Assembly: GCA_024655925.1 (NCBI GenBank)
Contig: JANLFS010000004.1
Coordinates: forward strand, 5,201-63,102
DNA: 57,902 bases
Direction of reading: 5' to 3'
Source of the DNA: Bacillota bacterium
Lineage (GTDB): Bacteria > Bacillota > DTU025 > JANLFS01
Below the pieces are notes generated by a model that was given only the letters and a program-made list of their open reading frames with translations, made no database searches and was not told the DNA's origin. This document shows, piece after piece, positions 1-57,902 of the stretch (positions are counted from its first letter, which is position 1; every line of letters starts with the position of its first letter). The position numbers and the translations under genes are program-made.

Positions 1-253
1 CGCCGTAGCCTGCCTCCTCGACCGCCTTGCGAATCTCCGACGGCCTTATGAGGGCGGGGTCGTAGTCAACTCTGGCAGTCTCGGCTGCGAGGTTGACGGC
101 AGCGTCCTTGATCCCCGATTTGCGCCTCAGGGCCCCCTCTATGCGCGCCGCGCACGCAGCGCACGTCATCCCAGTGATAGAGAGGTCTAGACGCCTCGAT
201 TCAGCCTGGTCTTCGACGCGATTCTCCGAATCGTTCTCACCGATTTGGCTCAA
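1..253 (-). CDS. Heavy-metal-associated (HMA) domain: N-terminus of a CopA-like copper P-type ATPase or a CopZ-like chaperone. Only the 5' part is present; the gene runs off the window edge.
   Basis: Not in the ORF track because it is open at the window edge. Minus-strand translation from TTG at 253 (GGAAGGCGGAG Shine-Dalgarno about 8 nt upstream) gives MSQIGENDSENRVEDQAESRRLDLSITGMTCAACAARIEGALRRKSGIKDAAVNLAAETARVDYDPALIRPSEIRKAVEEAGYG. This carries the GMTCxxC metal-binding loop and an HMA fold pattern. A CsoR-type operator lies about 40 nt upstream. Confidence 0.7.
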   Translation of the reverse strand, partial: MSQIGENDSENRVEDQAESRRLDLSITGMTCAACAARIEGALRRKSGIKDAAVNLAAETARVDYDPALIRPSEIRKAVEEAGYG

Positions 254-294
254 GTGTACATCTCCGCCTTCCTCGGCCCATGTACTCAGAAGAG

Positions 295-312
295 ATATAC
301 CCCCCAGGGGTA
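295..312 (-). promoter_or_regulatory. CsoR-type operator (copper-responsive repressor box) upstream of the HMA/copA-like gene
   Basis: The minus strand reads TACCCCTGGGGGGTATAT, with TACCCC/GGGGTA inverted arms. This matches the TACCC-N-GGGTA pseudo-palindrome I recall for Firmicute CsoR operators at copZA/copA promoters. A csoR gene with the Cu-type C-H-C fingerprint is at 54772..55035. Confidence 0.6.
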
Positions 313-358
313 GATCATGCGTTTGCCATACATCTTCGAGTAGTCTTTTTGACGTTCT

Positions 359-379
359 CTCCACGACTAACGCCGGGAG
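359..379 (-). repeat. Right-end subterminal hairpin of the IS200/IS605 element
   Basis: The minus strand reads CTCCcggcgttagtcgtGGAG. It is 17/21 identical to the left-end copy at 2015..2035, in the same orientation, and lies 33 nt downstream of the tnpB stop. Confidence 0.6.
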
Positions 380-411
380 ATTCTTTCTCAACGCTCCAGG
401 CTCTTCGCCCT

Positions 412-1505
412 TCATTGCGCTGAGCTACACCGCATGTGAGGGGCATACCTCACACCGTCGGGGGACGCCATCGCCCCAGCTACTGGGCCGAAGCCCAGAT
501 ACTTTTGCCGAATGTTGAATGCGCCGACTCCGTCACGGTGATAGCTAAAACCGCAGGCACAGCAGTACTGCCTGTCGGCGGGCTTGTGCCTCTTGCCGCA
601 TGCAGGGCAGGTTTGCGAGGTGTACGACTCATCCTGCAGCCGCATACTCAACCCCAACCGCGCAGCCTTATGCGTGATCATGTGCCGCGCCATACCGTGA
701 CACATTTGGTGGATCCTTTGGTTTGCCGCATGCCCACAGTCTAGCCCTTCCCGTATGTCCCTGACGTCGCCAATTACCACCGTCTGCACTCCGTTTGCCC
801 AAAGAGTGGAGACAAGCCTGGTGGTCTGCTTATGCAGGACATCTCTAACCTGGTTTTCGATTGCACGGAGTTGCTTTCTCTTTGACGCGACGAGCCTACA
901 CCACCTGCGCGATCCCCTCACCTTGGCATCAATCTTGGACGTTAGTCTAGCTTTAAGTCTGTTCTGATACCTCCATTTCGAGTGAAGCTCCCTGCCATTT
1001 GCAATGACGCACTTTGCCCCGTCGTGGGCGACGGCTATGTGCACCTCACCTAGATCAACGCCGGCTGTAAGACCTTCCCCAATACCGGCAACCGGGTCAA
1101 TCTTGTATGTAGCCCGCAGTTCTATTCGCGCCCATCCCAACCGACCTCAACGAGCGCAGGAGTATCCCAGCGCCAGGGGATACGAAGCGGCTCGTTCCCA
1201 CGCCCGTTAGACAACAGCAAATACTCACCCCTCACCCTTATGGCGCTCGACTTCCACTGGATCTTGTAGTACCGTCTCCGACACCTTGGAGGCTTGGCCT
1301 TGGGGTTGGTTCCCCGCCTGCTGCGCCAAGAATCCAAAGCTCCATAGAACGACTGCACCACTGCGTCGGCGGTGTGCGCGTGAAGACCGTCGGAGTTATG
1401 CCAACGCATCATCGACGATGGCTCAAGCCAGATGCTTCTCTTCCGGACAGTCCGCCAAAAACTCGCCAAGGCGCGGGAGCAAAGCTGACCGGCCGCCATG
1501 GCCAA
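412..1505 (-). pseudogene. tnpB: tnpB (RNA-guided endonuclease, IS605 OrfB family) interrupted by a single frameshift
   Basis: Two overlapping ORFs in different frames (1122..1505 N-terminal part, 412..1140 C-terminal part) together give a TnpB of about 365 aa. It has a PPRCRRRYYKIQW segment, RuvC-like VDLGEV / VVIGDV / HRDGVGAFNI motifs and a zinc finger CPACG-x10-CCACG. The frame switch lies within 1125..1140, next to a GGG run (EVGWDGRE* in one frame, GWARIEL in the other). Confidence 0.85.
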
Positions 1506-1560
1506 CTAGTCTAGCTGAGGCGAAGTGCCCAACTTCAGCTTCCTGACCGTGTACAGTGGC

Positions 1561-1959
1561 TTACACGTGTTTTTGGTTCTCAATGTATTGCTTGACCATG
1601 GCAAGTGGAGCGCCCCCGACCGTCGCCACGAAATACGAGTGTGTCCAAAGAGTCGGTAGACGGCTCCGGAGCCAAGGAGACTCCTCACGCAAGAGTCTCG
1701 AAGATCGGCTTTTCATACGTTTTGCCAGCCTATGAATCCTGAACTGCGGATCGACCTCGAGGAACAAATGCACATGGGCAGGCATAACCTCCAGCTCAAG
1801 TATCTCGGCTCCGTGTTCTGCGGCCACTTCACGCAGTACGCATACCAACCTGACATCCACCCCATTCACTAAGACGGACCGTCGATACTTGGGACACCAG
1901 ACCACATGGTACTTGCATGAATAGACAACACTTCTGTTGCTTCTGTACTGGTTAGCCAT
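1561..1959 (-). CDS. tnpA: IS200/IS605 family Y1 (HUH) transposase TnpA
   Basis: Motifs YSCKYHVVWCPKYRR, HUH motif AHVHLFLEV and catalytic-Tyr region SYFVATVGGAP. The ORF track starts at TTG 1998; I prefer ATG 1959 (MANQYRSNR...), which gives a typical TnpA of about 132 aa. Confidence 0.9.
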   Translation of the reverse strand: MANQYRSNRSVVYSCKYHVVWCPKYRRSVLVNGVDVRLVCVLREVAAEHGAEILELEVMPAHVHLFLEVDPQFRIHRLAKRMKSRSSRLLREESPWLRSRLPTLWTHSYFVATVGGAPLAMVKQYIENQKHV

Positions 1960-1965
1960 GCCATT

Positions 1966-1994
1966 ATTATATACCTTGTCCTCATATAGTACAA
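1966..1994 (-). promoter_or_regulatory. Candidate sigma-A promoter of tnpA; the transcript would be leaderless or nearly so
   Basis: The minus strand reads TTGTAC (1994..1989), a 17-nt spacer, TATAAT (1971..1966), then aatggc and ATG. The -10 ends 6 nt before the ATG at 1959. Confidence 0.4.
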
Positions 1995-2014
1995 CCAATG
2001 CGCGCCTGCCTTAT

Positions 2015-2035
2015 CTCCACAGCTAAAGCGGGGAG
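2015..2035 (-). repeat. Left-end subterminal hairpin of the IS200/IS605 element
   Basis: The minus strand reads CTCCccgctttagctgtGGAG. It is 17/21 identical to the copy at 359..379 and lies upstream of tnpA. Confidence 0.6.
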
Positions 2036-2249
2036 CTTGCGGCGGCTGCCTTTCGGTCAATTGCGGGCGGCGCACAATGGGCGCGGCGCATCACGGCGTC
2101 GGTGAGGGTGGGAGCGATTTGCACGTAGTGGGGAAAGCCCGCACCAGCACTAGGCGCACATAGATGTGCCTTCTGCACGCGAACTCACTGAGGACGTTCG
2201 CAATATACTGCCATTGGATGTTCGACAACCGCAAATGAGGTGATCGAGG

Positions 2250-2909
2250 GTGATACCATCCCGAGAGTTCTTGGAAATGACACAGATGGCCCAGGCGGAC
2301 GAACTGCAGGCGGTCGACTTCTACACCCGTATGGCGCAGATTGCGCCCACGGAACCCATCCGTAGGGCGATTCTACAGATCAGTCGGGACGAGTTAAGAC
2401 ACGCTTTCTTCTTCGAGTCTATACTCTCTCTGTACCAGGCGCCATTCACCCCGGGCGTGCCGTCCCCAATGCCTGAGCCGATGCCCTATCCAATGCCCGG
2501 GCCAATGCCCGGGCCGATGCCGGCGCCCACTCCGACGTGGCCTCCGTACCCAACACCACCGTCGATGCCGCCTTGCTGGCCTCCAGTCTTCCCGCAGCCG
2601 CCGTGCGACACAATGCCAGGTCCTACGCCTTGGCCTTCGCCTGGGCTAGGGCCAATGCCGACGCCAACGCCTGGGCCAGTGCCGCCATACTACACACCGC
2701 CACAGCCAAGTGTGCCTCCGATGCCGGAGCCTCCTACGTTCCCAGGACCTTCTCCGGGGCCGATGCCCCCTATGCCGGAATTCCCGGAACCTCCGCCGCC
2801 GCAGCCTCCGCACCATAAGCCAGCCCCCCCCAAGAAGCCGTGTTTCGGGTGCGGACCGGCGAAGTCCACAGCGGATAAGGAGAACAACAAGGGCACGGAC
2901 AAAGAGTAA
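2250..2909 (+). CDS. Ferritin-like (rubrerythrin-type helix pair) N-terminal domain fused to a long Pro-rich low-complexity region; possible spore-coat-type protein
   Basis: GTG start with a GAGGTGA Shine-Dalgarno. The N-terminus reads ELQAVDFYTRMAQIAP...ISRDELRHAFFFESIL (E...DE..H ferritin-like pattern). This is followed by PMPEPMPYPMPGPMPGPMPAPTPTWPPYPTPP... and a Lys-rich tail. Confidence 0.6.
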   Translation: MIPSREFLEMTQMAQADELQAVDFYTRMAQIAPTEPIRRAILQISRDELRHAFFFESILSLYQAPFTPGVPSPMPEPMPYPMPGPMPGPMPAPTPTWPPYPTPPSMPPCWPPVFPQPPCDTMPGPTPWPSPGLGPMPTPTPGPVPPYYTPPQPSVPPMPEPPTFPGPSPGPMPPMPEFPEPPPPQPPHHKPAPPKKPCFGCGPAKSTADKENNKGTDKE

Positions 2910-3000
2910 GACTCACGTGGGAACGGACAGGGCCCGTGCAAGAACGAACCGTGGCCGCGAGGAGGACGCCAGGCGGCCACGGTTCGCCCGTGTTGCACTG

Positions 3001-3552
3001 CTACTGAGACAGATCGAGGATCTTGATGTGACCGGATACTGCCCGACTTCCGATGTAGCTCCCAATTGCGGCGCCAGCCACCACATCGCTGGGCCAGTGC
3101 ACCCCGAGGGCTATCCTGCTCGCTCCCACCAGGCCTGCAAGCGTATAGAACAGGCCCGCTCCTTCCGGGTAGCGGTCCGCCAGGACAGTAGCCATCGCGA
3201 AGGCGTTCGCAGTGTGCCCGGACGGCATGGAGTGGTACTCACCGGAAAGCTTCGGCCCGGTGAACCGCCCATTCTCGCCTGGGACGTAAGGTCTTGCTCT
3301 CCCCAGAGTTACCTTGAGGGCCTCAACGGCAAGAGCGGTAGTGACCGTGGCGCTTACGAACGTCAGGCCTGTGGGTGGGTCAGTCACCAGCAGGCCCGCG
3401 CCGAGGGCGACCGTCACTCCCGCCCCCCCAAGCTCGGTGATGATCCGAGCAGGGTCCACTGGTCCCTGAGCGGAGCATGTGAATGTAGCAGACCCGGTTA
3501 TGGCCACCCCAATAGTGAAAGCCGCCAGGGCCAGCGCAATCGCTCTGCGCAC
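3001..3552 (-). CDS. PAP2-family phosphatase (membrane/secreted)
   Basis: All three PAP2 motifs are present: KVTLGRARP, PSGH and SRIALGVHWPSD. There is an N-terminal signal/anchor MRRAIALALAAFTIGVAI. Confidence 0.85.
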   Translation of the reverse strand: MRRAIALALAAFTIGVAITGSATFTCSAQGPVDPARIITELGGAGVTVALGAGLLVTDPPTGLTFVSATVTTALAVEALKVTLGRARPYVPGENGRFTGPKLSGEYHSMPSGHTANAFAMATVLADRYPEGAGLFYTLAGLVGASRIALGVHWPSDVVAGAAIGSYIGSRAVSGHIKILDLSQ

Positions 3553-4353
3553 TTACTCCACCTCCCCGGAAGGGCAAACGCCCCCGTCTGCCGTATTTCC
3601 CGAGAGCCTGAGCGAAACCTCGCCCGCCGATACGTCCACAAACGTCCCGTTTGCCATCTTCACCCGTAGTTCGCCTCGTCTGTTTATGGAGATGGCACGC
3701 CCTTGCACCGGCACTGCGCCACCAGGCTGCGTCACGCGGACCGACCGGCCGAGGACACACGACATGGACGCTGCCTCCCGAGTAACCGTGGTGCCGCCGT
3801 CGGCGCGTATTGACCTGCACAGTTCGGCCAGATTCTGAAGGACGCAAGAGAGGACCGCATTTCTTTCCACAGGTTTGGTCGCATGGGCAGAGACGTAGGT
3901 TGCCACTTCCTCAAGCTCATCAGGGAACCCTCCGTCTGGAGGAAAGAGGTTCACGCCCATCCCGACAATTGCCCAGAGGAAGCGGCCGCCTTCGATTGCG
4001 GCTTCGGGAAGGATCCCGGCAACTTTCTTGCCAGCTATGAGCACGTCATTAGGCCATTTGACTGCGGTGACCACCCCGGCCGTGTCCAGAAGCGCGCGGG
4101 CGACCGCGACGGACGCAGCGATTCCCAGAAGTCCAGCCTGTTGGGCCGGGAAGTCGGGCTTAAGGATTGCCGAGAACCAGAGCCCGAAGTCGCTGTGGGA
4201 GAACCAAACCCTGCCGAGCCTGCCCCTGCCCGCGGTCTGCCTGCGTGCGACAATGACTGCACCGTCGGGGGCCCCGGATCTGGCCATGTCGCGTGCAACA
4301 GTGTTTGTTGAGTCAACCTCGTCGAAATACCTGATGTCAAGCTTCTCCAGCAT
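3553..4353 (-). CDS. birA: Biotin--[acetyl-CoA-carboxylase] ligase (no N-terminal HTH domain, group I type)
   Basis: GRGRLGRVW biotin-binding loop; KWPNDVL; 266 aa. The stop abuts the PAP2 start, and the start overlaps the folB 3' end by 17 nt. Confidence 0.9.
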   Translation of the reverse strand: MLEKLDIRYFDEVDSTNTVARDMARSGAPDGAVIVARRQTAGRGRLGRVWFSHSDFGLWFSAILKPDFPAQQAGLLGIAASVAVARALLDTAGVVTAVKWPNDVLIAGKKVAGILPEAAIEGGRFLWAIVGMGVNLFPPDGGFPDELEEVATYVSAHATKPVERNAVLSCVLQNLAELCRSIRADGGTTVTREAASMSCVLGRSVRVTQPGGAVPVQGRAISINRRGELRVKMANGTFVDVSAGEVSLRLSGNTADGGVCPSGEVE

Positions 4354-4753
4354 GCTCGATTTCTTGCCCCGGCTGGGTCCCGGAGGCGCCTCTTCTGGTC
4401 ACCTCGACTTCAACGTAGTCCATGGGTCCGCCGATAGGGGCGTGGGGTTTGCGAACTCTCACCGTGACCTCCTTTACAGGATAAGCGGAGGCAATTTCGT
4501 CCGCCACCGTACGGGCCGCCGTCTCGATGAGGTTGAACTCGCGTTCCTCCACAATCTCGCGCACGAGGGTGTAGACATCCACATAGTTGATGGCCAAATC
4601 GAGGTCGTCAGTGTTCGAACAGGCCTGAAAATCCCCGCGCATGTCGACATCCACCTCGAACCTCTGCCCGAGTTCCTTCTCGGCGGCAAACGCCCCGTGG
4701 TACGCGTAGAAGATCAGGTTCTTGAGTGTGAGTCTGTCAGACGGCATTGTCAT
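4337..4753 (-). CDS. folB: Dihydroneopterin aldolase
   Basis: LKNLIFYAYHGAFAAEKELGQRFEVDVDM and NYVDVY are typical FolB motifs. The gene overlaps folP by 17 nt. Confidence 0.85.
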   Translation of the reverse strand: MTMPSDRLTLKNLIFYAYHGAFAAEKELGQRFEVDVDMRGDFQACSNTDDLDLAINYVDVYTLVREIVEEREFNLIETAARTVADEIASAYPVKEVTVRVRKPHAPIGGPMDYVEVEVTRRGASGTQPGQEIEHAGEA

Positions 4754-5969
4754 CCCCCTTTTCCTGCCATCCCCTGACGATCGCGTCCGTCATCCGCGCC
4801 ACCCTCGCCATCTCCCGGACATCGTGCACCCGAACGATGTCCGCGCCGGAAGCAATGGCGCAGGCCACTGTGGCCGCTGTCCCGAAGAGCCTTTCTGAGA
4901 CTGGAAGACCCAGTACCTTCCCAATGGTGGACTTGCGGGACGTCCCCACCAGGATGGGACGGCCCAGGCTCCGAAACTCGGCAAGACGCGCGAGGATCTC
5001 AAGGTTGTGTTCGGGCGTCTTACCAAAGCCTATTCCCGGATCAATGATGATGTTACATGGCGGAATGCCTTGCTCTTGGGCGTACTTGATCCTCTGATCC
5101 AGGAATTCGTGGATCTCGTGGACGACCGAGTCATAATGGGGGTTGATCTGCATGTCCCTTGGCCGGCCTTTCATGTGCATCAGGACGACCGGGACACCGT
5201 ACCGAGAGATGACTGATGCCATGTCGCCTTCGCCAGCGAGTGCCGTGATGTCATTGATCATGTGCGCGCCGAGGTCGAGGCATCTTCTTGCAACCTCTGC
5301 CTTGTAGGTGTCAACGGAAACCACTGCGTGGGTCTCAGAGGTGAGCGCCTCGACGGCCGGGGCCACACGCGCAAACTCCTCTTCAGAAGACACGGACTCC
5401 GCACCAGGGCGTGAGGACTCACCGCCGACGTCGATTATGTCGGCACCGTTCTCGAGCATGGATAGGGCGTGGCGGACAGCAACTGCAGGGTCCTGGTAGC
5501 GGCCGCCGTCTGAGAATGAGTCAGGGGTCACATTGAGGACGCCCATGATGTATGTTCGCTGCCCGAAGGTGAACGTCCTTCCCCCCACGGTGACCGAGGG
5601 GAGAGGAGAGTCCAGCTTTTCAAGGACGGACTCGATCTCGGATGCAATCGCAGGGAGGCCGAACGGCTGCCGTTTGAGAGTTGCTATTACCTCACGAAAC
5701 TGCCGCTCGGTCCCAATCATTAGGATGTCACACGACTCAACAGCAAGGTCCGCCGCTCTGAGGGGCAGAGCGGCCTCGCCGCCTTTGGAGAGCATCTCCT
5801 GCTTGATGATGAGCGCAGCTCTGATAGGCACCTCGTAGAGGCGGACAACTCGGAAGATGCCTTTGTCCAGCATGATGCGGATTCCCTCGCGTCCGGCGCC
5901 GATCGAGCGCATCTCGGCCTCTAGTGCCTCTCGCGAGTTCAGTGCGAGCACCCGCGCGGAGACGCCCAC
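4737..5969 (-). CDS. folP: Dihydropteroate synthase with an N-terminal extension of about 130 aa
   Basis: GVLNVTPDSFSDGG, DVGGESSRPG and DPGIGFGK pterin-binding motifs. GTG start. The extra N-terminal domain reads MGVSARVLALNSREALEAEMRSIG... Confidence 0.9.
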   Translation of the reverse strand: MGVSARVLALNSREALEAEMRSIGAGREGIRIMLDKGIFRVVRLYEVPIRAALIIKQEMLSKGGEAALPLRAADLAVESCDILMIGTERQFREVIATLKRQPFGLPAIASEIESVLEKLDSPLPSVTVGGRTFTFGQRTYIMGVLNVTPDSFSDGGRYQDPAVAVRHALSMLENGADIIDVGGESSRPGAESVSSEEEFARVAPAVEALTSETHAVVSVDTYKAEVARRCLDLGAHMINDITALAGEGDMASVISRYGVPVVLMHMKGRPRDMQINPHYDSVVHEIHEFLDQRIKYAQEQGIPPCNIIIDPGIGFGKTPEHNLEILARLAEFRSLGRPILVGTSRKSTIGKVLGLPVSERLFGTAATVACAIASGADIVRVHDVREMARVARMTDAIVRGWQEKGDDNAV

Positions 5970-5973
5970 CAGA

Positions 5974-6189
5974 CTACGCGGCGTCGGGAGCCCCCGCCTT
6001 CAGGCGTGAGGAGGAGACGCCGCTTCCCCCTTTCTGGGTATACTCGTATCCATCGGCTTTTTGAAGCAGCCGCAGGTACTTTGGATGCACGTCGAAGCCG
6101 TTCAACTTGAAGCTCGGCCTATGCCGGACGGCTATCCGACCGGTACGGCTGTCTAATGCCGGGCGACAGGGCCTGGAACTGGCACGCAT
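5974..6189 (-). pseudogene. 71-codon ORF, possible internally deleted relic of an IscB / RRXRR-HNH endonuclease gene
   Basis: The N-terminus RPCRPALDSRTGRIAVRHRPSFKL resembles (from memory) the PLMP-type N-terminal segment of IscB. The C-terminus YLRLLQKADGYEY...RLKAGAP resembles their C-terminal tail. No RuvC/HNH part is present. Weak call. Confidence 0.3.
5990..6011. repeat. Hairpin repeat copy A (gcccccGCCttcaGGCgtgagg)
   Basis: 18/22 identical to copy B. The stem is preserved by a C..G -> G..C swap. Confidence 0.6.
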
Positions 6190-6277
6190 CCCAGGGTGTC
6201 ATGACCTGAATAACGCAGCCCGATGGCCTTTCGGCCGATGAGCTGAGGCTGGTCAGCTCCAGGCTTGCTTACCGCAA

Positions 6278-6299
6278 GCCTCCGGCTTCAGCCGTGGGG
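6278..6299. repeat. Hairpin repeat copy B (gcctccGGCttcaGCCgtgggg)
   Basis: Same orientation as copy A. It is embedded in a run of further stem-loops (6225..6236, 6240..6259, 6262..6280). Confidence 0.6.
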
Positions 6300-6351
6300 T
6301 AGCTGACTCCTCATGCTATACCCAGGGCGGGACTCCAGACCCAGCCCGGGT

Positions 6352-6921
6352 CTATCTGCCAGCTCTTCGGCCATCAGTGTGCGCCCAGCCCGCCGCGCGG
6401 GCAATGGCAAATGAGATGCCTGAGTCCACCACATGGTGGAGGAAAGTGCCCACCACGACTACTGCAAGGATCGTCCCAGCAGCCAAGGACTCTCCAGCAA
6501 CGCCCGCTCCCCTCATCTGGTTGAGAGGAATACCGAGCACTACGGCGACAACAACCACCGCAACCGCCTCAGCCAGCGCATGAACGGGCGCTGTGAGGGT
6601 GAGTGCGAACGAGAAACTCCGGCCGCGGGCGACGACCGCTCCCCCGATCCACCCCCAGACTGCATGCATCAGCGCTCTCGCGCCGATCATCAACCCGAGT
6701 GGGTTGAGGCCATAGGTCATCAGGAACCCCAGCCCTGAGCCGACCCCTACGAGCGCGGCCACGGATGGACTGACAAGCATGGCGAGCATGACAGGCACGT
6801 GGGAAGCGAGGGTCGCTGAAAAAGGCGGGATGAGGATTCTGAGATAAGTCCCGAAAGCCAGAGGAATGAGTAGGGCGAAAGCTGTAAGGACAGCTCCGAG
6901 CACGATCTCCCGGGTTTTCAT
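6352..6921 (-). CDS. ECF-transporter S component (substrate-capture subunit), NiaX-like / putative niacin specificity
   Basis: 189 aa with about 6 TM segments; MKTREIVLGAVLTAFALLIPLAF...PFSATLASHVPVMLAM. No adjacent ecfA/ecfT genes. A NiaR-type palindrome sits on its promoter. The folate-gene neighbours make FolT an alternative assignment. Confidence 0.6.
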   Translation of the reverse strand: MKTREIVLGAVLTAFALLIPLAFGTYLRILIPPFSATLASHVPVMLAMLVSPSVAALVGVGSGLGFLMTYGLNPLGLMIGARALMHAVWGWIGGAVVARGRSFSFALTLTAPVHALAEAVAVVVVAVVLGIPLNQMRGAGVAGESLAAGTILAVVVVGTFLHHVVDSGISFAIARAAGWAHTDGRRAGR

Positions 6922-6960
6922 GGGAAAGCCTCCGTTTCTTGAAAGGCGTCCTGCAGTCTC

Positions 6961-6990
6961 ATACTATGGCCCGGGGATCTGTCTTGTCAA
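6961..6990 (-). promoter_or_regulatory. Candidate sigma-A promoter of the S-component gene
   Basis: The minus strand reads TTGACA (6990..6985), an 18-nt spacer, then TAGTAT (6966..6961). Confidence 0.45.
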
Positions 6991-7002
6991 GTGTCATGAC
7001 AC
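6991..7002. promoter_or_regulatory. Perfect 12-bp palindrome GTGTCATGACAC; candidate NiaR operator abutting the -35 element
   Basis: Matches 11/12 positions of the GTGTMTWKACAS core of the Firmicute NiaR operator as I recall it. niaR is encoded at 16269..16796. Confidence 0.5.
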
Positions 7003-7030
7003 CCACCCGGCCCTGGTGTCCAGACGGGAC

Positions 7031-7720
7031 CTACTCTCCTCCGATATTCTCGAGAACCCGGTCGATTATCGTCTCCCGGAGCTCATCCCGGTCCTCTATC
7101 CTCGCTTCCACAATCGCCCGGATGTCAGCCACAAAAGCTGTATCCTTTATGGCGGCGAGGTTGATCTGTATGTTGAATATGGCCCCACCCATGGCAGTGT
7201 CGAGCAGGAGAGCGGCAACGCCAACATCACTGGCGGCGTTGGAGTTGCCTCGCTCCGCTACCACCCGGGCAAGTCTCATACCTTCCGCCGCGACTTCCAA
7301 CACCTCCAAGGGTGTCCTGACCGCGCCTTTCAGAGCAAGCTGGATCGCCTCGCGCCTTGCCTGTTTCTCCGTGTCAGTGGACTTAGGGAGCCTGTAAGCC
7401 CGCATCACACAGTTGAAAGCCGCGGTGTCCTCATCTGCCAAGGCGAGCAAGCGCTCCCTGAGGGCGCATGCCTTCTCTCTGACGTCTGTGAGTCTCGCTG
7501 CCTCGGTCTGCTGGATCGCTTCCTTTGGAGTAAGACCCGCCACCATTGAGACGAGCGCCAACCCCATCGCTCCTGCAACGGCAGATGCACTCCCACCTCC
7601 AGGCGCGGGCGTACTGGCGCCCAGTTCCCCGAGAAACTCTCGAAGTGCCATTCCCGCGAACGACATCTCCTGTACCCTCCCAATCTGGTTCTCAAGCCTG
7701 CTGGGCCACGGCCCCGGCAC
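7031..7720 (-). CDS. Formimidoyltetrahydrofolate cyclodeaminase / methenyl-THF cyclohydrolase family protein (FTCD C-terminal-domain type)
   Basis: LREFLGELGASTPAPGGGSASAVAGAMGLALVSMVAGLT is the family signature. The true start may be the internal ATG at 7666 (MSFAGM...). Confidence 0.8.
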   Translation of the reverse strand: MPGPWPSRLENQIGRVQEMSFAGMALREFLGELGASTPAPGGGSASAVAGAMGLALVSMVAGLTPKEAIQQTEAARLTDVREKACALRERLLALADEDTAAFNCVMRAYRLPKSTDTEKQARREAIQLALKGAVRTPLEVLEVAAEGMRLARVVAERGNSNAASDVGVAALLLDTAMGGAIFNIQINLAAIKDTAFVADIRAIVEARIEDRDELRETIIDRVLENIGGE

Positions 7721-7735
7721 CTTATCGGATGTGGG

Positions 7736-9052
7736 CTAGAAAGCACGGTCGCCCGATGGGGCACTCCCCACTCGCCTTCCGTCCTTCACCACTACGCGCC
7801 CGCCCTTTACAACATCAGTGACACAGTTCACACCTATCTGGAATGGAAGTGCATCGAGTGCAGGGACGTCAACAACTATGAAGTCTGCCGGCCGGCCTGG
7901 ACTAAGGCTTCCCGCTCTATCCCCTCGCCCGATCGCCCAGGCGGCGTTCACTGTGGCTGCGGATACAGCCTCGGCTGGGGTCATCTTCATCTCCAGACAC
8001 GCCAGAGTCAAGACGAACTGCATGGATGGCACAGGGGACGTCCCGGGGTTGAAATCAGTGGCCAGAGCTACTGCAACCCCTCGATCTATCATTCCTCTGG
8101 CATCAGCGTACCTGTCAGACATGAGAGTGAACATGGTCGCTGGGAGCAGCACCGCAACTACGCCTGCTTCCGCAAGGCGGTCCATCCCGGTCCGGGATGC
8201 TGCGGCGAGGTGGTCCGCGGACACGGCTCCCAGGGAGGCGGCCAGTTCCGCCCCGCCGATGGGGTTTATCTCGTCTGCGTGGAGTTTCGAACGGAGGCCC
8301 AGACGCTGAGCAGCGAGGAGCAGACGTTCCGCCTGCTGGGTGGAGAACACCCCCTCCTCACAGAAGACGTCGCAGAACTCCGCGAGGCGCCTTGATGCCA
8401 CTGCCGGGAGAACCTCTCTGATGATAAAGTCCAGATACCCTTCGACATCTCCTTCGAACTCCGGGGGCACGGCGTGGGCAGCGAGGAGAGTGCTCACTAC
8501 CTCAACTGGATGCTTGCAGGAGGCCGCTCGGAGGACCTCGAGTTGCTTGAGTTCAGACGTGAGATCCAGGCCATACCCGCTCTTCGCCTCGAGAGTCGTA
8601 GTCCCGTGGAGAAGCACGGTGTCGAGTCTCTTGGTGGCAGTGGCCTGCAGGTCTTCAAAACTGGCCTTGCGGGTCGCCTCGACAGTGCTGATGATCCCGC
8701 CTCCTGCGGACAGGATGTCGAGGTACTTGGCCCCTTGTATGCGCATTATGTGTTCTTCGTGGCGCGTGCCAGCGAATACGAGGTGGGTGTGGGCGTCCAC
8801 AAACCCGGGCAAGACGGTCTTACCGGACGCATCGATGATCTCGGGGCATCCACGTGGTTCCCGGGAGAGCACTTCGCGCGTGGGTCCGATGTCTACGATG
8901 CGTCCGTGGGCGCACGCGATAGCGCCGTCGGGAATGATGCCCACCCGGCCGAGGTCCGTGCCGCGCCGGGGGCCGGGCGGCACGCCCTCCGGAGCGCACG
9001 TTGCTAGCTCGGCAGCGTGAATTAGTAGTAACTCAGAAGGCTCAGTCCTCAT
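7736..9052 (-). CDS. hutI: Imidazolonepropionase
   Basis: Amidohydrolase motifs GFVDAHTHLVFAG, KLHADE and TDFNPG. 438 aa. Overlaps the upstream gene by 11 nt. Confidence 0.9.
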   Translation of the reverse strand: MRTEPSELLLIHAAELATCAPEGVPPGPRRGTDLGRVGIIPDGAIACAHGRIVDIGPTREVLSREPRGCPEIIDASGKTVLPGFVDAHTHLVFAGTRHEEHIMRIQGAKYLDILSAGGGIISTVEATRKASFEDLQATATKRLDTVLLHGTTTLEAKSGYGLDLTSELKQLEVLRAASCKHPVEVVSTLLAAHAVPPEFEGDVEGYLDFIIREVLPAVASRRLAEFCDVFCEEGVFSTQQAERLLLAAQRLGLRSKLHADEINPIGGAELAASLGAVSADHLAAASRTGMDRLAEAGVVAVLLPATMFTLMSDRYADARGMIDRGVAVALATDFNPGTSPVPSMQFVLTLACLEMKMTPAEAVSAATVNAAWAIGRGDRAGSLSPGRPADFIVVDVPALDALPFQIGVNCVTDVVKGGRVVVKDGRRVGSAPSGDRAF

Positions 9053-9962
9053 CCCATATCTTTGCCTCCAGAATCTGTCCTGAGGAGAGCTTTGGAAGCT
9101 GTAGGTAGAATGCTGCTGAATCGAGAATCGCGTCGAGGGGCATGAGGCCTATGAGTTCGGTCTCCACGATCGGGACGCCGTACCTCTGGGCCTCCCTGCG
9201 GACCATCTCGACTGCACGGTGGATAGGGGTCCTCGTGTAGTCTACCAGGTTCATCGAGACCTGCGCGATGTTCCTCTCAGAGAGCATTACCCCAATTGCC
9301 CGGACGTGCACGAGCCCTCCACTGCTCCCCCTGACTGCACGGGCGATCTTCCTGGCGATCTCCAGGTCTCCGGTGCCGAGGTTGACGTTGAATGCGATGA
9401 GAGGCATGCGCGCACCGATCACTGTTGCGCCTGCGGTAGGGTGCAGTCTGGGCGGGCCGAAGTCCGGATGTCTTTCCGGGGTGTCTATTGTCTGTTTGAG
9501 TCCCTCATACTCCCCTCGCCTGATGTCCGCCAGGTTCCGCCGGTCCGGGCTCGTCGCCGCTTCCCCGTATAGGTACACCGGAATCCCGAGTTCCTCTGCA
9601 ACCCGCTTGCCCAGTGTGCGAGCGAGCTCGACACATTCTGCCATGGTGACTCCACGGATCGGCACGAAGGGCACGACATCCGCTGCCCCGATTCTGGGGT
9701 GGCCGCCGCAGTGCGCCTCCATGTCTATGAGATCCGCTGCCCGGGATATCCCAGCGAATGCACCTTCCGTGCAGGCCTCAGGAGGGCCGACGAAAGTGAC
9801 CACGCTTCTGTTGTGGTCATGATCGGAGGTATGGTCCAGGATCCGGACTCCCGGCGTCTGGGCAATCGCCTCGACTATGGCTGCGACGACCTCGGGTCTC
9901 CTGCCTTCACTGAAGTTCGGCACGCACTCGACGACGCGCCGGTCCACGGGCTGCTCACTCAT
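9042..9962 (-). CDS. Glutamate formimidoyltransferase (FTCD N-terminal-domain type)
   Basis: The VECVPNFSEGRR N-terminal signature is present. 306 aa. It lies directly upstream of hutI. Confidence 0.85.
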   Translation of the reverse strand: MSEQPVDRRVVECVPNFSEGRRPEVVAAIVEAIAQTPGVRILDHTSDHDHNRSVVTFVGPPEACTEGAFAGISRAADLIDMEAHCGGHPRIGAADVVPFVPIRGVTMAECVELARTLGKRVAEELGIPVYLYGEAATSPDRRNLADIRRGEYEGLKQTIDTPERHPDFGPPRLHPTAGATVIGARMPLIAFNVNLGTGDLEIARKIARAVRGSSGGLVHVRAIGVMLSERNIAQVSMNLVDYTRTPIHRAVEMVRREAQRYGVPIVETELIGLMPLDAILDSAAFYLQLPKLSSGQILEAKIWDED

Positions 9963-10079
9963 GAAAGCGGGCTCACTCCCTTTCCGGCCTCACTCGGCGC
10001 GAGAGGATCTCTCTCAGCTTGACGTGGGTTGAATCTTCGTCGCCCTACCGGCAATTCCTGCACGGGGGATCTGCGGGAG

Positions 10080-10109
10080 TTGCTTTCCGGCTGGTGGTGG
10101 ATGTATAAT
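10080..10109 (+). promoter_or_regulatory. Candidate sigma-A promoter of the fur-like/cbiMQO operon
   Basis: TTGCTT (10080..10085), an 18-nt spacer, then TATAAT (10104..10109). Confidence 0.55.
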
Positions 10110-10124
10110 CAGCGCAGGAATTGC

Positions 10125-10139
10125 AAATGATTTTCATTT
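10125..10139. promoter_or_regulatory. AT-rich inverted repeat AAATGA-ttt-TCATTT; candidate Fur-family operator
   Basis: A perfect 6-3-6 palindrome 16 nt downstream of the -10 and 17 nt upstream of the fur-like ATG. It is the only AT-rich palindrome in this GC-rich spacer. Confidence 0.5.
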
Positions 10140-10155
10140 AGGTGGTGGCGGATCC

Positions 10156-10590
10156 ATGCCCTGCGCGGAACTACCTCCCGCTGAGCGGATGCTCAAGGCG
10201 GCTGGGCACAAACTCACGGAGCAGCGCAGATCCATCCTCGCACTCTTTGAACGGGGCTCGGAGCACCTGACCGCAGCTGAGGTTCATGACGCTGTACGGT
10301 CACGTGACCCCGAAATCGGCTTAACAACCGTTTACCGTACACTTGAGCTCCTGTCGGATGTGGGCATTCTGCGACGGGTGAACTTCAACGACGGCGCTGT
10401 GAGATACGAGCGGAGCCTGGGGTCCCGAGGGCACCATCACCATCTTGTGTGCATGGGGTGCGGCAAGGTGATCGAATTCGGGGAATGTCAGATTCGCTCC
10501 ATTGAGCAGAGGCTCGCCCAGGTCACCGGGTTCAAGATCGAGAAGCACTGGCTCGAAGTGACTGGCCGGTGCGAGGAATGCCAGAAATAG
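10156..10590 (+). CDS. Fur-family metalloregulator (Fur/Zur/Nur/PerR type not resolved)
   Basis: Winged-helix LTTVYRTLELL, metal site HHHHLVCMGCGKVIEF, and a C-terminal CEEC. 144 aa. Confidence 0.85.
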   Translation: MPCAELPPAERMLKAAGHKLTEQRRSILALFERGSEHLTAAEVHDAVRSRDPEIGLTTVYRTLELLSDVGILRRVNFNDGAVRYERSLGSRGHHHHLVCMGCGKVIEFGECQIRSIEQRLAQVTGFKIEKHWLEVTGRCEECQK

Positions 10591-10617
10591 GAGCAACTCT
10601 TCAGAGGTGAAGCGGAA

Positions 10618-11376
10618 TTGTCCCATCTCCACATACCGGACGGCATAATCCCTCTTCCCTGGATCGTTCTGGGGTTGGCGGCCACTGCAGTGCTGGTGGC
10701 ATTCTCAGTGCTTGCTTTGAGAAGGCAGGATCCGGTGAAAGTGGTCCCGCGTATCGGCGTGCTGGCAGCGCTGATGCTGGCAGCCATGAGCCTGCCGATC
10801 CCAGTGCTGAACTACCATGTGAACCTCACGGTCTTGGCCGGAATTATCGCAGGCCCAGCCCAAGGCTTCATCGGGTGCCTGATAGCCAACGTGATCCTTG
10901 CGCTCACCGGCCACGGAGGCATCACTGTGGTGGGCATCAACACCGTCGTCACGGGAATCGAGGTCCTGGTCGGGTGGGCCGTATGGACCGGCCTTCGCCG
11001 TGTAGTGAGGCGCCCCTTCGCCCTGGCCGCCGCGACCACGGTCATCGCGCTTGCTCTCTCCACCACGGCCATGCTCGGCGTCGTCGCCGGGACGCAGATC
11101 AACCCTGGACTGGTTCGGCACGCCCACGAGAAACCTGCAGTAGTGAATCTGGAGGAACAGCTCATCGGAGAGCACATTGGAGAGGATCACGGCCCAGAGG
11201 ACAACCACCCGGATGACCATCCGGACGAGGACGCTCACGGCCCCCTTTCCCTTGGGACGTTCGCTGCTGTTGTCTACTCCGCTGGCATGGTTGGATGGGC
11301 AATCGAGGCCGCGATCATCGGAGCAGTGGCACAGTTCCTCGCGCGGGCCCGCCCGGACTTGATTGGGGCATTGTAG
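10618..11376 (+). CDS. cbiM: CbiM/NikM-family ECF substrate-capture permease with a His/Asp-rich insert
   Basis: TTG start with a GAGGTG Shine-Dalgarno 8 nt upstream. The N-terminus is MSHLHIPDGI (HIPDG signature, but not at position 2). Insert EHIGEDHGPEDNHPDDHPDEDAHGP precedes the last TM. Confidence 0.8.
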   Translation: MSHLHIPDGIIPLPWIVLGLAATAVLVAFSVLALRRQDPVKVVPRIGVLAALMLAAMSLPIPVLNYHVNLTVLAGIIAGPAQGFIGCLIANVILALTGHGGITVVGINTVVTGIEVLVGWAVWTGLRRVVRRPFALAAATTVIALALSTTAMLGVVAGTQINPGLVRHAHEKPAVVNLEEQLIGEHIGEDHGPEDNHPDDHPDEDAHGPLSLGTFAAVVYSAGMVGWAIEAAIIGAVAQFLARARPDLIGAL

Positions 11377-11393
11377 GCAGGAGGTAATCCTGG

Positions 11394-12113
11394 TTGGACA
11401 TTCAGATCCTGGACGAGCTGGCGTGCAACGGTCACACCACGCTACACGAGTCTGCGCCGGCGGCGAAGGTCGTGGCGGCCGGGGCGCTTCTGGCTGCAAC
11501 GATCCTCGCGGGATCTCCAGGGCTCGCCGTGGCTGTGGTGGTGACGGTTGCGGTCCCCGCGTGGCTGGCCGGCCAGCCCATCCGGAAAACGATCCCGTTT
11601 GCACTGTATCCCTTGGTCTTCGCTGCCATCTTCGCCGTGAGCGTGGCCAGGTCCAACCCGTCCCTGGCCCTGTTGGTCGTCATCCGTGCGTTCGCTGCGG
11701 GGTTCATCATGATCACTCTGCTGACCACCACCTCGTTTGTGGATGTCTTCGCGCTTCTGGGCTCTGTCCTCCCCGTCGTGGTGGCAGACGCCATGTTCAT
11801 GGCGTACAAGGCGTTTTTCGTGCTCATGGGAGAGCTTTCCGATCTCCTGGTCACGATCAGGCTTCGAGGGGCAGACAGCGGGGCACGCGGGCCGCGGGCC
11901 TTGCTTCGCACGCTTCGGAACTACGGGGAGATCCTGGGTGTGCTCATCCTGCACTCTGTGGACATGACGGAGAGGACTTACAGGGTCATGCAGGTGAGAG
12001 GGTATTCCGGACGGATCCGTGTCGAGCCGAGAGACCGACGGTTCAGGCCGGCCGATCTGGCGATCGTCACGTACTCTCTCGGTGTTCTACTGGGGGTGCT
12101 GGTTCTGAGATGA
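11394..12113 (+). CDS. cbiQ: ECF transporter transmembrane (T) component, CbiQ/EcfT family
   Basis: 239-aa polytopic protein between cbiM and the ATPase. Its TGA overlaps the next ATG (ATGA junction). The call rests on position and hydrophobicity. Confidence 0.7.
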   Translation: MDIQILDELACNGHTTLHESAPAAKVVAAGALLAATILAGSPGLAVAVVVTVAVPAWLAGQPIRKTIPFALYPLVFAAIFAVSVARSNPSLALLVVIRAFAAGFIMITLLTTTSFVDVFALLGSVLPVVVADAMFMAYKAFFVLMGELSDLLVTIRLRGADSGARGPRALLRTLRNYGEILGVLILHSVDMTERTYRVMQVRGYSGRIRVEPRDRRFRPADLAIVTYSLGVLLGVLVLR

Positions 12114-13015
12114 AGGCCGACCGCGACACCATCACGACTTCAACTGGCGTGCCGCGCAAACCCGGGGCTCGGGGCGATGGAGACCCTATCGTGCGAGTAA
12201 ACTGCATCCGGCATGTCTATCCCGACCACACCCAAGTGGACCTGTGCGGGCTGGACTTCACCGTCTCGCGCGGGGAGCGTGTCGCAGTCCTGGGCGCCAA
12301 CGGGAGCGGGAAGTCCACTCTGATCTATCACCTACTGGGCCTCCTCGCGCCTGTGGAAGGGCAGGTCGCGGTCTTTGGTGAGAACCCCGCCCAGGCCTTC
12401 CGGCGCATACGCCACAGAGTTGGAGTCGTGCTCCAGAACGTGGATGACCAGATAATCGGCCCAACAGTCTGGGACGACGTGACATTCACCATACGCAACC
12501 TGAACTGGCCCCGGGCCGACATCGAGGCTGCGGGCAACCGTATCCTGGGGAGGCTTGGCATAGCCCACCTGGCCAAGAAGATCCCTCACTACCTGAGCGG
12601 CGGGGAAAAGCGGAAGGTAGCCCTTGCCGGGGCGCTCGCAAGCCGCCCTGAGCTCCTCATAATGGATGAGCCATTCACTGGACTGGACCCCAAGGCCCGG
12701 GAAGAACTGGTGGACCTTCTGAACCAGGTACACGTGGAGGACGGGTTGAGCTACATCGTCTCCACTCACGAGGTCGACTTCGTCCCTGCCATCGCAGATT
12801 ACGTCTATGTGCTCGGGAGTCACGGGATCGTCATGTCGGGGACGCCCAGGCAGGTCTTCGCCCAGGCGCCCGCGCTACGTGCCTCTCACATAGGCCTGCC
12901 GGCCATCACTGAGCTGTTCGAGCGGCTTCAGAGGGCAGGATGGGATGTCGGCACGCCGCTCACCGCCGCCGAAGCCGAGGCCGAGCTCAGTCCGTATCGA
13001 TCTTCGGGATCTTGA
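12110..13015 (+). CDS. cbiO: ECF transporter ATPase, CbiO/EcfA family
   Basis: Walker [10 protein letters not shown], signature [13 protein letters not shown] and Walker B LLIMDEP. The start is taken at ATG 12110. The 5' part of track ORF 11363..13015 is a shadow frame over cbiQ. Confidence 0.9.
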
Positions 13016-14642
13016 TCCCGCGCTCCGTCGCGGTCTTGCGCGCGAGTTCGTACCCGGCATCCGCGTGCCTCACGACACCGATTCCGGGATCGCAGGTGAG
13101 CACACGCTCAAGCCTTTCCGCCGCAGCGTCCGTACCATCCGCCACGATAACCATCCCTGCATGGAGTGAGTACCCTATCCCTACTCCTCCGCCATGATGG
13201 AACGAAACCCAGGTCGCGCCGGAAACGGCGTTCAGAAGGGCGTTCAGCACGGGCCAGTCGGCGATGGCGTCGCTTCCGTCGGCCATCCCCTCGGTCTCTC
13301 GGTTCGGAGATGCTACTGATCCGCAGTCCAGATGGTCGCGGCCGATCACGATGGGGGCCTTGATCTTGCCCTCGCGCACCAGGCGGTTTATGATCCTGCC
13401 GAACTTGGCCCGCTCACCGTATCCCAGCCAGCATATGCGGGCGGGCAGCCCCTGGAAGTGGACGTGGTCTTGGGCCATCTTGATCCATCTGACCAGGTGC
13501 TCATCTTCGGGGAACTCGTTAAGCACGACCTCATCGGTCACATGGATGTCTGCAGGATCCCCCGACAGCGCCACCCAGCGGAACGGGCCTTTCCCCTCGC
13601 AGAAGAGCGGGCGGACATACGCCGGCACGAATCCCGGGTAGTCGAACGCGTTGGAGACCCCCGCAATCTTCGCCTGCTGGCGCAGGTTGTTTCCGTAGTC
13701 GAATACCACTGCCCCGCGCGCTTTCATCTCCAGCATGGCTCTGACCTGCGTCGCCATGGATTCGTAGGACCGGCGCTTGTACTGTGCCGGGTCCGACTTC
13801 CTGAGATCCTGAGCCTCTGCCAGCGACAACCCTGAGGGGACATAACCCTCCAGGGGGTCGTGTGCGGACGTCTGGTCAGTCACGAGGTCCGGGATGATCC
13901 CCCGTCGCACGAACTCGGGGTGAGTTCCGGACGCGTTGCCCAAAAGGGCGATGGACCTCGGGATGCGACGTTCCAGAGCTTCTCGGGCCATGGCAATGGC
14001 CTCGTCCATGGTCTCTGCCATCATCTCACAGTAACCGGTGCGGAGCCTCCGGTCGATTCTGGCCCGGTCGACCTCGACCGCGATCACAACACCTTCGTTG
14101 AACGTTGCTGCCAAAGGCTGAGCGCCGCCCATCCCCCCGAGCCCTGCCGTGAGAACTAGCCTGCCGCGAAGGGAGCCGCCGAAGTGTTTTTTGGCAGCGG
14201 CGGCGAAAGTTTCGTAGGTCCCCTGGAGGATTCCCTGTGTGCCAATGTATATCCAGCTTCCCGCAGTCATCTGCCCGTACATGGTCAGGCCCATCGCCTC
14301 AAGCTCCCAGAACTTCTCCCACGTTGCCCAGGCGGGGACGAGCATGGCGTTGGAGATCAGGACCCTGGGGGCATCCGCATGGGTCCGGAAGATCCCGACC
14401 GGCTTCCCGGACTGCACCAGTAGCGTCTCATCGTTCTCGAGCTCCCTCAGGCACCGGACGATCGCCTCAAAAGCAGGCCAGTTGCGCGCGGCCTTCCCGG
14501 TGCCACCGTACACTATCAGATCGTCCGGGCGCTCGGCGACCTCTGGATCCAAGTTGTTCATAAGCATCCTGAGGGCGGCTTCCTGCTGCCACCCGCGGCA
14601 TGAGATTTCGCGCCCCCTTGGCGCCTTTACAACTCTGGACAT
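12987..14642 (-). CDS. hutU: Urocanate hydratase
   Basis: [32 protein letters not shown] and NAD site [11 protein letters not shown]. The start is moved to ATG 14642, preceded by CAAGGAGGAAGGCAG. Confidence 0.9.
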
Positions 14643-14700
14643 CTGCCTTCCTCCTTGAGCCTGGTGTGGCATGTCATACCTGCGGGCCAGCTGTGTCAAG

Positions 14701-16272
14701 CTACTCCAGTGGCCCGGCGGCACTTTCGACCGCCTCGAGGATCTCCCCGGATTCGATCATATTTCGGACGGTCTCAATGTCCGGGCTTATGGGACGATCG
14801 TCCTCGAGGTGTTCCACCTTGGACCGGACTGTCCGGTGCGCCGCGCCCGTGCCGGCGCCCGGCTCGAGGGGCGCCAGGAAGTCTATGCCCTGCGCGGCGC
14901 AGAGAATCTCAATCGCCAGGATGTTCGCAACGTTCTTCCGGATCTGCGCGGCTTTGCGGGCTGCGATGGTTCCCATGCTCACGTGGTCCTCCTGGTTCCC
15001 GGAGGTGGGGATGGAGTCCACCACAGCCGGGGAAGCCAGTATCTTGTTCTCAGAGACCAGCGCGGCCGAAGTGTACTGAGCGATCATAAGGCCCGAGTTG
15101 AGCCCTCCGTGCTCGGTAAGGAAAGGTGGGAGCCCGGACAGATGCGGGTTGACCATCCGTTCTGTGCGGCGCTCGGAGATACTTCCGATCTCGGCGAGGG
15201 CGATTCCGAGGAAGTCCAGGGCCATTGCCACGGGCTCACCGTGGAAGTTACCGCCGGATATGACCTCGCCGGTCTCGGCGAAAATGAGGGGATTATCGGT
15301 CGCGGAGTTCATCTCCCGCTCGATGACCCCCCGGGTGAAGGCTATTACATCCCTGGCCGCCCCATGTACCTGTGGGGCGCACCTGAGAGAGTACGCATCC
15401 TGAACCTTCGGGCAGTCCCGGTGGGACTCCCGGATCCCGCTTCCCCGGAGCAGCCTGATGAGGTTCCGAGCGGACGCGGTCTGCCCGGGGTGAGGCCTCG
15501 CCCGGCCGACTCGCTCGTCGAAGGCGGCGGTGGTTCCGCGCAACGCCTCCAGGCTCATGGCAGCAGCCACGTCAGCGACCTTTGCCAGCGTGGTGGCGTC
15601 CGACACACACAGGGCCCCAACAGCCGTCATCACCTGGGTGCCGTTTATGAGTGCTAGCCCTTCCTTGGCCCGGAGTGAAACCGGCGTGATGCCAGCGCAC
15701 CCCATCGCATCACCGCCGGAAAGGGTCTCACCCTGGTACCTTGCCTGCCCTTCGCCGATGAGCACAAGCATGGCGTGAGCAAGAGGCGCCAGGTCCCCGC
15801 TTGCCCCGACGGACCCCTGCGAAGGGACTACGGGACAGACTCCGGCGTTCACCATTGAGATTAGGGTCTCGACTACTTCGGGCCGGACCCCGGAGTAACC
15901 ACATGCCAGCGCGTTTGCCCGCAGCAGCAGGACGGCTCGGACCACCTCATCTGGCAGAGGCTCGCCCACCCCGCAGGCATGGGACCGAAGAAGGTTCACC
16001 TGAAGTGCGGCCCGGGCATCGGATGGTATGCGCACATCGGCGAACTTGCCGAACCCCGTGGTTATGCCATAGACCGCCCGGTCGTCCCCGAGCAGTGAGT
16101 CCACCACCGAGCTGGATGCAGCCATTCTGGACGCCGCACCCGGCGCGAGAGATACGGGGGCGCCCTGGCGTGCCACCGCCCGGACGTCCTCGACAGTCAG
16201 ACTCTTCCCATCTACACAGACTTGCACTCCGGTCCCTGCCTTCTGTGAAGCCACCGCTGCTTCATCCGTCAT
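14701..16272 (-). CDS. hutH: Histidine ammonia-lyase
   Basis: MIO-forming [11 protein letters not shown] motif. The start is taken at ATG 16272 (MTDEAAV...), which overlaps the niaR stop in an ATGA junction. Confidence 0.9.
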
Positions 16273-16796
16273 TCTCCGTGGCGGCACAGGTAGCCCGCCT
16301 CGCCGAGGGCCCCAACGATGCGCTGCAGTGTTTCCTCGTCTCGCGCCGTGATAGTGTGCAAATGGACACCTTCCGTCAGGACGGAGAGAGGCCTAGCTCC
16401 AGCGCCGGACATCTTCGCCATGAACTTCCTGACGTCCTCCCGGGATGATAGCGCAAGGGTCCCCTTGAGCTCGCCATAGAGAGGGTGGTCCACCAGGACA
16501 TCCTCAACTGTGCCGCCGAGATCGACTATGAGCTCGAGTTCTCCTTGCGTCCCTTCCGGGCCGTGACAACACGCGACCAAGGTCCTGCAACGCTGGCTGG
16601 CCCGGGTGGCGCGGGGTATCAAATACCCCTGGGGAGTCGCAACTATGTCGGCGCCTGATGCGCGGAGGAGGGCTATGTCGGAGACTATGATCTGCCGGCT
16701 CACTGAGAACATGCTGGCCAGGTCCTGTCCAGTCACGGGCCCGTTCCGTCTGGTGAGTACCTCCAGTATCCCCCGGCGTCTTTCGTCACCAGTCAT
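16269..16796 (-). CDS. niaR: NiaR (YrxA)-type transcriptional regulator: HTH + 3H domain
   Basis: MTGDERRRGILEVLTRRNGPVTGQDLASMFSVSRQIIVSDIALLRASG (HTH_11 type), followed by the 3H region ...CHGPEG...LVDHPLYGEL...GVHLHTI. The start is at ATG 16796. The longer track ORF (to 16997) overlaps the upstream gene. Confidence 0.8.
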   Translation of the reverse strand: MTGDERRRGILEVLTRRNGPVTGQDLASMFSVSRQIIVSDIALLRASGADIVATPQGYLIPRATRASQRCRTLVACCHGPEGTQGELELIVDLGGTVEDVLVDHPLYGELKGTLALSSREDVRKFMAKMSGAGARPLSVLTEGVHLHTITARDEETLQRIVGALGEAGYLCRHGE

Positions 16797-16821
16797 TGGC
16801 CCCAGCCTCGCCCTTCTAGAT

Positions 16822-17619
16822 TTAAGAGTGATCTGGATCGTCAACGGTCTTCCAGTCCCGAACCGGGCCGGCCATGGCCCAGAGGTAGTAAAACTGGTAC
16901 CCGGGAGCGCTCGCTGCAGTGTGGTACCCACAGGGAATTGCCGAGACCGACCCGTCCTCCACCACTTTGACATGGTCGAATGACCCGTCAGCCGCATAGA
17001 CGCGCTCGAATCCGAAGCCTCCGGCAGGGAGGCTCAAATAGTACCGAACTTCCTCAAGGTTAGCTTCTCGCTCGCTCGTGGTGTCGTGTTTGTGTGGAGG
17101 GTAGGTGATCCAATTCCCCTCGGGACCGAAGACCTCGCCGAAGAAAAGCCGGCGCGCGCTTATGTTCGGCCCGATTATGGTGTGCACTTCCCGCCGAAAG
17201 TTGCCCATGCCTGATGTGGAGACCTCCACGTCGTTCGGATGGACAACCTGGGGGATACCGCCGGGACTCCCAGGCGCGGCCGCGAGGGCAATCAGGAGAG
17301 GTGTCTGGGCGGCAATGGTGAACCCGATACCGGCCGGGATATACGCGGCCGATGCCTTGCCGTCGAAAGGTGTCGACCTGTCTCCAAGGCCCGCCCATTT
17401 GAACCCAAGGCAAGTGATGTCGCACTTCCCGCCCATTATGACCAGGGCCAACTCCTCAGGCGTGCCGACTATGACCTGTTCGCTCCCTGAGGGGAGCGAA
17501 ACCAGCCCGAACCTGAGGAACTTCAGTCCGTCCCTGCCGGGAGACACGAACTCCCTATAGACTCGACCTGGCATCCGCTCAGCGAATGGTCCCATGGCCA
17601 ATTCCCCCATATGGGACAA
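16822..17619 (-). CDS. IolB-family cupin (5-deoxy-glucuronate isomerase-like)
   Basis: GNWITYPPHKHD...EANLEEVRYY...ERVY...IPCGYH...YYLWAMAGP aligns by eye with B. subtilis IolB (GNWSSYPPHKHD...LEETYYH...QRVY...VPAGYHP...YYLNVMAGP). Confidence 0.75.
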   Translation of the reverse strand: MSHMGELAMGPFAERMPGRVYREFVSPGRDGLKFLRFGLVSLPSGSEQVIVGTPEELALVIMGGKCDITCLGFKWAGLGDRSTPFDGKASAAYIPAGIGFTIAAQTPLLIALAAAPGSPGGIPQVVHPNDVEVSTSGMGNFRREVHTIIGPNISARRLFFGEVFGPEGNWITYPPHKHDTTSEREANLEEVRYYLSLPAGGFGFERVYAADGSFDHVKVVEDGSVSAIPCGYHTAASAPGYQFYYLWAMAGPVRDWKTVDDPDHS

Positions 17620-17683
17620 TTCGCCTCAAGGAACCGCAATCCTCCTCGACCGAACGCTTGCAGGTGGCAACGGGTTTTCGCTG

Positions 17684-18400
17684 CTACCCCCCTAAGTACG
17701 CCTCCCTGACTCTTGGGTCATCCGCCAGTTCCCGAGCAGGGCCGTGCAACACGATCTCTCCTGTCTGAAGCACGTAACAGTAATCGGCTATCCCCAAGGC
17801 CATGTTGGCGTTCTGCTCCACAAGGAGTATGGTGGTGCCCGCGCGGTTAATCTCAGTTATGGTCCGGAATATCTCCCTGACGAGAATCGGGGAAAGGCCC
17901 ATCGACGGCTCATCCAGGAGCATCAGTCTGCCACGGGTCATGAGGGCGCGGGCAACTGCAAGCATCTGTTGCTCCCCGCCGGAGAGCAAGCCTCCGAGCT
18001 GCCCCAGTCTCTCGCGGAGCCTGGGGAACATGGAGAACACTCTCTCCTGGTCCTCGGGGATCCGCTCCCGGTCACGGCGCGCGTACGTCGCCAGCTTGAG
18101 ATTTTCGCCCACAGTCAGGTTCGCGAATATCCCGCGACCTTCCGGTACGTGAGCAATCCCCGCCTCCACAATCTTATGGGCGGGGAGTTGGGTGAGTGAC
18201 CGGTTGTCGAACACGACCGTACCTGCCGACGGCCTCACCATCCCCGAGATCGCCCTGAGCGTTGTGGACTTCCCTGCCCCGTTCGCGCCTATAAGTGTGA
18301 CTATCTGACCGCGTCTGACCTCGAGCGAGATCCCACGAAGCGCACGGATGCCGCCGTATGCGACCTCAAGACCCTGGACGGACAGGAGAACGTCAGCCAT
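17684..18400 (-). CDS. livF: Branched-chain/hydrophobic amino-acid ABC transporter ATPase (LivF type)
   Basis: Walker A GANGAGKST, LSGGEQQMLAVARAL and LLDEPS. Confidence 0.9.
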   Translation of the reverse strand: MADVLLSVQGLEVAYGGIRALRGISLEVRRGQIVTLIGANGAGKSTTLRAISGMVRPSAGTVVFDNRSLTQLPAHKIVEAGIAHVPEGRGIFANLTVGENLKLATYARRDRERIPEDQERVFSMFPRLRERLGQLGGLLSGGEQQMLAVARALMTRGRLMLLDEPSMGLSPILVREIFRTITEINRAGTTILLVEQNANMALGIADYCYVLQTGEIVLHGPARELADDPRVREAYLGG

Positions 18401-19176
18401 CAGGACGCCTCCTTTCCGAGATAGGCCTCGAGCACTCTGGGGTTCGACTGGATCTCCTCCGGGGTACCTTCAGCTATTGTCTCGCCGAAGTCCAGGACGA
18501 GTATCCGCTCACAGATCCTCATCACCACGCGCATCTGGTGTTCGATCAGGAGGATCGTGAGGTTGAACTCCTTCCTGATCCAGCCTATTGTCTCGATCAG
18601 CCTATCAACCTCCGCGGGGTTCATCCCAGCCGCGGGCTCGTCCAGGAGCAGCACTTGTGGATTGGAGGCGAGGGCCCGGGCGATCTCCAGCCTTCTCTGC
18701 TCTCCGTATGGGAGCGCCCTGGCCACGGTGGAAGCATACTGCAGGAGGCCGAAGGTCTCCAGGAGCGAATAGGCCTTTTCGCGGATTCTGTCCTCCTCTG
18801 CCCGGAACCGCTTGGTGCGGAGAAGCGCGTCGATGATGCGATACCGCGCCTGGGAGAAGTGCCCTATCCTCACGTTGTCGAGGACCGAGAGGTCCCGGAA
18901 AAGACGGATGGTCTGGAAGGTCCGGGCGACACCCATGGATACTATGTCCGAGGACGGTCTTCCCACGAGGCTCTTGCCGAGGAACTCTATCTCCCCTTCA
19001 GCCGGCCGGTAAACGCCGGTAATAAGGTTGAACACGGTGGTCTTCCCGGCGCCGTTCGGCCCGATCAGCCCCACTATCTCCCCTTGCTGGAGGGTCAAGT
19101 TGAAACCTGATACAGCACGAAGCCCCCCGAACCTGTGCGAGAGGCCGCTAACGCGAAGCACCGACAAGTGCCCCAC
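18400..19176 (-). CDS. livG: Amino-acid ABC transporter ATPase (LivG type)
   Basis: [22 protein letters not shown] and LLDEPAAG. Confidence 0.9.
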
Positions 19177-20140
19177 CCTCCTTCCGCGCAGGCTGTCTCT
19201 CCTCGGGCGGGATGAACCACCTGAACTCCCGTAAACCCATGATCCCAGTTGGCCTTACCAGCATGAGTGCAACTAGCATCAGCGGACCGACCACCCACCG
19301 CCACACGTTGAGCGGGCGAAGGAGCTCAAGAAGCACAGTGTACACAGTAGCGCCCAGCACAGACCCGGCGATACTTCCGATCCCGCCCAGATAGACCATG
19401 ACCAATATGTCAGTGGACTTGCGGATGTCGAAGGTCCTGGGGTTGATGAACTGAATGAGGTGTGCGAATAGGGCGCCCGCTACTCCGGCGAAGAACGCGG
19501 CTGTAGCGAACACGATGATCTTGGTCTTCCGCGTGTCCACGCTCACCAAGTTGGAGGCCACCTCGTCCTCGCGGATTGAGAGAACTGCCCTGCCGAAATT
19601 GGAGTAGATCAAGTTCCGGATCAAGTACACCGAAAGCCCGGTCCAAAAGGCGACATAGGTGAGACTCGTCAGCCGGTTCATCCCCAGAAACCCCCGGGGC
19701 CCCCCGAGCGCCTCGATATTCTCAAGAAGGCTCTTCACTATCATGCTGAAGGCCAGGGTGACTATGGCAAGGTAGTCACCGCGGGTTCGGAAGGACGGGA
19801 ACGCAACGATGAGGGAAGCTGCAGCCGCCATGATCCCTCCTGCCAGAGTGGCAACGGGGAAAGCCAGGAGGGGGAGGCTGTTTCGGAACCACCATACCGT
19901 CACGATGGAGGCTGTGTAGGCCCCGATGGCCATGAAGCCTGCATGCCCCACAGAGAACTCTCCCATGTACCCGTTTACCAGGTTCAGGCTGAGAGTGAGT
20001 ATGCTGTTGATCCCGACATACATGAGCACTTGGAGAATGTACATGCTCACAAGCCCGGACTTCTCCAGTCCGTAGGTGCACGCAAGGCCCGCCAGAATCA
20101 GCACAGATGTGCGCCAGGACTTGATCCCCACCGGATGCAC
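19148..20140 (-). CDS. livM: Amino-acid ABC transporter permease (LivM type)
   Basis: A polytopic 330-aa protein in the liv gene order, with the [16 protein letters not shown] motif. Confidence 0.85.
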
Positions 20141-20162
20141 CTCGTTTCCGCGTTCACTTGGA

Positions 20163-21065
20163 TCATACCTTCTGGGCAGTCACTCTGCCCAGGATTCCGG
20201 TTGGACGCACTATCAGGACGATGAGAAGGACGGTGAACGCCACAAAGTCTCGGTATGTGGAGGATGGTAGAACCGTGGGAGTGAACACCTCTATCATCCC
20301 AAGGATATATGCGCCGAGCATCGCGCCTCGAATGTTACCTATCCCTCCCACCACAGCCGCAATGAATGCCCACCACCCGATGCGCACTCCCATGTAGGGG
20401 TTGATTATCGGGTAGGCCTGCGTGTACAGGACCCCGCCCGCCGCCGCGACCGCCGACCCAATGGCAAACGTGATGGAGATTATCCTGTCCAGCGGCACCC
20501 CCATCAGAGGTACGACGGTCTTGTCGTAGGAGATCGCCCGCATCGCCATGCCGGTCATGGTCTTTCGAACCACTGTATCAAGGATCAGCATGAGCAGGAT
20601 TGAGATTGCGATTATGAGCAATTGAAGCCCTGACGTAGTCAGCGGCCCGACACTGAGACTGTCTGTCGGCAGGAGGGGGGGCATTCCACGGGCAGCAGGT
20701 CCCAAAGTGGCCAGAGTGAAGTTCTCGAGGAAGAGCCCGACGCCCAGGGCAGTGATGACCGCAGACACTCTGGGCGCTGTGCGGAGCGGCCGGTAGGCTA
20801 CTCGCTCTATCAGGACAGCAAGAGAGGCGGTGAGCACCATGGTCACGGCCATGGTGGCAGTGAACACAGCCCAATCGGGGAGAGTCCCCGAAAGGAGAAC
20901 CCCCGCGCTGAAGAACCCTATGTAGCACGCAATCATGAATATGTCGCCGTGGGCGAAGTTGATCAGCCGTAGGATCCCATAGACCATTGTGTAACCCAAT
21001 GCTATCAGAGCATATACGCTCCCAAGCTGGATACCGTTCAGGATCTGCTGGAGAATGAGGTCCAA
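20163..21065 (-). CDS. livH: Amino-acid ABC transporter permease (LivH type)
   Basis: N-terminus MDLILQQILNGIQLGSVYALIALGYTMVYGILRLINFAHGD is a LivH signature. Confidence 0.9.
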   Translation of the reverse strand: MDLILQQILNGIQLGSVYALIALGYTMVYGILRLINFAHGDIFMIACYIGFFSAGVLLSGTLPDWAVFTATMAVTMVLTASLAVLIERVAYRPLRTAPRVSAVITALGVGLFLENFTLATLGPAARGMPPLLPTDSLSVGPLTTSGLQLLIIAISILLMLILDTVVRKTMTGMAMRAISYDKTVVPLMGVPLDRIISITFAIGSAVAAAGGVLYTQAYPIINPYMGVRIGWWAFIAAVVGGIGNIRGAMLGAYILGMIEVFTPTVLPSSTYRDFVAFTVLLIVLIVRPTGILGRVTAQKV

Positions 21066-21219
21066 CTCGCCATCCCCCCGATGGTCTTAAGTTGACCCCG
21101 GCCCCGTGTCATGTAGGACCAGGGTCCGGGGTCATAGTCCGGTCCGTGAGCCTTGAGCCCGGCTGATTGGCGGCCACGGGTCCTCGCCGGTCATGCTTCA
21201 CCCAGCGGCCTGGGTAAGC

Positions 21220-22359
21220 CTATGGCCCTACGTTCGCGAAGTACTGGAACTTGCCGTCTTTGATCTGGAGGATCACGGCACTCTTCACGGGGTCGCCGGT
21301 ACCTTCGAACCTCATGTTCCCTGTGACACCTTCGTACAGCTTCATCTTGGAAAGCCCCTCGCGCACCGCCTCACGGTCCACTCTGCCAGCGGTCTTGAGG
21401 GCGAGGAAGAGCATGCCGAACGCATCATATGTAAGGGCAGCAACGTCGTCGGGCTTCTCCCTGTACTGCTTTTCGTATGAGGTGATGAACTTCTGGGCGA
21501 CGGGGGTGGCGATGTCCGGGGCGTAATGTGTGCTGAAGAAATGGCCTTCCATGTCACGCCCACCGAGCTTGATTATGTCAGGGAAGCCCCATGAATCGCT
21601 TCCGAGGATGGCCCCTTTGTACCCGAGCCTGTGCGCCTGTTGTGCCTGGAGCGGGACTTCACTGTAGTAGTTCGGCAGGAACAGCACCTCGGGATCAGCC
21701 CTTCTGATCCTGGTGAGCTGGGAAGAGAAGTCCTGGTCACCGGTGGTGTAGCTCTCGTACGCCACCACTTTGCCGCCGTACTCCTCGAAGGACTTCCGGA
21801 ACACCTCGGCGATGCCCTTGTTGTACTCACTGGCAACATCATAGAGGACTGCCGCCCGAGACGCCTTGAGGTTCTCACGAGCGAACTTCGCGCATACGAC
21901 TCCCTGGAAGTCATCGATCATGCATGCTCTGAAGACGTACCGCTTGTTCTGGGTCGTCTTGACGTTGGTGGACCACGGGCTGATCATCGGGACTTTCGCG
22001 TCTTCAGCGATCTGGGCCGCAGGGATGGCGTTGCGACTGGCGTTAGGGCCTATCAACGCCACGACCTGGTTCTGCGTGATGAGCTTCTGGGCTGCTGCTG
22101 CGGCGGACTCCGCCTTGTCTTCGTTGTCCTCGATGACGATCCTCACTTCGTACTTCACGCCGCCGACTTCCGGGCCACCAGATCTGTTGATCTCCTCCAC
22201 CGCCATCTCCGCCGCGTTCCTGCAGGACCTTCCCACCACCGGGATGCTCCCGGTCAGCTCGGCGTTGACGCCGATGATTATGGGTTTCGCTCCGAACGAT
22301 ACCGAACTCGAGACGGCCACGAGCAGAAAGATCCCGAACATGCTGAGCAACCGTTTCAC
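21220..22359 (-). CDS. Periplasmic-binding-protein type I substrate-binding subunit of the liv-type ABC transporter
   Basis: Signal peptide VKRLLSMFGIFLLVAVSSSVSFG followed by the IIIGVNAELTG... LivJ/K-like fold pattern. The start is placed at GTG 22359, after AAAGGGGAG. Confidence 0.8.
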   Translation of the reverse strand: MKRLLSMFGIFLLVAVSSSVSFGAKPIIIGVNAELTGSIPVVGRSCRNAAEMAVEEINRSGGPEVGGVKYEVRIVIEDNEDKAESAAAAAQKLITQNQVVALIGPNASRNAIPAAQIAEDAKVPMISPWSTNVKTTQNKRYVFRACMIDDFQGVVCAKFARENLKASRAAVLYDVASEYNKGIAEVFRKSFEEYGGKVVAYESYTTGDQDFSSQLTRIRRADPEVLFLPNYYSEVPLQAQQAHRLGYKGAILGSDSWGFPDIIKLGGRDMEGHFFSTHYAPDIATPVAQKFITSYEKQYREKPDDVAALTYDAFGMLFLALKTAGRVDREAVREGLSKMKLYEGVTGNMRFEGTGDPVKSAVILQIKDGKFQYFANVGP

Positions 22360-22464
22360 CTGTCCACTCCCCTTTCTTCCCGTGTTTGGCGTTAAGCTGG
22401 AGGTACGATTATGCATTCGTGTATCAATAATTTACCATGAAAGGAACATCTCAGTCAACAAAGC

Positions 22465-22497
22465 AAACCCCGGCATCAGTCTGTGATGCCGGGGTTT
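22465..22497 (-). terminator. Rho-independent terminator downstream of ftsH
   Basis: The minus strand reads AAACCCCGGCATCA-cagac-TGATGCCGGGGTTT followed by GCTTTGTT. The 14-bp stem lies 50 nt after the ftsH stop. Confidence 0.7.
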
Positions 22498-22546
22498 CTT
22501 TCACTTATCTCGCCCTATCTACGCCGGGCCGGCCTTCCGTGCCCTC

Positions 22547-24496
22547 CTACGCGGGCGCGCCTTCAGGGTTCGTCTTGGTGACGTCGCGCTTGGCCCCCAC
22601 GTGGCGTTCATCGATGGCGGCAAGGGATGTCCTGGGCCCAGATTCCCCGTCGGGCTGCTCCTCTGAGCGTTTATCCTCGGGTGCGTCCCGGCCTTCGAGA
22701 ATCCGGTCGAGATCCTCGCCCTCAACAGTCTCCTGTGCCTTGAGAGCCTCCGCGAGCCTCGTGAGTTTGTCGACGTTCTGAGAGAGAAGCTCATGCGCTC
22801 GGGCGTAGGCTTCCTCGACGATTCGGTGGATCTCTTCGTCGATCTTTGCGGCAACTTCCTCACTGTAGTTGCGGTCACGAGATATGTCGCGTCCGAGGAA
22901 CACCTGCTCCTCTTGGCTCCGCCCGTAGGTGAGGGGGCCGAGGTTGCTCATGCCGTACTCAGTCACCATCTTGCGGGCGGTCTTGCTGGCACGGTCAAGA
23001 TCGCTCTGTGCGCCCGTGCTTATCTCGCCTATCATGAGCTCCTCAGCGACCCTGCCTCCCAGGGCCACGATGATCTCGTTCATTATCTCGGTCTTCGTGG
23101 CATACCGGTACCTCCGGTCGTCCTCCGGTACCATCAGGGTGTACCCACCAGCCCTGCCGCGGCCGATGATTGAGACCTTGACTACGGGGTCCGCTCCGGG
23201 GATGAGCCGCGCAACCAGTGCATGCCCTGCCTCGTGGAAGGCGACGAGAGTCTTCTCGCGCTCGCTCAGGATCCGGCCTTTCTTGGCTGGACCGGCCACG
23301 ATCCGTTCAATGGCCTCGGCGGTCTCTTCGGCGCCGATTTTCTTCTTGTTGCGACGCGCGGCCAACAGCGCAGCCTCGTTCAGGACGTTCGCCAGGTCCG
23401 CCCCAGTGAACCCAGGGGTACGGCGGGCGAGCGCCCGAAGGTCGATGTCCGCCGCAAGGGGCTTGTTCTTGCTGTGGACTCTCAGGATAGCCTCGCGGCC
23501 GGCCTGGTCTGGAGCGTCCACAACAATATGCCTGTCGAACCGGCCGGGACGCAGAAGTGCCGGGTCGAGGATATCGGGCCTGTTCGTGGCCGCGAGTACA
23601 ATGACCCCGGAGTTCGGATCGAACCCGTCCATCTCGAAGAGCAGCTGGTTGAGGGTCTGCTCACGCTCATCATGCCCTCCACCGAGGCCCGCGCCACGCT
23701 GCCGCCCTACCGCGTCGATCTCGTCGATGAATACGATGCACGGCGCATTCCGCTTGGCCTGCTCAAACATGTCCCGCACGCGGCTCGCGCCCACACCCAC
23801 AAACATCTCGACGAAGTCAGACCCGCTCACGCTGAAGAAGGGCACATCGGCCTCGCCGGCTACTGCCCTGGCAAGGAGGGTCTTCCCTGTCCCCGGTGGC
23901 CCGACAAGCAGGATCCCCTTGGGGATACGTGCCCCCAGCTCGATGTAGCGCTTTGGGTGCTTGAGGTAGTCGACAATCTCCTGAAGTTCCTCTTTCACCT
24001 CTTCGACCCCGGCGACATCCTGAAACGTTGCCCTGCCCCGTTCGTCTGTATGCAGCTTCGCGCGGCTCCGGCCGAACTGCATCGCCTTATTCCCGCCGCC
24101 CTGGATCTGGTTCATGATGAAGAAGAACACTGCAACCAGAAGCACAATGGAGATGAGATTGGGCACCAAGGCCACCCACCACGGCGCCGGACCCTCAGGC
24201 TCCATCGACAACTCAATCCTGGACGCGAGGTCAGGGTCATTGCGGATGTCTTCGATCAGGCCTTTGACGTCAGGGTAGAACAGCTTGAACTGCCGGCCGT
24301 CAGAGAGGGTTCCCCGTATTGAATTCTCTCCGACAATCTGAAGCTCAGTGACCTTGCGCTCCTGCCAGTACTTCATGAATTGGCTGGCGGTTATCTCATC
24401 GGGACGCGCCCTATTCATGAACAGAGACTGTGTGATAGAAACGGTTATCAACCCGAGTAAGAGCCAGAGGGCAAGGTTTTTCATGAGTTTGTTCAA
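22547..24496 (-). CDS. ftsH: ATP-dependent zinc metalloprotease FtsH
   Basis: AAA+ Walker [12 protein letters not shown], the SRH region and the Zn site HEAGHAL. The start is probably TTG 24496 ([11 protein letters not shown]...), 7 nt after GGAGG. The track ORF starts two codons earlier, at 24502. Confidence 0.95.
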
Positions 24497-24574
24497 CGGC
24501 AAACCTCCTCCCGCCTGGGCATAACCAGTGCTATGTGAAACCTAACAAAGGCAATACCCTCAATGCGCCAACTC

Positions 24575-24603
24575 ATTATAGCACAGCCCCCTATACAAGA
24601 CAA
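24575..24603 (-). promoter_or_regulatory. Candidate sigma-A promoter of ftsH with an extended -10
   Basis: The minus strand reads TTGTCT (24603..24598), a 17-nt spacer ending in TGc, then TATAAT (24580..24575). Confidence 0.55.
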
Positions 24604-24824
24604 ACGAACGGACCGGTCAGGGCGTTCCTCCGAGGCCTGTATCTCCGCGTTTGAACCCGGGTAAGATCCTCCGGATGGGCCGAGCAGGACTGGCGGACGC
24701 TGCAAGCGAACGCTCATATACTAGTATGCCCCCAAATTGGCAAACTATGGGGCTAACCGACGAACGGACGCCCGGGGGCGCTCGTCTATCGCCAGGATCC
24801 CCAAGCATTCAAGGAGGTACCCGC

Positions 24825-26143
24825 ATGTCCAATCGAAATAGGGGACGCGGATGGTTCGCGGCCGCAGTCATGTCGGCGATCATCATTTCATTGGCTGCCC
24901 CCGCATCAGCCGCGCTCCCTTCTGAATCACATCGCATGGCGGCGCTCGCCACGATCTGGGCTGAGGCCCGTTTCGCCTTTCCGTTTTGGGATCAGGTCCC
25001 CGATCTCGACTGGGACGAGGCTTTCCGCGAGTATATTCCCAAGGTCGCTTCAGCTCAAGACGAGATCGACTATTACAGAACCCTGCAGAGGTTCGTCGCC
25101 CTGTTGCGCGACGGCCACTCAAACGTGTTTCCCCCTCCAGGCGCTATGCAGGGCCTAGATCGGCCTCCGCTCGGGTTGGATTGGATCGAGGACCAAGTCG
25201 TTGTGGTGTGGGCTGCAGCGGTCCCCGAGATCATCAAGGCCGGGATCGAAGTAGGAGACAGGATTCTTGAAGCAGACGGCAGAGACGCAGTCGAATACAT
25301 GCGGGACTAGGTGGCCCCCTACATCAGCGCCTCCACAGACCGCGATCTCTTCAAGAGAAGCTGCCGCGAACTCCTGGTGGGACGGGCCGGGACCTCCGTC
25401 GCTCTGACGATCTCCGACACGGCGGGGCAGGTCCGCCAGGTCAACCTGACGCGCAGCTCCCAGGTGCCGCCGGACCTGCGCCCGGTTCCAGGGCCGAAGT
25501 TGTCCAAGAGGGATCTCGGGGGAGGCATAGTCCTGGTTGAGCTGTCCACGTTCGGCGACATGAGCGTAGCGCAGGAGTTTAACAGGGCCTTTCCGGGCTT
25601 CCGAGGAGTGCGAGGGCTCATCATCGACCTCCGTAAGAACGGCGGAGGCGACACCCCGATCGCAAACAAGATCCTCGCAAGACCGATCGCGGTGCCGGTC
25701 TGGGGCTCGTCCAATTGGACGGCCAGAAGCTACGTTCCAGTCTACCGCGCCTGGAGGCGTGAAGAAACCTGGATAAAGGGCAGAGGGGATGTCGTCTTCC
25801 CCGCCGGGCTGTTCGGGCAGTATCATGGGCCCCTGGTCCTCATCGTGGGGGAGGACACGTTCAGCGCGGCTGAAGACTTCGTCTCGGCCCTCAAGAAGCA
25901 GGACGCGCAACCCTAGTGGGATCCCCGACCGGGGGCAGCACAGGCCAACCCTTGGGGTTCCCGCTTCCGGGCGGCGGTTCGGCCAGAATCGTCGTCACGA
26001 GAGACCTCCTGCCTGACGGCAGGCCGCTGTCTGGCAACGGCATTCAGCCCGACATAGTGGTGTATCCGACCATCGCTGATGTAGTGGCAGGCAGAGACCC
26101 CGCGCTCGAACGGGCGGTTGAGGAGATAATGGCGCTGCGCTGA
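24825..26143 (+). pseudogene. S41-family (C-terminal processing/tail-specific type) peptidase gene disrupted by one nonsense codon and one frameshift
   Basis: Good AAGGAGG Shine-Dalgarno and a signal peptide (MSNRNRGRGWFAAAVMSAIIISLAAPASA). There is an in-frame TAG at 25308..25310 (MRD*VAPYIS). A frame change near 25893..25916 is visible as ALKKQDAQP* in one frame against GRATLVGSPTGGSTGQPLGFPLPGGG in the next. The catalytic region GEDTFSAAEDF is still recognisable. Confidence 0.8.
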
Positions 26144-26255
26144 CACGGAACCCCCCGGCGCGTGGCCCGGGTGCCTGAAACACCCTTGACGCCGCGGGAA
26201 TCCGGGCGCCTGCGCCCCGGGGCACCCGGCGTCAGGCGTGCGACGCGATTTGAGA

Positions 26256-27833
26256 TTACCCATCTGCCACGCGCTCGCACGCGCGCTCGCGGGCGAGCGC
26301 CAGGACACGCCTCGTCTGTCCGACGACAGGCGCGTCTCGGCCTGCGCGCAGGCCCGCGACCCAGATCACCCGGTCCCCCGACAGAACCACAGGGTATGAC
26401 GACCGGTCGCGTCTGGGGATCTTGAGATCGGAGAAGAGGTCCGAGAGTTTCTTGGTCCCTGCCATGCCGAACGGGGCCATCCGATCTCCCGAGCTCCAGG
26501 GCCTTGCGCTCAACTCGCCCGGAAGTTCGTCTTGATCGAATACGGCCCATTCTGTTCCGATATCATCGGGGTCACACCGAATGTCCCCCAGCCCGCACCG
26601 GGCGAAAGCAGCGCGGGCAACCGCGGCCAGACCCTGAACCCCTTGGGCATCAAGGTCTTTTTCCCGTCGCTCTTCCCCATCTGTCTCATCCACTGCCGCG
26701 AGGATCGCCCAACCAAGGTCGGAGAGGACCGTGATTCCAGGCACAGCAAGCCGGACCCTGGGAAGCGGCGCGCCGGGACTTGAGCCCACCTCCTCTGCGC
26801 CTTCCGGCGGTTCCCTCAACTCGAACACCAGCCGGTCATAGGTCAGGGTAGCCTGGACCCCTCGGGGCAGGTCCACGGAATCTCCTGCGGTGCCCAGACT
26901 GAGCAGGCGGATGAGGTTGCCGATGTGGACGTGGTAGAGGTCGCGCCTGTCCCCAGCCACCTCAGCGAAGCAAAGGTTCAACACTCGGGCGAGTAAGGAT
27001 GCGGGGAGCGCGGAGGCGAGGTCTCTGGGAAGAGACCCAGGCGGTAAAAGCGACCGGAGATGGGCCAGTTTCTCCCGGGCAAGAGAGGTGAGAAAAGCGT
27101 CATCCTCCGCAGCCGAACATGCCAGCCGTTCCAGGGCCTCTCTGATACCGGAGTTGTAGCGTGCCTCAAGAAGCGGGAGGAGTTCACGCCTGATCCGGTT
27201 CCGGGTGTATACAGTCTCCTGGTTGGATACGTCCTGCCGGGGTGAGAGCCCCCGCTCGCGAAGGAACTCCTCGATCTCAGCACGGGTCACGTGGGCAAGC
27301 GGCCGAATCACGGAAAAGCCGCCCTGCAGAGGGCGAACAGGGGGAATCCCGGCGAGCCCACGGACCCCGGTCCCTCTCACAATCCGCATGAGCACAGTCT
27401 CTGCCTGGTCATCCAGGTGATGTGCGACCGCGACTCGGGTGAATCCCAGGGACCTGGCAACCTGGGCGAAAAAGGCGTACCGCGCTGACCTGCCCGCTTC
27501 CTCTACCGATGTTCCGAGGGATCGGGACAGTGCCGCTACATCCACCTGGTCAACTGTGGAGGGGATCTTAAGACTCTCGGCAAGGTTTCGGACATACTGT
27601 GCGTCCTGCTCGGCATCGGCCCCGCGAAGCATGTGGTCGAGGTGAGCGACATGCAGACGGAGCGCCAGCATCTCACGGAGATCCGCGAGACACACGAGGA
27701 GAGCAACGGAATCCGGGCCGCCCGACACTCCTACGACCACGCCATCGCCCCGTTCCACCATCCTGTGGCGGCCCAAAGTCTCCCTCACTTTCCTGACGAG
27801 GTCCCCCACTGCCAGCACCTCCGGTATTAGCAT
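26256..27833 (-). CDS. tilS: tRNA(Ile)-lysidine synthase
   Basis: PP-loop VGVSGGPDSVAL. 525 aa with a long C-terminal domain. It sits in the classical position next to spoIIE. Confidence 0.9.
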   Translation of the reverse strand: MLIPEVLAVGDLVRKVRETLGRHRMVERGDGVVVGVSGGPDSVALLVCLADLREMLALRLHVAHLDHMLRGADAEQDAQYVRNLAESLKIPSTVDQVDVAALSRSLGTSVEEAGRSARYAFFAQVARSLGFTRVAVAHHLDDQAETVLMRIVRGTGVRGLAGIPPVRPLQGGFSVIRPLAHVTRAEIEEFLRERGLSPRQDVSNQETVYTRNRIRRELLPLLEARYNSGIREALERLACSAAEDDAFLTSLAREKLAHLRSLLPPGSLPRDLASALPASLLARVLNLCFAEVAGDRRDLYHVHIGNLIRLLSLGTAGDSVDLPRGVQATLTYDRLVFELREPPEGAEEVGSSPGAPLPRVRLAVPGITVLSDLGWAILAAVDETDGEERREKDLDAQGVQGLAAVARAAFARCGLGDIRCDPDDIGTEWAVFDQDELPGELSARPWSSGDRMAPFGMAGTKKLSDLFSDLKIPRRDRSSYPVVLSGDRVIWVAGLRAGRDAPVVGQTRRVLALARERACERVADG

Positions 27834-27870
27834 GCCGCATACAGGGTGGACCTTTCAACACAGACTCTGT

Positions 27871-30606
27871 CTATCCTGCCATCGAGAGATGGAGTCCGGG
27901 TATGCTACTCTCACCGCCAACCGGAATGAGCCTGGCTGTCAGCACGGTCATGTCGTCTGCTGGGTTCACCCTCGCCTTCTTCGAACCCTGAGCCCAATCC
28001 AGGATCGCCTTCGCGGCGTCGGAAGCCTTGTTCCCCTTCGACTGTTGAACCGCCCGGATCAACCTCTGGTCTCGGTCGGCCATGTCTCTCCTGGCCTCGA
28101 TCACCCCATCGGTGACCATTATCAGGACATCGCCCGCACGAAGGGCCCGCTTGAACCTGTTGACCGGCATGGGGGCCTTCACTCCCGCTGGAAGCGACGG
28201 GGCGCCCACCTGGACCACTTCTTTGCCGTGCTTTATGAGGCTGGGGGGTGCGCCGGCCTTGACCATCTCGACTTCCCCGGTGTACAAGTCGACTACTGCG
28301 AGATCGAGGGTGGTGAAACTCTCATCCCGCGACCGGAGGAGCATCAACATGTTCACCGCCTGGACCGCGAAATCCACCTCGAGACCGGTCTCGAGCAGCC
28401 TGGCCAGAGTCGCGGCGGCAGCCCCGCTCTCCTGGGACGCTCGAGTGCCCACCCCCATCCCGTCAGCCAGGATGATGGCCATTCTGCCGTCTCCGAGATT
28501 CCTCAGAAGGTGGGTGTCGCCCGATACCTCCAGGTTGTGGCGGGCGATCTTGACCACCTCTGTTTCCAGATCGTACTTGCGAGTGGGAAGAAGCCTGATC
28601 GAGCACTCGGTGAGTTCGCCAGCACCCCCAACGGCGTGGGGACAGCAAGCGCTCCAGACTGAGAGTGGGCGCCCCACCACCCGCGCCACGATGGGCGCGA
28701 TGGACTTGACGCACTCACCATCTCGTTGGCAGGGCCTCTTCCACATCCGCACTTCGAGTGCCTCTCCGCCAGAACGGGACACGCTCACCCTGCTGACACT
28801 GATGCCGAGCCTGCCAAGCCTCTCCTTTATCTCCCTCTCAATGTCCTCCTCGAACCGAACTCCCACTCCGATGTCTTCAGACATACTGTTGAGAGCCCGC
28901 GAGACTCCGTCCATCTGAAGCGAAAAGACCTCCGCCGCCGCGCTGAGGCTGAACCCGGCGCCGCTTCCTGCTTCTTGCCCCACATGAACCCTCGATCCGG
29001 CGCGCAGAGTGCATCCGGCCACCTCGTTTGCGGCCTCCACCAGCGGGCCTGTCCTCGCACACCGACCTGTCAAGGCCGCGGGAAGATCCTCGGGCTTCAC
29101 TTCCCCATTCAACTCGAACAGGGCAAGAACGTCCACCAGGTCGCGGCAGGTCTTGAAGAACAGATCGCCCCAGCACGTGGAGTAACGAGGGCAACCACTG
29201 CACGCCCTCTCGCGCACCGAAGACACGATCTGTGCCACCCTCATGGGCATCGAGCCTGTGGGCCCAGAGCCCTCGACCTCCAGCAGCCAACGACTCCGCT
29301 CTGAATCGGGTTCCCCAGTATTCGCAGCTGCCCCGCTGTGAACCCGTCCTTGCTGTCCGCGGGATATCTCGTGCGCGGCCTCTCCGCTGCCAGCACGGCT
29401 TACTCCGACCGCGAATGCCTCAGCCAGCTCTCCAAAGGCGTTCCCCAGTTCAGCCAGGCGCTGGGAGATGATGTAGTGAACACGCTGGGTGTACGCTCTC
29501 TCTCGCCGTGCAGCCTCGACTGTGTCAGGAACGAACCGCGCTGCACTCGAAAACAACCGTCTGGGTATAGCCAAGAACAGGATCATGGCCCCGGCCGCCT
29601 CAATGAGTGAGCACGAGAAGGCTGCCTCAGAGGAGAATTGAAACCCTACCACCACCGCCGACAGGACAAGAATGAAGCCGGCCACTGCCCGCCCCTGCCC
29701 ACGGACGGAGCCAACCATGAGGCCTGCAAGAGCCAGAGCTCCCATTGACAACACGGACCCAGTCCGTGACATGGAGAGAACCAGCCCAAGCGCAGCGCCG
29801 CCCACCGCGCCGGCTCCGGGTCCGGCGACGAACCCGACGAAGCCTGACGTGAATAGGGCCGCGATTCTGCCCGGGGATACACCGAAGACCGACAATGAGT
29901 CCAGACCGGCACAGATTGCAGAGAGCCCTATCAGAAAGCACGTCGATTCCATCGCCGTCTGAGCCCGCGACATCCCCCGTCTCGCGTATGCTAGCGTGGC
30001 CGGGATGACGAAGGCAGAGGCAATCCCGGCCACCGCCGATTCTACCAGGGCAAACGTAGCGGTATCGATCCCCGAACCGAGTAAGAGTTCAGACAGTACA
30101 GTCCCTGCGAACGAGCAGATGAGCACGGACGCCCCAACCGCCCACGACGCCTGTGGCGCTCGTTCCTCCACCAATTGATTCCTGAGCGGTTTTCGCATGG
30201 GGAAGAAAAGCACTGAGGAGACTCCGAGAGCCAGTACACCAGATCGTCCCCGGAACACCCATGATGCGGCGAGCGCGCCGGACAGGGTGGAGAGCCCGGA
30301 CGGGATTCTCCACGCCACCAGCGAAGAGGCTACTGCAACAATCCCGAAAGGCACATATGCACCGAATAAGACTGCCGACGCAGCAGCGAAGCCGACCCCG
30401 GCGAACAGCGCGGATCTGGCGGAAAGGAGATGCCTGAGAGACAACATGACATTCAGCGCCGAGCGGACCGCGCCCCGGTAGCCTGTCCCCTGCCGGCGCA
30501 CGGGTCGAGGTCCCTTGGGTTTGAGCCTCACGCCGTTAGTCCAGCGGACTTGCCCACTCTTCCTGCTGTAGGCGGGTATGCCGTCCCTCGACGCCACGCG
30601 TTCCAC
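27871..30606 (-). CDS. spoIIE: Stage II sporulation protein E (polytopic membrane PP2C phosphatase)
   Basis: About 10 N-terminal TM segments, a central regulatory region and a C-terminal PP2C domain (GDTHLLRNL...ILADGMGVG...DDMTVL). It aligns by eye with B. subtilis SpoIIE. The exact start is uncertain: GTG 30606 has poor Shine-Dalgarno spacing. Confidence 0.85.
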   Translation of the reverse strand: MERVASRDGIPAYSRKSGQVRWTNGVRLKPKGPRPVRRQGTGYRGAVRSALNVMLSLRHLLSARSALFAGVGFAAASAVLFGAYVPFGIVAVASSLVAWRIPSGLSTLSGALAASWVFRGRSGVLALGVSSVLFFPMRKPLRNQLVEERAPQASWAVGASVLICSFAGTVLSELLLGSGIDTATFALVESAVAGIASAFVIPATLAYARRGMSRAQTAMESTCFLIGLSAICAGLDSLSVFGVSPGRIAALFTSGFVGFVAGPGAGAVGGAALGLVLSMSRTGSVLSMGALALAGLMVGSVRGQGRAVAGFILVLSAVVVGFQFSSEAAFSCSLIEAAGAMILFLAIPRRLFSSAARFVPDTVEAARRERAYTQRVHYIISQRLAELGNAFGELAEAFAVGVSRAGSGEAAHEISRGQQGRVHSGAAANTGEPDSERSRWLLEVEGSGPTGSMPMRVAQIVSSVRERACSGCPRYSTCWGDLFFKTCRDLVDVLALFELNGEVKPEDLPAALTGRCARTGPLVEAANEVAGCTLRAGSRVHVGQEAGSGAGFSLSAAAEVFSLQMDGVSRALNSMSEDIGVGVRFEEDIEREIKERLGRLGISVSRVSVSRSGGEALEVRMWKRPCQRDGECVKSIAPIVARVVGRPLSVWSACCPHAVGGAGELTECSIRLLPTRKYDLETEVVKIARHNLEVSGDTHLLRNLGDGRMAIILADGMGVGTRASQESGAAAATLARLLETGLEVDFAVQAVNMLMLLRSRDESFTTLDLAVVDLYTGEVEMVKAGAPPSLIKHGKEVVQVGAPSLPAGVKAPMPVNRFKRALRAGDVLIMVTDGVIEARRDMADRDQRLIRAVQQSKGNKASDAAKAILDWAQGSKKARVNPADDMTVLTARLIPVGGESSIPGLHLSMAG

Positions 30607-30783
30607 CCCTCTGCTCTCATGCCTGCAAGAAGCAAAGATTCAGAGCAATTGTAGCATGGGGCGACGCGCAAACCTTGTAGATTCATCTAGACGCCATGCA
30701 TAGAAAACCCGGCAAAAGACCTGCAAAAAAGCAGGGTGACTGCACCAGATCTTGCACCGGCGCAGCCACCTCACGGAAGGGGA

Positions 30784-31014
30784 CTATCCGCGCCTGCGAG
30801 TGGCATCGAGGAAGAGAAGAATGCCGACGACTATCAACAATACGGGAATCAAGTGGGCGGTTCCGACCCGGAAGAAGTAGAGCCCCCGAAAGATGTTAGG
30901 TATGCATGGGAATCCGAGGCGGATGAGAGTTATGCCAAGGTTTCGGGCCAGCCAGACCACGCCTATGATCAACAGCACCAAACCGAAGAAGACTCTGTCT
31001 CTCACGCCTTTCAC
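30784..31014 (-). CDS. Small integral membrane protein (two to three TM segments), function unknown
   Basis: A 76-aa hydrophobic ORF 9 nt downstream of lpdA on the same strand; FFGLVLLIIGVVWLARNLG resembles LiaF-N/DUF5668-type domains (memory). Confidence 0.5.
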   Translation of the reverse strand: MKGVRDRVFFGLVLLIIGVVWLARNLGITLIRLGFPCIPNIFRGLYFFRVGTAHLIPVLLIVVGILLFLDATRRRG

Positions 31015-31023
31015 CTCACAACC

Positions 31024-32400
31024 TCAGATGTGAACGGCAAGCCCCATCGCAGCCTCGGCCGATTCCATCACGGTCTCGGCGAGCGTTGGGTGGGCGTGTA
31101 TGGTGTGTGCGACATCCTCGATGGTGAGCCGGTTTTGGACCGCCAGGGCCAGCTCGGCTATGAGGTCGCTCGCATGAGGTCCCACTATGTGTCCACCGAT
31201 GACACGCCGTCCGGACTGTTCCGCAAGTATCTTCACGAACCCTTCCACTTCCCCCATGGCCACTGCCTTCCCGGAGGCGGCGAACGGGAACTTGCCCACG
31301 ACGTAACTGATGCCGGATGCCCTGGCACCGACCTCTGAGAACCCGACCGTCCCCACCTCGGGACTTGTGAAGATGCAGGAGGGGACGGAGTGGTACTCCA
31401 TCTCGGTGTCTCGGCCGGCGATATTAGCCGCAACCACAAGCCCTTGCGCGGATGCAACGTGGGCGAGAGGGTTCTTGTTGGTCACGTCACCGATGGCCCA
31501 GATGCCCGGCTCGGACGTGCGCAGGCGCGAGTCCACCACGATCTCTCCGGCCGGGCCGAGTTCCAGCCCAGCCTCGACGGCCCCGGAACCCCCGATGTAT
31601 GGCTTTCGTCCCATGGACAGGATGACCTTCTCGGCCCTGAAGACCTCTCCCGTGTCGGTCTTGGCCTGGACCAGCCCATCGGAGACGTCGACTTCTGTGA
31701 TCTTGGTGGCGGTGTGAATCTTGATTCCGCGTTTCTGGAAAGATGCTGCGATCACACTAGCGACATCCGAATCTACCATCGGCAAGATGGTTGGCATTAT
31801 GTCAACCATGGTCACCTCGGACCCGAACGTCCGGAAGATGCTTGCGAACTCGCACCCGATGACTCCTGCACCTACCACCAGAATGCTCGACGGGATCGAG
31901 GTGAGCGATAGGACTTCTTCGGAAGTCAAGACGTTCCGACCATCGTGCCCGAGCATCTTGGGGGCGATGGGCACAGACCCAGTAGCTACCACGATGTTGC
32001 GGGTCTCTACCCGGCTCAGGCTGCCGTCCGCCGCCTCTATCAGGACTGCCCCAGGGGTGTCGATCCTTCCTCTCCCCGAGATCACGTCGACCTTCCACTT
32101 CTTGAGGAGAAACCCCACACCGTTCCTGAGTCTCGCGACCACCCGGTCCTTTCTGGACATGACTCTCGGGAAGTCGATGTCCACAGCCGGGATGGATATG
32201 CCGAATTCGGCCCCGCGCCGGGCGTCGGCCACCATGTCCGCAGTATGAGCAAGCGCCTTGGTGGGGATACATCCCCAGTTCAGACAGGTTCCGCCGAGAT
32301 CTGCCTTCTCCACCAGGGCACACCTGAGCCCATACTGGGCTGCACGGATAGCACAGACGTACCCACCCGGTCCACCGCCGAGGATGACCAGATCGTACAT
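31024..32400 (-). CDS. lpdA: Dihydrolipoyl dehydrogenase (E3 / L-protein)
   Basis: FAD fold MYDLVILGGGPGGY and redox disulfide GGTCLNWGCIPTK, with a C-terminal HAHPTLAE. The start is moved to ATG 32400. Confidence 0.9.
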   Translation of the reverse strand: MYDLVILGGGPGGYVCAIRAAQYGLRCALVEKADLGGTCLNWGCIPTKALAHTADMVADARRGAEFGISIPAVDIDFPRVMSRKDRVVARLRNGVGFLLKKWKVDVISGRGRIDTPGAVLIEAADGSLSRVETRNIVVATGSVPIAPKMLGHDGRNVLTSEEVLSLTSIPSSILVVGAGVIGCEFASIFRTFGSEVTMVDIMPTILPMVDSDVASVIAASFQKRGIKIHTATKITEVDVSDGLVQAKTDTGEVFRAEKVILSMGRKPYIGGSGAVEAGLELGPAGEIVVDSRLRTSEPGIWAIGDVTNKNPLAHVASAQGLVVAANIAGRDTEMEYHSVPSCIFTSPEVGTVGFSEVGARASGISYVVGKFPFAASGKAVAMGEVEGFVKILAEQSGRRVIGGHIVGPHASDLIAELALAVQNRLTIEDVAHTIHAHPTLAETVMESAEAAMGLAVHI

Positions 32401-32450
32401 GCACAATATCCCCCTTGCCTGTCCCGTTCTACATCCTTTGGGTATTCTAG

Positions 32451-33317
32451 CTACCGCCCTGCGGTTCCTGCCTGCGCAGACCCCCGGGTCACGCTCCGGG
32501 CGGAACCGCACACCTCCTGCTCGATCTCCGCTGATCGCTTCGCCGCAGCGTGGATCGCAGCCTGGAAAGTGGCAGCTACGTCAAATGAGCGGAGAACGCG
32601 GAGGCCTTCGAGGGTAGTGCCCCGGGGCGACGCCACTTGGTCCACGAGGTGTCCGGGTTCCTGGCCGGTTTCCGCCATCATCCTGCCTGCACCAAGTAGC
32701 GTCTGTATTGCGAGCTGTCTGGATACATCCGGGGGCAACCCCGCGGCCGACCCCGCTGCCTGCATCGCATCGACAATGTAATAAATGAAGGCTGGGCCGC
32801 TCCCGGACAACCCAGTGACTGCGTCGAAGTATGCCTCGTCCACTTCCCAGACCTTGCCCACCGATGAGAACACGGAACACGCCACATCTCTGGCTGTGTC
32901 ATCTGTCCCGGCGCCGAGGCAAATCGCAGTCGCTGACTCACGCACAACGCATGAGGTGTTGGTCATGGCCCTGACTATTCGAACATCCGGCCCAAGCTTG
33001 CCCGCGATGTATGTCGTGGGGATCGCGGCGGCGAGGCTTATGATCACGTGGCGTCGTTTTACGTGGGGCGCACACTGCTCGAGCGCGATCCCCATGTCCT
33101 GGGGCTTGACAGCCATGATGACAACGTCCGCGAAACGGAAGACGGTCGCTTTGGACATCGTGGAGCGGACCCCCCACCTATCTACGACCTCCCGGAGTTT
33201 CTCAGACCTTCGCCGGCCGTTCACCATGACATCGCCGGGCTCGAGGAATCCCCCGCTCACAAGCCCTCGAACCAGAGCCGAAGTAATGCGCCCAGCCCCC
33301 ACGAACCCGATCTTCAT
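32451..33317 (-). CDS. proC: Pyrroline-5-carboxylate reductase
   Basis: MKIGFVGAGRITSAL Rossmann start and the C-terminal PRGTTLEGL motif. The start is ATG 33317 or 33332. The longer track ORF would run through the T-box terminator. Confidence 0.85.
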   Translation of the reverse strand: MKIGFVGAGRITSALVRGLVSGGFLEPGDVMVNGRRRSEKLREVVDRWGVRSTMSKATVFRFADVVIMAVKPQDMGIALEQCAPHVKRRHVIISLAAAIPTTYIAGKLGPDVRIVRAMTNTSCVVRESATAICLGAGTDDTARDVACSVFSSVGKVWEVDEAYFDAVTGLSGSGPAFIYYIVDAMQAAGSAAGLPPDVSRQLAIQTLLGAGRMMAETGQEPGHLVDQVASPRGTTLEGLRVLRSFDVAATFQAAIHAAAKRSAEIEQEVCGSARSVTRGSAQAGTAGR

Positions 33318-33364
33318 ATTCAGTCCCTTCATGCTGTGCCCAACTCCGTCCTTTCCGCCCCGGA

Positions 33365-33655
33365 AAGCAAAAACGCCCCTCGCCCGTAAGGACGAAAGGC
33401 GTTGCTTCCGTGGTACCACCTTGCTCGGCACGCCATGCCGGCGCGCCCTCTGCCCGGTACGCCCTGCCCCCAACCGGGGGCACGGGTTATACCGCCCCGC
33501 ATGCTAACGGGCGGGCGCCGGCCAGGCTCATCGCCTGCTGCTCCGGGGTGGGTTCTCCCGGGTGCCCGGTGCCTTCCTCACAGCCATTCGGGAGGCTCTC
33601 TGAACCGCGCCCGGCCGGGGTACTCTTCCCCATCATTGCATTTAGCTCCTGTATT
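33365..33655 (-). promoter_or_regulatory. T-box riboswitch leader with a proline specifier (CCC)
   Basis: On the minus strand: K-turn/AG-box elements (GATGGGGAAGAGTA, CAGAGAG); specifier-loop context GAA-CCC-A (CCC = 33552..33550); T-box sequence AAGGTGGTACCACGG (33408..33424 on the plus strand); then a terminator hairpin with a T run. The downstream gene is proC. Confidence 0.8.
33372..33403 (-). terminator. Intrinsic terminator of the T-box leader
   Basis: The minus strand reads AACGCCTTTCGTCC-ttac-GGGCGAGGGGCGTT followed by TTTTGC. Its 5' arm can alternatively pair in the T-box antiterminator. Confidence 0.75.
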
Positions 33656-33662
33656 GACCATT

Positions 33663-33691
33663 ATTATACGGCTCGCGTTCCCCGACGTCAA
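33663..33691 (-). promoter_or_regulatory. Near-consensus sigma-A promoter driving the T-box/proC transcript
   Basis: The minus strand reads TTGACG (33691..33686), a 17-nt spacer, then TATAAT (33668..33663). Confidence 0.75.
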
Positions 33692-33884
33692 CAGGCAGTC
33701 GCCCGGGCAGCCTCGGTGACTGGCAATGCCTCAGATGGGTTGTCACCTCCCATACCACCAAAAAACGCCGGTCAACTCAGCTACTCGCGTGACTGGGGGC
33801 AGGACTTTCGGCGCGTATGCTGAATACAATTGGGTGCGGGGCATCGCGGACCAGGCTCCGCTCAATCTTCAGGGGGGTGGACAG

Positions 33885-34994
33885 ATGTCCGAACTGCGTA
33901 AGACGCCTCTCTATGACGCCCACGCGGCACTGGGAGCAAGGCTGATCGATTTCGGAGGATGGGCCTTGCCGGTGCAGTACACCGGGATCCTAGATGAACA
34001 CAAAGCAGTCAGAGAGCGCGCCGGCCTGTTCGATGTGTCCCATATGGGTGAGATCGACGTCGAAGGTCCGGACGCGCTCCGACTTGTCGATCACCTGGTG
34101 ACAAATGACTGCTCCGGAATGTCCCTACACCAGGTCATCTACACCCCGATGTGTTATCCTGACGGTGGGGTAGTGGATGACCTCCTCGTCTACAAGCTGG
34201 CGGAAGACCACTACCTACTCGTCGTAAACGCGTCCAACACGGAGAAAGACTTCGCGTGGGTTCAGGAGAACCTGGGTTCTCTCAACGTACACGTGAGGAA
34301 CATATCTGCGGAGACCGCGCAGCTCGCGCTGCAAGGCCCGAGAGCCGAAGAGATACTCGGGGCCCTTACCCGGGTCGACCTGCGCTCGATTAAGTTCTTC
34401 TTCGCTGTGCCCGACTGCCCGATTGCCGATAGAAAGTGCCTCGTGTCGCGGACAGGCTACACCGGTGAAGACGGTTTCGAAATCTACTGTGCTCCTGCGG
34501 ACGCCGAGCATATCTGGAACGCGCTGTTGGATGCCGGGAAACCTCTAGGCCTTTCTCCCGCTGGCCTGGGTGCGCGCGATACGCTTCGATTCGAAGCATG
34601 TCTTCCCCTCTACGGGCACGAGCTTTCGCCCGACATCTCGCCTCTCGAGGCGAACCTCGGGTTCTTCGTCAAGCTCGGCAAGGACAGTTTCATCGGCCGC
34701 GATGCACTCTTGACCCAGAAGGAGAGGGGGCTCGCCCGCAAGCAGGTGGGGTTGGAGATACTAGAGCGAGGGATTCCGAGACAGGGGTATCCGGTGCTCG
34801 CGGGAGACACCGTCGTGGGCCACGTCACATCTGGTGCCCACTCGCCCACGTTCAACCGCGGGCTGGCGCTCGCTCTGGTGCCAGTAGAACACGCTCGAGC
34901 AGGAACTGAGCTCGCCATCGACATAAGGGGCCGTGCGCACAAGGCCGTGGTAGTGAAAACCCCGTTCTATAAGAAGGCGTACAGGAAGGAGTAA
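33885..34994 (+). CDS. gcvT: Aminomethyltransferase (glycine cleavage T-protein)
   Basis: [32 protein letters not shown] and FDVSHMGE. The start is at ATG 33885, after GGGGGGTGGA. Confidence 0.95.
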
Positions 34995-35001
34995 TGACAG
35001 A

Positions 35002-35385
35002 ATGGCCAGCGTCGTCAAGTTTACCCGGGATCACGAGTGGGTGCGCGTAGAAGGTAACACTGCCGCCGTCGGCATCACCGAACACGCAGTGCATGAACTC
35101 GGAGATGTCATCTTCGTAGAGTTGCCTGAAGTTGGCCTTTCGGCTAATCAGGGCGAAAAGCTCGCGGTGGTCGAATCAGTCAAGGCTGTCGCTGACGTCT
35201 TCGCCCCGGTAGGGGGAGTTGTAACTGGTGTCAACGATGCTCTGACAGGCAAGCCCGATCTGCTCAACGAGGATCCGATGGGCGAGGCCTGGATTGCAAA
35301 GCTCGAAATAGCCAATATGGGGGAACTGGACGGCCTCATGGACGCTGATGAATACGAGGCGTTCCTGAAGGAGGAAGGAGACTGA
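35002..35385 (+). CDS. gcvH: Glycine cleavage H-protein (lipoyl carrier)
   Basis: 127 aa with the lipoyl-lysine motif VVESVKAVADV. Confidence 0.95.
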   Translation: MASVVKFTRDHEWVRVEGNTAAVGITEHAVHELGDVIFVELPEVGLSANQGEKLAVVESVKAVADVFAPVGGVVTGVNDALTGKPDLLNEDPMGEAWIAKLEIANMGELDGLMDADEYEAFLKEEGD

Positions 35386-36743
35386 TGGGATCTCCCCACA
35401 GGTACATCCCCAATACCGAGAAAGACATCGAGGGGATGCTCCAGGACATCGGCGTGTCCGGTGTGGACGATCTGTTCTCAGACATCCCACCCGAGTTCAG
35501 GCTGGACAGGCCTCTCGATCTGCCTTCCGCTCTGTCTGAGCAGGAGCTGATGGCTGAAATTTCCAGGCTTGCTTCCAGGAACTCAGCCTCAGACGCCAAT
35601 GCATCCTATCTCGGAGCTGGAATCTACGACCATTATGTGCCGAGCGTCGTGGATCACATCCTGAGACGTGGCGAGTTCTACACCGCATATACTCCCTACC
35701 AGGCTGAAGTGAGTCAAGGGACGCTCCAGGTCATCTTCGAGTACCAGACTATGGTCTGTGAACTCACGGGTATGGATGTCGCCAATGCATCTCTCTACGA
35801 CGCGGGGACCGCTGTGGCGGAGGCTGCCATTATGGCGTGCTCGGCCACGGGGCGGAAGAAGGTGCTGGTGACACGCGCCACCAACCCAAGGTACCGAGAG
35901 GTCCTCGTCACTTACGCAAAGCCCAGGGGTATAGAGATCGTATTGGTGGACTACTGCCCAGCGATGGGTGTGACCCTGGCCGAGACCGTGGCCCAGTATG
36001 CTGGGCCAGGCGTGGCGTGTCTAGTTGCACAGAGCCCCAACTACTTCGGGTGTGTAGAAGACATGGAGTCCTTGGGCTCGGTCGTCCACTCCTCCGGTGG
36101 GTTGTTCGTCGCAGTGGTGAACCCCATCTCACTGGGCATTCTTGCCCCTCCCGGATCCTACGGGGCCGACATCGCCCTCGGTGAAGGGCAGGCGCTCGGG
36201 AACCCCATGAACTTCGGCGGGCCACTTCTCGGCTTCTTTGCCACCACTAACGCCTTGATAAGGCGGATGCCAGGACGCCTCGTGGGGCAAACTCAGGACT
36301 CATCCGGCAGGCGCGGGTTCGTACTGACGCTTCAGGCGCGGGAGCAGCACATAAGACGCGAAAGCGCGACCTCCAACATCTGCTCCAACGAGGCTCTGTG
36401 TGCCCTTGCCGCCGCAGTCTACTTGAGCCTCATGGGGCCGGGAGGGCTCAGGCGTGTCGCGGAACTCTGCACCTGGAAAGCCCATTACGTCAGGGACCGG
36501 ATCGCGGCAATCCCCAACTACGAGATCCCGTTTAACGGTCCGTTCTTCAATGAGTTCGTGGTGAGGGCGCCCGGATGCCCTGTCGACCGCAACCAGGCTC
36601 TCCTACGAAAGAGCATCATCGGCGGCAAGCCTCTGCGTGGGGACTATCCTGAGCTTTCTGGGTGCACGCTCTGGGCGGTCACTGAGAAGCGCACCCGCGA
36701 GCAACTTGACACCCTCGTCCGGGAACTGGAGGTGTTGGTCTGA
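35385..36743 (+). CDS. gcvPA: Glycine dehydrogenase (decarboxylating) subunit 1
   Basis: [14 protein letters not shown]-terminus; [17 protein letters not shown]-type overlaps occur on both sides. Confidence 0.95.
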
Positions 36744-38209
36744 TGAAAGGCCCCCAACCCCTCATTTTCGAACTGAGTGCCCCCGGGCGTGCCGCGGTGG
36801 ATCTCCCCCAACCGGACGTGCCCACCTCTGATCTATCGACGCTGTTTCCTGCAAAATCACTTAGAGTTGACCCGCCGGGCCTGCCTGAGGTGAGCGAGGT
36901 CGACGTGGTCCGGCACTTCGTGAACCTGTCGCAACTCAACCATGCAGTCGACACCGGGTTCTACCCTCTCGGGTCCTGTACGATGAAGTACAACCCCAAG
37001 GTCAACGAGGACGCCGCAAGGCTGCCAGGCTTCACCGGTCTACACCCCGCGCAGCCCGAGTCTTCGGTGCAGGGTGCTCTGGAGTTGCTCTACTCTCTCG
37101 GCCGCTATCTGTCGGAGATCACAGGAATGGACAAGTTCACCCTCCAACCCGTGGCCGGGGCGCACGGCGAGATCACCGGGCTCTTCATCATCCGGGCCTA
37201 TCACCTGTCCCGCGGAGAGCACCGCACGAAGATCCTGGTGCCGGACTCCGCTCACGGCACCAACCCCGCAAGCGCTGCTGGCGCCGGAATGCAGGTTGTT
37301 CAGGTGAAGTCCGATTCTTCGGGCAATGTCGACATCGACGACCTCAGGGCGAAGATTTCTGGCGAGGTCGCCGCCCTCATGCTCACCAACCCCAACACTT
37401 TGGGGCTCTTCGATGAGCACCTCAAGGAGATCAATGAGATCGTGCATGGGGCAGGAGCACTCCTCTACTATGACGGGGCCAACGCCAACGCTATCCTCGG
37501 TAAGTCGAGGCCTGGGGACATGGGGTTCGACGTGATACACCTGAACCTTCACAAGACGTTCTCCACGCCTCATGGAGGGGGTGGGCCGGGTTCCGGGCCG
37601 GTCGGGGTCAAGGAGTTCCTCGAGCCATTCCTTCCCACGCCCCTCGTTGAGTTCGATGAGGCATCCGGGATGTACCGGTGGAATTACGAGCGGCCCCAGT
37701 CCATAGGGCGCGTCCACTCATGGAACGGCAACTTCGCGGTCATGGTTCGCGCTTGGGCCTACATCCGATCCATGGGCCCCGACGGGCTTAGAACCGCGTC
37801 CGAACATGCCGTGGTCAACGCCAACTATGTAATGCGCAAGCTGATGCCGTTGTTCGATCTGCCTTACGACCGCCCGTGCAAGCACGAGTGCGTCCTCTCA
37901 GGCACAAAGCAGAAGAAAGCCCACGGGGTCCGCACCCTCGACATGGCCAAGCGCCTGCTGGATTTCGGGTACCATGCTCCCACGGTCTACTTCCCCCTCA
38001 TCGTGGACGAAGCAATGATGATCGAGCCTACGGAGACGGAAAGCCGGGAGACACTCGACGCGTTCATCGAGGTCATGACCAGAATCGCGCATGAGGCGGA
38101 GGAATGCCCGGATGTCCTGCACGACGCGCCTCATACAACGCCGGTGGGGCGGTTGGACGAAACACAAGCGGCAAGAAGACCTGTGTTGAGGTACAGCCGA
38201 GAGAGCTAA
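36743..38209 (+). CDS. gcvPB: Glycine dehydrogenase (decarboxylating) subunit 2
   Basis: PLP-lysine region [18 protein letters not shown]. Confidence 0.95.
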
Positions 38210-38238
38210 GCAGGAACGGGGTTATCTCCGTTGCTGCC

Positions 38239-38265
38239 CGGGCGGCGCTCCAATTGCGCCGCCCG
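38239..38265 (+). other. GC-rich intercistronic stem-loop between gcvPB and the radical-SAM gene
   Basis: cGGGCGGCGC-tccaatt-GCGCCGCCCg forms a perfect 10-bp stem with no following U run. Confidence 0.6.
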
Positions 38266-38331
38266 CCTCTCTATCATGACGGAGACTGGCATGAGATACC
38301 AATTCAGCCCAAGGAGCCAGGAGGACGCGAA

Positions 38332-40248
38332 TTGAGCACAGCTGAGGATCGAGCCTGGTCCATACGGACCGCAAATTTCGCACCTGAGATAGTTTTTGCA
38401 AGACCATCCCAGACGCTGACAGTCTCCGTCACAGGCAGTGAGTGCGCCCTCGGCTGCGCCCACTGTGGCGGCAGGTACCTGGTGGGCATGCGCCCGGCGG
38501 CAGAGGCCCTGGCTGCTCTCACGTCTGGGGCGCGGACTCCCCGATCCCTTCTCGTAAGCGGCGGATGCGACCCCGGGGGCCGCGTTCCTCTCAGCACTTG
38601 GCTCCGGCAGTTGCGGGAGGCTTCCCCCGACGGGGTCAGGCTCAACTGCCACGCAGGGCTCGTCTCAGCCGATGAGGCCGCGGAGATTGCGAGATGGGCA
38701 GATATTGTCTCTTTCGACTTCGTTTCGGATCCTCGTGTGATCCAGGAGGTATACGGGCTTTCACGGTCGCCCGAGGACTACATCGACACCTACATGGCCC
38801 TGTCCAACCGCGTCCGCACCGTCCCACACATCTGCATTGGACTCGCGGAAGCACTGGAGACAGGTGGATCCCTGCATAGTGGTAACCCTGATTCTGAGAT
38901 AGGAGCTGTGGAGGCTCTGCGAGGGCTTGTGGACTCCGGCCGGGCCCCGCTCCCGCCCGCGCTTGTCTTCATCATTTTCACCCCGACCCGGGGCACCAGG
39001 TTCGAGAGCAAGCCGCCCCCTTCCCTCGCCCTAGTTGGTGCGGTTCTCGCCAGGGCGCGCGAAGTCTTCCCTGACATCCCTATCAACCTGGGGTGCATGC
39101 GTCCGACGGGTGACTACCGCACCCAGGTCGATACCCTCGCCATCAGGTGCGGAGTCAACCTGATCGTACAGCCCAGCGCCGGGGCTTTCGATGAGGCGCG
39201 GCTGCAGGGACTACGTGTTATCGAGACCTATGAATGCTGTGTGTTTGAGCCGACAAGGTCCCCCGGGGTATTGAAGATCAGAGCATCCTCCGGGACTGCG
39301 GCGGCCCTTGGGCTTCTTCCCCTCAAGTCACTCGCCGCCCCAACAACGGCCTACGTAATGGTCGGCGACAAGTGCGCGAGGGACTGCGCCTTCTGCGCAC
39401 AGGCCAGGAGCAGCACGGATGGAGAGGGCAAGCTGTCTCGAGTGACGTGGCCCGAGGTCCCGCGAGACGCTTTCGCCAACGCGCTTGCCCAGGCTGCGCG
39501 CTCGGGGCGGGTCCACAGGGCATGTGCTCAGGTAGTAGGGGGCTTGGATGCCCTGGCGGCCGCGGTTGAGGCAGTCCGATTCCTCCGACAAACGGGCGGA
39601 GCAGGATTTCCGGTGAGCGTGTCGTTCAGTGCCACCTCTGGCGAGAAGGATGTTGAGGCGCTTCTGGAAGCGGGGGCCGACCGGGTGGCTCTCCCGTTGG
39701 ACGCGTGTGAGGCCTCCATCTACCAGAAAGTCAAGGGGCACGATATGTCCAGGGCACTTGAATTGATCCTTCGGTGCGCACGGGCGTTTCCGGGAAGGAT
39801 TGGGACTCATCTCATCGCGGGGCTAGGCGAAAGCGAAGAGGATCTGATCCGCCTTGCCAGCAGGATGTTCGACGCAGGCGTCGGCGTCGGCCTGTTTGCC
39901 TTCACGCCTCTTCCCGGCACCAGGCTTGCCGGGGCGCCGCCTCCAGACATCGGGTCTTACCGTCGTGTCCAGCTATGCCTCTACCTCATGAGACAAGGGT
40001 TGGCCCTGGTTGGGGACTTTGATTTCCGTGGAGGGACGGTTCGGAGGATTGCGATCCCTGCTGAGACCGTAATGAAGGCGGCCCTATCAGGTGAGCCGTT
40101 CAGGACATCAGGGTGTCCTGACTGCAACCGCCCTTTCTACAATGAACGTCCTGGTGGCACCATGTACAACTACCCTGAACCCCTTGAAGCGCGTGACGCC
40201 GAGACCGCTGCAGAAACCGCGCTCATCGGAGTAGAATTGGGAGACTGA
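38332..40248 (+). CDS. Two-module radical-SAM protein (two CX3CX2C triads); candidate fused LipS1/LipS2-type lipoyl synthase
   Basis: TTG 38332 lies 7 nt after AGGAGG. The first triad is CALGCAHC (38443..38466) and the second is CARDCAFC (39373..39396), about 310 residues apart. The C-terminus carries GCPDCNRPFYNE. The gene lies between gcvPB and a lipoate/octanoate ligase. Confidence 0.85.
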   Translation: MSTAEDRAWSIRTANFAPEIVFARPSQTLTVSVTGSECALGCAHCGGRYLVGMRPAAEALAALTSGARTPRSLLVSGGCDPGGRVPLSTWLRQLREASPDGVRLNCHAGLVSADEAAEIARWADIVSFDFVSDPRVIQEVYGLSRSPEDYIDTYMALSNRVRTVPHICIGLAEALETGGSLHSGNPDSEIGAVEALRGLVDSGRAPLPPALVFIIFTPTRGTRFESKPPPSLALVGAVLARAREVFPDIPINLGCMRPTGDYRTQVDTLAIRCGVNLIVQPSAGAFDEARLQGLRVIETYECCVFEPTRSPGVLKIRASSGTAAALGLLPLKSLAAPTTAYVMVGDKCARDCAFCAQARSSTDGEGKLSRVTWPEVPRDAFANALAQAARSGRVHRACAQVVGGLDALAAAVEAVRFLRQTGGAGFPVSVSFSATSGEKDVEALLEAGADRVALPLDACEASIYQKVKGHDMSRALELILRCARAFPGRIGTHLIAGLGESEEDLIRLASRMFDAGVGVGLFAFTPLPGTRLAGAPPPDIGSYRRVQLCLYLMRQGLALVGDFDFRGGTVRRIAIPAETVMKAALSGEPFRTSGCPDCNRPFYNERPGGTMYNYPEPLEARDAETAAETALIGVELGD

Positions 40249-40253
40249 GCAGA

Positions 40254-41069
40254 ATGTCGAACGAGAACACGACGGTCTGGAGAATAGTATGGAGCCCGGC
40301 GTTGCCCGGGCCGGAGAACATGGCAGTCGACGAGGCAATCCTGGAATCGGTCAAGCAGGGGCTTGCGCCGCCCACTCTCCGGTTCTACACTTGGAGCCCA
40401 GCGTGCGTCTCGATCGGGTACTTCCAGTGCGCCGCGGCCTCCACAGACATGGCGGAGATCAAAAGACGCGGGCTGGGGTTCGTCCGCCGTCCCACCGGCG
40501 GCAGGGCGATACTCCACGACGATGAACTCACCTATAGCGTGGTTGCGCCCGTCAGCCTGCTTCCGGGCCCAAGCAGCGTGCTCGACACCTACCTCACCAT
40601 CAGCCGAGGGCTCCTCTCCGGCCTGCTCGCACTTGGGGCACAGGTGGAGCTTGCGCCCCGTGGAGGAGACCGTCCAGGGCATGCCAAGTCCGCGGCATGC
40701 TTCGACACCCCGTCCTCGTACGAATTGGTCTCTGGAGGTCGAAAGGTCGTGGGGTCCGCCCAGACCCGGCGGGGTGGGGTCCTCCTTCAGCACGGTTCAG
40801 TCCCTATTTCCATGGATTTCCAGCTCCTGACGGCGGTGCTCGGGCTCGAGCCCAGAATGAAAGAGACTCTCCGCTCAGGAGTCGTCACTGTCAGTGAACT
40901 GCTCGGCCGGGGAATCGAGCCGCGTGAACTCGGGGAAGCGCTCGCGGGCGGGCTCATCCGTGAGGTGCTCGGAGCCTGTGAACGAGGGGAACTCACAGGG
41001 GGCGAGAAGGCCCTAGCGGCGGAGTTGGTGGCTAAGTACAACAGCGATGAGTGGAACTTCGTGCGGTGA
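40254..41069 (+). CDS. Lipoate/octanoate--protein ligase family protein (BPL_LplA_LipB catalytic domain only)
   Basis: NMAVDEAILESV, RRPTGGRAILHDDELTYS and the catalytic-Lys region GRKVVGSAQTRRGGVLLQHGS. 271 aa with no LplA C-terminal accessory domain. Confidence 0.85.
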   Translation: MSNENTTVWRIVWSPALPGPENMAVDEAILESVKQGLAPPTLRFYTWSPACVSIGYFQCAAASTDMAEIKRRGLGFVRRPTGGRAILHDDELTYSVVAPVSLLPGPSSVLDTYLTISRGLLSGLLALGAQVELAPRGGDRPGHAKSAACFDTPSSYELVSGGRKVVGSAQTRRGGVLLQHGSVPISMDFQLLTAVLGLEPRMKETLRSGVVTVSELLGRGIEPRELGEALAGGLIREVLGACERGELTGGEKALAAELVAKYNSDEWNFVR

Positions 41070-41805
41070 CGAAGCTGGAGAGTTCCTCGAAGAGCCTTTC
41101 CTGGTCTTCACCGAACATGCACATGTGCCTGGAATTGGGTAGGAGTACCAACCGCTTGTCCACAGAGGCCAGGTGGTCGGCAATGTACCTAGCGTCTTCG
41201 GGAGGCGCGGTCCGGTCCTGAGCCCCCGCCACTACGAGTGCAGGGGTGGTGACCTTGGCAAGGTTTCGCCTCACGATGGACATCAAACGGATCAGGCTCT
41301 CCGCACATACGAGAGGTTTCTGAGTATACGCCACCTTGTTTACGCCGCTCGACACCTCCGGAGGCACCGGGGCGGGCGGGTCATACTTCTGGAAGAACTT
41401 GAGTATCGGGAGCAACACGACTCTCGGGTCTCGGATGCGCATGGGCGAGCTGATGACCGCGATCCCGTCCACTTCATGCCTCTGTGCGAGGTAGAGGGCA
41501 ATCAACCCTCCCATGGAGAACCCCACTACGAAGACGAGGTCGTGCTCGCTCTTCATGCGAACCAGAGCGGACTCGGCGCACCCGACCCAATCGGTGAAAC
41601 GCGTCCGGCTCATATCCTCCACCGACGTTCCATGGCCAGGCAACCGGGGCGCGTACGCGAAAATCCCTCTCGATGCGAGATGCTCTCCGATGGGCCTGAC
41701 CTCCGAGGGCGACCCTGCGAATCCATGGATGATGAGCGCCGCAACCCTGCCGTCCCCAGCCGGGATCGTGAAAGTTTCAGCGCCTCTCATCACCTCCGGC
41801 TGCAT
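41032..41805 (-). CDS. Alpha/beta-hydrolase (carboxylesterase / monoacylglycerol-lipase-like)
   Basis: HGFAGSP oxyanion region, nucleophile elbow GFSMGG and a C-terminal His region NSRHM. 257 aa. Confidence 0.8.
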   Translation of the reverse strand: MQPEVMRGAETFTIPAGDGRVAALIIHGFAGSPSEVRPIGEHLASRGIFAYAPRLPGHGTSVEDMSRTRFTDWVGCAESALVRMKSEHDLVFVVGFSMGGLIALYLAQRHEVDGIAVISSPMRIRDPRVVLLPILKFFQKYDPPAPVPPEVSSGVNKVAYTQKPLVCAESLIRLMSIVRRNLAKVTTPALVVAGAQDRTAPPEDARYIADHLASVDKRLVLLPNSRHMCMFGEDQERLFEELSSFVTARSSTHRCCT

Positions 41806-42684
41806 TCAGCGCCCCTCCCGGTCCAGGAATCTCGCAGCGCTCAGTCCGGCGACCTGCCCTTCGCCGACAGCCTTTGCCACCTGATAGGGCCTGCCTACAC
41901 AGTCGCCCGCCGCGAAGACCCCCGGGACCGACGTCGCCATGTCACGGTCCACGCGTATCACACCCTCCGCCATCTCAAGTCCGTCGAGGAGCCTCTCAAC
42001 GGGGATTGACTCCCTGATGATGAAGACCCCATCTGCCTCGATGGTCCCGTCTTCGAGCTCCACCCCAGTCACGGTGGATTCTCCCAGGATCGCCCGAACC
42101 TTGCTCCTTGTGACCCGGATCTCTGGCTTAAGCTTGGGTGCCCCTTCCGTGCCGGCCCGGTGGAGCATCACGTAGGTTACCTCCGAGCATATCTCTACGA
42201 GGAAGTTCGCTTCCTCCTCCGCGTGGGGCGCCAGTGCGATCACCACGACGCGCTTCCCGCGGTAGAGCGGGCCGTCACAGGTAGCACAGTAGCTCACACC
42301 CATGCCAAGGTAATCTGCTTCACCACGGATCGTTGCTGCCTGTACAGCACCAGTGGCAAGAACCAGTGTCTTGGCAGAGTAATCACCCGAGGGGGTGAGC
42401 AGCGAGAACGAATCGCCGAGGTTGTATATGCCGATGACTTCCTCCTCGATAAGGTTCGCGCCTGTCTTCCTTGCGTGGTCCAGAAACCGCGTGATGAGTT
42501 CTCGCCCGGGAATCTTCTCGACCCCGAGGTAGTTCTCAATAGCGGGCGCACGCTCAAGGCTCTGGCTTCCAAGCCTGCGCGAGAGCACGGCCACGGACTT
42601 GTTCCTTACCCGGGCGTTCAGAGCGGCGGAGAGTCCCGCAGGACCGCTTCCCACGACCACCACGTCGAACGCGCGCCCTTCCAT
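41806..42684 (-). CDS. Thioredoxin-disulfide reductase-like flavoprotein
   Basis: FAD fold DVVVVGSGPAGLSAA and redox motif CATCDG. A short 292-aa form. Confidence 0.8.
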   Translation of the reverse strand: MEGRAFDVVVVGSGPAGLSAALNARVRNKSVAVLSRRLGSQSLERAPAIENYLGVEKIPGRELITRFLDHARKTGANLIEEEVIGIYNLGDSFSLLTPSGDYSAKTLVLATGAVQAATIRGEADYLGMGVSYCATCDGPLYRGKRVVVIALAPHAEEEANFLVEICSEVTYVMLHRAGTEGAPKLKPEIRVTRSKVRAILGESTVTGVELEDGTIEADGVFIIRESIPVERLLDGLEMAEGVIRVDRDMATSVPGVFAAGDCVGRPYQVAKAVGEGQVAGLSAARFLDREGR

Positions 42685-42691
42685 GGAAACT

Positions 42692-43546
42692 TCAACTCCT
42701 CCTGGTGCAGGCTGCCTCGAGAGTGTTCTTCATGAGCATGGCTATGGTCATGGGGCCAACACCGCCAGGAACGGGGGTTATGTATCCCGCGACCTCCGAT
42801 GCCTGGGCGAAGTCGACATCGCCCACCAGCCTCTTGTCCTCGAGCCTGTTCACGCCCACATCTATGACAACCGCACCCGGCTTGACCCAGTCGCCCTTTA
42901 TCATCTCCGGCCTGCCCACCGCGGCAACTAGGATATCTCCCTCGCGGCACACCGCGGGCAGGTCCTGCGTGCGGGAGTGACAGATGGTGACCGTGGCGTG
43001 CTCCGCGAGAAGCATGAGGCTCACCGGCTTCCCCACGATATTGCTACGCCCAACGACCACGGCGCGTTTGCCCCGGACCTCGATCCCTGTGCGGTGAATC
43101 AACTCCATTATCCCCGCGGGAGTGCACGGGCGGAGACCGGGTTTCCCAATCACAAGATTCCCTACGGAGACGGGGTGGAACCCATCAACGTCCTTCCCTG
43201 GGGTTATGGTCTCTATAACTTGGTCCTCATCGAGGTGGTCCGGTAGGGGCAGCTGCACAAGTATGCCGTCGATAGCCGGGTCCTCGTTGAGCGCGCGGAC
43301 CAAACCCATCAGTTCCTCCTGTGTCGCCTTCTCGGGCAGGGCATGCTCTTCCGAATAGATGCCAACCTCCGCGCATGCCTTCTTCTTGCTGTTGACATAC
43401 ACCCTCGACGCCGGGTTGTTGCCGACAATGACCACGGCGAGCCCGGGGACTCTGCCGTGTGCGGCCTGGTAAGCCTCTACCTCTTCATGCACGGACTGCC
43501 GTATGGAGGCAGCAACGGCCTTGCCGTCAATGATCGTCGCGGACAT
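42692..43546 (-). CDS. folD: Bifunctional methylene-THF dehydrogenase / methenyl-THF cyclohydrolase
   Basis: [17 protein letters not shown] and [11 protein letters not shown] motifs. Confidence 0.95.
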
Positions 43547-43605
43547 CCAACCACTCCTGTCTGCCGAATTGGCGCCTCTTGTCCATGTTCCGGCCGCCGA
43601 ACAAC

Positions 43606-43640
43606 ATTATACCATCACAGGCTCCCGATAGCACCAGATA
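43606..43640 (-). promoter_or_regulatory. Candidate folD promoter with an extended -10
   Basis: The minus strand reads TGgTATAAT (TATAAT = 43611..43606). The -35 is weak. Confidence 0.45.
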
Positions 43641-43735
43641 GGACGGGCGGGGAGGGTGGTATTGAGATCATTAATATACACCCCTGAGGAATATCGTGAT
43701 GTTCAATCCCGATGTTGACTCTGTTAATTTGCTTG

Positions 43736-43764
43736 TTGACATTCTTAAGCCCGCCCCCTATACT
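43736..43764 (+). promoter_or_regulatory. Near-consensus sigma-A promoter of the small ORF
   Basis: TTGACA (43736..43741), a 17-nt spacer, then TATACT (43759..43764). Confidence 0.7.
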
Positions 43765-43809
43765 AGGAATCGACGACCGGCGGGCGCAACGCGGAACGGA
43801 GGTACAGCA

Positions 43810-43971
43810 ATGATCATGATGATCGGAAACGTCAAAGTCGAGATCAAGCGGGTTCGGAAGGGCACAGACCGCGTCGAGCAGGAATACGCCGTCCACAAGG
43901 CACTTGCGGAGGCTGAAATGCAGCGGGACAAGGCAATTGCCGATTTCGCCATGAGAGGCGTGATCCTGTAA
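43810..43971 (+). CDS. Small (53-aa) charged helical protein, function unknown
   Basis: MIMMIGNVKVEIKRVRKGTDRVEQEYAVHKALAEAEMQRDKAIADFAMRGVIL. ATG 43810 lies 7 nt after GGAGG. The longer track ORF (43696) lacks a Shine-Dalgarno and starts upstream of the promoter. Confidence 0.55.
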   Translation: MIMMIGNVKVEIKRVRKGTDRVEQEYAVHKALAEAEMQRDKAIADFAMRGVIL

Positions 43972-44009
43972 GATGGCACCAGTACTTACACTCTAGGGGG
44001 AGAGGTCCA

Positions 44010-45182
44010 CTATGTGGCGCCTCTCCTCTGACTTTCCACACAGCTCAACTTCCCCAAAGCCCCGCCTGTGCCGTGCGGCAGCACGCACGTTTCGTTCACA
44101 TAACAACCCTTCCCATCTGGGGTTCTGACACGCAGAAGGTAGGGTGGGTCGTGCACAAGGCCCTCGACGGCATTCCGTTCGGATTCCAGAACCGCCACGT
44201 CCAGCCCGGGAGCGAGGGTCCAGGTGACGTCCGAACCGGGATACTCATAGGCCACCGCGCCTTCCCGTGATATTTTGCCTTCCGACAATACGAAAGCAGT
44301 CCACCGGTCGCTCCAGCAGAACCTCTGGGAGACCTCTCGGGAGGCCACGGTCACGAAAGTGTCTTCCTCCTCGACGTGCTTCTGGTACTCCTGCACGGAC
44401 CTAGTCACGATACAGGGTACTTCTGCCCCCTGGAACTCCACTTCGGTTCTGCTCACGACCCTGACCCACTCCGCCGGGGCCGAGACCGCGGTGGCCGGCA
44501 CGGTTGCCTCATCAGGCACGCGTGCAGGTCTTGCCCTGGCGGCTGCGACGCGCCACGCAGACCGAGCAAGATCACCCCCGCCCTCACTCCAACCTGTGTT
44601 CCAGACCGACTCCGAGCGGGTGGTTGCCGACCACACCTCGACGAGTTGCCGCCCGTTCCACGCATATGCGGTGGACACAGTCGCCTTCGACAGTGCACCG
44701 ACACTCTGATCATACTCTGCCTCGGCGAGAATGAGGGTGGCCCAGATAGGCCCCAGTTCCTGCCCTCCTCCTTCCGCCCCTGGCGCCGCGCCTTCAGTCG
44801 AGCGTGCAGGGCGCATATGCACGGCGGAGAGTCGCGTGACCGGTCCAGATTCCACTGAGCCCAGGAGTCTGTAGCCACGGGACGTTTTCGTGTGCAGTTC
44901 AATGTAACCCTGATACCTTGACACCGTGCGCGTCGTGGCAATCTCGTTCCCAGGGTCAGGCGTGATGTCTATCTCCAGGCTCACCCCGCCGGTGGCCTGG
45001 TCCCCGGCGCCCGATGGCACCGACCAGGTCTGCCTTGCGTACCGGGTTGCCCATACTCCAACAACTAGAACAGCGGTGCACACTAAGACGAGGCTTGCGG
45101 CGGCTGCCTGCCTGGTCAACCCGGCTGCGAACCGCTTCCCTCGCACACGCTTGAGACGCCTGTCATGCCTGTGCATAAGCAC
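44010..45182 (-). CDS. Membrane-anchored hypothetical protein (N-terminal TM, extracytoplasmic domain), no recognised family
   Basis: 390 aa. A basic N-terminus is followed by the TM segment AAASLVLVCTAVLVVGVWA. I recognise no motifs. It lies downstream of murD on the same strand. Confidence 0.5.
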   Translation of the reverse strand: MLMHRHDRRLKRVRGKRFAAGLTRQAAAASLVLVCTAVLVVGVWATRYARQTWSVPSGAGDQATGGVSLEIDITPDPGNEIATTRTVSRYQGYIELHTKTSRGYRLLGSVESGPVTRLSAVHMRPARSTEGAAPGAEGGGQELGPIWATLILAEAEYDQSVGALSKATVSTAYAWNGRQLVEVWSATTRSESVWNTGWSEGGGDLARSAWRVAAARARPARVPDEATVPATAVSAPAEWVRVVSRTEVEFQGAEVPCIVTRSVQEYQKHVEEEDTFVTVASREVSQRFCWSDRWTAFVLSEGKISREGAVAYEYPGSDVTWTLAPGLDVAVLESERNAVEGLVHDPPYLLRVRTPDGKGCYVNETCVLPHGTGGALGKLSCVESQRRGAT

Positions 45183-45245
45183 CCCCCCCCACCTGCGCTC
45201 ACCACAATCCTACGCAGGCCGCGGGGGCGAGATTCCGGGGATGGA

Positions 45246-46700
45246 CTATACCGCCCGGGGGCTGGGGCTCTCGCTGTCCCTCATCCTCTTCACCAGTTCC
45301 TTGAACAGTCTCCCCCTCTCCTCGAAGTTCCTGAACATGTCGTAGCTTGCGCAAGCCGGGGAAAGCAGCACCACGTCACCCGGGGCCGCGACCTCCGCTG
45401 CGGTTGCCACGGCCTCGTAGAACGTTCCACGCCTCAGTATCTGGGGCCCGGGCGCGCCTTTGGCCTCTGCAGCCTTCAGGAGCGAGTCCTCGATCTTCCC
45501 GGCAGTAACGCCTATGAGCACGGCAGCGCGCACACGGTCAACAGCGACCTCAGCCATTTCGTCAAAAGGCAGGTGCTTGTCGTACCCGCCCGCAATCAGC
45601 ACAATGGGCCGGTCCAGCGCGAGCAAGGCGGCGATGGTCCGCGCGGGGGATGTGGCTATGGAGTCGTTGATGAAGAGCACGCCCCCCACCTCGCCGGCAG
45701 GCTCCAGTCGGTGCTCAACACCTTCGAAAACCCGCAGGGCCTGCCTCATGCTCTCGAAGTCGGCCTCCATGGCGGCGCAGATAGCGATGGCCGCGAGAGC
45801 GTTCTCCACATTGTGCAGACCGGGGATCTTGAGATCTGCGCGATGGACGACCACAACCCCGTCCTCATCCGGTGACCAGCGGAAGGTAAGTGCGTTTCCC
45901 GAAAGAAACGCCCCCCTCGCCACCGGGTGCCGCGAGCTGAAGAGAAGCACCAGGCCCGGCACGCGCTCCGCCATCGAGGCTGTGGGTTCATTGTCTGCAT
46001 TGAGGACTGCGTAGTCGTCTTCTTTCTGGTACTTCAGGATGTTCTCTTTGGAGAGGATGTAGTCGTCCATGTCTGGGTGATAATCCAGATGGTTCGGGGT
46101 GATGTTCAGCACCGCGCCGACGTGCGGGCTCATCCGGACCGGCTTCAGCTGGAAACTGGAGAGCTCCAGGACTATGAGATCCTCCGCGCGGACGTCCAGG
46201 ATGTTCTCGATGAGGGGCGTTCCTATGTTCCCGCCCACCAGCACCCGGCGGCCCGGATGCGACCGTCCGGAATCTTTCTGCATGATCAGGCCTGTCAGAG
46301 TCGTGGTAGTGGTCTTCCCACTGCTCCCCGTGATGCCGATGATGGGCGCCTGGGCGAGGCTCAGGACGAGCGCGATCTCGGAGCTGAACTCGACTCCTCC
46401 GTTCCGGGCTTCCACGAACTCTGGCTGATTGGGGTTGACACCCGGGGAAAGGAAAAGGAGGTCGTGTGCGACCAGGTCATCCAGGTAGCCCGGGCCGAGG
46501 GAGAAGTCGACTCCGAGTCCGGACAGAGCTTCGAACGCGGATCCCAGCTCCTCCCGGGTCTTCTTGTCACACGCGGTCACGTGCACGCCGCACTTCACAA
46601 GGAACCTGATAAGAGGCAGGTTCGTCACCCCAAGCCCAATGACCGCAGCCCGCCGGCCTCTGAGCTGTGAAAGCACCTCTTGCTGCCTATCGCTCTGCAT
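45246..46700 (-). CDS. murD: UDP-N-acetylmuramoyl-L-alanine--D-glutamate ligase
   Basis: Rossmann start AVIGLGVTNLPL and Mur-ligase P-loop GITGSSGKTTTT. The start is moved to ATG 46700, after GGAGG. Confidence 0.9.
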   Translation of the reverse strand: MQSDRQQEVLSQLRGRRAAVIGLGVTNLPLIRFLVKCGVHVTACDKKTREELGSAFEALSGLGVDFSLGPGYLDDLVAHDLLFLSPGVNPNQPEFVEARNGGVEFSSEIALVLSLAQAPIIGITGSSGKTTTTTLTGLIMQKDSGRSHPGRRVLVGGNIGTPLIENILDVRAEDLIVLELSSFQLKPVRMSPHVGAVLNITPNHLDYHPDMDDYILSKENILKYQKEDDYAVLNADNEPTASMAERVPGLVLLFSSRHPVARGAFLSGNALTFRWSPDEDGVVVVHRADLKIPGLHNVENALAAIAICAAMEADFESMRQALRVFEGVEHRLEPAGEVGGVLFINDSIATSPARTIAALLALDRPIVLIAGGYDKHLPFDEMAEVAVDRVRAAVLIGVTAGKIEDSLLKAAEAKGAPGPQILRRGTFYEAVATAAEVAAPGDVVLLSPACASYDMFRNFEERGRLFKELVKRMRDSESPSPRAV

Positions 46701-46723
46701 TCCCAAGACCTCCGGAGCACATC

Positions 46724-47875
46724 CTACATCCTGGTTCCCAGCACAATAAGGCGCGCTGCGGTTTCTGCGGCGTCCGCCATCAGGCTGCTCGCATTCTCGA
46801 TGGCCTCGTCCACGGTGCACGGGCCTTTGACGATGGTCATCAGTACGTCTATTCCGTGGTCATATAGCCCCCGTGCGTCTTCTGACACCGACCCAGCGAT
46901 GACCACCACTGGGATACCCAGCTCCTGCGCGACCCGGGCGACGCCCATCGGGGTCTTACCAAACAGTGTCTGGAAGTCAATGCGGCCCTCGCCTGTTATG
47001 ACCAGGTCCGCACCTGCCATCTTCTCGCGCAGTCGAGTGGTTTCCACAACAATCTCTATGCCCCTCTTCAGGGTGGCCGATGCAAACGCTACAAGACCGG
47101 CGCCGAGCCCTCCGGCAGCACCGGCCCCGGGTATGTCGTTCACATCCAGACCTAAGTCTTCCCGGATTACTGCCGCAAACTTCGCAAGGGCAGCGTCGAG
47201 GCGGGCAACCATCTCGGGAGTTGCACCTTTCTGCGGCCCGTAGACGGCCGACGCCCCTTTTGGACCAGTAAGCGGGTTGTCTACATCACATGCGACAATG
47301 AACTCCGTATGTGCGACCCTCGGATCCATTCCCGACATGTCCATTCTCGAGAGCCTCTCTAGTTCCGCCCCTCCTGGACCGATGGGGCTACCTGTGGCAT
47401 CCAGAAGCTTCACCCCAAGCGCCTGCGCCATGCCGGCACCCCCGTCGTTGGTGGCACTGCCCCCGATTCCAATTATGATCCTGGTACACCCCTCGTCCAG
47501 CGCAGCCCGGATGAGTTCCCCCGTCCCCCAAGTCGTTGTGACGAGCGGGTTCCGTCTATCCTTCGGGACAAGTGGCAGACCCGAGGCGGAGGCCATCTCG
47601 ATCGCGCCCGTGGTTCCGTCCCCCAGGATTCCGAAGAACGCTCGGACCGGCTCACCCAGGGGTCCAGTGACCTCCCGTTCGACGATTCTGCCCCCGGTCG
47701 CGTCCACAAGGGACCGGACTGTACCCTCGCCCCCGTCAGCCATGGGCACAGACACAACCCGTGCTTCGCAAAACACTCTCTTGATTCCCTTCTCGATCGC
47801 CTCGCACGCCTCAGCAGCTGTAAGACTGCCTTTGAACGAGTCCGGAGCGACGACCACACGCAACGGCTTCGACAT
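46724..47875 (-). CDS. glxK: Glycerate kinase
   Basis: VVVAPDSFKGSLTA N-terminus and the ITGEGRIDFQTLFGK motif. Confidence 0.9.
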   Translation of the reverse strand: MSKPLRVVVAPDSFKGSLTAAEACEAIEKGIKRVFCEARVVSVPMADGGEGTVRSLVDATGGRIVEREVTGPLGEPVRAFFGILGDGTTGAIEMASASGLPLVPKDRRNPLVTTTWGTGELIRAALDEGCTRIIIGIGGSATNDGGAGMAQALGVKLLDATGSPIGPGGAELERLSRMDMSGMDPRVAHTEFIVACDVDNPLTGPKGASAVYGPQKGATPEMVARLDAALAKFAAVIREDLGLDVNDIPGAGAAGGLGAGLVAFASATLKRGIEIVVETTRLREKMAGADLVITGEGRIDFQTLFGKTPMGVARVAQELGIPVVVIAGSVSEDARGLYDHGIDVLMTIVKGPCTVDEAIENASSLMADAAETAARLIVLGTRM

Positions 47876-47902
47876 GAAGATCCCCCCTGTGGAAGTAATG
47901 TC

Positions 47903-49180
47903 CTAGCCTTGAACAGACTCCCCATGCGCAGCATCGGCCGGCCGCAACCTCACCTCGGTCAGGAGAACGGCACAAACCGCCCCCACCGAGACCGTGGCGG
48001 ACAGCGACAAAAGGGCTGGACGGAAACTGCCCCCGGTGGCATCGAGTATCTTCCCGGCCACCAGAGGTGAAATGATGAGCCCTCCCTGCCACAGCGTGTT
48101 GGCGATGCCGATTGCAGTGCCGCCCAGTTCAGGCCCTACGGTCTCGGAGACCATTGTGTTTCTGGGGGTGTCGGGAAAGAGGACAAAGAAACCGAGTGCG
48201 GCAGAGACGACCCACAGCGTCACGCCCGTCCCGGGCAAGAGCGCCATCGCAGTGAGCAGGGCAGCAAAGATCCATAGGCCTAAGGCGATCGCGGGCTTCC
48301 TGGATCGCAAGACCCGGTCGGAAATGCATCCGGCGGCGGGGCCACCCAGAGCCGATGCGGCGGAAAAGACCATCAGCATGATGCCGGCATTCGCCGCTGA
48401 GATGCCCCGGCCGCGGGTAAGTGAGCTGAAGAGCCATGGGATGGACCCTGTGGTCCCCCACATGCCGAAGAATCCCGCAAGGCAGAGAAGGACCATATTC
48501 CGGTTCAACATCACGCGCAAGGGCCTAGGGCCGACACGCTGCGTTGAAGGTGAGGCATAGTTCCCCGTCGACCGTTTGGCTTCTGATGCCGGCCACGCGG
48601 AAATGGCGGGCCAACCGATCACAAGCAACACACCGGCCGCGGCAAGCCCGGCCCAGCCAGTCACCACAAACCCGCTTCTCCAGCCCAGACGTGCCACCAC
48701 TCCAGGCACCAGCCCATTGGAGATCATCATCCCAGCGGAGACTGCGGTCATGAAGATGCCCACGGCGGTCGCACGTTGCTCCCGGCCGAAGGAGGAGGAT
48801 ATGACTTTGAGGCTCGACGGGTATATCGCCCCAGCGGAAAGGCCGGAGAGGAACCTCCACGCGAGGCCGGAACCGAAGGTCCTCATCGCCCCGTTTGCCA
48901 GGGTGCAGAGGCTCGAAAGAAAGATAGCTGACACCAGAAGCAGCCTGCTGTTCATCCTGTCCGCGACAATCCCTGAAGGGATCTGAGCAAGAACATAGCC
49001 CGCGTAGAACGCGCTCATCATCGCTCCAGCCTGAGCCATGGTGAGTCCAAGCTCGTCCCCGGCTCCTTCCATCATCACAGACCAGACGAAACGCACTGTA
49101 TAGCTGTAAAGGAACGCGGTCCACGCGCTCGCGAGTCCGACGCAACGTTGGCAGTCAGAGAGCTGCCCTTCCGGTCCCAA
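47903..49180 (-). CDS. MFS transporter
   Basis: A 12-TM-like profile with the loop 2-3 motif GIVADRMNSRLLL. Confidence 0.8.
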   Translation of the reverse strand: MGPEGQLSDCQRCVGLASAWTAFLYSYTVRFVWSVMMEGAGDELGLTMAQAGAMMSAFYAGYVLAQIPSGIVADRMNSRLLLVSAIFLSSLCTLANGAMRTFGSGLAWRFLSGLSAGAIYPSSLKVISSSFGREQRATAVGIFMTAVSAGMMISNGLVPGVVARLGWRSGFVVTGWAGLAAAGVLLVIGWPAISAWPASEAKRSTGNYASPSTQRVGPRPLRVMLNRNMVLLCLAGFFGMWGTTGSIPWLFSSLTRGRGISAANAGIMLMVFSAASALGGPAAGCISDRVLRSRKPAIALGLWIFAALLTAMALLPGTGVTLWVVSAALGFFVLFPDTPRNTMVSETVGPELGGTAIGIANTLWQGGLIISPLVAGKILDATGGSFRPALLSLSATVSVGAVCAVLLTEVRLRPADAAHGESVQG

Positions 49181-49246
49181 TTGCCGGCCTCCAATCCCAT
49201 TGTCCTATCCTCGGCCCGATACCCGATGAACCCAGTCCCGGTCCCC

Positions 49247-50617
49247 TTATTCCACACGGTGCGATTCCCTCCTGCCGGGCATACCAAGCTCCTCCCAGAC
49301 CCGGGGAATCAGCGCACGAAGGGTGTCGCGCTGGTTGCGGGAAGGCAATTCAATAACCTGGTCGAGCAGGTTGAGGAGAACAGCCCTCACAGCAGGTCCG
49401 GGGGCTATCCCGGTGAGCTCGATGACATCGGACCCGTTCACCTCCAAGTCGGAGACGGCAAGAGGAGCGTCCGACTGAAGGAGTCCCGTAGCCCTTTTGA
49501 GTAGGCTGTCCACCTCGAGTGCACTGTCCTGATCCCCCGATGCAAGTCGCTTGGCTCGCTCCAGTTGGAGAAGGTCCAGAATATTATGCTTGCCCACATA
49601 GGCTGCAAACCGCCGGAAGGTCACATCGTCAGGGTTCGCAGGCAACGACCCTGACAGCCTCACGAGGGATACGGCTCTATCCACAACCGCCCGAGGCAAC
49701 CGCATCCGGGTCAGAGCCTCCCGCGCGCGCGACGCGGAGTCCGCCGGGTCCTGCCCGGGGGAAGCGCAGAACAGTGCCGCCAATCTCAGTCCTTCATCTG
49801 CGGGAACAAGATCACACACAGCGGATGCCCATTCGTATCTGTGCCAGGCAGACCGGCCGGGTTCGGAACTCCCGCCGTGGACACCGCCTTCGCTTCCGCT
49901 GTCAGATCCTGAAAGCTCGACGAGTTCTGGCAGGACGTATCGGACCAATCCCGACTCTACTAGGAGCCTCAGCCCTCTCGATGGAGCCGGGGCCGTGAGC
50001 AGCTTGAGGAACTCCCCAGTGATTCGCTCTGCCGACACATCGGCAATGTCACAGGCGTGTTCGCGGATGGCCGCCATGGTGGACGCATCCACCGAAAACC
50101 CCAGTTGCGCCGCGAACCTCACCGCTCGCAGGAGCCTCAGGTGGTCCTCGGAGAACCGGGAATGAGGGCGTCCGACAGTCCGGATGATCCGTGCCTCCAA
50201 GTCGTTCATGCCCCCGTAGGGGTCGACCAGCTCCCCCGTGGATGGGTCGTAGGCCATGGCGTTGACGGTGAAATCACGGCGCGAGAGATCGCCCCGTATG
50301 TCGTTGACAAATTCCACTGACTCTGGGTGTCTACCATCCCGGTAAGGCCCGTCCTGCCGGTAAGTGGTCACCTCCACATGTCCGTCTTCAGTTACTACGG
50401 TGACGGTGCCGTGGGTAATGCCGGAGGGATACACGCGGTCGAAGGCGTCCGTCACTTCTCTCGGAGTCGCGGAGGTTGCCACGTCCCAGTCACTTGGCTC
50501 TCTGCCTTCGATGAACATGTCCCTGACGGCCCCCCCGGTCACGTAAGCACTGTGGCCAAGGCTCTTGAGCTTCTCCACAATCTCCAGGACGTGTTGCGGA
50601 ACCCTGACTCTTCGCAT
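49247..50617 (-). CDS. cca: CCA-adding tRNA nucleotidyltransferase (poly(A) polymerase family)
   Basis: GGAVRD, DWD and RRDFTVNAMAY motifs. Confidence 0.85.
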   Translation of the reverse strand: MRRVRVPQHVLEIVEKLKSLGHSAYVTGGAVRDMFIEGREPSDWDVATSATPREVTDAFDRVYPSGITHGTVTVVTEDGHVEVTTYRQDGPYRDGRHPESVEFVNDIRGDLSRRDFTVNAMAYDPSTGELVDPYGGMNDLEARIIRTVGRPHSRFSEDHLRLLRAVRFAAQLGFSVDASTMAAIREHACDIADVSAERITGEFLKLLTAPAPSRGLRLLVESGLVRYVLPELVELSGSDSGSEGGVHGGSSEPGRSAWHRYEWASAVCDLVPADEGLRLAALFCASPGQDPADSASRAREALTRMRLPRAVVDRAVSLVRLSGSLPANPDDVTFRRFAAYVGKHNILDLLQLERAKRLASGDQDSALEVDSLLKRATGLLQSDAPLAVSDLEVNGSDVIELTGIAPGPAVRAVLLNLLDQVIELPSRNQRDTLRALIPRVWEELGMPGRRESHRVE

Positions 50618-50702
50618 GCGCTCTCACTCCAACTCCCAGTTCATGCCGGTGCAGGGCCAGTTGAACACTCGCGGCTCGAAGGGGGGAAAGGTATAATCGA
50701 AA

Positions 50703-50730
50703 GGGAACTCCAATCCCAGCCTCTTCGTTA
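50703..50730 (+). promoter_or_regulatory. ECF-sigma-type (autoregulatory) promoter
   Basis: GGGAAC (50703..50708), a 17-nt spacer, then CGTTA (50726..50730). It lies 25 nt upstream of the sigma-factor start. Confidence 0.6.
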
Positions 50731-50754
50731 GTAGGGATTGAGACGGCGAAGTCA

Positions 50755-51378
50755 GTGCCGAAACGGGTGGTTGAATTGGCCAACGAACACGCTCTCACGC
50801 GAGCAGTGCAGCCCACATCGAGGATAGGCGAGTTCGAATCCCTCGTCCGGCAGTATCAGAAGCCTGTGTACAGTATAGCTCTCAGGATGACCGGCAACCC
50901 CGAGGAAGCGCAGGACCTCGCTCAGGAGGCGTTCGTCCGGGCGTACCGGTCTTTCGACAGCTACCGGCGGGGCACCTCCTTCGACAGGTGGCTCTACCGG
51001 ATCATCACCAACCTGTACATCGACGAAGTTCGCCGGCGCAAGCGCACCCCGTACGTGGAGTCGTTGGACCAGCGAATCGCCACCGACGAAGGCGAGTTTG
51101 AGCGGGAGGTGCCGGATCTCTCAGACAGCCCCGAAGTCGTATTCGACCGGCATCACATCGATGAAAGCATCCAACGCGCGCTGGCATCTCTGCCTCCCGA
51201 TTTTCGAATGGCAATCATCCTCTGCGACATCGAGGGGTTCTCCTATGAGGAGATTTCCCAGATAATGCGCACTTCCATCGGCACTGTAAGGTCGCGGATC
51301 CACCGGGCCAGGCGGGCGCTGAGGGACCTCCTTGCGCCGTATCTTGGGGCCCGTGCTGGGGAGGTGAGCCGAAAATGA
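50755..51378 (+). CDS. ECF-family RNA polymerase sigma factor
   Basis: Region 2 (FESLVRQYQKPVYSIALRMTGNPEEAQDLAQEAFVRAY) and region 4 (YEEISQIMRTSIGTVRSRIHRAR). GTG start. Confidence 0.9.
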   Translation: MPKRVVELANEHALTRAVQPTSRIGEFESLVRQYQKPVYSIALRMTGNPEEAQDLAQEAFVRAYRSFDSYRRGTSFDRWLYRIITNLYIDEVRRRKRTPYVESLDQRIATDEGEFEREVPDLSDSPEVVFDRHHIDESIQRALASLPPDFRMAIILCDIEGFSYEEISQIMRTSIGTVRSRIHRARRALRDLLAPYLGARAGEVSRK

Positions 51379-51944
51379 CGTGCAGCAAGGTCGAGCGCCT
51401 GATCTCCGCCTACATCGACCGCGAGCTCTCCGAGGAAGAGAGAAACCGCGTAAGGCAGCACCTGGCCATGTGCTCTGAGTGCTTCGCCATCTACAAGCTG
51501 ATGCAGGAAGTCAAGTCGGCTCTTGAGTGCACAAGCCAACCTGAGTGCCCGAAAGATCTATGGGACAACGTGGAACTGAGGCTTAGGGCACTGCCGCTTC
51601 AGCCGGCAAAGAGGGTCAACTCTATCGCGCACGTTTTCTCTTTCGCGAAACTAGTGGTTCCCGCGGCTCTGGCGGGAACGGCGATCGCAGTTCCCCTCGT
51701 CCAGATGATCTTCGGAATCGGCCCATTGGGGGTGACCGCAAACCGGGCAGCGCCGCCCGTCACTCGCTCCGCGCCCCCGGCAGCAGCGTATGTTCAGCCC
51801 ACAGGGGCTCTGAAGTCGAGAGAAGCTTTGGAGCTAGTGTTGCAGGACGAACCCCTCATGCGGACGGAGGAATTCCTCCGGTGGGTTAGGCTGGAATCGG
51901 ACCACCCACGAGTAACCTTCGTCACGATGCGAGGTTCAAGATAA
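51375..51944 (+). CDS. Anti-sigma factor (zf-HC2 type, single TM)
   Basis: The H-x3-C-x2-C motif (HLAMCSEC) is followed by a TM segment. The gene overlaps the sigma gene by 4 nt. Confidence 0.8.
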   Translation: MTCSKVERLISAYIDRELSEEERNRVRQHLAMCSECFAIYKLMQEVKSALECTSQPECPKDLWDNVELRLRALPLQPAKRVNSIAHVFSFAKLVVPAALAGTAIAVPLVQMIFGIGPLGVTANRAAPPVTRSAPPAAAYVQPTGALKSREALELVLQDEPLMRTEEFLRWVRLESDHPRVTFVTMRGSR

Positions 51945-51982
51945 CAGGAATCCCAGTCTTACAAGGATAGGAGGAGAAAGAC

Positions 51983-53143
51983 ATGAGCACCTCGAGCTTT
52001 CGCAAGTTCTACCTACCCCTGATCACCGTGGCGATTCTGAGCAGCATCGTCACCTCGGTCGTGGTAGTCTCTTACGTGTTCCCCGAGCGCCAGGGGAACG
52101 CTGCCGCGGCGGTAAGCCCGGCGGCACCCGTGTCTGAGCCCCGCAAGACCGCGGTCTTGCCCTCCCTCGCTGACGTGGCTGAGGCCGTGGGTCCAGCGGT
52201 AGTCCGGGTGGACACGACCAGGGTAGTGAGCTACGGACCTAGTGTTCCGCAGGATCCCTTCTTCGGGCCTCTCTTTCGTGACTTCTTCAAAGGGTTCGGC
52301 GGACAGTACGAGCAGCCCGGCACCGGATCGGGCTTCGTGATCAGCTCGGAGGGGCACATTATCACCAACCACCACGTAGTTGAAAACGCTCAGAAAATCC
52401 AGGTCACCCTGCCCGATGGGCGTAAGTTTGATGCGAAGCTCGTCGGATCGCACAAGGCATCGGACGTCGCCATCATCAAGATCGAGGCGAAGAACCTTCA
52501 CGTCGCCGAGCTAGGGAAGTCATCCGACCTCCGGCCGGGCGACTGGGTGATCGCCATCGGGAACCCGTACGGATTTGAACATACCGTGACCGCAGGCATC
52601 GTGAGCGCTCTCAATCGAAGGCTTGGTGATGGCGCAGGCGGGACCCTGTCCACTGGAAACCTGATCCAGACGGACGCCGCAATCAACCAGGGCAACTCCG
52701 GCGGACCCCTCATCGACATGAATGGAAAGGTCATAGGGATAAACACCGCAATCCTGCCGTACGCTCAGGGCATAGGTTTCGCCATCGCGGTTGACTCTGT
52801 TAGCGACATCCTGAACGACCTAATGGCTTACGGGAAGGTCAAGAGACCGTGGATCGGCATCTGGTACCAGCAACTGACCGAGGATATTGCGAAGCAGCTC
52901 AAGCTGCCTGACGCGGACGGGATCCTCATCACTGACGTGGTGGACGACAGCCCCGCAGCCCGGGCCGGTCTGCGCCGGGGGGACGTTATCCGGGAGATGA
53001 ACGGCAAGAAGGTCACCTCGGAACTGTCCCTGGCAGACGAGATCGCCAAGATGAACATCGGAGACCGAGTCATGTTCTGGGTGTGGAGAGACTCACAGCG
53101 GCTGTATGTCTCTGTCCAGCTGGGCGAGACCCCTTCAGAATGA
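51983..53143 (+). CDS. HtrA/DegP-family serine protease with one PDZ domain
   Basis: N-terminal TM anchor; catalytic triad context NHHVV / SDVAIIK / GNSGGPL; PDZ region GILITDVVDDSPAARAGLRRGDVI. Confidence 0.9.
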   Translation: MSTSSFRKFYLPLITVAILSSIVTSVVVVSYVFPERQGNAAAAVSPAAPVSEPRKTAVLPSLADVAEAVGPAVVRVDTTRVVSYGPSVPQDPFFGPLFRDFFKGFGGQYEQPGTGSGFVISSEGHIITNHHVVENAQKIQVTLPDGRKFDAKLVGSHKASDVAIIKIEAKNLHVAELGKSSDLRPGDWVIAIGNPYGFEHTVTAGIVSALNRRLGDGAGGTLSTGNLIQTDAAINQGNSGGPLIDMNGKVIGINTAILPYAQGIGFAIAVDSVSDILNDLMAYGKVKRPWIGIWYQQLTEDIAKQLKLPDADGILITDVVDDSPAARAGLRRGDVIREMNGKKVTSELSLADEIAKMNIGDRVMFWVWRDSQRLYVSVQLGETPSE

Positions 53144-53225
53144 CGGACAAACGCAGCGCGGGACCCTCCGGCCGGTGCCAATGGGTGTCGCGAGCCAGAA
53201 ACGCGGGGTCCCCCGCTCATATAAA

Positions 53226-53253
53226 AGCCCTGGGCTCTCAATTGCCCAGGGCT
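53226..53253. terminator. Bidirectional intrinsic terminator between htrA-like and the DUF502 gene
   Basis: AGCCCTGGGC-tctcaatt-GCCCAGGGCT. The hairpin is flanked by AAAA upstream and TCTAGTTT downstream, so a U-tract follows it on both strands. Confidence 0.7.
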
Positions 53254-53273
53254 TCTAGTTTGGTCATACGCGT

Positions 53274-53945
53274 TCACTTGGCTGTGTCCCGCAATGTGGC
53301 CTTGGCTTCGCTTGCCCTGCCCACGTTGTTAGGAGCAACTACCCCGCCGGATATGATGAGCTTGAGGCCGTCTTCCACTGATATGTCCAGCTCGACCAGG
53401 TCCTCCCGCGGAACGTAGATGAGCCATCCAGTGGTGGGGTTGGGTGTAGATGGCAGAAAGACCGGAACCATTGGAGAATCGAATTCTCGTCTCACCGGCG
53501 AGTAGGCCCCGTTGCCGGTGAGCAGTCCCACCGAGTAGATGCCTTTCCGCGGGTACTCTACTAGGACGACCTTCTTAAACAGCGAGCTGTTCTGCATGAA
53601 CATGGCGTCGGTGAGTTGCTTGATCGTCCCGTACAACCCACGGATGATCGGGATCCGCGACATGATCCGGTCCCCGAACCCGATCAGCCGCTTTCCGATG
53701 AAGTTCGTGGCCACAAGGCCGACGAACATGATGATCGCGAGCGTGGCGATTAGGCCTGCTCCCGGGATGAACAGGCCGAAGACTCCTATCAGATGGCTTC
53801 CGAGCCACCCATCGACCACTCGGAATATCAGGTAAGCTATGTATAATGTGCCCACGGCGGGGATGAGGACGATAAGTCCAGCCAAGAGATAGGTGCGCAT
53901 GCGTCTCATGATCGTCCCGGCCATGGCGGCTGCTGCCTCCAACAT
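53274..53945 (-). CDS. DUF502-family membrane protein
   Basis: LIVLIPAVGTLYIAYLIFRVVDGWL and IPIIRGLYGTIKQL are patterns typical of DUF502. Confidence 0.7.
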   Translation of the reverse strand: MLEAAAAMAGTIMRRMRTYLLAGLIVLIPAVGTLYIAYLIFRVVDGWLGSHLIGVFGLFIPGAGLIATLAIIMFVGLVATNFIGKRLIGFGDRIMSRIPIIRGLYGTIKQLTDAMFMQNSSLFKKVVLVEYPRKGIYSVGLLTGNGAYSPVRREFDSPMVPVFLPSTPNPTTGWLIYVPREDLVELDISVEDGLKLIISGGVVAPNNVGRASEAKATLRDTAK

Positions 53946-54015
53946 TCATCTCGTTTGAGTACCCTGCCTGCTCCACACGCGCGTTCCGTGTTAGAATTGG
54001 TCTGGAGGTGGGCGC

Positions 54016-54585
54016 GTGGACTTCCTGCTCACTCGTGCCGGCATCGCTAGCCTCTTTGCATTGTCAGTGGTCGAAGCCGTAATCTTCCCCGTTCCGCCCG
54101 ACACACTGCTGATCCCGATGTCTGCGGCCCGCCCAGCCCTTGCTCTGGTCTATGCGGCAGTCACGACGGTGGGGTCGGTCATCGGGGCGGTCCTCGGCTA
54201 CACCCTGGGGCTGAAAGGCGGAAGGCCTATTCTTGCAAGGCTTGCTTCTCGCGACCGAATAGCCGCAGCGCGTGCCCTGTTTGCCAGGTACGACATGTGG
54301 GCAGTCGGGGTCGCAGGGTTCACCCCCATCCCGTTCAAGCTGGTCACTGTCATAAGCGGCGTCCTCAGACTCCCACTCCGCCGGTTCGTCTTCGCGTCGT
54401 TCGTAAGCCGTGGGGCCAGGTTCTTCTTGGAGGCCTGGCTCATAGCTCTCTTCGGCCCGCAAGTCGTCGACTTCATCGGCGAGTACTTCGGATGGATCAC
54501 GTTCGGGATAACGCTACTCGGGATCGCGGTCCACACCATCTACAAGCGAGCCCGCCGCAATTCGCGCCCGAGGCAGGAAACCTAG
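54016..54585 (+). CDS. YqaA/DedA-related (VTT-domain) membrane protein
   Basis: EAVIFPVPPDTLLIPM...GYTLGLKGGRPIL...GFTPIPFKLVTVISGVL. Confidence 0.7.
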   Translation: MDFLLTRAGIASLFALSVVEAVIFPVPPDTLLIPMSAARPALALVYAAVTTVGSVIGAVLGYTLGLKGGRPILARLASRDRIAAARALFARYDMWAVGVAGFTPIPFKLVTVISGVLRLPLRRFVFASFVSRGARFFLEAWLIALFGPQVVDFIGEYFGWITFGITLLGIAVHTIYKRARRNSRPRQET

Positions 54586-54684
54586 CCGCATGTTCCCATG
54601 ATTCACCATCACGTTGTGCGAATACGCACAGCGGCTCCGGTTACACTAGTCGCGGCGGATAGGGTAAGACGTGAAGCTCCCGTT

Positions 54685-54710
54685 GTTTCCGGAAGGAAAC
54701 CTTTGTTTCA
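54685..54710 (+). terminator. Weak candidate terminator after the YqaA-like gene
   Basis: GTTTCC-ggaa-GGAAAC followed by CTTTGTTTC. Confidence 0.35.
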
Positions 54711-54771
54711 CGCACCTATCCGCTCCACGTTGTGTGGGGCTGGCGCCCGGGTCCCGCTCACCAGGCTCTCC

Positions 54772-55035
54772 CTACCGGGCGAACTTCCGTACTACCCTCA
54801 CGAGGTCATCCAAAGCGTCCTCCCCGCCATCCCCCTCGCGGGCATTCCGGATGCACTCGCGTGTGTGGTTCTCTAGCATCAGAATGCCAGCACTGTAGAG
54901 GGCGGTCTTCACAGCAGCAAACTGGTCGAGGACCTCGGCACAAGGCCTCTCCTCTGCCACCATACGCTGGAGGCCTTTGACCTGCCCTTCTATCCGTCTC
55001 AGCCTGCGGAGTACCGTCTCTTTGTCGGGTCGCAC
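54772..55035 (-). CDS. csoR: CsoR-family metal-sensing repressor with the Cu(I)-type C-H-C fingerprint
   Basis: RLRRIEGQVKGLQRMV plus Cys32, His57 and Cys61. The 25 + 4 spacing is the same as the Cys36/His61/Cys65 Cu(I) ligands I recall for M. tuberculosis CsoR. Confidence 0.8.
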   Translation of the reverse strand: MRPDKETVLRRLRRIEGQVKGLQRMVAEERPCAEVLDQFAAVKTALYSAGILMLENHTRECIRNAREGDGGEDALDDLVRVVRKFAR

Positions 55036-55081
55036 CGCTCTCCCCTCGCTGTTCCTCGCACCTGCGCCTCGTGATCCAGCT

Positions 55082-55474
55082 TTACTTGTCGGCCGTCCTC
55101 ACTTCTATGGCAACCTCCGGCGTTCGCCTGAGGGTCTGGGCCACCACACAGTATTTCTCGGTGAGTTCGGAGAGCCTGGCAAGCTGCTCACCGGTGAGTT
55201 CAGCCCCGGCAATACTCACGCTCAAGGCCATGGATTTTACGTAGTTCGGCTTCTCACCTGCTGTTGCAGCCGTTCCCTCGATCGTGACGCCCTGCCTGGA
55301 GATCTTCATCTTGTCAAGCATAGCGATGATTGTGAGCCCAGCACATTCTATGATCGAGGCGAGAAGATACTCCAGAGGACGCATTATGCCATCCCGATGT
55401 TCCCCGTCCGGGGTGACAAAGGAAAGTCTGCCCTCGTGATCCCAAGTCCCGGTGAGTTTCTCCAGATCAGCCAT
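55082..55474 (-). CDS. OsmC/Ohr-family protein
   Basis: A 130-aa protein with an OsmC-like pattern (IIECAGLTIIAMLDK...ELTEKYCVVAQTL) and two conserved Cys residues. Confidence 0.7.
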   Translation of the reverse strand: MADLEKLTGTWDHEGRLSFVTPDGEHRDGIMRPLEYLLASIIECAGLTIIAMLDKMKISRQGVTIEGTAATAGEKPNYVKSMALSVSIAGAELTGEQLARLSELTEKYCVVAQTLRRTPEVAIEVRTADK

Positions 55475-55498
55475 GGATATGACCCGCCCTTTCTCTGA

Positions 55499-55972
55499 CT
55501 ATACCCGCGGCCGGATTCTTGCGTCCACGAGGTGCTTCTTCCCGTTCTTCACAAACGACCGGAGCCTGCCTCGCCTCTCAAGTTCCCGGAGGCCCTGGAC
55601 TATCTCGGGTTCAGCGTTTCGCCTCACAAACCGGTGCACCACATCTGCCTGAGTCTTCGGGGTCGCACAGAACTCGACCATGGCATCCCATAACCTCTGC
55701 GATCCAGTCGGGAGCCGCCTGCGAGGGTACACAACCGTGTACCCGGGGTTCCCGTCCATATCCTCCCCCGGCACATAGTCTGCGCATCCCGGGTTCGAAT
55801 GGAGCAAGGACCTGATACCTGCCCGGATCTCTCCTCCGGAACCGGACGAGCCGTATCCGTGGATCACCTTGAACCCGGTTCCGCCTCCCGAGGCTGCGAG
55901 TGAGTTGTGGTGCGCGACGAAGGCCTCGAGGGCCTCCGCCATTCTCAGCCCGTGTAGGTCGAGTTCCTCCAT
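55499..55972 (-). CDS. Smr-domain protein
   Basis: LDLHGLRMAEALEAFVAH...VIHGYGSSG is the Smr signature. The C-terminal half looks like a winged helix. Confidence 0.75.
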   Translation of the reverse strand: MEELDLHGLRMAEALEAFVAHHNSLAASGGGTGFKVIHGYGSSGSGGEIRAGIRSLLHSNPGCADYVPGEDMDGNPGYTVVYPRRRLPTGSQRLWDAMVEFCATPKTQADVVHRFVRRNAEPEIVQGLRELERRGRLRSFVKNGKKHLVDARIRPRV

Positions 55973-56008
55973 GAATCCTGGCCTCCCGCGGGGCCTAACT
56001 CTACGTGA

Positions 56009-56428
56009 CTATTCTATCATACCCAGGGACTTCATGGCCGAAGTAACCTGTGCTTGGCTCATGTAGCCCTCCACTCTGTGGACGAGCTTCCCACCCTGGC
56101 TGAAGAACAATAAGGTAGGTATAACCCTGACGTTGTGACCAGTACTTATATTCGGATACTGGTATACATCGACATTGTAGAACCCAACCGTCCCCCTGTA
56201 CGCTTCGGCAAGCGCGTCTATCACCGGGTTCATGGCCCTGCAGGGGGCGCAGGTGTTCGAACCTACCTTGACCACGTAAGGAAGACCGCTCTTCGCCGCG
56301 CGGCTGAGATCCTGCGGTGTGGCTTCCGCCAGGACGGCCTTGGAGTCCCGGCGCGTTCCCACTGCCCAGCCGACTGCCACGACCGCGATCACCGCCACGA
56401 TCAGGGCGAGCCTAGTGCTTCGATTCAA
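56009..56428 (-). CDS. Membrane-anchored thioredoxin-fold protein
   Basis: N-terminal TM LALIVAVIAVVAVGWAV and active site CAPC. TTG start 10 nt after GGAGG. Confidence 0.8.
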   Translation of the reverse strand: MNRSTRLALIVAVIAVVAVGWAVGTRRDSKAVLAEATPQDLSRAAKSGLPYVVKVGSNTCAPCRAMNPVIDALAEAYRGTVGFYNVDVYQYPNISTGHNVRVIPTLLFFSQGGKLVHRVEGYMSQAQVTSAMKSLGMIE

Positions 56429-56446
56429 CCTGCTTTCGCCTCCACA

Positions 56447-56467
56447 CGCGGAACCAGCTGTTCCGCG
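56447..56467. promoter_or_regulatory. Perfect 8-5-8 palindrome CGCGGAAC-cagct-GTTCCGCG immediately upstream of the thioredoxin Shine-Dalgarno (operator or 5'-UTR hairpin)
   Basis: Seen directly in the sequence. It lies 13 nt upstream of the GGAGG of the first gene of the trx-smr-osmC-csoR array. Confidence 0.5.
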
Positions 56468-56657
56468 AAAGCTTCAACCATCATTGCTGCCGTAGTTCGA
56501 TTCGTACGTCATATGTTCATGTTAGCACACCTGCAACCCCCGGCGAAACCTCAGGAATCCATCCTTGACTTGGAGGAATGTGGCGAGCGTCCTCGAAAGA
56601 ACTGCTCTATCCCATTCATGCCTTGATTCCGTCCCGGTTTGGAGGCGACAATCCAAC

Positions 56658-57902
56658 GTGACCTCAAAGAGTCGGAACTGGTACCTGTTCTTGCTGGGGA
56701 GTGCGCTCCTCGGCCTCACTGTCGGGCTGCACGACCCTTCCTTCAACAACTACCTGAGCGAAGTGCATCATGTCTCGCCGACAATCCGCGGGCTCCTGGA
56801 GTTCCCAAGGGAGGGCCCGGGGTGCGTGATCGCCCTTCTGTCCGGAGCACTTGCATTCCTGCCCGATACACGCGTCGCATCACTCGCAGTGGTCGTCTGG
56901 GGTCTCGGCCTGCTTGGAATGGCACTATTCTCTCCGACCCTCGGGGCCATGGTCGTGTGGATGATCGCCGTATCAGTCGGCAGCCACGTTTACCTGCCAC
57001 TCACTCAGTCCCTGGGGGTGGCGGTGTCCGGAAATGAACGGGTGGGTCGGAGGCTCGGGCAGCTTGCAGGGGCAACCACCGCTGCAACCATCCTGGGGGC
57101 CGCGTTCGTCTGGTTCGGCACCAGGTTTCTGGGCGTGGGATACTCCGTGATTTTCACAGCCGCTGCAGGCTTCGCGTTCCTAGGGGCCCTGTGTTTTCTG
57201 CCCATGAGAGTCGCCCCTGCGCCACGTGCAGCCGCCAGTCCGCGCAGAGTGGCTTCCAAGAGGCAGTACCGCCTCTTCTACTTACTGAACATCCTATTCG
57301 GAGCACGCAAACAGGTCTTTCTAACCTTCGGTCCCTGGGTGATCGTTCGCGTGTTCGGACAGCCTGCTTCTACCATTGCTATGCTCTGGATGATCTCCTC
57401 GTTCCTGGGAATCGGGTTCCGCCCCGTTCTCGGACGGCTCGTGGACACACTTGGAGAACGGAAGGTCTTGATGGGTGAGGCCGCGCTCCTCATCCTGATC
57501 TGTCTTGGGTACGCTCTGGGCGCGAACGTAACACTGGCAGGAGTCGTTCTCGGATTGCCGATCATATATGCCTGTTTCGTGTTGGACCACATGCTCGCGG
57601 CAGTGACGATCGCCCGCACGAGCTACCTGTGGAAGATCGCCGAAGACCCAACCGACATGACTCCCGCCCTGTCACTCGGGATATCGTTGGATCATGTCGT
57701 GGCAATGGCGGTTCCAGCCCTGGGCGGGCTGGCATGGACACGCTGGGGCTACGAGTACGTCTTTCTTGCAGCCGCAGTCTTCGCTGGGGTGAACCTCTTC
57801 GCTGCCTCCCGGATACGGGTGCCCCACGACCGGTCAGCTTGCGGGCTTCCCTCCTCGGAAACGGCCAAACTCGCCGAGCCCGCACCCACAGGCGTGGGCT
57901 CG
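56658..57902 (+). CDS. MFS-type transporter; the 3' end lies beyond the window
   Basis: Not in the ORF track because there is no stop inside the window. Frame 56658 is open to the window end and reads VTSKSRNWYLFLLGSALLGLTVG...GRRLGQLAGATTAATILGAAFVWFG...RPVLGRLVDTLGERKVLM..., a multi-TM MFS-like protein. The start codon is uncertain. Confidence 0.65.
   Translation, partial: MTSKSRNWYLFLLGSALLGLTVGLHDPSFNNYLSEVHHVSPTIRGLLEFPREGPGCVIALLSGALAFLPDTRVASLAVVVWGLGLLGMALFSPTLGAMVVWMIAVSVGSHVYLPLTQSLGVAVSGNERVGRRLGQLAGATTAATILGAAFVWFGTRFLGVGYSVIFTAAAGFAFLGALCFLPMRVAPAPRAAASPRRVASKRQYRLFYLLNILFGARKQVFLTFGPWVIVRVFGQPASTIAMLWMISSFLGIGFRPVLGRLVDTLGERKVLMGEAALLILICLGYALGANVTLAGVVLGLPIIYACFVLDHMLAAVTIARTSYLWKIAEDPTDMTPALSLGISLDHVVAMAVPALGGLAWTRWGYEYVFLAAAVFAGVNLFAASRIRVPHDRSACGLPSSETAKLAEPAPTGVGS

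Follow-up and report, generated by a model that had tools for sequence, protein, structure and literature searches.

The DNA analysed here (the window) is a stretch of 57,902 nucleotides on contig JANLFS010000004.1, from an uncultured spore-forming Firmicute, and it carries a gene for a 638-aa protein with two radical-SAM modules at the end of a glycine-cleavage operon. The features of the locus are summarized in Table 1. The gene lies in a 714-codon frame (38104..40248, plus strand), whose in-frame start options are ATG 38104 (within gcvPB), TTG 38254 (without an RBS), TTG 38332, GTG 38482, and ATG 38488. The start given in the original prediction, TTG 38332 with AGGAGG 7 nt upstream, was upheld, and it agrees with the aligned N-termini of homologs. 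The JGI call for this gene is only 545 aa long and misses the first radical-SAM motif. The codon-position GC of the gene (0.66/0.54/0.68) revealed a weak but consistent coding bias, alike in both halves. A crude GC3-based gene call passed over this frame and chose an antisense ORF at 39328..39810; as regards the predicted coding status of the fused ORF, the homology evidence outweighs that call.

Table 1. Features of the glycine-cleavage operon and of the fused gene, in window coordinates
Feature	Position	Strand	Evidence
lpdA, dihydrolipoyl dehydrogenase (L-protein), in divergent orientation to the gcv operon	31024..32511	-	538 bits, cut-off 408.8
gcvT	33726..34994	+	profile match begins at residue 53-57
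gcvH, presumed lipoylation substrate (lipoyl-lysine in VVESVKAV)	35002..35385	+	
gcvPA	35385..36743	+	635 bits, cut-off 364
gcvPB	36743..38209	+	768 bits, cut-off 441
Shine-Dalgarno AGGAGG	38319..38324	+	read directly, 7 nt ahead of TTG
Fused lipS1-lipS2 gene (predicted), 638 aa + stop	38332..40248	+	ORF, profile matches, homolog alignment
LipS1 module, residues 22-303	38395..39240	+	NF053742, 244.8 bits, cut-off 230, model positions 1-268 of 268
Radical-SAM triad 1, C38/C42/C45 (CALGCAHC)	38443..38466	+	Cys in 102/105 LipS1 sequences, gaps in the other 3
H166, counterpart of Thermococcus LipS1 H159 (proposed fourth auxiliary-cluster ligand)	38827..38829	+	105/105
C255 (GCMRP), counterpart of Thermococcus LipS1 C230, auxiliary [4Fe-4S] ligand	39094..39096	+	105/105
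C302-C303 (ECC), counterparts of Thermococcus LipS1 C276/C277, auxiliary ligands	39235..39240	+	Cys in 105/105 and 104/105
Linker EPTRSPGVL	39247..39273	+	stands where unfused relatives have a stop codon, an RBS-bearing spacer, and a start codon
LipS2 module, residues 316-615	39277..40176	+	NF053743, 327.1 bits, cut-off 270, model positions 1-292 of 292
Radical-SAM triad 2, C348/C352/C355 (CARDCAFC)	39373..39396	+	Cys in 233-234/236 LipS2 sequences
C398 (RACAQ), counterpart of Thermococcus LipS2 C85, auxiliary-cluster ligand	39523..39525	+	236/236
H493, counterpart of Thermococcus LipS2 H178 (likely fourth ligand)	39808..39810	+	His in 235/236
C595-x-x-C598 (GCPDCNRP), counterparts of Thermococcus LipS2 C276/C279, auxiliary ligands	40114..40125	+	Cys in 235/236 each
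Predicted LipM-type octanoyltransferase, 271 aa, C149 and K164	40254..41069	+	Pfam LplA-B_cat alone; LipM similarity

The neighborhood was found to be as first described: a 122-nt gap separates the fused gene from the 3′ end of gcvPB and a 5-nt gap from the next gene, the operon is shared with a gcvH bearing the lipoyl-lysine motif, and lpdA lies close by. The true start of gcvT is probably located about 53 codons downstream of 33726, and the JGI call for this gene is 369 aa. The LipA-like gene reported absent from the window was indeed missing, with no CX4CX5C motif in any of the six frames; bacteria with LipS1/S2 commonly have LipA as well (Tanabe et al.), and this genome may carry one outside the window. 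An Rfam scan of the whole window returned nothing; in particular, there was no glycine riboswitch upstream of gcvT and no match in the 122-nt spacer. A promoter and terminator scan of 33300..41300 gave counts not above those of shuffled sequence, a result that is neutral on a separate promoter for the fused gene. As for the direct tie to the glycine cleavage system that had been proposed, the operon context was confirmed, but the arrangement is common rather than special. The order lipS1, lipS2, lipM is repeated in dozens of genomes, often after gcvPB, and its occurrence behind gcvTHPAPB is common in Bacillota and Chloroflexota and extends to some archaea; this placement was previously noted by Neti et al. 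(2022).

The gene downstream of the fused one had been described as a lipoate/octanoate ligase consisting of the catalytic domain only. The single catalytic domain (PF03099/PF21948, without the LplB accessory domain) was confirmed, but the product is predicted to be a LipM-type octanoyltransferase instead. An alignment covering the whole protein gave 48% identity to P0314, a Brevibacillus sequence carrying the UniRef name Octanoyltransferase LipM, and paired C149 and K164 with a Cys and a Lys of P0314. Among 52 cluster-linked homologs, the cysteine is kept in 47 and the lysine in 50. In Bacillus subtilis LipM, we take the active-site cysteine to be C150, about 15 residues ahead of the catalytic lysine K165; the role of C150 was reportedly described by Christensen and Cronan in 2010.

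Alternatively, the 271-aa protein could be an ATP-dependent lipoate/octanoate ligase, that is, an LplA large subunit with LplB encoded elsewhere, which would scavenge free octanoate or lipoate rather than use octanoyl-ACP. By sequence, its top match in the PDB is Thermoplasma LplA subunit 1, most database names read "lipoate--protein ligase family protein," and Tanabe et al. group LipM with LplAB in a single mixed subgroup, within which the two types have repeatedly interconverted. LplA_large (NF053750) is also the top NCBIfam match, but it scored 100.5 bits against a cut-off of 480, LplAB (NF053751) scored 74.9 against 550, and none of the NCBIfam models rose above its cut-off. Furthermore, no LplB or Lip_prot_lig_C gene was present among the genes called within ±10 kb, either in this lineage or in its relatives, and Thermoplasma LplA lacks a cysteine at the position 15 residues ahead of the catalytic lysine where most of the homologs have one. 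Together with the full-length identity to a Bacillales protein named LipM, these data made the ligase assignment rather unlikely, and we retain the LipM-type octanoyltransferase.

The two halves of the 638-aa protein, which had been proposed to correspond to LipS1 and LipS2, were scored by profile. NF053742 was the best model for the N-terminal half and NF053743 for the C-terminal half, each matching end to end and above its curated cut-off (Table 1). By homology, the LipS1 module is predicted to insert sulfur at C6 of 8-mercaptooctanoyl-lysine, and the LipS2 module at C8 of octanoyl-lysine. Both CX3CX2C triads were found where they had been reported and are the only ones in real genes of the window, and GCPDCNRPFYNE, noted earlier near the end of the second module, was located at residues 594-605. 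An extra CX3CX2C match falls in a 209-codon ORF at 48644 on the minus strand, which the crude gene call did not select. Residue conservation was counted over 105 LipS1 and 236 LipS2 sequences. In Thermococcus, the auxiliary-cluster ligands are C230, C276, and C277 for LipS1, with H159 as the proposed fourth, and C85, C276, and C279 for LipS2, with H178 as the likely fourth (PMC9585515). Judged by motif pattern, spacing, and invariance, every experimentally mapped Thermococcus LipS1/LipS2 auxiliary ligand has an apparent counterpart in the fused protein.

Neither half scored best to a nonlipoyl radical-SAM family. The LipA models (TIGR00510/PRK05481) reached 23 to 24 bits against cut-offs of 203 to 310, the RSSY motif was absent from the fused ORF, and the HmdB and MoaA models remained far under cut-off. 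The AlphaFold2 model (mean pLDDT, 93.6) contained the two TIM-barrel modules that had been anticipated, both BioB/HydE-like; since its pTM was only 0.69, the model gives no confident placement of the modules relative to each other. The full-length protein had no match in a PDB sequence search, and a solved LipS1 or LipS2 structure was found neither in the PDB by sequence nor among the best 50 fold matches. The nearest solved folds were biotin synthases, HydE, and PylB. This likeness, along with the long-standing annotation of LipS proteins as biotin synthases (PMC9585515), raises the possibility of a fused pair of BioB-like sulfur-insertion enzymes acting on another substrate (a biotin-like or other thiolated cofactor) instead of octanoyl-GcvH. 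However, the BioB model (TIGR00433) matched the C-terminal half only, with 41.7 bits against a cut-off of 225, while both LipS equivalog models passed theirs; the LipS-specific auxiliary ligand pattern (the CC pair and CxxCNRP) is present, and the gene sits between gcvPB and lipM, near gcvH and lpdA. The fold likeness to BioB is to be expected within one megacluster, and we regard a nonlipoyl substrate as very improbable.

That a sequencing error had artificially joined two genes was a caveat of the original prediction, and the junction indicated that the fusion is genuine. A second contig, Ga0417229_000311 from JGI metagenome 3300038743, has the same open junction and, over 21.6 kb, differs from the window at only two positions, both of them intergenic mismatches. 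In the closest relative (L084; GCA_034926675.1), the same operon carries separate lipS1 and lipS2 genes, and the junction is about 29 nt longer, with a stop, a GAGGAG RBS, and an ATG (23-nt spacer). All three elements are wholly gone in the window, and a difference of this size and content rules out a single-base error as the explanation. The independent assemblies GCA_002385365.1, GCA_001577815.1, and ERZ925068 contain fused orthologs whose flanking genes are conserved, one fused sequence (P0002) is listed on 68 contigs, and related uncultured Bacillota have syntenic fused genes. Other fused forms have short linkers that lack conservation, and in the AlphaFold2 model the pLDDT falls to about 80 at the linker. 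An assembly or sequencing artefact in an organism that really has separate lipS1 and lipS2 is exceedingly improbable on this evidence, to which the lack of a credible internal RBS or start ahead of the LipS2 module and the equal codon-position GC of the two halves may be added, even though the closest relative keeps the genes separate in an identical operon, an obvious frameshift in at least one related locus (L003) indicates that errors do arise in such MAGs, and the exact junction is present in two records only, which could derive from related samples of one population.

The LipS1-LipS2 fusion is rare, as it was found in about 5 of the 150 top-scoring clusters at 50% identity and in 1 to 2 of 80 GTDB species loci, but it recurs in at least five lineages. 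Other LipS1-LipS2 fused forms also score above both LipS cut-offs, and such forms are already in public databases, named only "radical SAM protein." No description of fused LipS1-LipS2 was found in the literature that could be searched, and the supplements of Tanabe 2023 gave no match for the fused forms or the relevant taxa. The fused gene belongs to a known pathway, of which it is a genuine but uncommon variant; it does not represent a new kind of enzyme, and only the fusion is unusual.

Taken together, 38332..40248 very probably encodes a lipoyl synthase of the LipS1/LipS2 type in a natural single-chain form, in which LipS1 is the N-terminal and LipS2 the C-terminal module, at the end of the operon gcvT-gcvH-gcvPA-gcvPB-(lipS1-lipS2)-lipM. 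In the mechanism that we propose from homology, the LipM-type transferase would first move octanoate, most likely from octanoyl-ACP, via a Cys149 thioester to the lipoyl-lysine of apo-GcvH. The radical-SAM [4Fe-4S] cluster of LipS2 (C348/C352/C355) would then generate a 5′-deoxyadenosyl radical that abstracts H from C8, and the auxiliary cluster (C398, C595, C598, and H493) would give sulfur to this carbon. Finally, LipS1 (C38/C42/C45, with auxiliary ligands C255, C302, C303, and H166) would repeat the reaction at C6 of the 8-mercaptooctanoyl group, yielding lipoyl-GcvH.

The fusion probably originated by a small in-frame deletion of the lipS1 stop codon, the RBS spacer, and the lipS2 start. 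It would fix the module stoichiometry at 1:1 and may permit the swinging-arm intermediate to be handed over without release, although a selective benefit by channelling is speculative. Since the nearest relative is unfused, the fusion is clearly not needed for function. Natural fusions are classic evidence for the interaction of two proteins. The biology is otherwise unsurprising: a small deletion or a single point mutation would suffice to fuse neighboring lipS1 and lipS2 genes, which often overlap or share a frame. The recurrent LipS1-LipS2, LipS2-LipS1, and LipS2-LipM fusions tentatively suggest that LipM, LipS2, and LipS1 might normally form a physical assembly line on one GcvH, a doubtful but possible arrangement. 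If so, the LipS2 site of the fused protein would deliver the 8-mercaptooctanoyl arm undissociated to its LipS1 site, and the protein would be a self-contained lipoyl synthase, possibly better protected from oxygen or thiols, and a ready construct for the first LipS1/LipS2 structure. The LipS1/LipS2 system has been established as an alternative lipoyl synthase only recently, and a one-chain form whose stoichiometry is fixed is convenient for crystallography or cryo-EM with GcvH, for questions of channelling, and for heterologous complementation by one gene.

Compared with other fusions at this cluster, the LipS2-LipM/Lpl forms (P0024, P0075, and P0082; loci L027, L039, and L045) likewise join neighbors, but the partners differ, whereas the reversed LipS2-LipS1 form (P0129) joins the same cluster's genes in the opposite order; P0129 is divergent and falls under both LipS cut-offs. 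The unfused gcvTHPAPB-lipS1-lipS2-lipM operons of Bacillota and Chloroflexota, such as those of Sporomusa ovata, Thermincola, Carboxydothermus islandicus, and Symbiobacterium, as well as that of L084, the closest, share the gene order and the flanking lpdA, TrxR-like, folD, and murD genes, with LipS2 halves that are 63 to 64% identical. Their lipS1 and lipS2 genes are separate, some overlapping by a few nucleotides in different frames and some parted by one in-frame stop. Programmed read-through in the same-frame unfused loci was considered and rejected, since the stops are a mixture of TGA, TAA, and TAG with no single type.

The closest known system is the LipS1 plus LipS2 pair of Thermococcus kodakarensis (TK2109/TK2248) and the lipS1/lipS2 genes of Thioalkalivibrio and Hyphomicrobium. 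The fused protein resembles it in the full-length family matches, in the triads and auxiliary [4Fe-4S] ligand patterns, and in the association with a PF03099 transferase/ligase and an H-protein. It differs in being a single polypeptide in the order LipS1-linker-LipS2, in having a predicted LipM-type partner without lipT where the known systems use LplAB or sLpl(AB), and in its presumed target, which is the GcvH of the glycine-cleavage operon rather than LbpA as in the sulfur oxidizers. With LipA, the fused protein would share two radical-SAM-dependent sulfur insertions into octanoyl-lysine, with the sulfur supplied at the expense of an auxiliary Fe-S cluster. In contrast to LipA, in which one module of about 300 aa with the CX4CX5C and RSSY motifs performs both insertions and attacks C6 first, the fused protein has two modules and neither LipA motif, and by homology it would attack C8 first.

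Using the NCBIfam equivalog models with their curated cut-offs for family assignment, we evaluated each half of the 638-aa product of 38332..40248, described in the original prediction as a candidate single-chain LipS1/LipS2-type lipoyl synthase encoded between gcvPB and a lipoate/octanoate ligase gene, against rival families. As summarized in the table, the LipS1 and LipS2 models were each matched full-length and above cut-off, and by these models the sequence is unambiguously that of a LipS1-LipS2 protein, which supports its reading as a putative fused synthase. BioB was rejected on its score, and LipA on its score and on the absence of any CX4CX5C motif from the window, in which the original prediction had likewise seen no LipA-like gene; HmdB, MoaA and the other NCBIfam models scored far under cut-off, and Pfam returned only the generic Radical_SAM domain. 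In every feature testable from sequence, the protein agreed with the LipS1 and LipS2 families and disagreed with LipA and BioB.

Features of the window and model matches of the 638-aa protein (nucleotide positions unless residues are stated)
Feature	Position	Strand	Remark
hutU, hutH	12987..16287	-	histidine utilisation
SpoIIE	27871..30606	-	sporulation gene
lpdA	31024..32511	-	above cut-off; divergent from gcv genes
gcvT	ORF 33726..34994	+	above cut-off; ~53 codons longer than family model and JGI call (369 aa)
ORF	38104..40248	+	contains fused lipS1-lipS2 gene
In-frame start candidate ATG	38104	+	within gcvPB (gcvPB end, 38209)
In-frame start candidate TTG	38254	+	no ribosome-binding site
In-frame start candidate TTG	38332	+	AGGAGG at 38319..38324, 7-nt spacer
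In-frame start candidates GTG, ATG	38482, 38488	+	both 3' of first Cys triad
CALGCAHC (radical-SAM triad 1)	38443..38466	+	638-aa protein
CARDCAFC (radical-SAM triad 2)	39373..39396	+	638-aa protein
Alpha/beta hydrolase	41032..41805	-	beside TrxR-like gene
TrxR-like flavoprotein, 292 aa	41806..42684	-	202 bits vs TrxB cut-off 343; convergent to lipM
folD	42692..43546	-	beside TrxR-like gene
LipS1 (NF053742)	residues 22-303		244.8 bits, cut-off 230; model 1-268 of 268
LipS2 (NF053743)	residues 316-615		327.1 bits, cut-off 270; model 1-292 of 292
BioB model	C-terminal half		41.7 bits, cut-off 225; partial coverage
LipA model	638-aa protein		23 bits, cut-off 310; partial coverage

Translation from TTG 38332 yields the 638 aa, and this start agreed with the N-termini of full-length homologs in the alignment. 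Both predicted Cys triads were present, and the motif placed at the end of the second module, GCPDCNRPFYNE, was found at residues 594-605. A six-frame scan gave a third CX3CX2C match in the window, in a 209-codon ORF at 48644(-) that the crude gene call passed over, so that the two triads are the sole CX3CX2C motifs in real genes there. The JGI call for the fused gene (10001-11638 of its locus) starts at TTG 38611, giving 545 aa and leaving a 400-nt 'intergenic' gap behind gcvPB; because this start drops the first triad, the two-module nature is hidden in that annotation.

The ligands of Thermococcus LipS1 are C27/C31/C34 (radical-SAM) and C230, C276, C277 and probably H159 (auxiliary), and those of Thermococcus LipS2 are C39/C43/C46 (radical-SAM) and C85, C276, C279 and probably H178 (auxiliary) (Neti et al. 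2022, PMC9585515). Matching pattern and spacing were found in the LipS1 half (C38/C42/C45, H166, C255 and the C302-C303 pair) and in the LipS2 half (C348/C352/C355, C398, H493 and C595-x-x-C598), and these positions were essentially invariant in alignments of 105 LipS1 and 236 LipS2 sequences. A confident AlphaFold2 model from a 55-sequence alignment (mean pLDDT 93.6, pTM 0.69) predicted two alpha/beta barrel modules, with lower confidence at an insertion (~residues 171-190) and at the linker (~301-320). No chain was matched in a PDB sequence search with the protein; the top PDB fold matches of the model were biotin synthases (8vdw, 1r30), HydE and PylB, with LipA weaker, as is expected for the BioB-like megacluster.

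The spacings of 122 nt to gcvPB and 5 nt to the next gene were correct as predicted, lpdA lies nearby, and GcvH carries the lipoyl-lysine motif (VVESVKAV); gcvH, gcvPA and gcvPB were all above cut-off. Given the excess codons of the 33726 ORF, the true gcvT start is probably near 33885. Upstream of gcvT (33400..33900), neither a glycine riboswitch nor any other Rfam family was detected at the gathering threshold. The arrangement gcvTHPAPB-lipS1-lipS2-lipM(-lpdA) is widespread: of 82 examined loci, 45 contained GcvH, among them those of Sporomusa, Thermincola, Carboxydothermus, Symbiobacterium, Chloroflexota and Hadarchaeum (order different). Neti et al. 2022 (PMC9585515) saw LipS1/LipS2 of bacteria grouped with the H protein and a ligase of PF03099 in genome-neighbourhood networks, and lipS1/S2 of Sporomusa are linked with canonical lipoate genes, LipM-LipS1/S2 combinations having been noted too (Tanabe et al. 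2023). Thus, the proposed direct wiring to glycine cleavage held as operon context and not as an unusual trait, being ordinary for this family.

SpoIIE and a GC content of ~61% indicated a sporulating, high-GC Bacillota lineage, and hutU/hutH with spoIIE characterise the organism as a member of the Bacillota that forms endospores and degrades amino acids. The TrxR-like gene, kept at the same position in loci L081, L084, L007, L009 and L011, could encode a LipT-analogous electron donor or just belong to a folD operon. In the close relatives L007, L009 (gcvPB ends ~9791/9879, lipS2 from 10001) and L011, with LipS2 55-57% identical, the genes run gcvTHPAPB-lipS2-lipM, and lipS1 is absent both from this site and from the surrounding 10 kb; the unlinked partner may be the stand-alone LipS1 P0212/P0057 (58% identical; from Firmicutes bacterium ADurb.BinA052).

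The product of 40254..41069, originally labelled a lipoate/octanoate ligase, consists of a PF21948/PF03099 catalytic domain alone. It shared 47-49% identity, across 97% of its length, with 276-aa Brevibacillus proteins, one of them named Octanoyltransferase LipM in UniRef, and in pairwise alignment its segment SAACFDTPSSYELVSGGRKVVGSAQ aligned with a 25-residue segment of Brevibacillus LipM. C149, 15 residues ahead of the catalytic lysine K164, was shared by 47 of 52 lipS1-lipS2-linked homologs, with no Cys at this position in Thermoplasma LplA, the best PDB match. C150 of B. subtilis LipM is reportedly the acyl-thioester nucleophile. A scavenging ligase is an unlikely identity, since the LplA_large and LplAB scores fell far under cut-off and no LplB-type gene was found among genes called within 10 kb in the window lineage and its relatives; together with the LipM similarity and the conserved C149, these data make a LipM-type octanoyltransferase the probable one.

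By homology, LipM would octanoylate apo-GcvH at its lipoyl-lysine, with octanoyl-ACP as the most likely donor, after which the C-terminal LipS2 module would insert sulfur at C8 and the N-terminal LipS1 module at C6, an order that follows Neti et al. 2022 (PMC9585515); in each module the radical-SAM cluster would abstract hydrogen and the auxiliary [4Fe-4S] cluster would be sacrificed as sulfur donor. Fusion would keep the two modules at equal levels and may let the intermediate be handed over on the swinging arm, and is not essential, as the nearest relative is unfused.

This relative, the closest found, is MAG GCA_034926675.1 (L084; LipS2 63-64% and GcvPB 80% identical to the window's); it has exactly the window's operon and flanks (lpdA, gcvT-H-PA-PB, lipS1, lipS2, lipM, TrxR-like, folD, murD), with lipS1 (317 aa) and lipS2 (345 aa) as separate genes. 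Its junction reads ...ECCVFAGMQR-stop, a 23-nt spacer with GAGGAG, and ATG-DFSTLRVSSG..., and that of the window ...ECCVF-EPTRSPGVL-KIRASSG..., ~29 nt shorter and lacking stop, RBS and ATG, which rules out a single-base error as the cause. JGI contig Ga0417229_000311 (metagenome 3300038743) equals the window over 21.6 kb bar two mismatches and shares its open junction. Other uncultured Bacillota possess fused orthologs of 605-695 aa (39-56% identity, 86-97% coverage). The homolog P0002 is listed on 68 contigs, which come from several independent assemblies, those of biogas fermenters among them, and its flanking lipM, hydrolase, TrxR-like, folD and murD are retained; further fused forms pass both NCBIfam cut-offs. 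Against this second contig, the size of the junction difference and these orthologs, an assembly or sequencing artefact is highly improbable. Both mismatches to the JGI contig (38285 and 38298, each an A in the window and a T in the contig) lie within the intergenic spacer upstream of the fused gene. At L003 (10001-11792; P0211; GTDB representative MFD03899.bin.1.111), the LipS1 part is interrupted by a frameshift, probably an error of long-read assembly; P0007 is the intact fused 628-aa version, known from further assemblies in that species-level cluster.

Searching 1.84 billion 50%-identity representatives in full with HMMER yielded 991 matches at E <= 1e-10. Of the 150 that scored best, only five were fusions of LipS1 to LipS2 (the window's cluster, P0008, P0054, P0056 and P0059); one was a reversed LipS2-LipS1 protein (P0129), and several joined LipS2 to LipM/Lpl. 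In a set of 80 GTDB species-representative loci, lipS1 was directly followed by lipS2 in 56 and formed a single ORF with it only in L001 (Ca. Fermentithermobacillaceae), L003 being the frameshifted fused copy. In neighbour-joining trees of each half, fused forms fell into at least five separate groups, each beside unfused sequences, and their linkers were not homologous to one another, which favours recurrent, independent fusion. Overlaps of a few nucleotides are found in many unfused pairs. At nine bacterial and archaeal loci (L002, L004, L005, L006, L008, L010, L012, L014 and L015) both genes share a frame, separated by one stop codon in eight and by two in L004; most such loci are therefore one point mutation from fusion, which is mechanistically easy. 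Programmed read-through is not indicated there, the stops being a mix of TGA, TAA and TAG.

LipS2-LipM/Lpl single chains of ~570-680 aa occur in several Chloroflexota and Bacillota lineages (L027, 9968-11818; L039, 10764-12608; L045, 7403-9208, Symbiobacterium thermophilum MAG; proteins P0024, P0028-P0035, P0075 and P0082). P0129 (675 aa) is divergent (~32% identity), scores under both NCBIfam cut-offs (207.7 vs 270; 181.9 vs 230) and has archaeal-type sequences as its nearest relatives by distance.

Public records name the fused proteins 'radical SAM protein', 'biotin synthase' or 'uncharacterized radical SAM superfamily protein'. The original statement that no characterised fused form was known agreed with the literature searched: a LipS1-LipS2 fusion is not mentioned in Tanabe 2023 (main text and 13 supplementary files), in Neti 2022 or in full-text literature searches. 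The fusion is rare but recurrent, and unsurprising to a specialist because lipS1 and lipS2 so often abut; it hints, in the Rosetta-stone sense, that LipS1 and LipS2 (and LipM) work together, and the single-chain enzyme is a convenient target for structural work. The initial observation was fully borne out, and its interpretation as a LipS1/LipS2 fusion is supported at the level of sequence. From all characterised systems, the predicted enzyme differs by its single-chain architecture.
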